Source of the DNA: Octopus sinensis
Lineage: Eukaryota
NCBI RefSeq assembly: GCF_006345805.1
Contig: NC_043000.1
Span: forward strand, 83,576,001 to 83,640,000
Length of the DNA: 64,000 nt
Reading direction: 5' to 3'
Part shown: positions 1-64,000 of the stretch, in pieces
Numbering within the stretch: the first letter of the stretch is position 1
Layout: each line of letters begins with the position of its first letter
The notes under the pieces: model-generated
Seen by the model: the letters and a program-made list of their open reading frames with translations, nothing else
The model's database searches: none
What the model was told of the DNA's origin: nothing
Program-made: the position numbers and the translations under genes

Positions 1-386
1 TGCATAATTCTTCATTGTATGTTTTTCAATATCTGGTGCTCTTCTAAGTTTTGAAAAATGATTTTCTCACTCACTGATACCAGTAGAAGAGGTTTATTTC
101 TTTTGATATGAAGAATTTTATTATGAAAATGAAAATGTATTTTTTTATCTGCCCAATTTCTACCACATCAGTTTTGCTGCTATACTGTTTTTTTTTCAAT
201 ATGTTCTGTTGCAGATAATACAAACCTCAATACCATCATAACCCTTTAAATGCTGCCTCATGCTTTTAATACCAATATCTCTCTCATCAAATCCTTCAGT
301 GCTGGTCTTGACAATCAAATCAAATCAAATAATTTTTAGTTTGGTGCTGCCATTAAAAAAAAAAATTTTTTTTTTTTTACTTTCAG

Positions 387-543
387 GTTCATGGCATTAT
401 GATGTGAATGTGACTTCTGAATCAATAATGATGAAAACCTTTGCATTCTTTACATGCCTCATCGATATTCTTAGTTGTGGCTTGAAGACATTTTCTCTTT
501 CTCGATACCGACAGCTGAATAAAAGAATTGGACGCATGATCAC
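387..543 (+). CDS. EPG5: EPG5 exon w1 (numbered within window)
   Basis: polyT-cag|GT TCA TGG...ATC AC|gtaagt; [21 protein letters not shown]...[11 protein letters not shown]. Confidence 0.85.
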
Positions 544-3500
544 GTAAGTCTCTTCTTTTGAGTTTATATTTTTTGGCAATTCTTGCCTTCACTAAACAGT
601 TTCTTGTTTCTGATTGTTGTTTTATTGGCAGTGTCATAAATGACTTCTCTAATGGACTAGATCTAACAAGAATCATCACTTTTGTAATTTGAATGGTACT
701 TCTTCATCTGCTCCAAATTTTCCCCTTATGTTAGAATTATGCAAAGCTGCTTACAATTTTTAAAAAAAATTCTAGATCCTTATAGTACCTTTCTGTCTAA
801 GTTGACTTCAAATTCTGCCAAAGTCAACTTTGCTTTCCATCCATTTGGGATCAATAAAATGGTACTAGTCAAACACTAGGGTTGATGTAATTGACTAACA
901 CTCTCCTACAAAATTTCAAAACTTGTACCTGTATTAGGAAAGATTATGGTGCCATTAATTATTTAGCAAGAGAATCAGGTATATGGATTTGCATATTGGC
1001 CTAAAATATAATATATTTTATTGGTAGCTATTCTCATTTGGGCCATCTCTAATGTTGACGAAGAATCCTCTGAGCAAATACACTAATTTAAAAAAAAAAA
1101 ACTAAAATTTTTTTTGCTTAATTTTTGTGTTCTGTTTTAATGTAATGATTTCACCTGCAAATAACTATAACTGCTGTTAATTTTGTTTTTAAACATTGCA
1201 GTATCTTTATTTTATTATATTTTACAGGCAAATAATGTTATACACATCAGATCACTGGTTAAGTTTCCGCCAATGCAACCAACGTTTACCACCAGCGATG
1301 CTTGAACGATTACAAGTTGAGTTTGACCAGCTATTTTTACGTGCTGTCCATTGTATTCTTAATGCTGAAAGGTAAGCTGTTTGGTTTGTTTGCCATTATA
1401 TCTAAGGCTGGAGCATCTTCTTTTATCAATCTCATATAAAGCTATTTTCCTTTAATCCTTTAGCATTTGAACCAGCTATAACCAACCCAAGTATTCTACA
1501 TGTTTTATATTCTATCTGGCCAAATCCATCTTCGCACACCTAAAGATATACAATCACATCATCAGAATCTCTAAGCTACAAGATAATGCCTGATTAATAC
1601 AAAATAATGTGAATAAATAAGCATTACATTTTAGAAAGTAATCTGAGTGCTAAAGGCTTCAAATTCTGTTAGATAATTCTTTGTTATGACCCTCCACTCT
1701 AAATTGTTTTAGTTTAGGGTAAAAATACATCATCATCATCATCATCATTTAACGTCCGCTTTCCATGCTAGCATGGGTTGGACGGTTCAACTGGGGTCTG
1801 GCGAGCCCGAAGGCTGCACCAGGCCAGTCAGATCTGGCAGTGTTTCTACAGCTGGATGCCCTTCCTAACGCCAACCACTCCGAGAGTGTAGTGGGTGATT
1901 TTACGTGCCACCAACACAGGTGCCAGACGAGGCTGGCAGACGGCCACGCTCGGATGGTGTTTTTTATGTGCCACCGACACAGGTGCCAGACGAGGCTGGC
2001 AGACGGCCACGCTCGGATGGTGTTTTTTATGTGCCACCGACACAGGTGCCAGACGAGGCTGGCGAACGGCCACGATCAGATGGTGTTTGTTACGTGCCCA
2101 CAGCACGGAGGCCAGTCGATGCTGTACATATTTATATCAAATTAAATTTCCTTTAATGACATTTCCATGTGTTGTTATTACAGATGAAGTGACATCCTGA
2201 CATAATTTATCTTTTATCTTTTACTTGTTTCAATCATTGGATTGTGGCCATGCTGGAGCACTGCACTGAAAGTTTTAGTGAAATAAAATTGACCCCACTA
2301 CTTATTTATCAGTCTCTTGATAAACTGTTAAGTCACCAGGACATAAACAAACCAACACTGGTTGTCAAGCAGTGGTAGGAAGAAACATATAATATATTCA
2401 TACACAAAACACACACACACACACGAGGGATTCTACACAGTTTCCATCTACCAAATGCACTCACAAATCATTGGTTGGCTTGGGGCTGTAATAGAAGATG
2501 CCTAAACCTGAAGCTACATGGTAATAAAACAAGTTTCTTAACCACATAGCCATACGTTTTTATATTTTTAATGGTTACAAATCATTGGATAGGTTAGAAG
2601 CAGCAAATGTTTGTAGATTCCTGCAATAAATAACACTGCAATATTGACTTGTCAGTTATGGTGGTGAGTTGGCAGAACTGTTAGCATGCGGAGCAAAATG
2701 CTTAGTGGAATTTCATCTGTCTTTATGTTCTGGGTTTAAATTCCACTGAGGTCCACTATGCCTATCAACCTTTCAGTGTTGATAAAATAAGTACCTGTTG
2801 AGTACTGGGGTCAATGCAATTGACTTACTCCCTTGCCCCCAAAGTGCTGGTCTTATGCCAAAATTTGAAACAAGTATGGACTTGTCAGTATTTGTTGGTG
2901 GCGCACACTAAGACTTTTAGATTATTTTAGTATTAATGGTTTCTGATTAGCATATCTCATAACGATTCGGGATAAACATAACTTTAAATTAATATACATT
3001 ATTTAAAATTAATTATGTATCTTAATTCTTTAATCATGCAGTCAGTGATGTTTATTGCTAATGAAACAACTGTTGAGCATAAATTATGAACTATTTGTGA
3101 AATTTATGCTTTTCTGCTTTGTCTTCTAAATATGCTGCTCTAAAAGATCATTTTAACCTAATTTTATAGATACATGCAAATTTTTTTCTACCTGCATATC
3201 CTTCAATGTTATAACATATTTGAGTAATTAATTGAGTTCTTAATTACTGTGGATATTTTTTTGATGTTTATACATCAGTTCTCCTTATATAGAGCATATT
3301 AGATTCTTTAGCAATGTTATAACTCTTTTCAAAGTTTCTGACCTCGTTAAAAATTTTTGTTATAATTGAGTTCTTTTATCTCTTCATATGTTTGAGACTT
3401 TGTAGATCACTTATTCCTTGAACATAGTTATGGGAATGTTTCAAAAGTTGGTCTTTTGCTTTATAAAAAGAATTCACTTTAATCATTATTTGGTATACAT

Positions 3501-6500
3501 GACCTTAGCAGAAAAGTTAAGTTTCAATTGATATTGTTTTGTAATTGTTGTACTTTTTGAATCAAACTATTATTTTTATTTCGATTTTTATTAAATTGCC
3601 TGATATATTTTGTTTTATCTTTCAGGATGGGGTCTTGGCAATATATGACAGATATGCCTTATGCCAGTGTTTCCCTTGAAACTACATGGAAACTCATGTG
3701 GATGTTGCACATGGGACAGAATCAATCTGTACTTCCTGATAACTTACCTTCCGTTGAACAGTGTAAAGCAGAATTAAAAGGTTTCAATCTTATGATTTTC
3801 TTACATAATTTTTATTTATTTTAAAAGAAAATTTATATGATCAGTTGTTTTAAATATTATATTAAAGCATTGATTTTGTTCTGTATGTAAAAGCATATTT
3901 AATCTATTATAATAATAAGGATTGTGTCTGTCTACCATTTCATTAACTTCATCTTCTATCTGTGAGCATAACATAGAGTTTTGGCTGTCAATGCAATTAC
4001 TGCTTTATCTCTCTCTCTCTCCTCCTTTTTCACTCACTGTCTGTCTGTCTTTGTCTCTCTATATGTATGTGTGTATGATACCCTAGTCTATTGCTCTCTT
4101 CCTATCTCCTTTCCCTCATACCTTGTGTCCTTACCCTCATTATGTAGGATAGCCCATGACCTCCTCCTTACACAACCCACCCTATCACCTTCCCACTTTG
4201 TCTCCCTCTTTCTCAATAACACATGATGGGTTAAGTTTACTATAGTATTTTATATATTTTAAAATTTGACTCATTTATGGCTGCCACTGTACAACCAGGT
4301 GTTTACTAGTATTAAGTCTACACTAATTTCCTAAAATTATGTGAGAGGCTAAAAAAGGATCAAGAGCTGTGTTTCTTAGTATGTGGCTCACTAAATTTAT
4401 TTGGAGACACAACCCCATTGGTATTATTTTACAGTAGGACTAAATACATTATGAACATTGAACTCTTAGATAAGTATACCAAATAATATCTTATATAGTT
4501 TTATTTCAGTAATTATTGTATAACTTTGGGTAGAAACTGTTATTTCCTATATGTTTATCCCTAGAAAGTATGAAAAATGGTTAATATTTCCTTCAAACAT
4601 CCCTGTGTTACAGTTATTTGAACCCCAAAGAATCTCTCTCAACACATGGTTATGATGTTCCCCCATTGCATTTGCTCATGTTCAGAGATGCACATTGTCA
4701 GCCACTAAGGGACATACTCAGGTGCTTACTGTCAAGCAACTGACAAACAAATTTGTGGTATTGAGCAGAATATTTGCTACAACAATATTTCTGCTTCAGC
4801 AGCTTAGTGTTGAATTTGTCTGAAATGTGATGGAAAATAGGTCAGTTTCAAAACATTGATGTCCCAGTCACAAAAGCAAAGTTTGAGGGGAATACTAATC
4901 ATTTACTTTGATTTCTAGATAAAAGCAAATAGGAACTAACACTTACTAACCAAAGACAAAAAATAAATAGATAAAAGTTTTGTTACACAATGTAATTAAT
5001 AGTTTCTTTTGACTGGGTGTGAACATTAAATTGAAGTTGTGACGTTCATGTTTTTTCAAAAGTGTCTTAATGAAAAGTGCAGTGAAATATCAGATGGAAA
5101 TTAAAGCTGTATTACAGATTCAACTCTCCAAACTCTTCCTCCTTCTCTCCCCAGAGGTTGCATAGATCTCACAGTATCTCCTCACCTATTGTACTCTGTC
5201 ATCAAGCACACACATCAACACAGAAAACTGGACAACTTTGTTGTTGTGAATGTCTTACAGTGTGGACTGGGAACATTATATTATGCCACCAACATTACAC
5301 GGGGTTATCTGAAACAGAACCAAAGATTCTCCTCTCTCATCTATCAGTTCTTTTCCTTTTGGAGTTATTGCCTTCCTAGATGGGTGGTAGTCTGTGATGT
5401 AGTTTTATAAGTCCACCATTCATTTGTATATTTCATTTGAGGTATGTTCTCTGTAGTGGAATGCTTTTCCTACCAGCAACCATTTTACAACATGTACTTG
5501 GTGCATTCTGTCATGTCCCCAGCATTCCATCCAGCTATCCATCCTGGTTGGGTGACTTTCTTGGACCATTGTAACTCTTCCACACCAGATGTTCTGATTG
5601 AGTAATGAAGCATTAATGTCTGGCCTAGGTATTAGTCACAATGGTCTTTCATTTGCTGAAATATCTCATCTGTGCACACCATGTCTGCAGATGATAGCTA
5701 TAGTTTGTTAACTGACCTGGTTGTTCCTGGCCATTGATGGTTTGTTGTCTGTTCATCTGTCCACATCTAGTGATAATAGTCAGTGATTCACTAAGTTCAT
5801 TTGCCAAAATAGTTCACATCCACCATTCATACCAGTACTAAGGAGGTATAATTAGTATAATTTTCTTTATATAATTAATTTCATAAAACCTTATTGTAAA
5901 ATATTTCAGGCTTTGTAGTAATTTATGCAATATATGTATATATATTTTTCACTTTAGATCCATTAAGAAAAGCTCAACTAGCTGACAGCTTACAAAAAAT
6001 GCCAATTTCTGAAGCCATCTATCTCCTCACTGCATTCTCTAATATGGTTCAGTGTCGTCATGAAAGTGAAACAGAGTTTATACAAACAATTACTGTGGAA
6101 GTATTTGAGGTAGGTTTCAGACTACATAAAATTTCTTATATTATGATTGTGAATGTATACAAACTGGTTTTCTTATACTTCTTCAGCATTTATGTTGTAA
6201 TGTTGTGTTTGTGTGTGTGCATACAAGGAGAGGGAAAATACTCAATAGGAGAAATTGAGTTTATTTATTGATGTTGATGATTCCCTTTATCGCTGCTCTG
6301 AGTTTCCTGTGTTCATGTATTGGTTTAGGCAAAATATGCATGAGAAATTTTAAATTATGATGTAGTTAATTATTAGCTGCGAATGAACACACACATACAC
6401 ACAAATATATATGTGTGTGTATAAATGTATATATATGTATATATATATGGTAGTAGTAGTAGTAGGAATAATAATAATAGTGATAATAATAATAATAATA

Positions 6501-7719
6501 ATAATGATAGGAATATCAATAATGTTAATAGTAGTAATGCTCTTGGTTGCAATTATAGAGTTAAATCCCACTGTCCGTTATTGGGCCACTGTCTAATCCA
6601 AAATGTAATTTATAAATGTACAATCATAAGTGAGGCTGGAAACTTTATATATATAGGATGTTCAGTAAATATGAAAAAACCTATCAATAACCATTTTTCA
6701 TCTTTTAGACTCAAACGTAAAGCCAATTGTACATCCTTATCTAACAAGGTTTGGAAACTGAAGGAAAACAGGATTGAATATCCCTAAAGGAAAACAGGAT
6801 TGAATATCCCTAAAGGAAAACAGGATTGATATCCCTAAAGGAAAACAGGATTGATATCCCTAAAGGAAAACAGGATTGATATCCTTAAATCTCTGACCAT
6901 GTGAAGGGTTCCTAAGCTTCAAAGTCCTTCTTTTCCAGATTGGTCTGCTTTTTGGCATCCTTCTGGCCTCAAGTCTAAAGTCACCAATAACTAGTCTATA
7001 TTGTGGGGTATATTCTTTACCAGGGATTGTCTTTGTATTTAAGAGCAACCATGCATCCTGCTGTCTGGTGAGAATGAAATTGATCTGGCTAGCAGAATCA
7101 CCTGATTGATAGGTTATCAGGTAGCTAGCCGGCTTTCTGAAGTTGATGTTGCAGATCAATAGGTTATTTGCATCACAGAATTCCAGGATCCTAGTTCCTT
7201 CTTCATTTCTTGTACCAACCCCATGGCCCCCATGGAAGATATCAGATTGCTGTCTGACATACCCATTAAAGTCTCCTGCTACGAAGATGAGATCATTGTC
7301 ACTCGTCTTTGAGGTAGCCTGCAGAAGAATATCATAAAAGTGATCCTTCTGTTCATTTGGTGAGCCCGCTTGTGGGGTGTGGGCAGAGATAATTGTAGCT
7401 ATACCATTCTGCAAGACTAGCCTGAGTTTAAATACTCTATCGCACAACCTCAGTACCTCTATGACCTTATCCACCCATTTCTCTGCAAGAAGTATAAGTA
7501 TGCCCACACCCCCTATTCCATCACTATTACCTTTCCAGAAGAGTTTATACCTATGTGCTTTGCCTGCGAGGACTCTGGCTGAAGCTCCTCTCCACCTTAC
7601 CTTTTGTACGCAACATACATCATCACGTCTCCTTTCAAGCATCTCTACAATCTTGCTAGACCTACCTTTCAGTGTGCCTACATTTACAGTGCCAGCTCTG
7701 AAAACTGAGTAAGAGATAT

Positions 7720-7766
<47 letters not shown>

Positions 7767-7932
7767 CCGCGATGAGGAATCAGTTTCTGACTGAAGAACG
7801 AAGGCTTTGAATGACCCGTTTGTCTTTTTGTTCGTCCCTTCGTGTATTTCACGTTATTTATTTAGTTGAACCGTCCAACCCATGCTAGCATGGAAAACGG
7901 ACGCTAAATGAATGATGATGGTAAAGGTTTAT

Positions 7933-7963
<31 letters not shown>

Positions 7964-8934
7964 CCATAGGTATGCATATAATACACTGGGAAATATATAT
8001 ACAAGGGGGTGCTGAAATGCTCCTGGCATTGGATAAAAGAAAATACTGGAGGATTGGTTAGTTATGATTTTATTCAACAAATTCCCTTCTCAGATTCACA
8101 CATTTATTGCAGCCCTCCTGCAGTTTTTCTAAGCCCTCAAAAGGTTGGGCCTTCAACCATGCTTTTCATGATACCCTTAAAGCTAGGAACTTTTCAGCAT
8201 TTATGCATATATACAAACACACACGAATATATACATATATATATATACATAGACATATATATATGTTTATGCTTATATACATACAAATACACACACACAC
8301 ACACACACATGCAATATTAAGAAATATTCTCTCTTTTCAGATTGCGTACCTATATGATCATACTAAAGATTTCTGTTCTAAAGTTGGCCGTGAGCTGTTG
8401 TCTGCTATTGCCCAAGTCCATCCAGTCACCATTTCATTTTTGATTCATAAACTACGAGATGTCCGAGGAAATATAGGAGGGGTGAGTTTATTGAGAATGG
8501 AATTCATTTCTGTTCGTTTCTGATCTCTTTCGTTGATCTATGTCTACGATATAATGAAATGTAATATGTGAAGATTTTTCTTTATATGTCTTGAGAAAAC
8601 ATTGCATGAAATTTTGTTGGTGCTCTAAAACCTTAAAAGACAACTGGATTAATCCATTACCAAACATTAATTTTGCTAGAAAGGCAAAAGTAGTGACTTC
8701 TCTCATTGTTTATCTTTTATCTTTTGTTTCAGTAATTAGACTGTGGCCTTACTGGGGCACTGCCTTGAAGATTTTTTAGTTGAATGGATTGACCCAGTTC
8801 TTATTTTTTTAAAACCAAATACTTATTCTGTCGGTCACTTTTGCTGAACCACTAAGTTATGGGGACATAAAAACACTAACAATGGTTGTCAAGTGGTGGT
8901 GGGGATAAACACACATAATGACTCACACACATAA

Positions 8935-8988
<54 letters not shown>

Positions 8989-11900
8989 GACAGGCTTCTT
9001 TCAGTTTTTGCCTACCAAATCCACTCACAAGGCTTTGGTTGTCCCGAGGCTATAGTAGAAGGCTATAGTAGAAGACACTTGCCTAAGATTCCACACAGTG
9101 GGACTGAACCAAGAGCAATGTGGTGGTGAAGCAAGTCTCTTACTACACAACCACATCAGCGCCTAAGATTAGATTATATATATTTTTCTAACAGAAGCTT
9201 CAGGCATGGTTATGTAGTTAAGAAGTTTGTTTCCTTACCATGTGGTCTTTGGTTCAGTCCCACTGTATGCCATGTTGGGCAAGTGTCTTCTACTACAGCC
9301 CTAGGCAGATCAAAGCCTCATGAGTGGATTTGATAGATGGAAACTAAAAGACGTCTGTTACACACACACACAAAAACACTTCTCCCCCACATGTGTGTGT
9401 GTATTTTTGTTTGTCCACCACCTACACTCAACAACTGGTGTTGGTTTGTTTATATTGCTCTAACTTAGCAGTTTGGCAAAAGTTACCAATAGAAAAAAGT
9501 ATCAAGCTTAAGAACAATAAGACAGTGGAGTCAATTTGTGCAACTAAACCTTTCAAGGTTGTGTCCCAGCTTGGCTGCAGTCCAATGAATGAAACAAATA
9601 AAAGATAAAAGAATAGCCTGATGTCTCTGTTTTCATTTGTGAAGGTTTCCTTTCCAAAAGAATTTGAAGCAACTGAAATTCATGTTATTCTTTACATGTT
9701 ATTCTTTACAAAAACCATTATCCAACTTTTGATATATCAAAAATTTTCTCTTAGTATTGGGTCATTCCATAAATAATGTGGTTTTTTCAATTGCATGAGC
9801 TAAAAGTTGGGTGGTGATGGGATAAACTACCTGCATCAACTTACTATAAAAGCAGGTAGTAATTTTACCTTTTCCATATTCTTAGTGCAATTTTGAAGAC
9901 TGCTGTTCGATTTTAACAGTTTTTTTTTTCAAAGCTATAATGGCAGTGACAAAGGAACATATGCAGCATATTTTGCTTCATGAGTTCAATAATGGCAACA
10001 ATGGAACAGAAAATGCAAGGAATATTAATGCAGTATATGGGAATTAGATAATAAGTGTGAGCCAGTGTCATTTGTGGTTCCAGAAATTCAGAGTTGGAAA
10101 CTACAGTCTAGAAGATAAGCTTTGTCCTGGAAGATCTGTAGAGTTTGACAAGGATGTCCTGTAAACTCTGTGGAACAGACTCCCATTGTAACTACTGAAG
10201 AGCTAACAGAGAAGCTTGGATTTGTTCAACCATTTATCGACACCTGCACTCTACTGGGGTCTGTGAAGCCAGAAGGCTTCATCAGGCCCAGTCAAATCTG
10301 GCAGTGTTTCTACGGCTGGATGCCCTTCCTAACGCCAAAACAATAAACAGTGACAATGATGTATATATTCATTCTTAATAGAGTCTCTATTTGCTGTTCG
10401 GCAATGTTTATTCAGACGCATTTTGTGATGTCGGGCACAAAAATACCTTAAGCTAAGCCTGAAAGCAATGAAGTCATAAAAGAATCATCCATAACTTGCA
10501 GTAAGCAACATTTATTAAAATAAAAGTATTCAGAACACAGAATAACATGTAACAAAAACAATTTGCACTCGAAGATAAATGAACATACAGCGAGGATGAC
10601 TTTCCAAAGGCTGAAGCAGTTTGAATGGGAAATGATGCCCCACCCACCATATTCGCCAGACATTGCCCCTTCTGATTATCATTTATTCCGCAGTCTTCAA
10701 AATCATTTGGACGGAAAAAATATGAATTCTGTAGATGAGGTCAGAACAGTACTGGAGGACAGATGGAAGAGCATGGTAGAAAATGAAGAAGAGTATATTT
10801 TAGATTAAAAAAGAACTTAGTTTATCTTAATTTTGAAAAATAAAAGTGTAAAAAAACTGCATTATTTATGGGATGAACCAATACTTTTTATTGCATTTGT
10901 TTTGTAGCAGGTCAAAATGTTGCACTGGAGGACTGAATAGTAAGAGGGCAGTGCATTTTACTGATTAGAGAGAGCTTTGGTTAATTAAGTTTATTGGGTT
11001 CTGCACTGCTAACCAAAGGATCAGTGGTTCGTGTCTTGTCTACAGTGAAGCAGTGTATTCAATGTCAAGACAGTTTTCATATGCCCATAGTTACTGTGAG
11101 TTGGGAATCAGCTGCTTTAAATAGTGGAAGTAAGGCAAAATTGTCAAGTGTCTTAATTTGCAGTACTGTGTACTCTTGTATAAGCATAGTGTGCTGATAG
11201 ATGTGTTCATTAACTTGGCTTGTCCTAGTACATTGCAGTGGTGATTCAACAGCTCAGTTATAATGCATCAGCAGGTAATTGTTTTACTGAATTCTATGAA
11301 CAAGAGCCTCCGGTGTCTCAAAGTCCCCTTACCTCAATGACTTGTCTTGAACATACATTATCTGAAAAGAGTAGGTGTGATTAACATATTCATGTTTAAA
11401 TCTATCAATGTATTAAGAATGAATATATACATCATTGTCACTGTTTATTGTTTTGGCGTTAAGAAGGGCATCCAGCCGTAGAAACACTGCCAGATTTGAC
11501 TGGGCCTGATGAAGCCTTCTGGCTTCACAGACCCCAGTAGAACCGTCCAACCCATGCTAGCATGGAAAACGGACGCTAAACGACGATGATGATGATGATG
11601 ATGGACTGAATTGAAAGGAGGGAGGGAAAATAAAGGTGCTAATCTTATGTGTGTAATTCATAAACATAGTTCTTTCTTTATTTTTGACAGATGGCGCTAT
11701 ATCTTTTTAAAGAATTACCCATGTATGACTGGCAGTTGGAGAATGCAGATTTGGCTATTCTTCGCTCCTGGTTAGTGAGTACAGATCTTAGTTCAACAGA
11801 ACACCTTCTGGGACGAACAATTCTTTCCAATCTGAACTGGGGACTTAATAAAGAGGTATGAAATATTTTTGATTCAATTTTTCTCCTAAAATTTGCATTA

Positions 11901-14900
11901 TTATTTTTGTTGTTTTTATTTTATTTTAAAATTATTGTTTTGTTTTATTCTCAAATATTTTATTGAACAATCTAGATTGAAATGAATTTAATTTTAAAAA
12001 AATCCAATTAGTTACATGAGACGCATCAACCTTTAATACCCTCTAAAAAAATACAAAAAAAAAAGCAAACAAACCTACTCACTTTAAGAATATATGAAAT
12101 ATTTGATTGATATTCTACCTATGTGTCCACTTCTTCTCTAATGTGTACAAGATCATCTGAATATTAAATCATTGAGAAAGTTGTTCTTATTTTGGAGACT
12201 AGGGAAGTATTAAGTGGTGATTTAAAAGTTAAATTGAGCTGTTGGACAATCCTGTAGGATTTCCTTTAATATCTTGCAACAATTATAATAATAATTCTTT
12301 CTAACTTTTGGTGCAAAGCCAGCACATTTGAAGGGAGAGAGAAGTTGACCTCTGTGGCATTTGAACACAGAAGAAATGCTGCTAAGCTTTTGTCCAGCAT
12401 GCCACCTTAACAACAATGATAATATAAAAATATTTATGAAGGCAGTGAGCTGGCACAATTGTTATTGCCCTGGACAAAAATGCTTAGTAGTATTTTGTCT
12501 GTTTTTATGCTATGTGCTCAAATGTGTCAGGGCCAGTTTTGTCTTTCATTCGTTCAAGGTCGATAAAATAAGTACCAGTTAAGCACTGGGGTCAATGTAA
12601 TTGACTTACCTTCTCCTGCTGAACTTGCTGGCCTTGTGCAAATGTTTGAAACCAATATAAAAATATTTATGAATAGAAAGAAAATAGAAACTGATGTATT
12701 TTGGCCACATGCATGACTGAGTAGTTATTTAGCTTGATACACAGTCACATGCTTGTAGGTCAGTACCATTGCATGCACTTCATGCAGGTTACTTCCACCA
12801 TAGTTTTGGCTTGTCCAAACCTAATGAGTGAAATTGAGTATGTGGTATCTAGTGCCCAGTTTAACACCACCATCTGAGCTTTCTGTACCTTTAGAATTGT
12901 TCATTTGATGCAAGTACCGTAAATCCTCGAGTATAATCCACACTTTTTTCCCCAAAATTTAAAGGTCAAAATCCCTATTGCTTATTATATATGAGGTTAA
13001 AAATGAGAAATATTTTCTAAGCAATATCCGAGTCTCTATTTGCTGTTCGGCAATGTTTATTCAGACGCATTTTGTGATGTCGGGCACAAAAATACCTTAA
13101 GCTAAGCCTGAAAGCAATGAAGTCATAAAAGAATCATCCATAACTTGCAGTAAGCAACATTTATTAAAATAAAAGTATTCAGAACACAGAATAACATGTA
13201 ACAAAAACAATTTGCAAACATATTTACATTCCCATTATTGTAATATGCATGCGCGGAATGTTTGTTCGACTAGGTGCTGCTGGCTTAATTACGCACAACT
13301 CAAGTTAGAGAAGTGGTGCATATTATACACAAGGTTTAGGTTTTTCAGAGGTACAACCCCCTAAAAATCCCCTGCGTATTATACTCAAGGACGGACTATA
13401 CTCGAGGATTTATGGTATTCAAACCAATTCTCCCTTTTCTCCACCAGAGAAAAATTAACACTGTTATCAGCTGCTTTTTATTTTCAACAATATCTATTAA
13501 TTATTCATATGCTTTCTTTTCAGAACACAGATCTTGCTCTTCCTCTCTGGATCCATCAATATGTGGCTTGTGTATTAGTTGAAGCTTATCACAATTATAT
13601 AACATCCAAACACTTAGGTTCAGTCTTTATGGAAGGTGTTAAGCAGGTAGAGTTCCCTATATTGGTTCTTTGAAAGTCTCCTCAATTTTTCATGAAAGCA
13701 GGTTTTTTTGCTTTGTAAAAAAATATAAATATTTCTTTCAAAATAATATAGTTATAATGTATAGCAACTACTTATTTGAAATAATTACCATAATTTTATC
13801 ATGTGTACCACAGGTGGCGTTAGTAGTGCGTCAGCAGCAAACCAATGAACAACAGTTCAGCAGCTGGGCTTGGGAACTTGTGTTTAAGCTTCATCTCCAC
13901 AATGATACCTTGCCACGCCCTTCATCATTTGAGCCTTCGACTAATTTAGTGGACATGGATAATATTCCAGAACTGAGAAAAGATACATTTTTAGCTTCTG
14001 TCCAACAAGGATTAAAAGTTGATAACCCAATTGCAATGTACGTTGCCATGACCATGACAAAATATGGACACGAGTAAGTATTGGCTTTATAAGTTTCTTA
14101 TATATTTAGAAGCAACTTGACATGTATTTGATATTATCGAACCTGAATTTGAAGTTATAAGAACTAGTTAAAGTGTGTTGGTAGTTTGAACTCTTCTCCC
14201 TTCTGTCATACAAGAAATGTTGTTCGTTTCCAGTCTTCTGTGATAAACATGTGGCCCTGGAGAAATATTACCTTACTTGAAAACAGGTGAGGGCTGGTGA
14301 GAGGAAAAGCTGTAGAAAATCTGTCTCAATAAGTTCTCTCTGACCCATGCAAGCAAGGAAAAATGGGTATTATTCAATGATGTTGATCATGATCATCAGA
14401 GATTAAATGATGCTGGTGAAATAGAGGTTCATAAGAAGGAACTATCTGATAAAAAGCTAACATATTTGGGTCAAAAAGTGGAAGTTGATGAAATGAATTT
14501 TGGGTTGTAATTAGGACTCATTTCACAAATCTTATTTCTTTTCAAATCATTAATTTATTTATTAGAAAGCATATAGGTATAAACTCTTCTGGGAAGGTAA
14601 TAGTGATGGAATAGTTGGTGTGGGCATACTTCTTGCAGAGAAATGGGTGGATAAGATCATAGAGGTAGTGAGGTTGTATGATAGAGTACTTAAACTCAGG
14701 CTGGTCTTGCAGAATGGTATAGCTACAATTATCTCTGCCTACACCCCACAAGCGGGCCTACAAAATGAACAGAAGGATCACTTTTGTGATATTCTGTTGT
14801 AGCCCCCCCCCCTCCCATGCTGGTGGCACGTAAAAAGCACTATCTGAACGTGATTGATGCCAGGTCTGCCCGACTGGCTCCTGTGCCAGTGGCAGGTAGA

Positions 14901-17900
14901 AAGCATCCATTACACTCTAGGAGTGGTTGGCGTTAGGAAGGGCATCCAGCTGTAGAAACATCACCAGATCAGATTGGAGCCTGGTGCAGCCACTGGCTCT
15001 CCAGACCTCAGTCAAACCATCCAACCCATGCTAGCATGGAAACCAGATGTTAAATGATAATGATGATGATGATGATGATGACGAATCATTCATCATTGGA
15101 AAGATTCTTTTTCTACGTTCTTATTGAAAAATAGTATTTTACAAACTAAATCTGAAATACCCATTAGAAATTATTTTTTTATGTATATTGTTGATTATGA
15201 AAAATATTTTTATTGTTAAATCATTTTCTTTTCTTGCTTTCAGTGTTGCTGAGTTCATTACTCATGGAATCCCCTTACTCTCCAAACTGAACAGCTTATA
15301 CTATACCAAAGCTGTTATACATATCATTGGACATTGCGTGCCCATGTTTTATAATCAGGGACAATATTTGATAGAAAATCAAGAGTGAGTTCATTGTACT
15401 TCATTTGTTTTTACATATTTACTACACTGAGAGAGTTAACTCTCCCTCTCAAATCATACCACAACTGTGTTATAACAATAAACACATTGAATACTATAAT
15501 GTAGTCCTAGATGTATGTAAAGTCTGCACTGTCATGGTTAGAAAGCTTTTGATCATAGTTTACTGATCTGTGGTTAAACAACAACAGTTTCAACTGTTTT
15601 CCTCAAAAGTGCTACCAACTAAACCAGACCAAACCAAACCAAACCAAACCAAACCACACCACACCACACCAAACCAAACCAAACCAACCAAACCAAACCA
15701 CACCACACCAAACCAAACCAAACCTGTTGTGTAGTGCTGAAGAGGACTGAGTTATATTGCTCTTTTATCCTTTTACGTGTTTTAATCATTTGACTGGCCA
15801 TGCTGGAGCACTGCCTTTTGTTGAGCAAATCGACTCCAGGGCTTATTCTTCATAAGACTAGTACTTATTCTATCGGTCTCTTTTGCTGAACCACTAAGTT
15901 ACGGGGACATAAACACACCAGTATCGGTTGTCAAGCAATGTTGGGGGGACAAACATAGACACAGAAACATATACGCACACCCATACATATATATATATAC
16001 ATATATACGACTGGCTACTTTCAGTTTCCGTCTACCAAATTCACTCACAAGGCTTTGGTCGGCCCAAGGCTATAGTAGAAGGCACTCGCCCAAGGTGCCA
16101 CACAGTGGGACTGAACCCACAACCATGTGGTTGGTAAGCAAGCCACTTAACTCACAGCCTCTCCTGTGCTTCTCAATATTGATAGCATTCTTTAAAAAAT
16201 TCTAAAATTTCTGTGGATTGAAAATTCTCAAATTTCTGCTTCCATCTATCCAAAAATCACTTTTATTTACTTCCATAGTTATCTTAAGGAGACAATTTTC
16301 CTATTAATAGCATCTTTAACCCTTCAGTATTTAAACTGGCCATATCCACCCCAAAATATTCTACATATTCTATGTTCAAACTGGCCAGATCTGGTTTCTC
16401 ATGTCTACCCTACAGAGTTATTTTAAAATAGACAATTACATCATCAAATTCTCGTAGATATGAGATAATGCACAATCAGTTAAAAACAATGTGAATAAAT
16501 AAGCATTTACAGACTAATTTGAATACTAAGAAGCTCTTACTGTAGGAGTCATAAATATTTAGATACTGGTCTTTGGTGTGAATTTTTTCATAATGTTTTC
16601 AAAATCTCAGTACATAAAAAATTATGTAATTTTTCTGCTTTTGTCTGCCAGTGCCCTGAATTGGTAAGTAACAATGCTTCTTTTAAGGTAAAAATAAATG
16701 CATTGATGAGTGACAAAATATTTCTCTCTGGTTGCCTTTATTTTGGCTTAGACTACTGTGGTTCTTCATATTCAGTGGGAATTCATATAGGAAACCTTTT
16801 TTTCCTCTTTCATTCATGTGGATTGAATATAATTGTCAGTTTCTTATTGAGATTGCTTGTAATGTAATTATATAATATGAAGTAAATAAATGGACAATGA
16901 GTGCTAGATAAAGAAGTGCAGTGAGTTATATGTGAAGAAGAAACATTGAAAATGCAGGGGAGAAAGTGATCAAGGTAAAGGGTGAAAGATGCTGGGAGTT
17001 CTGTTATTTTATTTACTCTATACTTATAAGATTATTCTAATTAAAGTTGTCATTATTATTACATATGATAAACATTTTGATATTTTAAAAAAAAACTTTA
17101 TATATTCTTAACTGTAAAATTTAAGGTAAATCTTGTATGAATTTATTTGCAGAACTATCAAACTTTGGTTTGTTAATTTTCGTTTTTCATATTTACAAAT
17201 AATAATTGGTGGAATAAATAAAATATTGATCACTTTTTGTCTGATTTAAGCAATACCATAAAATAATGGCATTTCATCATTAAAGACACTCTTCAGCGTG
17301 TCAGTCACTTTGAAGAGAACTTCTAAATTCCATTTTGAATTGATTTTATTAGTAACAAGGTGTAAGTGTCTGCCCCTTAACCCTCCCTAACATTGCTTGG
17401 GTTCAGAAATCATTTCCTCTTCAAATCTTTTAATGATTGGAGCAAGATTTGTTTAATATCTGAGCATATATATTTTAGATGAAATGCAATACTGAAGTAT
17501 TAATGATGCTTTCTGTATTCAGTTTGCCTTGAATTTCATAAGTTTGCCTTGTATTGCAGAAGATAATATATATAAATATACATTGCATGTTATGCTCAGA
17601 AGCAATACATTTTACCAGAATTTTTTGACTCATGATCCAGTAGAACAAACCATTCCAAATCCTATTTAGAATACCTGTGTAAATGAAGTAAGGACAGGCT
17701 AGCTTGTAATGACTTAGAGTTGTAAAATGTATAATAATACTGTATCTTTATATTTTGAAATGTTTTAATTGAAGAACGTATTATGTAATAGGCAAATTCT
17801 TTTTCTCTCTTGCATAATCATCTGAAACATGTGTATTAAATGCATTTAAAATATTAATATTTGGTTTTATTGGTTATTCCACAATACTCTGTGGAGTATA

Positions 17901-20900
17901 GGCCAGTTTCCTGGTTTCTTTGGTGTATATTTTTCTCCTTGGACGGGACACTAGTCCGTTGCAGGTTTACCACTTTTACCAGCTGAATGGACTGGAGTAG
18001 CGTGAAATGAAATGTTTTGCTCAAGAACACAATGCATCACCTGGTCCAGAAATCAGAACCACAATCTCACGATCATGAGCTCAACATCCTAACCACTAAG
18101 CCATGTGCCTCCACTGGTTTCCTTGATTCAACTTTATTATATGTATATATACATACATGACTTAAATTGTGTGCTGCATCTTTTCATTAGTTGAAAATTT
18201 AGGATTTCAAGGTTTAACAAGATGTTTTACTAAAGGTTTACTGAAACCTCTTACACCTTACTTTCTTTTATTTGCAGGTTCTTAAAAACACTCCACAATG
18301 TCTTACTTGCTGACGAAACTCCTATGCGAGTTGCAAAAAACCTTATTTCTTCTGATTTCCCTGGTGCCATGACCAAATTATTTAATTCCATGATTCTGGT
18401 AAAGTGACTAGAGATTATTATATTACTTAACAAATTCAGTATTTTTTTTTAATATCTGAATGTAGTTTTGTTATTTTACTTCCTCATTTGCCTCTATTTA
18501 TTTATTAGACTCAAATACAAGCAACAAATTGTCCTGCGGATGCTGTGACTGTCATTGCATTATGGGCTCATTTGATGTTGAAAATTCCAAAATGGAGTTT
18601 GGACAGGTAATTTTTTTACATTTTCAAATTTACAGGTAATTAATTAGACCTTTGTGGATACATATCCAGATAGCTGTGTAATTACTGGTTAAATGCTCTA
18701 AATATTTGTGTGTGTGTGTGTGTGTGTTGGACTCTCCTGTTGTAATTAACAGGTGAGGGTTCTGCAATTTCTTTCTGAAAAACCTGTACAAATGGTTTGC
18801 TTATAGTAATCAAATCACTTACTTCCTCCATCAAACCAATTTTGCCTGTAGTGGTGCACAGTGTGCCACACACGTTTGATGTTGAAGTGATTGCAGAGCA
18901 ACATGAGATGAAGTGTTTTGTTCAAGAACACAACATACCACCCACCTAGGAATCAAATCCACAATCTTATGAGTGTGTGTGCAGCACCCTAACTACCAAG
19001 CCACATGCCTTCACCACACACACACACACATACACTTTGACTTTTACATGCCACTAGCACGAGTATCATAACTACAATTTCCATTTGATTTTTACTTTGA
19101 TGTTGATGTTGACATACTTAACTCAAGCACAGCGGTGTGGTTAGAAATGGAATTGTATAGAAACAATTGTAATGAATATAACATTTGTGTTAAATTCATT
19201 CTTCATCTTCTTCCCCATTTTATATAGTTGCTGTAAAATACTAGATTATTTTGTGGATTATCTTACATTAAACAGTTATTAATGAAATCCAGGATTATTA
19301 TTTATTAGTTATGAATAATATTTTAAATCACTCAATATTAGGGTAGGTAAAGGCAGCAAGCTGGCAGAATCATTAGCATCCTAAGCAAAATGCTTAGTGG
19401 CATTTTGTCCGTCTTTATGTTTTGAGTTCAAATTCTGTCTAGGTTGACTTTGCCCTTTATCCTTTTGAGGTTGATAAAAAGAGTACCAGTTGAGCACTTC
19501 TCCAAAATTGCTGGCTATGTGCCAATTTTGAAATCATTATTAGGGAAAGTAATTTGTTAAAATTTTGTTATGTAGAAATATCACAGTAATATTAAATTAT
19601 TGTATGCCTGTGTGTATGGTTGTTTGGAGAGACACCACAGTGTTGCTTGCTTAACTTTTGGAGTAAAGTGTGAATAAAATTCAATTTTATATGTCATATA
19701 TTTCAAACAAATGATAAAAAAATATGCTACAATGTCTTTCTGTTCTTTTGATAGAAACTGCTGTTATGTGCTGGACAACCTTGTGCGAAGTGCATTCCGT
19801 TATGTAGAAGCACTGAAGAAGATTGAGACTCTTCTATCAGAACAGTATCAAGTAAATAACTTCTTGTCACTAGTTTATGTGAAACTAAGAAAATATTTCA
19901 TGATGTATGGGAAATGCTAATAGTTATTTGAATTAGTGCAATAATAACACTGTGAAACACGATTTTTGTCCTTGGGTATCAACTGTCATTTCCTATTTTC
20001 TTACCCCTAGAAAGTGTGAAAAATGGCTAATATTTTCTTCAAGATTTGCTTTTGTTATGTTTATTCAAACCTCAAAGAATCCCTCTCAACACATGGCTTT
20101 GATGCACCCCTATTACTCCTGCTTGTGATCAGGGATGCACATATCATCAGCCACTAAGGGACATGCTTTGTGAGTGGATTTGATAGACGGAAATACACAC
20201 ACACATATGGGCATGGCGTGGGGTGTTAGTATTTTCCTGTAACATTGTGTCATAGCTGTAAACGAGTCTGAGTATCATACAAGTGGTGTACTTTATTTAC
20301 AGTCTTCTGTGAAAATGTTTGGCCAAAGTGAACTGTTACTCTACTTGAAAACAGGTGAGGGTTGGTGACAGGAAAGGCATCCAGCTATAGAAAATCTGTT
20401 TCAGTGAATTCTGTCAGACTCAATTAAGCATGGAAATGTGGACATTGAAAGAAATGATGATGATTAAAACTGACAAAGAAGTGTTGTGTGTTGGTGGTTG
20501 ATGGTAGGCAATTAACTAAGATATATGTCAAAAGATTTGATAAAAAGAATGGATTCAACTGAAAATATGTGGTACTGCAGTCCTAAATAATTCATGCTTG
20601 TATATGAAAACTGTTATAAAACTGATATTGAGATATTTTGATTTACACAATATAATGATAGCAGTTTCAGCCGAGCAAATTAAAAAGATTTTGTATTAAT
20701 TGATGGAGGTTCACTGTAATCATGGCTGAAATATTCTTTGGCTTAGTTCACTTTTCTAAAAATAAGTACCATGCCTAAGTTTGGTTTCCTATTTTAACCC
20801 TTTAGTGTTTAAGGCAACCATATCTGACCCAAATATTCTACCTGTTTTATGTTTAAACTGGCCAGATCTGACCTCTCATACCTATCCTACAATATCATTC

Positions 20901-23900
20901 TAAAAATATATAATCACATCATCAAAATGTCAAAGCTACAAGATAATGCATGATTAATTCAAAATGATGTGAATAGATAAGCATTACATTTGATAGAGTA
21001 ATCTGAATGCTAAAAGTTTAAGCTGTGGGAACACTGAATAATTGAATAAATGTTTAATTTTTAAATTCATATGCTGAATCCATATGTTATGGACCAGGAA
21101 AAGTCTCCAAGAGCTTTTTCTACTGCAATCCTTCCTAGAGACACTAAAACCTGCAGTAGTTCATCCTGAGTTCAGAGGCACCTCATCTCTTTTGTTACCA
21201 TGTTTCTGTTTGAAAAATACTTCCTTTGTTTCGATTGATTTTGAAAATAATGAAGAATTTAGTAAATTAAATTAGTCATTATTAAACTGGTGTTTGAAAC
21301 ATAAATTTATGGAAGATTTAACTTTAAATCACTTTAACCCTTTAACATTCAAACTGGCCTTATCTGGCCCAAATATTCTGTCTGTTTTTCGTTCAAACTG
21401 GCCAGGTCCAGCCTCTCACACCTATCCTACATTGTCATTCTAAAGGTAAACTCATTGAAATCTTGAAACTATGAGATGATTCATGAGTAATTAAAAAAAA
21501 TATGAATAAATAAACATGGCATTTGACAGATTAATCTGAATGTTAAAGGGTAAAAACAGGAAGTTTGTAGCATATAATCAAGGGTGGGTTGGGGCAGTTT
21601 GGTATTGAAAGGGTTAAGTGATAAGGAAGAAGCTGAAAGTAATGTCAGTACCAAGAGCATAGTGACATTTAACTAAATTGTTTGTATTTGAAATTGCTAT
21701 GTGTTTATTTTCAGTGTATGTTAGCAGAATACAGAAGTCAGGGTGTTGTAGAATCTTTTGTGAATTGGATTGCTGCTGGTCAGAATCTGCCATCATTCAT
21801 GGAAAAACAATCATTACCTGATGCTCCATGGCTAGCTTACCTTATTCTCAGCATTGAAGGAAAGTATGAAGAATGTACACTGTTATGGCCTACTATACAA
21901 CAAGAGCTTTTATCAAATACCAAAATATCTGTGGAACAAGCCTGGAAGGTTAGTTTACTGTTTTGTATTATTATTTTAACCTGAAATGCAATCACAGAAA
22001 TGGTTGTCTTCTAAATTATATACCTATAGGTTATTAAACATTTACAGATTTAGACTAACATGTTATTTGAAATATATGTTTGAACATTTCTTGCTTTTTT
22101 TGACTTATTTCAGAAATCTGCTGTCAAACTCAAGTTAAAGACAATCTCTGCTTTCCACCGTCTCAATATTTACCGTTGGGCTCAGCAAGCAGTAGACACT
22201 CCTAATGATCATCCTATATTGCCTCTTATATGGCAACGCTTTTTTGTGCTCTACTTGGGAAGATCTATTACACCTGGAAGGTATATCATTTAATTTATAG
22301 TTATCAATGATTACAAATTTATTTATTTTATACTTTCCTTTCATGAGATATAATTGCATATAACTTCTTCAAATGTGTGCATGATTTATTTTTCACAATT
22401 TGTTAGTCTTTAGAAACTGTCCTTAGACAAAGGAAACTTGGTCAGTCTCATAGTCAGTCCTATAGTCTTTACGAATTGTCTTAGGATAGAGAAAACTTGG
22501 TCAGCAAATCAAACAACTGATCCATTTTACTAGGCATAATGAGAATATTTGACAATCCAGGAATGTACAGCTATAGAGGTTTTATTGAAATTAATTCATA
22601 TAACTCACATGTTTGATGGCTGTTTGTTATTTTTCATTTTAGCTTCCTCTCAAGTGAGGGATGGTTGTTCATTACTTGAATTTTTTTGTCTTCCCACTTT
22701 TTGTTCCATTGGTAGAAGCTAATCTTTCAAGAGAAGTTCAATGACCATTTACACATGTTATGGTTCATTAAATACCAACCATTTAAACTTTTTCCCCTAT
22801 CTAATCAGATATTTGATTATCAATAGTGACATGAGTTTTTAGATGTGTAGCCATCTCTCCATGCATAAGATGAAATATTTCAAACAGACTTCTTGTATAC
22901 AATCAGATCCAGGAACTTTTCAGCTGAGCATGTCTTTTCCTTTCTTCTATTACGTGTAGGTGTAATTTATTTTCTAACATGTAGTGATTGCTTTATTTTT
23001 GTAGTGCACAACTTTTCTCCTAGCTTGCAATAACATTTATATAAATTATTTCTGTTTTATTTTACAGTGTCTCAAAAAAAAAAAGCTTCTAGTTTCAAAA
23101 GAACCCATTTTCTTTGAGGTTATATTTCTGCTCTTAGTTTTCTTTATAGAAATTACATAGCAGGCTCCACTTCTCATAAAATTACAATGTAATCTTATTA
23201 ATGCCTCCTGTAATATTTATGTCATCTTGTTCCCTTCCACTATAGTTCATTTCATTTGTTCTTCCCCTCTTCTTGTTTGCCATTAATGTCTCCTCTAATG
23301 TCAAATTTCTACATATGTCACCTGAAATGTAATACATTGGGAAATGTTTCATCATCATTGTCATAATTTTCTTTTTGATTTCATTGTTGTTTGTATGTTG
23401 TATATTGTATGATCCCTATGAGTTTACACTTTTTGAAAGCTCCTTTATTCTTCTGATCATTCTTTTTACCTTTTTCTTGTCTTTCCAATGTTGCTGTTAT
23501 ATGAAGTTACCACTTTTGTCAATATTTACAAATTTTTTCTTGTTTTGTCAGTATACAGAGTTTTATTTTCACATTATAAATTGTATTGTGAACTAGTATT
23601 TAGCAACTATAATTGTTTTCTTGTTCTGTTGTTTAATTATATTCCTGCTTTAACTTATCTTAGATTAATAACTAACCAGCTGTTCTCTTAAAAATCTATA
23701 TCATGCATTCTGACAGATAAAGTAAATATAATCTATAATCTTCATTAATATTATTTCTGAATTATTCTTAAGTCAGAGATGTCATCTGGTTTTCTCTTCC
23801 ACTATGGTTAATTCCATTTGTTCTTCCCTTCTTGTTTGCCATCAACTTCTCTAAAGTCAAACTCCTACATATTTTATCACAGATTTTTGTTACAGCTGAT

Positions 23901-26107
23901 TATTTGGAATTTCATTTTTCTATAGATCTGCAACAATATTTGTATTGTATTTCACAGCTTACCAGAACGAGCAAGCAATGGAAACCGGTTCTTTGAAAGC
24001 CTCAGTTACCGAAACCTGCTGAAAAAAATGAAAAAGAAACTTGTGGATGTAGTTCAGCACCATATTGCTGTGTTACAGAGTGCCAAAGGTTCTGAAGGAG
24101 AAAACACAGGTGAGGGATGTCAGCTTAACAGCACCTCTCCATTATTTCTGGAACTCAGCAGTTCTTTCATTTTAATGTTCCATTTTTTGCATATTCTGCT
24201 TTTGACTTTACAATCCTGAAGCCACCTTGACCTTTCTTAAACCAACTATCCTTTCAAAAGAAACAATATTCCACATGAACTTTTATCAAGAACTTGGCAG
24301 TAGCTAACCTGGAACTTTCAAATAGTCCAACCTTGTTACAATATCTGTTCCTTAATCTCCCCTAACACTCAATCAACCCCATTTAGTGCATCTAGTGTAA
24401 GCTCTGCAATAGAAAAAAATAGGGTGCTGTTTAAATGATCATTTCCATGAACATCAACAATACTATATTATATATACATGTATATGGTGTGTGTATACCT
24501 GGTTGTGTACATATATACTTTATGTCAGAGCACAAGCAATCTGAGATGAACAAGTCAAGTATGGTGTTGTTTAAATTGACTATACTCCATCTTCTATTAT
24601 TTGTAGGTAGCTACCTTTGACAAAAGTCATTATTTATAATCTTATGCCTCTGGTAGAAGTCAGGATTAATTTTTTTAATATTTTATGTATGCTCGTGTCA
24701 AATTGGGTGGAATGATAGAAATGATAATATACTCAACAAAATGTATTTACTTTCATTTATTTTCTGAGTAAAAATCTCATTTGAGTTAACTTTGCTTTTC
24801 ATTGTTCTTAAGATGAATTCTTTGGATGTTGTTATGCATATATAGGTCAGCTCTGGTTGTATAGTTCTATGGTATGTAGTAGTTAGCCAAACAACCAGGT
24901 TCAACCCTTTCATCTATTATTCCATTGGCTCAACCTTGTTAACAATCTTAGAGTACACTTTGATATGCAGTGATGAATCAAATGAGATTCAGTGTGCCAG
25001 TATAGATATGTTATATTCTCTCCACTTTTAAATCTGTTTCTGTATGCCTCTTGTTGTTTAGCCCCAGGTCTACTATGATCAAACAGACCCATGATTAAAG
25101 GCATTTCAGTCATAATTATGCTATTTTTTCAGGATATCTATGATCACATTATTGAAATATGGTAGACTGGGATTTGGCTGCTGTTTCTAGTATGTTTAAT
25201 GGCCACACAAAGATACTCTTGCTTGCCTGTATGTTTGTAGATATTGTGGTTGCTACCATGCAGGCAGGTATGATGGATTGGGTCAGAGCATGATAGTGTT
25301 CTTCTGCACATTTGTGTTGCACTGCATTCTTAGCACATTATTTCAACTAATGTTGTACTTAATGTTTTTTCTAGTCCTCTCTGTATCTGGTTCTATTTTA
25401 ATGTCTGTCAGGGCTAAGTGGAAGACTTGTAAACTTAAGGATTCTATTGTAGAGATGTTTTGGAGTGGTTGGAAGTGCTTTTCATGGGAGGGACTGTTTA
25501 TGTTGAAGTTGGCTGTGGCAACAAACTGTACTTATTGTATGTCCAGGTGGTCTTTGATATTCTTGTTTCATTTTGTAGCTAGTCTGAAAACATGAATTCT
25601 TTTTGATTAAGAGAAGATTGTGTTATATAGACTCAGGGTTATCTCATAATGAGCCAGAAATGCTTGTAAAAGTCCAAGAGAGGAATCCACTGAACTGATC
25701 ATGGTGAATTTACACCTTTACCATAAGTGAGAAATTTTTTCCACAGTAAATTGCAGTGAAATTAGCTTTAGAAGTTAAAATATGTCACAGACATACTGGA
25801 ACTAATCTAAAAACAATTATATTCTTTTTTTTTTTTACCTTTAAAAAGTACCTATGCCAGTGACAAAATCTAATAATATTTTCTTGTGTACATTTTTAGA
25901 ATCTCCACCCATGTCTGAATCTTCCAGTTGCCTTTCTTTAGAATCTTTGAAAGGAGAATGTGAGGAAACCGTAAAGAAGTCGTTAAATACTCAATTACAT
26001 ACAACATTACAAAAGTGAGTTGCTTTTTTTTTTTTATGTTGGATATTGTTCTGAATGTTTGGAAGCTCTTGATACACTGAGAGACAAACCAATATTCTAT
26101 GTATATA

Positions 26108-26141
<34 letters not shown>

Positions 26142-26720
26142 GAAATTATTGTATACAGTGCCCAGGTGCACCACAACTTGTCAGAAAGTGCGTATAAAGG
26201 GTATGCAGTAATGTACAAATGTCTGGAAAGCGGACAATGTATGAGTCAGATACATGCTTGTGTGTATGAAGGGGAGAAAATCAGGTGTAGTGTTGGCGAA
26301 TCTGTGTATGTTTATGTTTGTAAATGTTAAAATCAAATGTGTATGTGTATGTAAGTGTAAGTAAGAAGAGAATAAAACTTATTTCAAGAAGTGTCAAATA
26401 ATTGAAAATATTTTCTCCTACACCTTTCAGCTTATTTGAGAGTTTTCAATTTTGGCTGGATGAACCTCGACTTCATGAAGCTACCTTATATCTCCCTGCA
26501 CTTCCAACACAATATGATTCTGAGCGCTTGCAGAAGATATTTTTCTGTGATAAGGTGGGTTTATTTATTTCTCTGATATCATACAAATATTTTCTTATTT
26601 TTAATTAAGATTAATTAATAATAATGTATTTGTTTATAGGCAATAATTTGCATGCGAGCATACTTGCATGTATACACACACACACACACACTTTATATAT
26701 GAATATATATATATATATTA

Positions 26721-26752
<32 letters not shown>

Positions 26753-29700
26753 TATGCTACTGACATTTTCTGTTTGTTCAGTCAATATTGCTTTAAACTG
26801 TTTCACATTTAATTGAATGTAAAATGAATATTATTAATTAATCTTACTATAAAATATATATGGATTGAATTGCTGATATGAATCAGTTGTCTTTTAGGTT
26901 TCTTTATTTGACTTACTGGTTATTAGTTATTGTAATAAAACTAAATGTTAATCAGCTCATTAAGGCTAAATAAGTCAGATTGGGGTGTATATCTTACAGA
27001 TGGTAGAGAAATCATGTTGAGTTATGGGTGTATATCTCACAGCTGGTGTTGTCTTATGATCCATAGACAAGATGTTGAATATAGTTTTGTAAAAAATTAA
27101 AGAAATTTATACTTAGTTAAATTGTTGTTATTGGCTTATTTGGATTACTCTTGAAGATCTATTTTTTTCTTGGTGACAAAATTGGAAAATATCATTTTTT
27201 GATGTTTTCCTAATTTTATTTGTAGCATAAATGAACTGAAATGTTTTAAACTGTGATTAAAGCAAAACTTGTCATTCTTTTATCAAATATCTAATATATA
27301 ATAATAATTGTATTTGAAAAATATCTATATTTTCTCAAACTCCATCAAGTTAGAAAATCAGGTATTTGGTGCAATTTATAAATGTTACAAAGATTTTGAA
27401 ATCCAAGCCTCTTGCCATTCATATGTCATACCTATTTACAGTCGTCAATCAGATTTGCTTTACCCATACCATTTAGAAACATCAGTATCATATGATGCAC
27501 TATCATAGCTACAATATTTTGTACACTGTCTAAACTACGTAGCCCAATATTCTGTTTCAGTTACTTAATGTTTCCCTGCTGGTTTAAACTATATCAGCCA
27601 TCTTTATTCATATACTTCAAGTAATGATTACTCATAGAATTCAACCAAACCAGTTTTATATAAACTAAAACTATTGAAATACTATACTTGATCTCTAATT
27701 GTGGAGGGAACAAATGGAAGGGGTAGACTCCAGAAGATGTGAGATGAAGAGGTGAGGAAGGATCTTCAAACATTGGGTGTCACAGAGAGGATGACAAGGG
27801 ACCATGGTTCCTGGCAGTTTACTGTGTTTGAGAAGATACATCCAACTAAGTAAAATTGTCCTTGCAGACATGCATGTTCCTTGCATCCCAATTCAGCTGA
27901 GCATTCCTGTTGTGTCCCACTTTATAGACAACATATTTTGTTGTCTCTGTGGGACAACAGTGTACCTCACTGACTAACATTACTGACTGTATCAGTCCAC
28001 AGCAGATCCTAATTTTATTCCTTTATTGCCCACCAGGGGCTAAACACAGGGGGGACAAACAAGGACAGACAAAGGGATTAAGTCGATTACATTGACCCCA
28101 GTGCTTAACTGGTACTTAATTTATCAACCTCGAAAGGATGAAAAGCAAAGTCGACCTTGGTGGAATTTGAACTCAGAACGTAACAGCAGATGAAATACCT
28201 ATTTCTTTACTACCCACAAGGGCTAAACACAGAGGGGACAAACAAGGACAGACAAATGGATTAAATCGATTATATTGACCCCAGTGCGTAACTGGTACTT
28301 AAAGTCGACCTTGGCGGAATTTGAACTCAGAACGTAATGCCAGATGAAATACCGCTAAGCATTTCGCCTGGCGTGCTAACGTTTCTGTCAGCTCACCGCC
28401 TTAAACAACAGATCCTAATCTTGTGTGCTTGTGGCTGCTGGTGCTATGTAAAAAGCACTTGTGCCAGTGCCACTTAAAAGCATCGATGCCAGGCTGGGTA
28501 AAAGCACCCAGTACACTCTGTAAAGTGGTTGGCATTAGGAAGGGCATCCAGCCTTAGGAACCATGCCAAAACAGACAGGGAGCCTGGGCAGCTCTTCAGC
28601 TGGTCAGTTATTGTCAAACCACCAAACCTATGCCAGTATGGAAAACAAATGTTAAATGATGATGATGATGAAGATGGTGGTGGTAGTAGTGATGATGGCA
28701 GCATGGAGGTAGCAGCTTATAAGATACTTTATTTTAACAAAAAATGTCTCAAAATGTCACCCTGAGCCCTATATGTGTAGTGGGACCCATATTACATGCA
28801 TTAATGCACTAAACATTTTTTATTTGAATATGCGCTGCTGAAATGAGGGGTGCATCTAATGTGCCTGAGCATCTTTTATGCCTTTAGATACAGTAAATAT
28901 CATAGAGCTTTACATTAACATGTCTTGTTTCTAGTTATGTAATTATCTGATATGTAAAACTTCATGAATAGTTGTACTTGAAATATTTCATTGATAGCTT
29001 AAGATGTTTTAACTTGGAAACTTTTTTGTTTTGCAGAGTCCTTGGATGGAGTTAATTGATATGAATATGCTTACATATGAATCTGTAACGTTGGCACTTG
29101 TGTGGACTGAAGAAATTACTGTGAGTTACCATCATCAATATAAGCAGAAAAGTAAAACTGATTCTAACTTCAGAGTCAGTACTGGTTAGTATATTTATAT
29201 TTTCTTAGGTGAAGCACCTCATTTAGATTTTTATTTCCTAAATTTTCAGTTAATAATTACAAGAAGTAAAGAAAATTTTTGTTATTGGTTGCCAGTAAGA
29301 TGTAGAAGGATAGGTTCTGTCACATGGACTTATATATTTCATGAGGTTGATGTCTTCACTGAGACCCAAATGACATTGAATTCTGGGATTGCAGAGAAGT
29401 ATTCAGCTTTTATATAGTAAAATCATATTCACTGCAGGTATTTTGGAATATTTATATCTAAGTGTTTCTGTTTAGGAATAGCTATATGAAATTTTCTGAA
29501 AGTATCACCTGTGATAGACAGATGATGTCTTATATCTGCTGATAACAAATTCTTTGACCTCTGTCTGTCATTAACAACCATGGATAAGGATCCTAGTTGT
29601 CTGCCTTAATGGAATAGTGTTGTCTGTGGCTGAACAGTCCAACGCATGAATGGCAGTTGCTTCCACACAAGCTGCACTTGTGGGTTGTCCTGGTACTGTT

Positions 29701-32700
29701 TGGGTTGTAGTGTAGTCTGGTTCTGTCACTCTGATATAGTCTGTTTGAAAGGATCCAAGCCTGTTCAGTATGGTATGAAGGACAGGTTGTTGCCCATGCA
29801 GCATGTTTCCCCTACTCCCATCCTCCCCTACATCACTGATGAATCCAAAGGAATAGCACAGCCATTAGAGTTTGGCACCAGTATCATCACAGGAGTTGCC
29901 AGAACAAGGCTGTAGACAATGTCAAACTGCCTCAGGGACTCTGACTATTGATCCCCCCCCCTCAGGGTTTATACTCAGAGCCTTTCCCATGGTTAGGTAT
30001 AGCTGCAGGGCAGTGGGCATTTGCAACTCTATTTTCTTTCCACTATGTAGATGCCCCCCCTCCACTCCAGGCTATCAAGCTCCACTTTCCCAACTGACTT
30101 GCTAATTAATCCATAGGTTGGGAACAGTAATGGCTAAGAGGTGGTTCCATACTCTTCAGAATCCTGGAACTACTGAACCAGGGCCCCACTACTTTATGTA
30201 GTTTAAAATCATACCCAGATATATGCTAGCTTACTGTCTAACTGGCAGTCTGCAAGAGACAATAGTTTGTCCTCAGATATACATCTCCACAAACATCTTT
30301 CCATCAACAGAGCAATATAACCATTTAATCAATAAGGTGATCATAAATCAGTAAGGTGATCATAAATCAATTAGGTGATCATAAAATCACTAAGGTGATC
30401 ATAAAATAAATAAGGTGATTATAAAATAAATAAGGTGATCATAAAATCACTAAGGTGATCATAAAATAAATAAAGTGATCATAAAGTCAATAAGGTTTGT
30501 CATTTTTTTTGTTTGTTTTTGATTTTATTCTTGTGTCTTGTCTTTGTATTTTCTTTTCTAGCCACAACTCGAATTCTGAACCGGTTAAAAACACACAGCA
30601 TTCCACTAGGCCCCCCTCCTATAACTGATCCATCACCACCTGTACCAGAAGTGACTGTTACTGCACTTGAAGAGAAGTCTACCCTTATGTATATTATAAA
30701 TACAGATTTGAAAGTACTCTGCAACCATGCTAGGTAATAATATCAGTAAATTAATTCCTCAAATATTTTATTAATTGTATCGAGTGACATTTGTCAATAT
30801 GACCTCCTTTAACTTTTTCTCAAAGGCATGCACACACACACACACACTCACGCACACATATGTACACAACACTATCTCACTATCTATATAAAAGCAGTTC
30901 TCTTGTATCTATAATTAGTAAGACATGAAGTGTGTTAGTCTTTCCTCTTTCTGTTATCAGTTTTTGAGATCAGATCAATATTTTATTAAACTAGTTATCA
31001 TTCTAGTTTGCAATAAATGATGAAATATCCTCATGCTTCTGTCATCAAATGATGTACTCTGTGTACTCTTGTAGTTGAATGATATATTATTATCCTGACA
31101 GGAAAATGTAAAATCATTTGATGAATAATTTTTCACTTTGGATCTACCTATTAATGTATTATATTTTCCTTTCATTATTTTCAGAAATTTCTCCAGGCAG
31201 GTATCTAGACATATAACTATGGATTTAGAATACCTTGATCTGCTTCCTCAACTTTACAGCAATGAATGGAATCAGGTATATAGAACAACTGCTTTTAATA
31301 ACTTATCTTTGTCGTTTTCTACTTATCATCATCATCATCTTCATCATTTAACATCCATTTTTCATGCTGTTAAGGCCAGGGACCGCACCAGACTCCATTG
31401 TCTGTTCTGGCATGGTTTCTATAGTTGAATGCCCTTCCTAATGCCAGTCATTCCACAGAGTATGCTGAGTGCTTTTTATGTGGCACCAGCACCAGTGCCT
31501 TTAACGTGGAACTGGCATGAGTGTTTTTTTTATGTGATGCCAGAACTGATATTAATCCTGCTATGGTGGACAGGTCTCCTTGAGTACTATAATGCGCCAG
31601 ATATCTCAGTCCTTAGTCATCTCTTTCATATGGCTCTGTGTCTTGAGATTGACCTTCAATGTTTCATCCTATGTCTTCCAGGGTTTCCCTCTTCCACAAG
31701 TTCCATCCATTTTAAGTGATTGGCACTCCTTTATGTGACTGTTTACATCCATACACATCACTTAACCAAACAAGTGCAGCCTTCTCGCTTGCATACTGCA
31801 ACTAGTTCTTCTTATGCTCGGCTTCTCTTACAATACACTAAACATGCTGTTGTACGCATTTTATGAAAATTTGATGGTTGTTTTAGCCATATGCCATTTA
31901 CAGAGAATCTACTGGAAATACCTTATAGCACTATCATATCAAATATATTAGTATGTTACTCATTATGTGCTCTCTCTCTCTCTACCTACCTCCTCTCATA
32001 CATATAAGAATGGTGTCAGATTCACTCCATCTGTATGTTGCCTTAAGGCAAGTGTCTTTCACTATTGCCTTAGGCCAACCAAAATCTTGTGAGTGAATTT
32101 GTTAGACAGAAACTGAAAGAAGCCTGTCATATGTATGTATATTTGAGCATGAATGTGTGTGTGTGTGTTTGCATTGTCCTCGTCTTCACATCACATTCTT
32201 GTTGTAAATGAGTATCATTAATTTCCAATATTCTGCAAATGGGCAAATACTACCTTATTTGGAAACAAGCAACAGTTGGTGACAGGAAGGCCGTTTGACC
32301 ATAGGAAATCTGTCTTAATAAACTCTATCATGCGTTGGGCCTCATGGAAGCATCTGGCAGCCATACTGGCAGCACATAAAAAGTACCTATTGAGTGTTGA
32401 GCCTCACAGAGGCAATGTCTGATGCCAGTGTTGTGTAGCTTGTACCTGTGCAAGTGGTATGTAAAAAGCACCTTTTGAATGTTGGGCCTCACGGAGGCAA
32501 TGACATATGACAGACTTTTTGCAATATGCCATGCTTGAGAAGAAGACCCATCAAGCCAAATGAAATCGCAATCATGGCAGATACTGTTGTCACGCAAATG
32601 GTATCTGTGCCAGTGGCATGTAAAAGCACCTGTTACACTCTTGGAGTGGTTGGCATTAAGAAGAGTATCCTGCTGTAGAAACCATGCCAAATCAGACTGG

Positions 32701-35154
32701 AGGGTGAAGTCCCTTAGCTTGCTAGTCCTGGTCAAACCATCCAACCTATGCCAGTATGGACAATAGACACTAAATGATGATGATGATGAGGAGGATGATG
32801 GTGATGGTAGTGTGTGTGTGTGTGTTTATAATGTACCTATTTAATGTTTATGTATATACAAATTGGCTGAAACTTCAAAGTTACAGCCAACAATATTCTT
32901 GTGTAAGAGTAAAAATTAATACTCTACAAAAGTATAGAGTAACCCATCACATTAATGTAAAATTATTGTTTTTATTATATCTGAATATCAAAACAAAACA
33001 AAACACACACACACACATTTATAATATGCCTGTTAAAGTGCTGGTGTTGTTGGTATTGGCATATTTGTTTTATTTAAGCATATTATTTTATTTAATGTTA
33101 AAAACATTTGGTCTGTTTCTGAACTAAAGCTGTTGTATAAATCAAATTCATTAACATTAAATCTTTCAATTGTTGATAGGTCCCAGTAACACTAGAATGC
33201 AGGAGTACTATCAACTTTACCCACAAGTGTTCTGGTTCAATCACAACATCTGTAAGAGTAAGTATTTAGATATAATTCAGTGTTGCATTGTGCATTTTGT
33301 ATGCATGTTACTCTGCAGCACTTTCTCTTATGGTTGACATATTGTTTTTATCCTCTCATATTCTGCTCAACTTCTATCACTATTCAACATGATTTTCTTT
33401 TTTTCTCTCTCTTCACAGATTCACCGACCTCGATTATTGAGCCTCGTACTGACTGTAATAGTAATAGTAGTAGTAGTAGTTGTAGTAGTAGTTAAATAGT
33501 ATTCCTTCAAATTGCATGAATCTTCTGCATAGGAGTATAATTAGTTGAAGCAAGCATTATATATGAATTTCAGAGGGAGAAGGCTACAATTTTTGAGGGG
33601 TTAAACAATTGATTATACTTGATTGATACTTTATTTTTTACCCCTGGAATATTGAAAGACAAAGTTTATTATGAGCTTAGGCAGGATTTGAACTCAGATT
33701 GTAAAGGTTGGCAACTAAATGCAGCAAGGTATTTTATCTGATGCTCTATTAGCTCTGATAGTAATTTCTCTTGTTATGTACTAGATGATAAAAAAATGTG
33801 GTGAGACATAGTGGTGAAACATATCACATTAAATTATCTGTGGAATGACACAAATTTTGTTCTTACACATCTGTTTTGGAGTGAAATGAACATATGGAGT
33901 TCTAACTCAAATGTTATATGTTGTGCACTTTAATAGGCATGCTACAGGGGTTGGACAAAATACCGGAAACACATAGCATCATAATTTTGAAATATCTATA
34001 AAACCACCAAAAGCTTGTTTATTTTTATGTTTTTTGATTTATTATTAGTGTTGCTTAATATGTTTTGCTAAAATTGCTGTTTCTTTTCAGATATTACCAG
34101 AAAAAGGTAATTAGAATTCATTAAAATGACAGATCTATCAGACTTTCAAAGAGGTCAAATTGTTGGTGTTAGCATAATGAAAACAGCTGAAATGTTAGGT
34201 GTATCAAGAAGTACTGTCTCAAAAGTAATGATAACCTTTGAGAAAGAGGGAAAAACCTCCTCATTGAAACAAAACTCCGGAAGAAAACCAAAACTTTCAG
34301 ATAAGGACTGTTAGATTCTTACATGAATTGTTAGAAAGGATCACAAATGTACAGCTCCCCAAATTACTGCAGAGCTTAATGACCACCTTGAGAACCCAGT
34401 TTCCAGAAAAACTGTTCACTGGGAGCTGCACAAAGCTGGATTTCACAGGAGGGCTGCAATCAGAAAACCACTACTTTCAAAAACAAACATTGCAAAGCAT
34501 TTAGAGTGGAGTAAAAACCTACAGAATTGGTCCCTAGAGCAGTGGAAGAATGTTATTTTCTTAGACGAGTCATCCTTTACCTTATTTCCGACCACTGACC
34601 GAGTATAAGTGTGGAGACTGCCAAAAGAAGGATTTGACTCAGACTGCATTCTTCCAACTGTTAAACATGGAGGAGGATCTGTGATGATCTGGGGGGCTAT
34701 ATCTTGGATATCTGCTGGCCCAGTGGTTTCCCTTCATGGCAGAATTAATAGTCAAGACTAAACATTTTATCTGATCAAATTCATCCTATGCTTGCGGAAC
34801 TGTTTCTGGAGGGAAACGCAATCTTTCAGGATAATAATGCACCAATTCACGCAGCTAAAATTGTTACTGAATGGCATGAGGAACATTCTAGCAAATTTGA
34901 ACATCTTATCTGGCCACCACAGTCCCCAGATCTCAATATTATTGAACATTTATGGTTCATTTTAGAAAAACAAGTAAGGAGTCAATATCCTCCACCATCA
35001 TCACTACAAGAACTGGAGACTGCTTTAGCTGAAGAATGAACAAAAATTTCTTTGGAAGCAATTAAAACTTTGTATGAGTCCATACCTCGTAGAGTTCAAG
35101 CTATAATTACTGCTAAATTTGTTTGAAACTTTAAGACATTATTTTGTCCAACCC

Positions 35155-35194
<40 letters not shown>

Positions 35195-38100
35195 TGATCT
35201 ATTAACCATAGCTACCTTCCTTGCTTTTATGTGTTTTGTATATAAAATATTAAAGACATGTATTAAATGTATTTTATACCTACAATACTGAAGACTTATT
35301 AATGAGTTGTAGGCATATGGTATTTCATTATGCAAGCATGATATGCTGCAAAAAGTCAATACCATGTACTACTGTGTTAGCAGTGCGCTTAAATCACATG
35401 TTAAGGTCATCTCTACAGATTTTCTAAAGAAATTATAGCCTGAATCAGTGCTTGCTATAATTTTTAAAGAAAATCTGTAGAGATGACTTTTGGCAGTAAT
35501 ACTGAAGACATGAAAATATGTTTGCATGTGACCAGATAAGTATAACATATTCCATGTTGAATTGATGAATGTATGATATAATTTCTGGTGGTAATTTGGT
35601 AAACAATCAAATGTCAACAATTTATTTTATTTTTATGTATTTACAATTTGTTTTTTGTTTACATATTGTCATGGTGTTTATATAATTCTCAATGTAAAAT
35701 TCAGAGTAATATATCAAGAAACTTCAAACTCTCATAAAATATGTAAACTCAGCTTTGTGTATTAAATCCATTTTATTTTTAAGTAAACGCAAGCATTCAC
35801 CAGTCTGTGTATATGCACACGCATGCGTGTGTGTTCATATGTTTATATCTTTAGCTGATATATTTGCAAAGTGACATCAGTGAAAGCTGGTGCACTTTCA
35901 GTGGAATCCTTTGTACCATTTAAGACACTTCCCTTGTCAATTTGATTCAGAAATGTAGGCAATTGGTATTTGGTTCATGGGAAACCTGTAGCTGATGTTA
36001 CTATTGATCACCAATTGCAAAATAGAAAAAGAAATTATCTGAGAACTGTAAATTCCTAATACAGCTAAGTTTAGAATGGTTTAGAGTCCAAGAGTGACAA
36101 ACTGTCAATATCTGAATTGACCACAGGAGAAAGAATCTACATTTATATCTCTCCTCTATCTCTTATCTTTTATCTTTTACTTGTTTCAGTCATTAGACTG
36201 CGGCCATGCTAGGACACAGCTTTGAAGAATTGACCCAGTAATATTTTTTTTTTTTGAGCCTGGTACTTATTCTATTGATCTCTTTTGCCAAACTCCTAAG
36301 TTACAAGAGTATAAACACACCAACACCAGCTGGCAAGTGGTGGTAGGGGACAAACACAAAGAGAGAGATACAGAGAGAGAGAGAGAGGGCTTTTTTCAGT
36401 TTCTGTCTACCAAATCCACTCGTAAGGCTTTGGTCAGTGTGAGACTATAGCAGAAGACACTTGACCCAGGTGCCATGCAGTGGGACTGAACCCAGAATGT
36501 AAATTTTTATATATTTCTTTTCTTTTAATTAAAACTGCAACTTCTTTATATGATAGATGTTAAAAATGTGATTGTTATTTATCATCTTTCTTCATTCTGC
36601 ACATCTTATAGGTATGTGAAAAAACTCTAAACGCCGATATACAACAGAAACTTAATGATATAGAAGGCCAACAACAAGTTTTAGTACAAGAAGGTTTACT
36701 TCCTCCTCCTCAAAAAGTTTGTGTTGCTGCAGTTCATGTGGAAAACATTATCACGTAAGTTGATGACTTATGCAAAGAATGATATTTGAACCATAACAAC
36801 CAAAATGGAAATATAAACACAATTTTGAAGTCTTAATGTTTTGGAGAGCATTTATAAATCAAAAGCAAAACATTTGAAAGAAAAACTTTTCCTGGTAAAT
36901 TATAAACTTCATAAATAGTGATAAGTGCAGTAGGGTGTATCAACCTGGTTTATTACCTTGAGTGGTATTGCTGTTGAGTGTACTAATATCTTGGTTTCAA
37001 TTCAGAATAATTTTCCTTCTTTTATATCTGTCAGAGACTTGAAATGAGTTCACATTATAATTATCAACAAGATTGCAGGACATTTATTTGGTCTGCTAGA
37101 AATAGAAACCAAGTCTTTCTCAAATCACATCTTTCTGTATAAAAGGGAAGGATGTATTGGATAATGTGATTTAAAACAAAACTGATGAAAATTAGGCATA
37201 ATGTTAAACTATATGGTGTATTATAGGTACAAGCCACAAAAATAAAAGGGTGTCATCATGATGATAGTACTTAGAGGTTACTTGTTTTTGTAATGTTCCC
37301 TTTTCTGTACTTACATAAGTCAGATAAGTGTGTTGAAATAAAGCCATGGTTCAATAAAGAAATTTCTGGTAATGGTGGTAGTGGTGAGAGTAGTAGGTGG
37401 GCTGTCAGTAGAGGTAAGGAATCAGAACACTGTTAACCCTTTAGTAGTCAAGTTACTATGTCAGATGTTATGTTTCACATTGTTTTGAATTAATCATGTA
37501 TTATCTCAAAATTTCAATGATATGATAATATATTTTTTCAATGACATTGTTGGAAAAACGTGAGAGGTCAGATTTGGCCACTTTGGACATAAAACAGGCA
37601 GAATATTTAGGTCAGATATAGCTGGTTTAAATGCTAAAGTGTTAAACTTCAAACACTTAATTAAAACCACATGCTCTAATAGTTAGGGGTTGCACTCATG
37701 ATTGTTAGATCACGGGTTCAATTTGCAGACAGGGCAGTGTGTTGTGTTCTTGAGCAAAACACCTCATTTCACATTGCTTTTCAAGTGGGAGAGTGGCAGA
37801 ATTGTTGGCACGTTGGCAGAAATGCTTTATGGTTCATCTTCTGGCTCTCTACATTCCGAGTTCGATCCCACCCACTTGGAGAAGCCAATAGGAAACCACT
37901 CCAGTGTTCACCCCAAGTCCAGTTAGGGTAACCAAAATCCCAGTAATCTACTTAAAGGTGGCAGGGAAACATACAGGCCCTCCCAGGTTATATAGAGAGT
38001 GCTGGAGATGATTCACATGCACAGGACCTGTCCAAGGGCTGACCACTACTAGACTAGACTTAATTGTTTCCACATTATGACTTAGAAGTTGTACCTGCTA

Positions 38101-41100
38101 TTTGCTATATTATACTGCTATATTTAGATTCCTATAGTGTTATATAAATATATGGCTATTTTGTTATACTGCAGTGTATATATTCTTGTAGTGTTATACT
38201 GCTGTAAATATATTACTATATGATGTTATACATACTTCTGTATATTTATATTGTTATATATACTTCTGTATATTTATATTGTTATAGTGTTATGCCAGTA
38301 TATTCATATTGCTACAGAGTTGCTCAACGTTATATTTTTTCTATTTTCAGTACACTGATTAAGTTGACCCGAGCACGGACAGATGTAGACAAGATTGAGC
38401 ATCTACAAAGCATTGGTTGCGCCATCTTTTATTACCTTGCTAATATGGTTACTAATGAAACCAATTTTTACCCACCAACCCGACAGTTTTTTGCTTCTTG
38501 TCTTGATATTCTTGGGCAGGTAAGTCAGAATGAAATGGAATAATTGAGAGAAACTTTTCTTTTATTCTTTTATAAGTTTGCTGGTGCCATGTAAAATGCA
38601 CCCAGCACACTCTGTAAAGCGATTGGCATTAGGAAGGGCATCCGACCATTGAAACCAAGCCACATCAGACTGGAACCTGGTGCAGCTCTCCTGCTTGCCA
38701 GCTGTGTTCAAGCTACCCAGCTCATGCCAGCATGGAAAATGGATGTTAGAGGATGATGTTTCAATCATTGGGCACTGTCTTCTAGGGTAGAGTCAATTAT
38801 ATTAATTCAAGGATACAGTTGATTATATCAGCCCTAAAACAAAAGGATAAAACAAAAGGATAAAGTCCTTCTTGAGTCATATAGATTTGGGGTTACTGGT
38901 TACCCAGTTGCCTTAGCATGTAAGTGACTGAGACCACAACATCCTCCTGAATGGGACGCCAATTTATCACAGAATTACTAATTTTTGCCAGCTGAGTGAA
39001 CTAGAGCAACATGAAATAAAGTATTTTGCTCAAGAACACAACACATTGCATGGTCCATGAATCGAAATCACAATCTTACTGTCATGATTACAATACCCTA
39101 ACCACTAAGCCATGCACTTCAATCGACAAAATGATAAGAATTTTATTTTGTCAACCTTGCAAAGAAGAGCTCTGATTCAGAATTTAAAAGGATATAAGCA
39201 ATTACCAGAAGATATTCAGTCTAAAGTTCTACCAATTCTGTTAGCCACTGTTACCTATCGATCATAATCCCTTATATTTTAATAATCAATTTTGCTACCA
39301 TAATCATTGCTATAGAGTTAAAGTTGAAACACAGACATAGTAGCATGCTTGGCTAACTATCTTTCAGTATTCAGTATTGTTTCTTTACATTCTGAGTTCA
39401 ATCCCAGTTGTAGCTGATTCTGTAGATCTAAGTCACCAACTTTACAAAATTGCTGTTTTTTGGCTAAAGTGAAAAATTTTTAGAATTGACATCATCGTCA
39501 TCATCTCACATATTTCTTTGCTTTTCATCTTTCATATTTCTTTCTTTCCTTTCTTCCTTCCCACCTCTCCCTCCATCATCTTCTATCCAAGAGAATCACT
39601 TTGAAATAGGACCAGGAGAATCACATAGATATGGAATCAGAAGAATGACTTGGATATGTGGGCTCAGTGAAGAAAGACAAGGCAGAGTGGCTTTGATCTC
39701 TTAACATTGCTATATACAGTCATTCAATTTGGCAGCTCTGTTGGGATTATTCTTGCCTCAGATAACCCTAAACAAGAGTAAAATGTCAGGATATATCTCC
39801 TGTACTCATTATTAAAAATAATATTAGTCATCAAATAATATTGGTAATTTATTACACGAAATATTTGGCTTTACTTTCACCTTAACTCTTCCAATCATTG
39901 AACATACTCAACTAGTTCTCACCAAGCACAATTTTACTGTGAGGAATTTTGAGATATATTTATATATTTTCCTCCTTTTTGGAGTAGGTTGGATTGTTTT
40001 TATGAATTTGGATATTGAAGCATGTGCTGGTGGCATTTAAGAAGCACCCATTACACTCTTGGCATTGGTTGGTGTTAGGAAGGACATCCTACCATAGAAA
40101 CCATGCCAAGTCAGACTGGAACCTGATGCAGCTCTCCAGCTTACTTGTTCCAGTCAAACCGTCAAACCCATGCCAGTTTGGAAAGCAGACATTAAATGAA
40201 TGAGGATGAATGCTCTGTTTCAATGGTACACATTGAAATGCAAAGGGTTTTTGTGTTGGTTAGTTAAATACAAACAAAATAACTATCTATTTAAGCAAAT
40301 AATACAGTATTAGAAGCTAGATTTATACTCCTTAATAGCCACAATTGCTGCACATTATTTGTCGTGAGAGATTTTCTCTCTAAGTTTTTGTCTTCAAACA
40401 GTAACTGTTTTTGCTAAAATTTTTTATTAATTAAATATTTTACTTTTTGTGAAGTTGTGTGTTGAAGTAGAGTTATATTTGTGGATGATCATATTTTGCC
40501 AATTAAACACACACACTCTATATATTTGGTCTTCACTTCAGCTTTATTATTATTATTTTAGTTTCTTTGTTAAAGTTCTTTCATCACACATCCTATGACC
40601 TCTTCTGCAATTCTCTATCCCACATGTCTCCTCTTGTTCTGCTTATTCCATTTTGTCTATTTTACTGTTTCAGTATTATTTACATTGATTTAATACAGAA
40701 TTATTCTTAATGTTTTAATGTCTTGTTCCCTTGCAGGAATTTGTTCAGAAAATGCCTGACCAAAGCCCTGTTCTGTTGAATTTTGTGCTTGACCATCCTG
40801 ACCTTGCAGGTTTAATGTCTCCTCACTTCTTACCCAATCTGAATCCAGGCTGCTTTTTGGCTATGTATGAAAAACTGATTGTCCTTCGTTCATGTCAAAT
40901 AGATATGGCTTTCATGCTGCTATCAAAGGTAAGTCTTTAGAATTACACTTTAAAATGGCAGTTCGAGCATTTATAGATTTCTTTCTGAGTAAACATTCAA
41001 GTTTTACCCTTAGACCAGTGGTTCTCAACCAGGGTCCATATGGCCCTTCAGGGTTCATATGGCCCTTGGGGATCCATATTGGCCTTGGGAGTCCATATAG

Positions 41101-44100
41101 CCCTTGAGGGTCTATATAAGATTTTATTATTAAAACTTATCTGCAATTAATTGAATACGCTTCTACGATACACAAAATATTTTAATTTTTTTAATACAAT
41201 TTCTAATTTTATTTAATTATTGAAATACAGTAGGACTTTTTTATATACATCAAATGGTTATGAGAACCCACTTGAGTAAAATAGGAATCAAAGGGGTCCA
41301 TAGGCCAAAAATGGTTGAGAACCACTGCCTTTGACAATCATTCAGAGGTAGAATGGTTTCAACTAAAATTAATTAATTGATTTTTTAAAATTCATTATGC
41401 TACAAATATTTTACATATTATCGTTAACTATTTAATCTATTATTCTTTTACTAATTACTGCTTTATCTAAACTTACCAGAGATATCTAACTAACGAACTT
41501 AAAAATTGTGAACCAGTAAGTTAGTTTGTATATTGTTGGTCAGCCTACCGAAAATAGCAACCAAATCTCCCTCAAGTCACATCTTGCCAATTTAATAAAA
41601 GGAAAGATAGGCTGAATAACGTTATTCTAGATAAAAATTGTCTCAAAAACAAAAGCTAAACATATTTCATATTGAGTTCACTTCCTTGACAATGAATGAT
41701 TGCCAGCATATTTTTTAGTTCTTAAGCTCCTTCTTATGAACTAAATGCTTTTCTTCTAGATGGCATCTATCTTATCATTTTAAATTATTCTAAGGTGGTG
41801 ACCATGTTGGGCAAAAATGCTTTGCAGCCTTCTTCCAGCTCTTTACATCCCAAGTTCAAATTTCACCAAGGTCGACTCTGCCTTTCATTCCTTCAGGGTC
41901 GATAAAATAAACACCAGTTTAGCACTGGGGTTGATTACATCAACCGCTCCCCAAAGATTTCAGGCCTTGTGCCTGTAAGTAGAAAGGATTATTTTAATTT
42001 GCCTACTTGGTGAATAATTTCCTCTAAAATGTCAATACATTTCCTCAGTTTAGGTTTAGGTAATTATTGCTTAGATCATGATTCATTGAAGAGGTTTAAT
42101 TTGACTAAAACGTCAATAGTTATCATATTTACTAAATATCATATTCCTTCTCCCCACTGGATATCTTCATTCAATCTTTAATTTGAACATTAGAGTTGTT
42201 TCCCTTGCGATAGTATTCCATTTAGCTAATTTTTTTTCCCCTCTTCAAAACATTCTTTACCTCTTTACATTATATTAGCCCCTTCCCTCACTTAACTATA
42301 TGCTGTCCATTTGTTCATCCTCCCCAGCCCAGTCATTAATATATTACAGTTTTATATCAATTTTTCCTACATGGCTGAAGTAATATTTTTTATTAATTAA
42401 CAAATCCTGCTCTTACTACATTAGTTATTAGGAAGGAGAAGATTTTCCTTCTCATTACTAACCATGAAGTAGGAATAAAGTTTGAGTTTCTCAATTAGCC
42501 ATTGTGTCCCTTGTTTAGAGTCAAGAACATTATAACAAGCAAGAGATCTGAATTTATTCCCTTGTATGTTGTAGAGGAATATTGGGGCTAAAATTACAAT
42601 TAATTATAAGACTGGGAATGATTAAGTGAACCTCAGTTTGAGAAATATACAAGGGAGTGCTGAAAGCTTCTGACTTTAAGGGTATTGTAAAAGATCTCAT
42701 TGGAGGCCCAACCTTCCGAGATCTTTTACAGGGCTTAGAAAAACTGAAGGACTGCTGCAATATGTGTGTGAATCTGAGAGGGGAATATGTTGACTAAAAC
42801 CATAATTAACTGATCCTCCTGTATTTCCTTTTACCCAAAGCTAGGAACTTTTCAGCACTCCCTCATATTGATGTCCCATATGTTAAGGTATAAATATTAT
42901 GTAGAACTCTGCCTTAATTTCAGTTGCTGATGCCATGCTCATTCATACATTTTAGCGTTTCGCACAGGAATTTCTTCATTGTGAGGCAAAATATATTTAG
43001 CATTAATTTATCTGTAATTCTTTTTATATTTTCCATCAGTCCTTTTAGATTATATTTTCTATGATTTGTGTCTGTTGTTTCTTTCTTAGTTCGATGTGTG
43101 TATTTGGTTAGAGAAACTCAACCTCCCACATCCCGAAGTTGTAAAACTTATCGACGTATTATCAACAGCTTTTATCAGCTGTGGAGCAGAACCAATGTCA
43201 AGGGAACTGATCCTTTTTGAGGTGAGTGTTACAAAACTAACGTTATTTTCATTCCTTTCATTGTTGAAACTAAACTCTATAACTAAGTACTTTCATTGAG
43301 AATACTTCAGTATTTCAACAGGGATGTCGTGAGCTTTTGAAAAAACAAGAGGCATTATCTCTGGCTTGCTAAGGCTGATACCGAGATTCAATTCTCAGTT
43401 TGTAATGATGTCATTTCACTTCACTTATGGAACTTATGTTCAGATATGAACATCACAACATCCTAGATATACACATTTAAATTTATAGAGCTCATTTCCT
43501 TCATTAAAAGTAGCTATTATTTAAACAAAGTAGGTAGAGTTCTTTTACATCTTATAAATTACATTTTTTGAATTTGTTTTTCTTGTCTTAAATCATATCT
43601 GACTTACTAATTTGATAATGCATGTTTATCTCTCATTATTAATAATTTGGTTAGAGCAGCAAATTAGTAGAATCATTAGGGCATTGGATAAAATGCAATT
43701 TATCTCTAATGAATTGATCTAATAACGCATATTAATCTCTTATTATTAATGATTTAATTGTACAGGGCAGTCTGTTGACAGTCATAAGAGTGTCAAATAG
43801 AATACCTTGTGATATCTATTCTGACTCTCAGTGTTTTGTGTTCAAATCTTGCCATGGTCAACTTTGCCTGTCATAAGTAAAGGGTAGAATTGTTAGGGCA
43901 TTGAACAAAGTACCATGTGGTATCTGTTTGAGGTACCTTTAATTATTAGAGATACCTTGTAATTATAAGAGTATCAAGTGAGGTGTCTTGTGGTACCTGT
44001 TAGCTCTACCTTGTAAACATGGTTTCTTGCTTGTGCCTGTTCATTAGCTTGCTTTATGTGTTTATTGATGGCTGTTACTTTTCTTTCTTGTCTCTGGTTA

Positions 44101-47100
44101 GTCTTTGTGATAGAGCTATGATTTCTGCTCCAATCACTGGAGTGATACTGGACTGCTGCTGCTTGTATGATTGTTGAATCTGACTTGTCAGTGTGTCATT
44201 GTGACAATCATCAACAGAATATCCATCTGTGAACCCAAATCCTGTGGAGATTGCATTCTTCCATGCATCAATTGTTGCAATCACCAGTAGAACTCTTTTC
44301 AATAGACCCAGAATGGTTCATTGATTTCCTGTGGAATTTGAGAGAAGACCATGTCCACAGTTAAGACAGTGTCAATTCAATTGTCTGTATAGCTGGTACA
44401 AAATTTTCCTAGTGAAGAGCGGAATGTTAAAGTTAGTCACAGTGTAAAGGAAGGAACATTTTCCTTAAAATGTAACCCATTGTTTCCCTGACAACTTTTT
44501 TTAAGGAATATGCCATTGTTCTCTGTTACCAAGCAATCTAGAATAGTGCAAAAGTGGTAGTATTGCATTATTAGGCAGAGAAGTACAAGTGCATTGCCAA
44601 ATGACTTTCTTTCTAGTATAACATTAAGGAGCTTAGAAAAGGATAAAATATAAACTTACAGAGCCATCATACAGCGTTATATTTGAAAAAATAGCTATCC
44701 ACCCTCTGGAAATTTGATGAAACAAAAGTTGATATAATCCTGTTTGTGTTAGGTTTTCTGATCTTCAGCAGGTTCTAATACCAAGGACCAAGTAAAAGAT
44801 GTCCCACTGTTTATTAAGGAATTCTTCTGGCCAATTTTGTAGGAAGTATATAATTATTTGAACTAACTTTAATGCATAAGTCAAAGTCTTAGTTTTCTAT
44901 TATAATTCCATTAATGCATTAAATATATTATAGAAATCAACTCCAGTAATTGACTGATACTTTATTAACTGAAGAAGAATGAAACTGATTCAGTGGGATT
45001 TGAAAGCCTATAACTAAATACTTCAGGACATTTTGTCCAATGCCCTAACGATCCTGCTAATCAAACAGAAGGACAGTTGAGCATGGAATTACATTTTGTA
45101 AAAGCAAGCAACTTTTAATAAGCTGAGAAAAAGACATCCTGCTTAATTTTCAGTCCATTTTCTCAGTTTAAATCAATGCTAATATTGTACTAAAATACAA
45201 TTGTTAAAAAAGAAATTATATTTCAGGAACATGTCTACTTTTCACTCACTTCTTATTGAATATATTATATTTCTCTGTTTGCAGCTGTTCTGTACACACT
45301 TACACAAAGTACTGAATTCTTGTTTCCACTACTACCTTTCTCAAATACTTTCCATGCTTCTGAAAGGTCAGTCTTTGCTGTTTTCACCCTTTTCCTCTAA
45401 TCTGTTATTACTAATATCTTTTCCTGTTTCTGTTTACCTTTCTAAAAACTGAGTGTACAAGAGATTATTAGGGTCAATGCTTGACTTTAATTTCTATAAA
45501 CTCTAAGCCAATGCAAGGTGAATCTTCTCCAGGTAGTCTATCACAAACTTTTTTCCTTGGACGTTCCATACAGTTTAAGTAACCTTAGATAAATATTGTA
45601 AAGTGCCTTACTAGGGAATATAATGATAACATACCCATACTTGCATAATATGGGGTGATAGTTTAATGTATCATTGACTTGGCTTATTTATGTATTCAGT
45701 GTAGAGTATTCAGCAATATATATGTATCTGTGTGTGTGTTGGCAAAAAAGTATTCAATCCAATGGATGATAAGCATCATTTAATAAATACAGAAGTTATA
45801 TGTGAGCTACTTCCAGTTTTGTGCTTGGATATTACAGTAATTAGACAGGCTTGTATGTTGTAGTGTACGTTATTCAGCAAATTACATTAACCATCAGAAA
45901 TATAAATTATATAACAGTGTTTTCTTACAAAATTATTATAATATATTATTAATGAATCCATATGCTCAATCCTGAACTCTTCTTCACTTTTTTGCCTATG
46001 CTACTACTACTTATTGTGTGCGTTTTATGTAAACTGCCACAGTAAGTTTGGAATATTATTAAATTCAGTGTTCACTTTCTATATTTCATTTCTAGTTAAC
46101 ATACATTAAGTATTTTTCTATTTTCTTTCCTCTTTATCTATGGGAAAACACAAATTGGGATTGAAACATCACCATTTCTTTCTTCAACAATTCCCTACAA
46201 ATCATGGGGCCTTTCCTTATCTTTGCAGAGATATAGAAAACACAGCTCCTCTTGATTAAGAAGCTAGTCTGTTGCATGTTACATTTCTAGAGAACCTGCT
46301 CCTATTCCTGACTGTCGTATATTAAGGCATAGCAAAATATTTTTAAAAAACCCTATCAATAACAGTTTTGATCTTGTGATCAATTCTAATGGCTTATTTA
46401 GTTGGTCAGTTCACTTGTACATACCTCAGATACCAGTAATTAGATCCATAGCTAGGTTTAAAGCGGAGGCTTATATTTAATTCAACATCCAGAAACACTA
46501 TCATATCTGGAGAAACATATCTAGGGACAGGTGGGTCCCTAGATATTGTGATTACATTTGCCAAAGCAAAGTTTGAATTTATTTGTAATTTGTGATTTGT
46601 TTGATAAAACTTTAGTTACAGTGTTAAATATATAATTGGTTCCATTAAGGGAGAACAGAGAGTGGATTATATTCATGTTTCAGAATTTTGTTTTTGGTAT
46701 GAGTTTCAGTGCTAATATTTTTGGACATATACATACAAACAGATGCACACTAATACTTGCATAAATATATGTATTAAACATACACTCGTATAAATATATC
46801 TATTTATATTATACACACAGACACACATATGCATGTGTTAATATATGTATCTATATTATACTCAAACACATACATAAATATATGTATTTATATTATACAC
46901 AAACATATAAACATATTTATCTATATTACATACACACACTTATATATACACATACATGCAAATCTTGTAATCTCTTCTCATGTCTTTTATTATAGTTTCA
47001 TCAAAAGGTCGACTACATGTGAAATGTTGGCAAATATTCAGTGAGACTGCTTTCCCATATGTTACTGAATGTGCAACACCTGGAAGTTTTGATGAAGATT

Positions 47101-50100
47101 ATCAACTACAGCAGTTATCAAACATTTCTGCCCCTTCAGCATCACAACTGTCTAGCCACCAGGTCAGTTTTTAATCCATTGTAGCAATATCAATTTTATA
47201 TAATTACTTCTTTGGGTACAGACAGGACTGTGTGGTTATTGCATTTGCTCAGTTGTATATGGCATCTAGATCTTGTTGGCATTTGTAGATATAATCATTT
47301 GTCTTGATCTGTAGCAGCATTTTAGTGTTGTTTAGCATAACTGCTCAGTCTGGTTGAATGTATACTTTTAACCCTGTCTGACAATAAGAACAAAACAGGC
47401 CTCATAAAAGTACCATGTTGCACTCTGCTTATTTCTACAGACTTGCTGATAGGGATCTGTTGGCCATTACAATTTAACTTTGGTTTTGCATAAAACAGAT
47501 GCCAACTATTATTCAATGTTTAACATGATATTCTGTAGTTAACCTTGTCAAAGATTTTGGTACAATCCAAGTATGCACAAGTAACCCTTAATCCAGATGT
47601 AGACTTCAGAATTTGCCCAGAAGAAGCTTTTTTGGATATTGTTAAAATGTTTCTGTTGGTTTGAGTTGTTTCTCTTTCTGTTTATGATTCTCTTCACAAC
47701 ACTTAAAAGTTGGGATATAAATGACTCTGGTCTTCAATTACTTGTCTCTAATCTACTGCTTGTAAAGGTTAATGTAGCCTAAAAGCCAGTTTTTTCAGGT
47801 TGTCCAGAAAGATGATGTTATCACAAGTGTCAGCTGCTCAGTACTTTTTGTAGATTCTCCAAAGTAGTTACAATAAAAATCTATTTTCATCACAATCAAA
47901 GCATTACTTTTATTTTATAGGTTTTAATTTATTATTATCATAAATTTTCATTATGTCTTTTTCCAGCTCGCACAAATTCTTGAGATGATGTCATCATTCT
48001 TTATGGAACAACGACTACTCAATAAAGAAAGCTGTACATTTGGTCTCTATTCCAAATGGCATAAATATGTGCCATATATTGCTTCCATCAGTGCTGGTTT
48101 TCTAAAAATTCTAGCAGCTCAATATCATGAAAATCTTTCAGAAGAATCACCTGCTCAGGGTAAGTTAATATTGGTGGTGGTAAATTTGGTTAAAAATTTA
48201 TGTTCGAATGAAATATGACTCATGAATTAAAATATGGAATTTTTCAATCTTAGTGTGGAATGTTTATTGGGTACCCTTCTGCTTATCTTAAAATTTTTCA
48301 TCAAGTATTAGTCATGGCCACTGCTGGTAACATATAAAAGGCACCCATGCTGATGACATATAAAAGGCACAAGTGCACCCAGTACACTCTGTAGAGTAGT
48401 TGGCATTAGGAAGGGTATCCAGCCCTAGAAACCAGGCCAAAACAGACTGGAGCTTGGTACAGCTCTCTGGCTTACCAGTTCCAGTCAAACATCTAACCCA
48501 TGCAGCATTGAAAGCAGATACTAAATGATGATGCTGCATATTAAGTTCTATCAGTTTCTTTTTAGCCTAAACCTACTGATTAGTAACATTTACTAGTTAA
48601 TTCAACTCTCAATGATGCTTAAAAGTAAAGATAACCTCCATTTCTTTATCTGGTAAACTCTTAATAAGATTTACAGTGTAAAAATGTGCTGTATACTGGC
48701 AGTGGTTGGGGTAAGACCAAGGAAGAGATGGGGGTAGAATTGGTGTGATGAGATCTGGAGATGTTTGGCATAATAGCAGACTACAGTATGCCAAACCAGT
48801 TCAGTTCAGGAACCGCAATATACCAAACCAGTTCAAATGATGATAACAAGACTATATTTTTAGTGAGCAATCTAAAACAAAGATTTAATTAATTTTGTAA
48901 ATTTAGGTGTCAAGCAGATTTAGAAACCAGGAAGCAAGCTGACTAAGGTATATGTCAGATCTGATTCCCTACCTATTTTTTATCATTTTCATAAGGTTGT
49001 TAAAATAGATATCACTAAAAATTAGTTAACTATATCATAATTTTTACCAAAAAATATTCTATTTAGTATTCAGATTGCTCGATCAAATGTATTGCTTATT
49101 TATTCACATTGTTTTCAATTAATCATGCATTATCTTATGGCGTTGAGGTTTCAATGATGTGATTGTCTACTTTAGAATGACATTGTAGGGTAGGTGTGAG
49201 AGGCTGGATCTGGCTGGTTTGAACATAAAACAGGTAGAATAATTGGGCCAGATATGGCTGGTTTGAATTCTAAAGGGTTAAAAAGCAAAACAAAACACAT
49301 TTAAAATATTGATCTCTTAGTTCCAATGTAAATAACATAGGAAATGAGATTAACTTAAACTCATTAGTGTCATAGTCAAATTGAATAGGCTATTACTAGG
49401 AATTGAAACTGTTTCACATTCTTGCTGGGAACTTTACTTTATCGTTTTATGTATTGATTTGTATTGATGTTGTATTGATTTTCTTTTGTGTTCATAATTT
49501 ATATATTATATTTTTTTTTAGTGATTGATTATTTATGGAATATGATAGTAAATGTGTTCAGTCCTTGGGTGAGGCCATTGAAAGGACCAGCGCAGACTCA
49601 ATTACTGATCCCTTGGACAGCTGGTGACCATGAGGCTGCTACCATAATGGTTCAAAACTTCTGTGATGCAATCCGATATATCCACACATTTTATAAATGT
49701 AAGTTTTTGTTGTATTTGATTTAGAATGGAAAGTAAAGTAATTGATTTACCTAGCTATGATTTTTAGCATTGTTTTGTGCCACAAATTAACTTTTGTAAT
49801 TAGACATATTTAAATTAAATCGTAATTAAAAAATGATATTCTGCTTTTTTTTTGTTTTGGTTTTTGTTTACAATAATCTCAAAGTTTATGATTTTGTTAT
49901 ATCTAGAATGTTCTCTACGTTTGATTACAATGATTTAAAATCATCCAACTGCTCCTATATAGGAATGGATGATTAAAACATTATCAAAAAAATGTAAGTT
50001 CTAACATTGACAAACTTACTTTTCTTTTGATTCTGTCAGTCTCACAGGTTTTTAAAATCTAGACTATTACCATGATGACTAATAGGCTTGAACTTTAATT

Positions 50101-53100
50101 TTCAATGAAGATTTTTTTACTGTAGAGACAGGCTTTTCTGAAATATCTGTGGATCTTTTAATGCCAATATGGAACATGGACATTAAATGATATGAAAGAT
50201 GATGATGATGATATAATATCAGTGATTAATGTTGTCTCGATGCATCAATGGATGTGACTGTGCTGAGGTTTACCCTTCTTTGGTAGTGGAATTATAGTTT
50301 GAAATTTCTCCTTATTACATATAATACTGCCTTCAAATACTTTCATGTGGCTTCTGAATGGTTGTTTGTAAGATTTTTTTTTTTTATATTTGGATTGCTT
50401 TATTGACTTGTATTGTATCAGAACCAGAATGATTAGGAGAGGTCTTCAGTTGCATTTTGAGTTCTTTATGAAGAAGGTGTCTGTTGTTGTCACGTTAGGT
50501 TTCCAGTTAATTCAGAATACTATGAAACATCTTTTGGTTGTATTTCATTTATCAGAAACCTTCCTGCCAGGGTACCTTTACACTTGATTTACTTTTGAAT
50601 GCTTCACTAAAAGACTCTTAATTACTGTTGTGTTTTCTTTCTTTACAGCTTTATTATCACCTGTAGCTTACTCACAAACCCAAGACATACTTGGACGGCT
50701 GTGGATCTTCTATACCTCTATATTAGCATCGAGAAAGATACCAGTTTATTGTGTTACGTTATTGAATGTTGAATTGGCCTTGTTGCCATGGGATCAACTT
50801 ACAATTGATTTGCAGGTTGCAGAAACAATGTCAACTGTAAGTAAAACCCTTGTTTAAGAATCTGATTTATTGTTTAGAAACAGAGTTTTAATTTAAATCT
50901 TAGCATGTATCATCATCATCATCATCATCATCATCGTTTAACGTCCGTTTTCCGCGCTAGCACGGGTTGGACGGTTCGACCGGGGTCTGGGAAGCCAGGG
51001 GCCGCTCCAGGCTCCAGTCTGATCTGGCAGAGTTTTTACGGCTGGATGCCCTTCCTAACGCCAACCACTCCGCGAGTGGAGTGGGTGCTTTTTACGTGCC
51101 ACCTGCACAGGGGCCGAGGGGTCCGGCATTGGTCACGATCGGTTCGAGCTTTTAACGTGCCAGCGGCACGGGAGCCAGCCAAGGCGGAGCTGGCAACGTT
51201 CAGATGGTCTTACCGGCACAGAGGCCAGTCGGGGCAGCACTGGCATCGGCCACGTTCGGATAGTACTTTTTATGTGCCACCGGCACAGGCATCATAACTC
51301 CTATTTCCATTGATATTTATTTCGACGTTCATGTTCATGTACTTGACTCAACAGATCTCCTCAGGCACAGCAGGACTATCTGGGATCCGGGGTACTTTGA
51401 ATGGGCAGGGGCTATGTGGAACTGATGCAGGAAGCAGCCCGGGTCTTTGCAGTCACAGCATATCTCCAGAGATCTCGGTCCTTCGCCATTGCCTCAGTGA
51501 GGCCCAATGCTCTGAGGTCATGCTTGACTACCTCATCCCATGTCTTCCTGGGTCTACCTCTCCCCCTGATACCTTCAACCGTTTGGGAGTGGCACTTCTT
51601 CACACATCTCTCTTCATCCATCCGCAGCACATGACCATACCATCGCAAGCGTCGCTCTTGCACACCACATCTGATGCTTCTTATATCCAGCATTTCTCTC
51701 AGGATGCTTACACTCTGTCGTGCGTGCACACTGACACTACACATCCAGCGGATCATGCTAGCTTCATTTCTTTCAAGTCTACGCATGTCCTCTGCAGTCA
51801 CAGCCCATGTTTCATTACCGTGAAGCATGGCAGTTCGCACACATGCATCATACAATCTACCTTTTGGTCTGACGGAGAGACCCTTTGCCGCCAGTAGGGG
51901 TAGGAGCTTTCTGAACTTTGCCCAGGCTATTCGTATTCTAGTGGTGATACTCTCTGTGCATCCACCTCCACTACTAACTTGGTCACCCAGGTAGCGGAAA
52001 CTATCAACTACTTCTAGTTTCTCTCCCTGGAGTGTGATGGAATCTGTTTTCTGAGTGTCTGTTGTGTCTATTGCCCCTGTGCATCTGCCGCACATGAAAG
52101 CTATCTTATCTGTTAATTTCCCTTTAATGTTGCTGCACCTCTTATGCGTCCATAGCTTACATTGGGTGCATCTTATGGAGTTTCTACCTGTACCTTTCCT
52201 ACAGATTGAGCAGGGCCACCTACCCGAGGGGGTGTGTGCTGAGTATGCCTTGCTGCTTACTATTACTTTGGTTTTTGCTACATTTACTCTAACTATAAAT
52301 ATCTCTTGTTTTACTATTTTCATTTTAATGATAAAATTAATCATATAGAATAGGAATAACTATTTGATGCTAATTAGCTTTATAGAGCTAGAGAGGAATA
52401 ACAGAAATGTTAAAGGAATTTGTCTCATGCATTCTCTAATTCTACTGCAAGGAGTTTGTTTGTATAAAGTCTAAAAGAACAGTGTTTCCTGCATGCAAGT
52501 TGCATAACTATTTAGAACAACCTTGTGTTGGCAGACTAGTCAACTGCAGTTTTTATCTGGATATGTTCACTTCCATGATAAATATATTGAGAAAATATCA
52601 CAAATTATTATTAACATATTTTTGGTAGTAGCCCCTCTCTGCTCATAGAAATCTCCTCATCCCCTAGCATGAAGCTGACACCCCACCACTACTAAGGTTT
52701 GTAGTCCTGAGAGCTACATGACAATCTCAGTAGTGCAGGTAGCACAAAAAAAGCACCCAGTCCATGCTGTAAAGTGGCTGGTATTAGGAAGAGCATCCAG
52801 CTGTAAAAACCATGCCAAAGCAGACTTTGGAGCTCAGTGCAAGCCTTGAACAAACCATGCTAGCTTGGAACACAGATGTTAATTGTTGTTGATGATGATG
52901 ATATAAAAGTAGTGTTACACAAATGGTAACAAAACGTGGCTATAAAAAGTGGTGACCATCTATAAAAGTAACATTGTCAACAATTTACGACATATAGAAG
53001 TTAATTTGTTGGTAATATTTGATTAGAGTATAAAGTTTATAAAATTTGTAATTGAAGATTTTAGGTTTAAACTTTATTTTCTGATTGAGTATTTTGTGAT

Positions 53101-54631
53101 TGTAATATGTTTTTTATTTGATAAAAACCTCACAAAAGTACATTTGATTACAGTGATTTAAAATCATCCAATAATGCTTAAAAATATTAACAATTTATTG
53201 ATTGTTTTCTAAGAATGGCTTTATATATATTTCATAATGGCAGTAATACTCATGATTATTGCCATTATTATTTTTAATTATCTTATGTATTTGTGTCCAT
53301 CTGACAGATTCGTGATAATGGTAACATAGAAAGCTTCCAGCTTGTGAAAGTAATTGCCCCTCATGTCAACTGGGCAAATGCAATGCAGGATTTCATCAGC
53401 AATTACCCTGTAAATATTGTATCCAAGTTTGCTGCACATCTTTTCCATTTATTCTTGCAACTTGCTGGAGATGATAAAGAAAGTTTTTTATCATTTGTAA
53501 GTATTTTCCATGTATACATATCTGGTGATATATGAAAATCTTGATAATATTGAGCTCAATTTCTTATGTCTCTTCATATCATTTAGGGTGCATAAATGTA
53601 TACCAGTTATATACCAGGTTGTATTGGCTATACACTATTATTCTATCTTTTTTTACAAACAATAAAGTAATTGTTGATAAAGAGAGACATTTATATTAAA
53701 ACAAAGAAATGAAAAATAGTTAAATTATTATCAAATATATTATTTACAGATCAAAATTGTCATTATTATTATTAAGGTGGCAAGCTTGTAGAATTGCTAG
53801 CATGCCAGTCAAATTACTTAGCAGCATTTTGTCCTTCTTGATGTTCTGAGTTCAAATTCTGCTGAGGTCGACTTGAATTTTGTCCTTTTGGGGTTTATAA
53901 AATAAATACCAGGTGAACACTGTTTGATGCAATTGACTTACACTTTCCACCAAAATTGCTGGCTTTGTGCCAAAATTCGAAACCATTATTATTGAGTGAA
54001 AGGACAGCACATACCATCAAAGTGCCAAATATATAAAGCCCAATATACCCATCATGATTACCCGTCTGATAAGAGTACATGCATCACAACCATATGCGCA
54101 TGACATGGTGACTTCATATCAAAATAAACAGCACATGACCTTGCAGATGAGAGCCCTGTTAGAATTTTCTTCAGGTTGAGTAGCCCATCCCTCTTAAAAG
54201 GTCTCTGAATAAGTTTGTTTAAGGAATGAAACACCCATGTTTCCAGGGGTGAATTATTCAAACCCCAAAGAATCACTCTCAGCTCATAGCTATGATACTC
54301 CCCCACTACTCCTGCTCATGATCAAAGATGCACATATCGTCCGCCACTAAAGGACATGCTCAACTTGTTATGGTCAAGTAACTGACAAGCAAATCTGTGA
54401 TATTGAGCTGAATATTTGCGATAGCCCATCTTTTACACCAAGACAAAACATGTACATATTACCAGGAGAGTCTGGTATTACATTAGGTCATTTATTAGTA
54501 TTTACCTTTCATTCTTTTGTGGTCTTCAAAATATGTATCAGTTGAGGACTGGAGTTGATATAATCGACTAGCCCTCTCCCCCCAAAATTTCAGGCCTTGT
54601 GCCTACAGCAGAAATTATAATAATAATAATG

Positions 54632-54690
<59 letters not shown>

Positions 54691-57600
54691 CCCCCTCCCT
54701 CCCCCTCCCCTGATTTGCAGTTGTTTTAGTTTGTTTTCTGTTTTGATTCCTTCCAGACTGAAGAAGTAATACTAATGTTTATGATGGCTGAGAAGTTATG
54801 TTGGAATTACTTAGATTCCAATAGTTTCAGCCAGTCAGTCAACTGGTATCTACAGCACTGTGATCCAAGAGCAATTCTTGCACAGAGGTCATCTTTACAG
54901 GCATTGGAACTACGGTTAGTGAGATTTTAATTTTTGCTTTTAGTCAAGGTTTATCATTTAAATAATGAAGACAATTACCAAGGAAAATGTGGTGACCTCT
55001 AAATCTGAGTTAAAAATCTTGCTGTATTCAGCTTTAATTTTGATTCCTCTGAGTTCAGCATGTGTCAGTTATATATTAGGGCTTGTTGTTAGAAGAAATC
55101 AAGAAACATTTTGAAAACGCAATCCTGAATCTTGAACTCTACTAAATGAACTTAATAAAGATGGTTGATACATTGTTTTATCAATGCAACAATAAAATGT
55201 CAGTCAGGCTATCAACTTACGCTAATTTCAGTTTTATTTCATGTATTGTTCCTGAGAGAGTCACAGATAGCCAAGATGATTGATAGAGTTTAGAAACGTA
55301 AGCTGGCAGAAACGTAAGCACGCCAGGCAAAATGCTTAGTGGTATTTCGTCTGCCGTTATGTTCTAAGTTCAAATTCCACCGAGGTTGACTTTGCCTTTC
55401 ATCCTTTTGGGGTCGATAAATAAAGTACCAGTTATGCACTGGGTTTGATGTAATCGACTTAATCCCTTTGTCTGTCCTTCTTTGTCCCCTCTATGTTTAG
55501 CCCCTTGTGGGCAATAAAGAAATAAGATGATTGATAGAGATTTGAAGTTTGTAGTTTTCACCTTGTCAGCATCATGGCATTGTCTCTTAGATACTTAACT
55601 TTCAAACAGTTCAATCTTTAGCAACAATTCTTCATTGTGAAGAGCAGCAGTGTTGTAAAACAGATGAGTGTTTTTTTAACTTGCAGTGTTAAACTTTTTC
55701 TGTGGTGGAAAGAGCTCCATCTAATACTTTTGCTTGAGACATTCATGGAGAGAAATATTGGGCGATGCCTAAATCTCCTTTGTTCATGCTGTTTGTATGC
55801 TTTCTTCCTTTCAGCTCTGCTGGAAGGAAAGCTCTTAAATGACTGTTGCTGCTGCATGGGTACCAATGGGTCTCTTTTCTGAAAAATCAGTTTTTGAGAG
55901 TCTTTCTTTTGACACCTACCACAAATTATAATTCTTAGACCATTTTATGGTCTTGTGGAGTCATGAGGACTAGTATGACTTAGTGATCCCTCCTGCCTCA
56001 ATTATGCTATAAACGTAACTGTGAGCTAAGGGTTGATGTTATAACTAACTCCGTCCCAAATACTATGAGACCCATTTATTGATAGGTGTGTTACTCTCTT
56101 AACTACTGTCATATCCCATGCTCTCAACTTGTCCTCAGTCTTAAAAACAATGCATGTTGTGTTTATGACCTCCTTCTCCCTATGAAGGACATTTTGCTTC
56201 ATGTATCTACAAAGGCTGCCTCTTTGTGGAGGGCACCAGGAAAACCCCTGTGGTATTGGCAAAGCATAGGTAAGTTATTTTCCTTTTCTCTCATGCCTGA
56301 GTGATAGCTTCAGGTAGAGAAGCACTTGTTCTTGTGACATAATGTTGCCATGCATTTGTTATTTTCGTGAAAATAAAAGTGCTTTCATTTACAAGTGCAT
56401 TTGCCAGTGACAGGGTGTGACCTGCATTCAAAGCTTTTGTTTGATGATGTGTGTATCTTTTTTTGGGGTGTGTATATAAATGTTGTCAAACATGTTATTT
56501 ATCAAGCTACTGGTTTTTTGGTTTTTCTGAAATGTTATCCTTTGTTTCATTCCCTGCATTTAGAAAGTCTCCCTGTGTAATGTTATTTGGTTTTGGTTTT
56601 GTCTGTTGGGCAGCGTTCTTGCTCTGTTCAAAATTATTAATTTATTTGTGTGTGTTTTTTAAAGTGGTGTCAGTTCCTATGTAACAGGTGGGCTTCATTG
56701 AATTATTACACAGTTAAAAAAAATCAATTTTTAAAAAAACTGACTTTGTCTTACACCAATGTGAGGTAGACATGTAAATAGTTCAACACCCCCCATACAG
56801 TATAAAATCCAAAATGAAGATTATTTCTATCAGTTGTGTTTTAAAAACATCCAAAATTATTGGAATAAGTTCAAACTTGATGTGGTTTGGCCTGATTTGA
56901 TCATCGGTGCCCTATAGCAATCAGCAGGTAAAAAGGGGTACATGTGTTTGTACAGAGCTGGTCAATCAAGGTTTTAATTGGCCAATCAACCCATGTATAT
57001 CCCTGTCAGAGTGTCCATAGAGAATATCATTAACGAGTTCTTGCTTAGCTCTCTAGTAATGTCCTACAAAACAAATACCTCTCTCTCTCTAATTGCATTG
57101 AATAATTGCAAGAATATTGCCATACTGTCTCTTTGGTCAGATGCATTTTTTATGAGATATTCAGAATGGCACATAAAATGCAGATGTAAGCACCATCAAA
57201 CCTTGCTCCCAGGTGTTTGGTAAGTGTTCAAGCACTGGGCCCATTCAATATCACTGATTCCTCAGTAAGATGGAAGAAGATTCTCTTAAAATCATCAGTA
57301 AGCAATGACTTCCTGATGACTTTGCAGCCATCAATAGTTCATGCTTTCACAAAATGAATTTTCACATTGTTTTCTGAAGATGCAATGTTATTCCCTAAAT
57401 ACATAAAGGCCTTTGCTGATTTAAAGAGTTTTGCTTCATTGTGCTTATTGAATACTGTTGATTGTAACAGATGTATTGCTGTCTTTGAGGCATTGGCATC
57501 TAGACCAATATCTTCTACATTTACATCATTCTCAGTTGTTGTCAACTTGGACTATGGCTTTTGTATCTTAGTTTGACAAAATTTAAAAACTTAGTTTCAC

Positions 57601-60600
57601 TCTTACAAAATCTACTATCTGTCATCATTTAACCATGACAAAATGCGGAGTATGCTGATGATACTGCTTTATTTGCAGACAGAAAGCAAATGCAGAATCT
57701 GTGTTGAAGGAGATGAAAGTATTAACTATGTCTTAAGCGAGTTCAGAAAAAGAATATAGGTGTAGGCATAACTGTGTTGGTAAAAGAGTGCATTGAGATG
57801 TTAACCAAGTGTGGATTCATAGTTACAGAAAAGTGATATGAACACAAGCTAGAAAGATTATGATAGTGAAAAACAATCAGAAGGTTTTATGGGATATCTT
57901 CATAAAAACTGACTATACTATTGAAGTAAGAAAGCCAGATATAATTGTAGATGACAAAAGGAGAAAAAAGAAAAACAGTGTAAGATCATAAGTTTTCAAT
58001 ACCATAGAGTAGATACCCAAGAAAGTGAGAAATATCGGGACCTAGCCAGAGAGTTGTAGAGATTATGGAACACAAAGGTGAAAAACTTTTCTGTGGTAAT
58101 TAATGCACTTAGAATGACACCCACACCGCTACCTAAGACAGTGAAGGATATTGGAATTGAGATACACATTGTTGATCTGTAGAAAATTGTCATCCCGTTT
58201 TCTACAAGAATCCTAAGAAAGATTTTATGATTGATCTACTGAGGTCAACTTTGCCTTTCATCCTTTTAGGGTCAATAAAATAAGTACCAGCTGAGCACTT
58301 GCATTGATGTAATTGACTATCCTTTCACCTAAGATTGATAGCCTTGTGCCAGAATTTGAAACCATTATTTTATGATTGATAAGTTAGCTATTGCATACCA
58401 ATCAGTTAATCTTGTTCTTTGCAATACAGTATCAATAACTTATGTTTAAATTTGTTTCTTTTTGAAATTTTGTCTTTAAAGAGAAATTCATTTCTATTTC
58501 TAGCTTGATTAAATCTGCCTCAAAATTTGACTGTGACAGTTCTGCTCATTGGAACAGTGAAATTAGTAAGAAGAGAGTTGGTTATGTGTACTGCGTGATC
58601 CAGCTTCTCTGCCAGTGTTCTTACCAGGATGATATAAATGAAGAAACATTCAGTAACAGCATCCTTAATATCTTGACTGAAATAGAAACAGTTGAGATGG
58701 CAGGTAAGGAAGGAGAAACTGATTTCTTTTCATCAATGTAAATTCCTAATAAGTTTGTGTAGCAAGTTGTTTTGAAATTGTTTGGTTATTTTATAAATCC
58801 ACTGAAGACTTTGTTTTTATGTTTTTGTATAAGGAAGAATAGACATAAAGAAATTCAGTTTGCTTTTCTCTAGCCAAGTGGACAGTTTCAACCTGATGTT
58901 ACAATAAAATATTAAGTAAATGTGATAGTAATAAAAATAATACAAATAAATGTAATGTCATTATAATTACAGGGAAAGTGTAAAAAGGAGATTGGTCCTT
59001 TTCCTTCCACCATTACAACCATGATACTGGTTGTAATGGTGGAAGGAAAAAGGATAGGGAGACAGGTGCTTACTGTTAAATAGAGGATAGGAGACAGTAG
59101 ACATAGATGTTATCTATGTGCAAAATAGAATGGTAACCAATAGTTGCAGCTGTGTGTGTGTGTGTATATGTGCTCAGCGATATATATTTGTAGATATGTA
59201 AGTAGGAGGGCTGAGTAGTTTGTGTTGCCTGTGTCTTGAGGTTTCTAGTAGTATGTGGAACCTGTCCATAGTATTTATTTATAGTTAAGTCACCTGAGCC
59301 ATTGCAAGTATTTTTGATAAGATATTCACAGCATTAATGATTCTTCTATTAATAAACAACCTATCTATCTGAGTCACATTTAATAGTTTATGAAATAGTG
59401 ACAATATGGAGATAAATAAGACCGGAAGTTTTCTTTTTCATATATAAATCATTTAAGTGAGAAACTCATTTCAGCTTTATTTCAGTGAGAAACTCATTTC
59501 AGAAATATATGGCACTTAAATTCTCTTTAATTTTCTATTTAATCTCAGCATTTAATCCTAAAGTCTCTATATAACTTGCTTAAATAAAGATTCAAAACAA
59601 AATAAAACATTATGTTTAATTAAATTTGGTTAATGTTTGTGTCAGGTTGCTGCTAAGTAATGATTTCATATAAATTAAATTGATTGTCTAGATATTGAAA
59701 TTTTACTTCTTGTAGAGAGATGTATAAGAATTGGGTGATTATTTGACAGTACTGATGTACTATTTTGGTACTACATACTGTTCTTCTATAATGCTTTATT
59801 GTCAAACTATTCTGCAATTCTGTTTACTTGTGGAGAGATGTATGGAAAATTGCAAGAGTTATTCCCCTGTTTGAAAAAAAAGCAACTACACCATCCCTGT
59901 CTACCACTGTCCAATCAGTCTCACAAGCTGCATCACCAAATTGGTGAAATCTTAAGTCTTATGTAATCTTTCCTCTTTATGGCTCTTTTAGTATCTGTTT
60001 ATGTTTTATTCTGGCTAGTTTGCATGCACGTTTAGCTTTCATTGTTGTCTTTACTTGACAAATGGCTGCTGTCTCCTCTTTTAATCTTTGCTGCTGAGTC
60101 GTAGTGCACCCGGGTGCTTGTTTACAATTAAGTGGTTATCTCTTAGCATTGATGTACTATAACTGTTACTACATATTGTTCTACTGTAATGTTTTATTGT
60201 TAAACTCTAATTATTCTACTAATATATTTCCAGTTGCTGATCGATATGTGCAAAATGAGGAATCCGTGGAGATGATGAAAACTGTGTATAGTCTTTTGAA
60301 TAATTGTAATCCAGAAGGAACAATCAGTGAACTAATTACCAGTACCATTTACAGCTGGTTAGAGTCCTCCATCCACAGCATACTATTAATGCCAGCCATT
60401 GCTGCTGCTTGTCGTTCTTTGGCTAGTCTTACAAATGTTGTACAAATTTTAGAGAAATGTGTTGATGTTTATTTCACTTCAGGTTAGTTAATACAAAAAA
60501 TTATCTTCTTAACATTTATAAATCTAAATATGATGCTAAATCAGTAAATCTGCCAATGAGGTGTTGAGTCTCATGATAAATTGTATTTTGTGGGTATTAA

Positions 60601-62917
60601 GGGTAATACTGAAGACTTCCTTTTGCATAACAGACTGGCAGGTATTTTGGGTTATAGGAAAGTTCATCATAAACATTTTAACTGCAGGAAAATATGTTGG
60701 AAAAAAAGTAAAAATAAATTGAAAAAAAAAAAAAAATTAGCTGTTTTTTAAAAATGGCTGCTTCATCAACTAACCTACCAATTAGCAAAAGATAATTTCT
60801 TTAAAATGAGTTATCTAGTTTACAGTCTGCTTACGTGCCTTCTTTATGGTGAAATTTCCCATTGCAAAAATGTTTACAGTGAATTTTCTGGACATGGGTA
60901 TTTTGTATTTGAGCAATTTGGCAAAAGTAATGTTGTTTATCTTGATGTCAGCAGAATTTTCATACTTATGCTTGATGTGAAAAAGTTATCTTCCTTTGAT
61001 TCTTTCCACTTCAGTGCTTCATCATAATGTATATATATATATATATATATATCAATATGGTTCTCTCCCCAACCCCCATTATATTAACTCTGGTTTGTGT
61101 CAGGATTTGGTTCAGTCTCCTATACTCTTTCTTCAGTAGATTAATAATCTGTTTACTATCACTTGTAACAACACTCGCTACCAGCCTTCACCCTTCTTTT
61201 ACACTCCACACAGACATTATCTATCTACATGCCTCTTGCACTGTTTCTGTAATCACAATATCTTGTATCACTACATGAAACTCTCTACATTTTCTTACAA
61301 AGAAGAATGTTCCTGCCTTACTGAAGGCAACAGATAAAGCTTGCTTCCATTGGTTTATAAGCTATAGGTTCTTTTTTTTTACTGAAGTTCTATTGTTATA
61401 TGATATAGTTAATGAACCAAACTATTTATCTTTGAGTATTTGTGTTTATGTGTTCAAAATATGTACGCATACATGTATAGGTATAATTTACTGCATACTG
61501 CTAGCTTCATATGATTAAATCTGCATTCATCTTTTATTAAATCTCAAACAGATGGAAGCTTCCAAAAGAGTAACTGGGACATTATTTTGTTAAATATTCA
61601 AATTCCTGAATTGAACCTGGCTGAATTTCTTGAAGAATGTCTACAGCAAGGTGCATTCCTGACACTCCATGCTTACCTCCTACAACAGCTCTCCTCAGCA
61701 ACTGACTGTAGTGAAGAACAAGCTGTCATTTGGAAAGTGCTGGAATGGAGTACAAAAGGAAAATCTAGGTAAGCCTTCCATTTTTTTGAGTCTATTTCAA
61801 TCTGATAAAAAGTTCTAAATACTAATATTTTGGTTGATTGGAAGGCAGTGAGCTAGCAGAATCATTAGCATGCTGAGTAAAATGCTTAGCTGCATTTCGT
61901 CTGTCTTTACATTCTGAGTTCAAATTCCACTGAGGTCGACTTTGCCTTTCACCCTTTTGCAGTCGATAAAGTAAGTACCAGTTGATCACTGGGGTCGTTG
62001 TAATTGACTTACCCCTCCCCTGAACTTGCTGGCCTTGTGCCAAAATTTAAAACTAATATTTTGGTTGATTGCACAAGATGCTTAGCAGCATTTCCTCCAA
62101 CACTTTATATTCTGACTTCAAATGTTGCCAAAGTTGACTTTGCTTTTCACGCTTTTCACCAGTCAAGTACTGAGTTTGATGTAACCAACTTCCCCCTCCT
62201 CTTAAAATTGCTGGCCTTGTGCCAAAATTTGAAAGAAATATTTTGATTGATTGTCAAAAATTTTAACTTACTATTTAATGCAAAATTTTATTATTTTCAC
62301 TTTTGGCATTTCACTAACATCAGTGTATTTATCTGCTCTATCTCAATTGGAAAGTAATTCTATTACAATGAGAGGATGCTGAAAAGTTCCTGGCTTTGGG
62401 TAAAAGAAAATACAGGAGGATCAGTTTATTATCATTCACACACCTATTGCAATTAATTATGAGTCACACACCTACTGCAGTAGGCTTTCAATTTTTCTAA
62501 GCCCTGGAAAAGAACTCAGAAGATTGGGCCTCCAATCAGGCCGTTTGTGATACCCTTAAAGCCAAGAACTTTTCAGTACCCCCTTGTATACAAGCTTACA
62601 GGAGACATTCTGTTTCCAACATTCTCTTAATCCTACATTCTACATTTTTCAAAATGTACATCTTTCAGTTTTGACATTTTGTTAAATTTCTTTCCTTATC
62701 TCTTTAGTAGTGACAATGAAGGAAAAATGCTACTGTGGTGGCACAAATGCTTTTGTCAGATGATTTCCCAACTGGAGAATAAGACTTGTTCCACTACAGA
62801 CATTGCACAGATACTATCAGCATTCATTCACATGTTGACTCCATTGGCTGAAGATAAAGACACAACTGGTATCCTTGGAGCTATTGGTTTAGGCAGAAGG
62901 TCTACTTTGTCCATCAA
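387..62917 (+). CDS. EPG5: EPG5 (ectopic P-granules autophagy protein 5 homolog), partial multi-exon gene; 36 coding exons in window, 5' and 3' ends outside
   Basis: Hand-spliced exons give one continuous frame (5701 nt) with GT-AG introns. Peptides match recalled human EPG5 motifs: [104 protein letters not shown]. Confidence 0.95.
1228..1371 (+). CDS. EPG5: EPG5 exon w2
   Basis: acag|G CAA...GAA AG|gtaagc; [10 protein letters not shown]...[20 protein letters not shown]. Confidence 0.92.
1456..1657 (+). mobile_element. piggyBac-like MITE (about 200-220 bp), copy 1
   Basis: Family ends CCCTTTAGCATT...AATGCTAAAGGG with TTAA flanks; homologous copies at 16320, 20798, 21338, 37437 and about 49060. 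Confidence 0.65.
1728..2125 (-). mobile_element. 5'-truncated RTE LINE 3' UTR or RTE-tailed SINE with a 63-bp tandem repeat
   Basis: (CAT)n tail at left; shares ttaacgtccg...tccatgctagcatgggttggacgg...ctggatgcccttcctaacgccaaccactc with the 3' end of the LINE at 50929; CpG-rich. Confidence 0.8.
1905..2110. repeat. 63-bp tandem repeat, 3 full units plus a partial
   Basis: gtgccacc(a/g)acacaggtgccagacgaggctggc... starts at 1905, 1968, 2031, 2094. Confidence 0.95.
2207..2555 (-). mobile_element. tRNA-derived SINE, family C (about 400 bp, internal CA/TA microsatellite)
   Basis: Homologous to 8712, 9200, 15760, 36160, 63230; tail ...cagtcaaatgactgaaacaagtaaaaga on the minus strand. Confidence 0.7.
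2658..2875 (+). mobile_element. tRNA-derived SINE, family B (central domain recalls Meta/MESC-type SINEs)
   Basis: Head ggtgagttggcagaa..ttagca...ttcaaattcc; core gcctttcatcctttcggggtcgataaaataagtacc; other copies near 790, 12510, 19345, 33625 (-), 41790, 53775, 58240; superfamily name is from memory. Confidence 0.65.
3626..3780 (+). CDS. EPG5: EPG5 exon w3
   Basis: ttcag|G ATG GGG...AAA G|gtttca (weak donor, required by phase); [28 protein letters not shown]. Confidence 0.85.
4520..4800 (+). repeat. Unclassified interspersed repeat, family E
   Basis: aaccccaaagaatc..ctctcaacacatggctatgatgctccccc...gatgcacat..tcagccactaagggacat recurs at 19940-20170 and 54225-54445. Confidence 0.7.
5958..6109 (+). 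CDS. EPG5: EPG5 exon w4
   Basis: tttag|AT CCA...GAG|gtaggt; [29 protein letters not shown]...VEVFE. Confidence 0.92.
6449..6790 (+). mobile_element. Penelope-like element fragment, GIY-YIG endonuclease region
   Basis: ORF 6425-6787: [24 protein letters not shown]...FIYIGCS...NNHFSSFR...[12 protein letters not shown] fits the PLE pattern CxCR...CPLxGxCL...YIG...HxSSF...LSKxxWxLK. Confidence 0.8.
6761..6884. repeat. 25/26-bp tandem repeat x5 at the PLE/RTE junction
   Basis: aaggaaaacaggattga(a)tatcccta starts at 6761, 6787, 6813, 6838, 6863. Confidence 0.95.
6885..7715 (-). mobile_element. RTE-clade LINE fragment, AP-endonuclease domain
   Basis: [11 protein letters not shown]...[10 protein letters not shown]...GVGI...ISAHTPQAG...AGDFNG...[12 protein letters not shown]...NINFRK...ITYQSG..SQINFIL; the expected QE and IDY catalytic residues appear substituted (QK, INF). 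Confidence 0.9.
7864..7921 (+). mobile_element. Short 3' tail fragment of RTE-type element
   Basis: gaaccgtccaacccatgctagcatggaaaacggacgctaaatg(aat)gatgatg. Confidence 0.75.
8002..8200 (+). mobile_element. Mariner-derived MITE (about 215 bp), copy 1
   Basis: TA|caagggggtgctgaaa...ggaacttttcagca; copies at 42650-42865 and about 62369-62586. Confidence 0.7.
8341..8481 (+). CDS. EPG5: EPG5 exon w5
   Basis: tttcag|ATT GCG...GGG|gtgagt; [28 protein letters not shown]. Confidence 0.93.
8712..9165 (-). mobile_element. SINE family C
   Basis: Full-length, long (TA)n at about 8938-8985, 13-bp internal duplication ggctatagtagaa. Confidence 0.75.
9200..9612 (+). mobile_element. SINE family C, inverted relative to 8712-9165
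   Basis: Head ggttatgtagttaagaag...ggttcagtcccactg...gggcaagtgtcttctacta; tail atgaaacaaataaaagataaaag. Confidence 0.72.
9757..10881 (+). mobile_element. Defective mariner transposon, internally deleted, carrying a 319-bp insertion
   Basis: TA|TTGGGTCATTCCATAAATAATG...CATTATTTATGGGATGAACCAA|TA (20/22 TIR match); transposase N-terminus [16 protein letters not shown] at 9940; C-terminus [28 protein letters not shown]. Confidence 0.92.
11454..11603 (+). mobile_element. 5'-truncated RTE-type 3' tail element
   Basis: ggcgtta.gaagggcatccagccgtagaaac...catggaaaacggacgctaaacgac(gat)n. Confidence 0.8.
11691..11855 (+). CDS. EPG5: EPG5 exon w6
   Basis: gacag|ATG GCG...GAG|gtatga; [14 protein letters not shown]...[11 protein letters not shown]. 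Confidence 0.93.
12917..13415. mobile_element. pogo/Tigger-like MITE, 499 bp
   Basis: TA|CCGTAAATCCTCGAGTATA...TATACTCGAGGATTTATGG|TA (18/19 TIR match); repeated subterminal ttatac(t/a)c(g/a)agg motifs. Confidence 0.85.
13524..13646 (+). CDS. EPG5: EPG5 exon w7
   Basis: ttcag|AAC ACA...CAG|gtagag; [25 protein letters not shown]...MEGVKQ. Confidence 0.92.
13814..14073 (+). CDS. EPG5: EPG5 exon w8
   Basis: cacag|GTG GCG...CAC GA|gtaagt; [15 protein letters not shown]...[15 protein letters not shown]. Confidence 0.93.
14617..15082 (+). mobile_element. RTE LINE endonuclease fragment directly adjoining an RTE 3' tail
   Basis: [23 protein letters not shown]...[10 protein letters not shown] (14617-14800), a C-run, then tggcacgtaaaaagcac...ggaagggcatccagctgtagaaac...(gat)n. 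Confidence 0.8.
15244..15384 (+). CDS. EPG5: EPG5 exon w9
   Basis: ttcag|T GTT...CAA GA|gtgagt; [12 protein letters not shown]...[14 protein letters not shown]. Confidence 0.92.
15618..15724. repeat. (AAACC/ACACC)n pentanucleotide microsatellite
   Basis: About 20 units read directly. Confidence 0.95.
15760..16168 (-). mobile_element. SINE family C
   Basis: Close match to 63230-63609. Confidence 0.78.
16320..16531 (+). mobile_element. piggyBac-like MITE, copy 2
   Basis: ttaa|cccttcagtatttaaactggcc...; same internal sequence as copy 1, degraded right end. Confidence 0.6.
17885..18115 (-). mobile_element. SINE family D
   Basis: gtgaaatgaa.tgttttgctcaagaacacaa...aaccactaagccatg shared with 18725-19015, 38875-39122 and (+) 37675-37800. 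Confidence 0.6.
18278..18398 (+). CDS. EPG5: EPG5 exon w10
   Basis: tgcag|G TTC...CTG|gtaaag; [13 protein letters not shown]...KLFNSMIL. Confidence 0.9.
18509..18606 (+). CDS. EPG5: EPG5 exon w11
   Basis: attag|ACT CAA...GAC AG|gtaatt; [32 protein letters not shown]. Confidence 0.9.
19755..19851 (+). CDS. EPG5: EPG5 exon w12
   Basis: gatag|A AAC...CAA|gtaaat; [14 protein letters not shown]...LLSEQYQ. Confidence 0.9.
20208..20465 (+). mobile_element. RTE-tailed SINE variant
   Basis: cttgaaaacaggtgagggttggtgacaggaaaggcatccagct.tagaaaatctg...(gat)n; similar to 14225-14400 and 32180-32330. Confidence 0.6.
20798..21017 (+). mobile_element. piggyBac-like MITE, copy 3
   Basis: TTAA at 20794-97 and 21018-21; ccctttag...ctaaaagt ends. 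Confidence 0.7.
21338..21550 (+). mobile_element. piggyBac-like MITE, copy 4
   Basis: ttaa|ccctttaacattc...gaatgttaaaggg. Confidence 0.7.
21715..21948 (+). CDS. EPG5: EPG5 exon w13
   Basis: ttcag|TGT ATG...AAG|gttagt; [17 protein letters not shown]...SVEQAWK. Confidence 0.93.
22114..22280 (+). CDS. EPG5: EPG5 exon w14
   Basis: ttcag|AAA TCT...GGA AG|gtatat; [33 protein letters not shown]. Confidence 0.94.
23958..24109 (+). CDS. EPG5: EPG5 exon w15
   Basis: cacag|C TTA...ACA G|gtgagg; [24 protein letters not shown]. Confidence 0.92.
25900..26014 (+). CDS. EPG5: EPG5 exon w16 (poorly conserved linker)
   Basis: tttag|AA TCT...CAA AA|gtgagt; phase 1 in and phase 2 out fit both neighbours; [17 protein letters not shown]. 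Confidence 0.8.
26431..26554 (+). CDS. EPG5: EPG5 exon w17
   Basis: ttcag|C TTA...AAG|gtgggt; [33 protein letters not shown]. Confidence 0.93.
27705..27900 (+). mobile_element. Degenerate RTE LINE ORF C-terminus
   Basis: [32 protein letters not shown] aligns with [33 protein letters not shown] of the 51412 ORF. Confidence 0.7.
28013..28402 (-). mobile_element. Tandem dimer of SINE family B
   Basis: ggctaaacacag.gggacaaacaaggacagacaaa occurs twice (about 28040 and 28220); same subfamily as 55295-55527 (+). Confidence 0.8.
28425..28700 (+). mobile_element. RTE-type 3' tail element
   Basis: gcacccagtacactctgtaaagtggttggcattaggaagggcatccagcc...(gat)n; similar + copies at 38580-38760, 40015-40208, 48315-48533, 52735-52902. 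Confidence 0.72.
29037..29184 (+). CDS. EPG5: EPG5 exon w18 (3' end set by phase; competing donor at 29121)
   Basis: tgcag|AGT CCT TGG ATG GAG...ACT G|gttagt; only the 29185 donor gives the phase 1 needed by the next exon. Confidence 0.72.
29560..29800 (-). mobile_element. Degenerate BovB-like RTE 3' end
   Basis: Minus strand reads [22 protein letters not shown], the CxxC...GLxSH C-terminal finger typical of BovB-type RTE. Confidence 0.55.
30328..30496. repeat. 19-20 bp minisatellite, about 8 units
   Basis: taaggtgatcataaa(a)t(c/a)a(a/c) repeated. Confidence 0.95.
30562..30733 (+). CDS. EPG5: EPG5 exon w19
   Basis: tctag|CC ACA...GCT AG|gtaata; [17 protein letters not shown]...[12 protein letters not shown]. 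Confidence 0.9.
31185..31275 (+). CDS. EPG5: EPG5 exon w20
   Basis: ttcag|A AAT...CAG|gtatat; [22 protein letters not shown]. Confidence 0.88.
31325..31880 (-). mobile_element. 5'-truncated degenerate RTE LINE
   Basis: (CAT)n tail at 31325, RTE 3' UTR, then coding remnant ...[10 protein letters not shown]... resembling the 51412 ORF. Confidence 0.68.
32010..32800 (+). mobile_element. Composite of SINE C head, RTE-tail variant and RTE 3' UTR
   Basis: ccttaaggcaagtgtctttcacta (family C), then ggaaacaagcaacagttggtgacaggaagg, then gggcctcacggaggcaat...ggcattaagaagagtatcc...(gat)n. Confidence 0.6.
33180..33257 (+). CDS. EPG5: EPG5 exon w21
   Basis: gatag|GTC CCA...AGA|gtaagt; [26 protein letters not shown] (cf. 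human LHLECRG...KCQG). Confidence 0.88.
33945..35157 (+). mobile_element. Defective Tc1-type transposon, 1213 bp, DD36E spacing
   Basis: TA|CAGGGGTTGGACAAAATA...TATTTTGTCCAACCCCTG|TA; remnants [64 protein letters not shown]; multiple stops and frameshifts. Confidence 0.93.
36160..36495 (-). mobile_element. SINE family C
   Basis: Same tail and body; internal (GA)n. Confidence 0.72.
36612..36754 (+). CDS. EPG5: EPG5 exon w22
   Basis: tatag|GTA TGT...ATC AC|gtaagt; [17 protein letters not shown]. Confidence 0.92.
37437..37641 (-). mobile_element. piggyBac-like MITE, copy 5
   Basis: TTAA on both sides (37433-36, 37642-45); internal sequence is the reverse complement of copies 1-4. Confidence 0.65.
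38351..38519 (+). CDS. EPG5: EPG5 exon w23
   Basis: ttcag|T ACA...CAG|gtaagt; [21 protein letters not shown]. Confidence 0.94.
40737..40928 (+). CDS. EPG5: EPG5 exon w24
   Basis: tgcag|GAA TTT...AAG|gtaagt; LMSPHFLPN...DMAFMLLSK. Confidence 0.93.
41016..41327. mobile_element. hAT (Charlie-like) MITE, 312 bp
   Basis: 15-bp TIR CAGTGGTTCTCAACC / GGTTGAGAACCACTG; 8-bp TSD ccttagac / cctttgac (7/8). Confidence 0.88.
42650..42865 (-). mobile_element. Mariner-derived MITE, copy 2
   Basis: TA|CAAGGGAGTGCTGAAA...TTTCAGCACTCCCTCA|TA. Confidence 0.75.
43090..43221 (+). CDS. EPG5: EPG5 exon w25
   Basis: cttag|TTC GAT...GAG|gtgagt; FDVCIWL...[14 protein letters not shown]. Confidence 0.92.
45285..45366 (+). 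CDS. EPG5: EPG5 exon w26
   Basis: tgcag|CTG TTC...AAA G|gtcagt; [27 protein letters not shown]. Confidence 0.88.
46996..47162 (+). CDS. EPG5: EPG5 exon w27
   Basis: tatag|TT TCA...CAG|gtcagt; [10 protein letters not shown]...QLSSHQ. Confidence 0.9.
47967..48159 (+). CDS. EPG5: EPG5 exon w28
   Basis: tccag|CTC GCA...CAG G|gtaagt; [17 protein letters not shown]. Confidence 0.93.
49060..49277 (-). mobile_element. piggyBac-like MITE, copy 6
   Basis: ...ctaaaggg|ttaa at 49278; reverse-complement internal match; left end approximate. Confidence 0.6.
49522..49698 (+). CDS. EPG5: EPG5 exon w29
   Basis: tttag|TG ATT...AAA T|gtaagt; [10 protein letters not shown]...LIPWTAGD...NFCDAI. Confidence 0.92.
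50649..50836 (+). CDS. EPG5: EPG5 exon w30
   Basis: tacag|CT TTA...ACT|gtaagt; LGRLWIFY...LALLPWDQL. Confidence 0.9.
50929..52293 (-). mobile_element. Young 5'-truncated RTE-clade LINE: RT C-terminal half with embedded PHD-type finger, 3' UTR and (GAT)n tail
   Basis: Open ORF to stop at 51412: RVNVAKTK...[10 protein letters not shown]...RIRIAWAKF...[17 protein letters not shown]...[12 protein letters not shown]...[10 protein letters not shown]; homology ends near 52293. Confidence 0.93.
53308..53496 (+). CDS. EPG5: EPG5 exon w31
   Basis: gacag|ATT CGT...TTT|gtaagt; [20 protein letters not shown]. Confidence 0.9.
54617..54710. repeat. Compound (AAT)n-(TTC)n-(C-rich) microsatellite upstream of exon w32
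   Basis: Read directly. Confidence 0.9.
54757..54914 (+). CDS. EPG5: EPG5 exon w32
   Basis: tccag|ACT GAA...CTA CG|gttagt; [31 protein letters not shown]. Confidence 0.9.
55295..55527 (+). mobile_element. SINE family B
   Basis: Near full length; tail ccccttgtgggcaataaagaaataag. Confidence 0.8.
56900..57590 (-). mobile_element. Degenerate RTE LINE RT fragment
   Basis: [20 protein letters not shown] and ...RFDGAY... resemble RTE FKYLGS.I.S...DI..RKA and LDG.YTRML blocks. Confidence 0.6.
57630..57720 (+). mobile_element. LINE RT fragment with YADD motif
   Basis: gag tat gct gat gat act gct tta ttt gca = [10 protein letters not shown]. Confidence 0.6.
57860..58230 (+). mobile_element. R4/NeSL-type non-LTR retrotransposon fragment, restriction-like endonuclease domain
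   Basis: [26 protein letters not shown]...[16 protein letters not shown]...VVINAL fits the K.LWD..I.TD......RPDI...DK...EK..KY..L..E...LW......P.V.GALG pattern. Confidence 0.72.
58504..58703 (+). CDS. EPG5: EPG5 exon w33
   Basis: tctag|C TTG...GCA G|gtaagg; LIKSASKF...[10 protein letters not shown]. Confidence 0.9.
60234..60482 (+). CDS. EPG5: EPG5 exon w34
   Basis: tccag|TT GCT...TCA G|gttagt; [31 protein letters not shown]. Confidence 0.94.
61552..61768 (+). CDS. EPG5: EPG5 exon w35
   Basis: aacag|AT GGA...TCT AG|gtaagc; [37 protein letters not shown]. Confidence 0.94.
61842..62240 (+). mobile_element. Two tandem SINE family B copies
   Basis: ...ccttgtgccaaaattt..aactaatattttggttgatt ends both units; second unit degraded. 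Confidence 0.7.
62369..62586 (+). mobile_element. Mariner-derived MITE, copy 3
   Basis: gatgctgaaaagttcctggcttt...aagaacttttcagtacccccttg|TA. Confidence 0.7.
62708..62917 (+). CDS. EPG5: EPG5 exon w36 (gene continues beyond window)
   Basis: tttag|T AGT...ATC AA|gtaagg; [10 protein letters not shown]...[16 protein letters not shown]. Confidence 0.94.
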
Positions 62918-63229
62918 GTAAGGCATACTTTTCCCTTAATAATGGAGTTTGGTGATAATAGTTTTCTTGTAACGATTATTTGCCAATCTGATGTGATGCA
63001 TGTCTATAAAGGACACAGATTGTGTGTCATATAGCATTCACCCCAAATGGGACTGCCACATTAGATTGGCAAATAATCGTTGTTACTTTCAAGTGCTGCT
63101 ACTGAATATCTCTCATTGAGAGATTTAAGAACAATAATAGTTTTCTTGTACTAATGCTTGTATATATATTTATGTATTTGTGTGTGTGTGTGTGTGTGTA
63201 TAGGTCAAAAATAAGGAGTGTATTGCACT

Positions 63230-63609
63230 ATTTACTCGTTTCAGTCATTTGACTGTGGCCATGCTGGAGCACTGCCTTTAGTCGAGGAAATCGACCCCAG
63301 GACTTATTCTTTGTAAGCCTAGTACTTATTCTATCGGTCTCTTTTGTTACGGGGACGTAAACACACCAGCATTGGTTGTCAACCGATGTTGGTGGGGACA
63401 AACACAACACACAAACATACACACATATATATATATACATATATACAACGGGCTTCTTTCAGTTTCCGTCTACCAAATCCACTCACAAGGCTTTGGTCGG
63501 CCCGAGGCTATAGTAGAAGACACTTGCCCAAGGTGCCACGCAGTGGGACTGAACCCGGAACCATGTGGTTCGTAAGCAAGCTACTTACCACACAGCCACT
63601 CCTACGCCT
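63230..63609 (-). mobile_element. SINE family C, CpG-rich and probably young
   Basis: Minus-strand head aggcgtaggagtggctgtgtggtaagtagcttgct...ccgggttcagtcccactgcg with tRNA-like A/B boxes. Confidence 0.82.
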
Positions 63610-63924
63610 ATAATATTTTCAGAAGTCAACATGTATAGTAATAAACAAACAAACGGAAAAAAGACACAGAAGGTCAAGTCGAAAACCATACACTAAATGC
63701 ACAGATGAACAGAGAACAAACACAGAAGGTCACCAACTCCTCATCAGTTATTGGTCAGCGGGGGTCAGGCGCAATTTCATGCCATTATTGATAATATTAC
63801 TTCCACCCTGGAGGTAACCAGCAAGAGAACTTGTTGGGAATATGACCAAAACATAACAAAACAAAATTAGATGGATGTATTCCTTGTTCATCCTAGTTTG
63901 TCCATCTCATTTTGTTTTATGTTC

Positions 63925-64000
63925 AGTCATCTTGCATGGCACCTTGGGCAAGTGTCTTCTACTGTAGCCTCAGACTGATGAAAGCCTTGTGGTTGGATTT
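63925..64000 (+). mobile_element. SINE family C, partial at window edge
   Basis: catggcaccttgggcaagtgtcttctactgtagcc...aaagccttgtg. Confidence 0.7.

Follow-up and report, generated by a model that had tools for sequence, protein, structure and literature searches.

A dead mariner element in an intron of an octopus gene carries a foreign block of 312 to 319 bp that is composed of two pieces, one inverted and one direct, both of them copies of DNA found less than 3 kb away. We consider that this block probably arose in place, by a microhomology-primed template switch of the MMBIR/FoSTeS gap-filling type in which two donors were used, and that what is observed today is the germline scar left by this event in the relic. 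The evidence comes from the window, that is, the whole 64-kb stretch of Octopus sinensis DNA that was analysed, and all positions given below refer to it.

The host gene was not matched in a word-index protein search with the concatenated candidate exons, and a Pfam search for host-gene domains gave no match; an exhaustive representative protein search named it as a homologue of EPG5, and it is treated here as the predicted octopod EPG5 homologue, encoded on the + strand. Its exons were mapped by tblastn of the EPG5 protein of Argonauta hians (P0121) against the window. The exon at 8335–8490 (+; P0121 residues 910–961, 87% identity) lies upstream of the intron that contains the mariner and the first donor, a coding exon at 11691–11855 (+; residues 959–1013, 89% identity) separates the first donor from the second, and the exon at 13512–13649 (+; residues 1010–1055, 85% identity) closes the intron of the second donor. 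The relic and donor 1 share one EPG5 intron and donor 2 is in the next one, both donors being found in order on the + strand EPG5 pre-mRNA. The Argonauta EPG5 orthologue contains neither the mariner nor the MITE discussed below, and its introns, being too short and too strongly diverged, give no information on the empty site. An Rfam scan of the 64-kb window gave no match. The insertion scar has no evident effect on EPG5 and no apparent function.

The mariner relic occupies positions 9757–10881 (+) and measures 806 bp without the insert. TA target-site duplications were read directly on both sides, at 9755–9756 and, matching it, at 10882–10883, and the terminal inverted repeats (TIRs) agree at 20 of their first 22 nt (31/35 by BLAST, 9753–9787 against 10885–10851). 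Together with TA/TA and TIRs, membership in the mariner family is indicated by an N-terminal HTH_48 match (E = 2e-16) and by a C-terminal third like that of Mos1. Mos1 and SETMAR match the relic at residues 7–105 and 246–316, and about 420 bp are lacking internally, which corresponds to Mos1 residues ~106–245 and to ~33% of the element. Since the first catalytic D region of the DD34D domain is deleted and the second disrupted, the element is a non-autonomous relic; many stops and frameshifts interrupt its reading frame. The native left arm (9757–10247, +), with TIR, 5' UTR and HTH domains, ends in ...CGACACCTGC. Three related mariner copies (L001–L003, 75–79% identity) align with it up to 10247, inside the left of the two heptamers described below, and stop matching there; past this position they read GTGCCATCGGAAAAG, while the window reads ACTC and then the insert, and the block of 312 bp is absent from all three. 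The right arm (10571–10881, +), which encodes the C-terminal third of the transposase (HTA...) and was delimited by the alignment to Mos1 residues 246–316, is securely native from 10584. The junction of the internal deletion is located somewhere in 10247–10584. Both this deletion and the match limit at 10247 had been overlooked in a previous, sequence-only reading of the window.

The heptamer TGCACTC is present at both ends of the insert. In the left copy (10245–10251, +), which is the departure point, TGC is native mariner and TC overlaps the copy of donor 1; in the right copy (10564–10570, +), the re-entry point, TGCA overlaps the last 4 nt of the copy of donor 2. In the whole window, the heptamer is found at only five sites on the + strand and at a single one on the - strand. 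Piece A (10250–10380, -) is an inverted copy of donor 1 (11411–11541, +), located 1.16 kb downstream of the insertion point, and is identical to it at 130 of 131 positions (BLAST within the window, E = 1e-62). Piece B (10381–10567, +) is a direct copy of donor 2 (13030–13216, +), located 2.78 kb downstream of the insertion point, with 187/187 identical positions (E = 1e-94). The two pieces meet bluntly at 10380/10381, with 0 nt of microhomology, and the net gain amounts to 312 new bases with a 7-bp duplication on their two sides. The two copies, the flanking heptamers and the overlaps of TC on the left and TGCA on the right had all been reported in the sequence-only reading and were recovered here, as was its statement that a TIR-bounded mariner now carries intron, SINE and MITE-interior DNA.

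Within piece A, 89 bp are SINE sequence and the remaining 42 bp come from the unique intron beside it. The SINE copy at donor 1 (11453–11603, +) has a (GAT)n tail and holds most of the donor; at least eight other copies in the window align with it, and the next best of the SINE copies in the window shows 89% identity to piece A. Donor 2 belongs to the interior of a TIR-bounded element of ~500 bp at 12915–13417 (TIRs at 12915–12939 and 13417–13393, 23/25 identical; TA on both sides). This element, a putative Tc1/mariner-type MITE, is single copy in the window and absent from L001–L084, and its status as a repeat family is putative. A self-comparison of the window (>=95% identity, >=40 bp) detected no other dispersed duplicate in 64 kb, no other template in the window was found for the 20 nt around the insert junction, and the reconstructed empty site forms no significant hairpin (z = -0.42).

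Judged from the sequence, copying ran from the donors to the mariner, because at donor 1 an entire SINE runs on into its flank, and the copy is cut short on either side. Reverse copying, from the mariner to the donors, was ruled out, since at donor 1 the SINE continues for 62 bp beyond the copied part. Of the 15 substitutions private to the SINE copy at the donor, 14 are also present in piece A. The only mismatch in the two pieces sets C at 10329 against the complement of A at donor position 11462, where the donor A is derived, both the SINE consensus and the insert having G; it is a later change at the donor, and a derived base on the donor side means that the copy has evolved separately. Because both donors are less than 3 kb from the target, the event occurred at the present locus, after the mariner had inserted. 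The earlier proposal that the insert is much younger than the elements involved holds, on the basis of the 14/15 donor-private SINE changes and of the degenerate mariner frame. The argument that had been drawn for it from the TIR mismatch (20/22) is weak, as mariner TIRs are not necessarily identical at birth.

According to the explanation that we prefer, a strand synthesised through the dead mariner relic would have left its template just after ...CACCTGCACTC and, pairing through 2 nt (TC) with the opposite strand at a site 1.16 kb downstream, started synthesis again; from there ~130 nt would have been copied leftwards, through the truncated SINE and into unique intron. The next switch, made without microhomology, would have led to the same-sense strand inside the TIR-bounded element of the next intron, 2.78 kb downstream, and after ~185 nt had been copied from donor 2, the growing strand would have re-annealed by 4 nt (TGCA) to the original template, 7 nt behind the departure point, and resumed synthesis. 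What set this off would be either a fork that stalled or a break within the element, rather than transposition. We infer in which order the jumps were made, what triggered them and which polymerase was involved, and also that the ~420-bp mariner deletion existed before the event. The 7-bp repeat, which by chance has a probability of about 6e-5, implies one pre-existing CACC-TGCACTC-GAAG site, and a return behind the departure point yields exactly that. The outer microhomologies (2 + 4 nt) extend the match beyond the 7-bp repeat, which under blunt ligation of a ready-made fragment has a chance of ~1/4096.

These results support the earlier proposal of a two-donor templated insertion made in place, with microhomology at the two outer junctions and the strand coming back to where it started. 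Among the mechanisms then put forward, one of MMBIR/FoSTeS type fits: the templates are sites 1.16 and 2.78 kb downstream, and microhomology is present at the exit (TC) and at the return (TGCA), with 0 nt at the switch from donor 1 to donor 2. Pol theta short inserts do not fit in size and distance, the pieces being of 131 and 187 nt and coming from 1.2–2.8 kb. We rejected the idea that the insert was copied in one step from a haplotype carrying an inversion whose breakpoints are 11410/11411 and 13029/13030; an EPG5 coding exon would be inverted in such a haplotype. Counting against the template switch are the A/B junction, which is without microhomology, and the size and distance of the pieces (131 + 187 nt, 1.2–2.8 kb), which exceed the search range of MMBSearch, where templates are sought within 100 bp and the accepted insertions range from 10 bp to the read length (PMC8421209).

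The insert lies 0–20 nt from the mariner deletion junction, a coincidence of ~2–5% if the two events were independent, which also counts against the preferred explanation and hints that deletion and insertion were perhaps one event. A break or an excision-type gap in a full-length dead mariner would then have been followed by interrupted synthesis that skipped ~420 bp and gained both local fillers, as in abortive gap repair or a multi-switch MMBIR, on a path leading from CACCTGC to a CTGCAC-like site ~420 bp ahead, where ACTC would be copied, to donor 1, to donor 2 and back to TGCA at that site. We consider this unlikely, even though the left arm is native to 10247 and the right arm is secure only from 10584, so that the insert is at most ~20 nt from the deletion junction. 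In the Mos1 alignment, LH of the FLHDNA motif corresponds to CTG CAC of the window at 10563–10568, and TGCAC could be native right arm, which would give the heptamer without a second event. Filler at deletion junctions is, moreover, classic for Ac/Ds, P and mariner derivatives, and octopus genomes contain active Tc1/mariner families (PMC13282606). However, the premise is that the native right arm would read TGCACTCGAAG, and the nearest right-arm relative found has only 68% amino-acid identity. When 23 relatives were compared at the codons upstream of HTA, no clear match was obtained for 10569–10583, which is unlike their conserved HDNARPH codons, and 10571–10583 is of uncertain source. Four switches would be needed in a single event, and an old, degenerate full-length relic would have to persist until about the last 0.3% of divergence. 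The Ac/Ds, P element and mariner cases share with ours an internally deleted element with foreign DNA copied from nearby at or beside the junction, but here the filler is far younger than the decay of the element and, because of the 7-bp duplication, we argue that the junction predates the filler. The empty allele predicted in the sequence-only reading (cacctgcactcgaagataaatg) may be wrong, as it holds only if the internal deletion came first. An assembly or library artefact, in which copies of nearby sequence ended up inside the mariner through a chimeric molecule or an erroneous gap fill, is very unlikely. The copies are nearly perfect and local, and inverted orientation, local origin and joins at microhomology are typical of amplification chimeras; on the other hand, joins of 0–4 nt are impossible from overlap or k-mer assembly, the window is without an N run, the return to the mariner is clean with a 7-bp duplication, and there is no other such duplicate in 64 kb. 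In addition, the presence of the SINE consensus base in the insert and of the derived one in the donor fits an independent history better than a copying error. The 7-bp direct repeat on both sides of the block might also suggest that the 312 bp are a mobile composite that transposed with a 7-bp duplication. This view, and likewise the one in which the mariner copy is the source and the supposed donors are copies of it, is almost certainly wrong: the block is missing from related mariner copies and has no terminal inverted repeats, no tail and no Helitron ends (there is no CTRR end, and it is not between A and T), both sources are less than 3 kb away, and piece A holds 42 bp of single-copy intron and part of a SINE that extends past it at the donor.

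A model in which the + strand pre-mRNA was reverse-transcribed with twin priming, absent from the earlier reading, predicts the same anatomy and to this extent counts against the template switch. A reverse transcriptase would have copied unspliced + strand EPG5 pre-mRNA, either in LINE TPRT with twin priming or in the repair of a break from nascent RNA in cis. The bottom-strand 3' end ...GAGTGCA would prime on ...UUUGCA at 13213–13216 and the top-strand 3' end ...CACTC on GA at 11540–11541, and after the two cDNAs had been joined a 7-bp target-site duplication would be left. In L1 twin priming, too, there is a target-site duplication, microhomology at the priming sites and an arrangement of inverted upstream and direct downstream segments of one transcript; here the gene is on the + strand, its intronic donors are arranged as this model demands, the source of the inverted piece being upstream of that of the direct piece, the insert is surrounded by the 7-bp direct repeat, and microhomology is found at both priming sites. 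LINE endonuclease and reverse-transcriptase remnants are present in the window, and octopus genomes have active LINEs (PMC13282606). Nevertheless, we regard retro-insertion as highly improbable. In contrast to L1 products, piece B has at its primed 3' end ...AACAAAAACAATTTGCA, with no poly(A) or other tail, and 13216 is not recognisable as an RNA 3' end; the two pieces derive from introns alone, and ~1.5 kb would be skipped between them. The main objection is that nothing would bring a retro-insertion to within 1–3 kb of its source, given that the genome is taken to have gigabase size, like those of other octopuses. The sole RNA version that escapes this objection is the more exotic one, repair from nascent RNA in cis, in which a reverse-transcribing polymerase would have copied the insert from EPG5 nascent pre-mRNA during the repair of an intronic break. 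We can hardly credit it; if true, the closeness of the donors would reflect co-transcriptional proximity, and the insert would be a natural germline case of RNA-templated break repair in an animal.

The template switch between two donors can be compared with the formation of Pack-TIRs. These are defined by 100–5000 bp of internal foreign DNA between the arms of one TIR element with both termini kept, and by one unique parent with >=90% identity, a length ratio of 80–120% and no transposable element within 100 bp (PMC8277862). For single-copy Pack-TIRs (Tan et al. 2021), a process independent of transposition is described, in which most parents are less than 5 kb away and microhomologies have a median of 2 bp, the hallmarks of gap filling being a parent in cis at less than 15 kb, microhomology and capture after insertion (PMC8277862). 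The mariner described here agrees with this in having 312–319 bp between its arms, both TIRs and both TA duplications present, and donors local to the present site, at 1.16 and 2.78 kb, with 2 + 4 nt of microhomology; as in single-copy Pack-TIRs, the foreign DNA is >90% identical to a parent on the same chromosome and was captured long after insertion (PMC8277862). Unlike Pack-TIRs, which have one parent, it has two, a SINE with its flank and the interior of a TIR-bounded element, in opposite orientations and bluntly joined. No exon was captured here, in contrast to the Pack-TIR cases, and the breakpoint coincides with an internal deletion of ~33%, versus a median gap of 4.6% in that study, whose genomes were UCSC-hosted animals with primates, frogs, alligators and flies as named examples (PMC8277862). 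The Pack-TIR pipeline would discard the present case because the parents are themselves repeat-associated. If the preferred explanation is right, the gap-filling process of Pack-TIRs would also be at work in a cephalopod, and it could stitch together two parents from different introns, cases of a kind that standard Pack-TIR screens miss.

Inserts produced by Pol theta or SD-MMEJ are usually of a few to a few tens of nt (typically <~50 nt) and come from close to the break, whereas the pieces found here are ~10 times longer and derive from kilobases away. What is common to both is microhomology-primed copying of flanking DNA, for which direct and inverted templates are possible (PMC4032859, PMC5068794). 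MMBIR templated insertions (MMB-TI) are recognised by inverted nearby templates flanked by microhomology, and the present insert resembles them in its inverted nearby template, flanking microhomologies, serial switches and return with a small duplication, but differs in that its templates are 1.2 and 2.8 kb away and 131–187 nt long (PMC8421209). Moreover, the event here belongs to the germline of an invertebrate, where it is either fixed or still segregating, and not to a somatic, cancer or CNV context.

The insertion belongs to a known type of mutation, of which it is a clean but otherwise ordinary case. What was probably a multi-step template switch can be read here unusually well, with both donors, three junctions, the copying direction and the relative date contained in one 4-kb stretch, and the value of the insertion is that of a mechanistic example and of a possible polymorphic marker, not of a new biological system.

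JGI metagenome contigs scanned with a locus-specific 25-mer common to the filled and empty alleles gave 0 matches, and exact-product look-ups of three window ORFs, two of which span insert junctions, returned nothing on record. A metagenome scan with the mariner C-terminal peptide gave identities of at most 68%, with nucleotide matches only over the PHPPYSPD core. In a protein search for a close full-length mariner relative, the best identity was 66% for either arm, reached by the N-terminal fragments P0002, P0006 and P0007 (64–66%) and by the C-terminal P0034 (66%). The three N-terminal fragments represent a different, shorter deletion family.

The insert in the mariner relic (9757-10881) is made up of two abutting copies. 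Piece A (10250-10380) is the reverse complement of 11411-11541 (donor 1) with a single mismatch, C at 10329 against the complement of A at 11462, and piece B (10381-10567) equals 13030-13216 (donor 2) without differences; the heptamer TGCACTC is present on both sides of the insert, at 10245-10251 and 10564-10570. What the sequence-only reading had stated on pieces, donors and heptamers was correct throughout when the coordinates were re-read and BLAST was run inside the window (E = 1e-62 for piece A and donor 1, 1e-94 for piece B and donor 2). Apart from these two pairs, a self-comparison of the 64 kb yielded no dispersed duplicates of ≥40 bp with ≥95% identity. At the left junction, the mariner reads ...CACCTGCACTC and the inverted donor ...GGTTC/TACTGGGG, with TC common to both; the middle junction, ...TTCTTAATA/GAGTCTC..., has zero bases in common; at the right junction, the donor ...CAATTTGCA/AACAT and the mariner TGCA/CTCGAAG have TGCA in common. 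Ligation of a preformed fragment between 7-bp repeats would produce this extra identity of 2 + 4 nt with a chance of about 1/4096, and the chance of the 7-bp repeat itself is about 1/16000. These figures indicate that the insert ends stem from priming or annealing, not from blunt joining.

Piece A comprises 42 bp of single-copy intron and 89 bp of a SINE, which at the donor extends 62 bp further; the window contains at least eight other SINE copies that align to 11453-11603. The copy in the mariner is cut off at both ends, the next closest SINE copy is 89% identical, and nothing resembling the insert was found in three related mariner copies from metagenome contigs (L001-L003). The truncation of the copy and the insert-free relatives thus identify the mariner as the recipient. 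Of the 89 SINE positions in donor 1, 15 differ from the majority consensus, and 14 of these changes recur in the insert; copying thus came late in the history of this SINE copy. At the fifteenth, 11462, the consensus G is kept in the insert and the donor has A; the mismatch therefore stems from the donor, where it arose afterwards or is allelic, and not from faulty copying. Repeats of Octopus vulgaris have been calibrated at JC 0.065 for ~18 My, 0.09 for ~25 My and 0.2 for ~56 My (PMC13282606). If the window's species evolves at a comparable rate, a single difference between copies over 318 bp would give a rough insert age of ~0.4 My (Poisson range ~0.01-2.4 My), and the donor SINE copy, ~17% off a consensus built from only seven copies, would roughly be tens of My old. 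The earlier view that the insert is much younger than the mariner holds, but its argument from TIR mismatches is weak, as the two TIRs of a mariner may already differ when the element inserts.

When the ORF 60104-60487 was searched exhaustively against proteins, it matched (76% identity) a protein of 2715 residues annotated as 'ectopic P granules protein 5 homolog, partial [Argonauta hians]' (GAB1606783.1). Its residues 709-2612 align to 34 exon-like plus-strand segments across 386-62918 (61-97% identity); the window therefore represents most of an octopod EPG5 gene. A word-index protein search with three concatenated EPG5 exon translations gave no match; as the exhaustive search with one of the same exons found the Argonauta protein, a negative from the word-index search says little about eukaryotic genes of this clade. 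According to the EPG5 alignment, exons 8335-8490 and 11691-11855 enclose the intron with the mariner and donor 1; the intron that follows (11856-13511) holds donor 2, within a TA-bounded element of ~500 bp (12915-13417) with 25-bp inverted repeats (23/25). The donors being in adjacent introns, a coding exon separates them. In the Argonauta hians EPG5 locus (L084), the two orthologous introns are ~650 bp each and contain neither the mariner nor the TIR-bounded element; where compared, the window introns are several-fold longer (3.2 kb vs 0.65 kb; 1.66 kb vs 0.66 kb).

The best-supported origin of the insert would be a series of DNA-templated switches in place. The nascent plus (sense) strand would depart after ...TGCACTC, TC would prime on the plus-strand template at 11541 for leftward copying to 11411, synthesis would then switch to the minus-strand template at 13030 and run rightward to 13216, and TGCA would re-anneal to the original template, 7 nt behind the exit. 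Seen from the exit, the two donors are ahead, less than 3 kb away and one per parental strand; an uncoupled rightward fork that had stalled would, we infer, expose templates in this arrangement. Repair of a resected double-strand break by synthesis-dependent annealing would end in an identical product, and the steps can just as well be followed starting at the right.

The left arm of the mariner has an HTH_48 domain (E = 2e-16) and matches Mos1 residues 7-105, and the right arm matches Mos1 246-316; missing are ~140 codons (420 bp) of the catalytic core and ~19 codons near the C terminus, which together with the 806 bp of mariner sequence make up the canonical element size of ~1.28 kb. The three related copies (75-79% identical; JGI metagenome samples 3300002938 and 3300002931) all match up to 10247 and continue with GTGCCATCGGAAAAG..., where the window has ACTC and then the insert, so the native left arm stops within the left heptamer (TGC/ACTC). 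On the right, native sequence can be assigned with confidence no earlier than the HTA codons at 10584; the preceding 13-20 nt showed no match to the conserved HDNARPH codons in 23 relatives, and no other template for them was found within the window. The insertion point is thus 0-20 nt from the deletion junction, roughly a 2-5% coincidence if the two events were independent. With the insertion at the deletion scar, the empty allele with a single heptamer proposed in the sequence-only reading is correct only if the deletion preceded the insertion. This order appears to be favoured by the 7-bp duplication, for which CACC-TGCACTC-GAAG must have been a single uninterrupted site, across or next to the junction, when the insert arrived. 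The 16 nt after the right heptamer (10569-10584, TCGAAGATAAATGAAC) are an imperfect inverted match to 10226-10241 (the reverse complement of GTTCAACCATTTATCGA is TCGATAAATGGTTGAAC; 13 matches, two indels), which could be a trace of snap-back synthesis at the older deletion junction. Around the reconstructed empty site, the fold was no better than that of shuffles, with no notable hairpin (z = -0.42).

The same proximity would be explained if deletion and filler arose in one event, by abortive gap repair or multi-switch MMBIR. Such a single event, an unlikely reading, would be possible if TGCAC were native to the right arm, where Mos1 LH before the second catalytic D aligns to CTG CAC at 10563-10568. 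An assembly or library artefact would be improbable, as joins at 0-4 nt are not assembler-like, the mariner sequence resumes cleanly after the insert, and the mismatch at 11462 has the polarity of a real history, which would count mildly against it.

Least probable of these is an RNA template (twin priming), mostly as repair from nascent RNA in cis. As the gene is on the plus strand and the donors follow in the required order, the product has exactly the structure expected from twin priming: ...UUUGCA at 13213-13216 would be primed by the bottom-strand end ...GAGTGCA and GA at 11540-11541 by the top-strand end ...CACTC, leaving a 7-bp target-site duplication. However, the insert has no tail, both pieces are exclusively intronic, 1.5 kb are skipped between them and, as the main objection, a retro-insertion has no reason to land less than 3 kb from its source. 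A mobile composite and a reversed copying direction, with the mariner as source, were both ruled out on anatomy.

The proposed series of DNA-templated switches has the hallmarks of MMBIR templated insertion, in which inverted templates from nearby are flanked by microhomology (PMC8421209). The insert also shares the pattern of single-copy Pack-TIRs in animals, 57% of which have parents within 15 kb, mostly <5 kb; their microhomology has a median of 2 bp, and the foreign DNA was taken up long after the element had inserted, by 'transposition-independent gap filling' (PMC8277862). It differs in having two parents, both repeat-associated, a case which the published Pack-TIR screen would have filtered out. 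Two opposite-orientation parents from two introns, pasted into a mariner deletion scar, are uncommon but unsurprising. Of the mechanisms listed earlier, an MMBIR-type switch with two donors and a return to the origin is preferred; in length and distance the pieces are closer to this class than to typical Pol theta inserts, going by the sizes generally known for the latter. No sign of function was found for the insert. With both TIRs and TA sites intact, the composite could in principle be moved by mariner transposase.

The related copies (L001 2876-3427, L002 2820-3392, L003 2847-3389) are a ~570-bp MITE-like deletion derivative of the window mariner's family, with the left ~540 bp fused to the right TIR. 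The frameshift LGF.QPFIDTC is common to L001 and the window mariner; L002 and L003 retain an extra ATTT and read GHLTIHRH and GHLIIHRY at this site. They lie on 25-51 kb contigs of animal host DNA, in 19 kb of which the window's SINE was not found.

This ~150-bp SINE with a (GAT)n tail has at least ten copies in the window at 70-90% identity, among them 1728-1874, 14927-15077, 28529-28680, 32650-32797, 38623-38758, 40069-40209 and 50914-51064; an Rfam search gave no match. It is also abundant, at many sites, in the Argonauta EPG5 locus, and since it is frequent in both, the family appears older than the split of the two octopod lineages. In the intron orthologous to that of donor 1, L084 13169-13223 shows a SINE-tail-like match (76%) to 11545-11599, at a similar distance upstream of the shared exon, which may be an orthologous ancient SINE or a mere (GAT)n microsatellite. 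A 330-codon ORF at 6860-7852 (minus strand), with an endonuclease/exonuclease/phosphatase domain just under the Pfam cut-off (E = 8e-5), probably represents the endonuclease region of a decayed LINE; it is flanked by a (TA)n run and by five tandem units of 25 bp (6761-6889). A 310-codon ORF at 51412-52344 (minus strand) with a PHD-finger match (E = 2e-5) is likely part of a retroelement; a 195-codon ORF overlaps it on the opposite strand. At 1899-2124, adjoining the SINE at 1728-1874, a 63-bp tandem repeat (3.2-3.6 copies, 90-94% identity) gives rise to long spurious ORFs in two frames.
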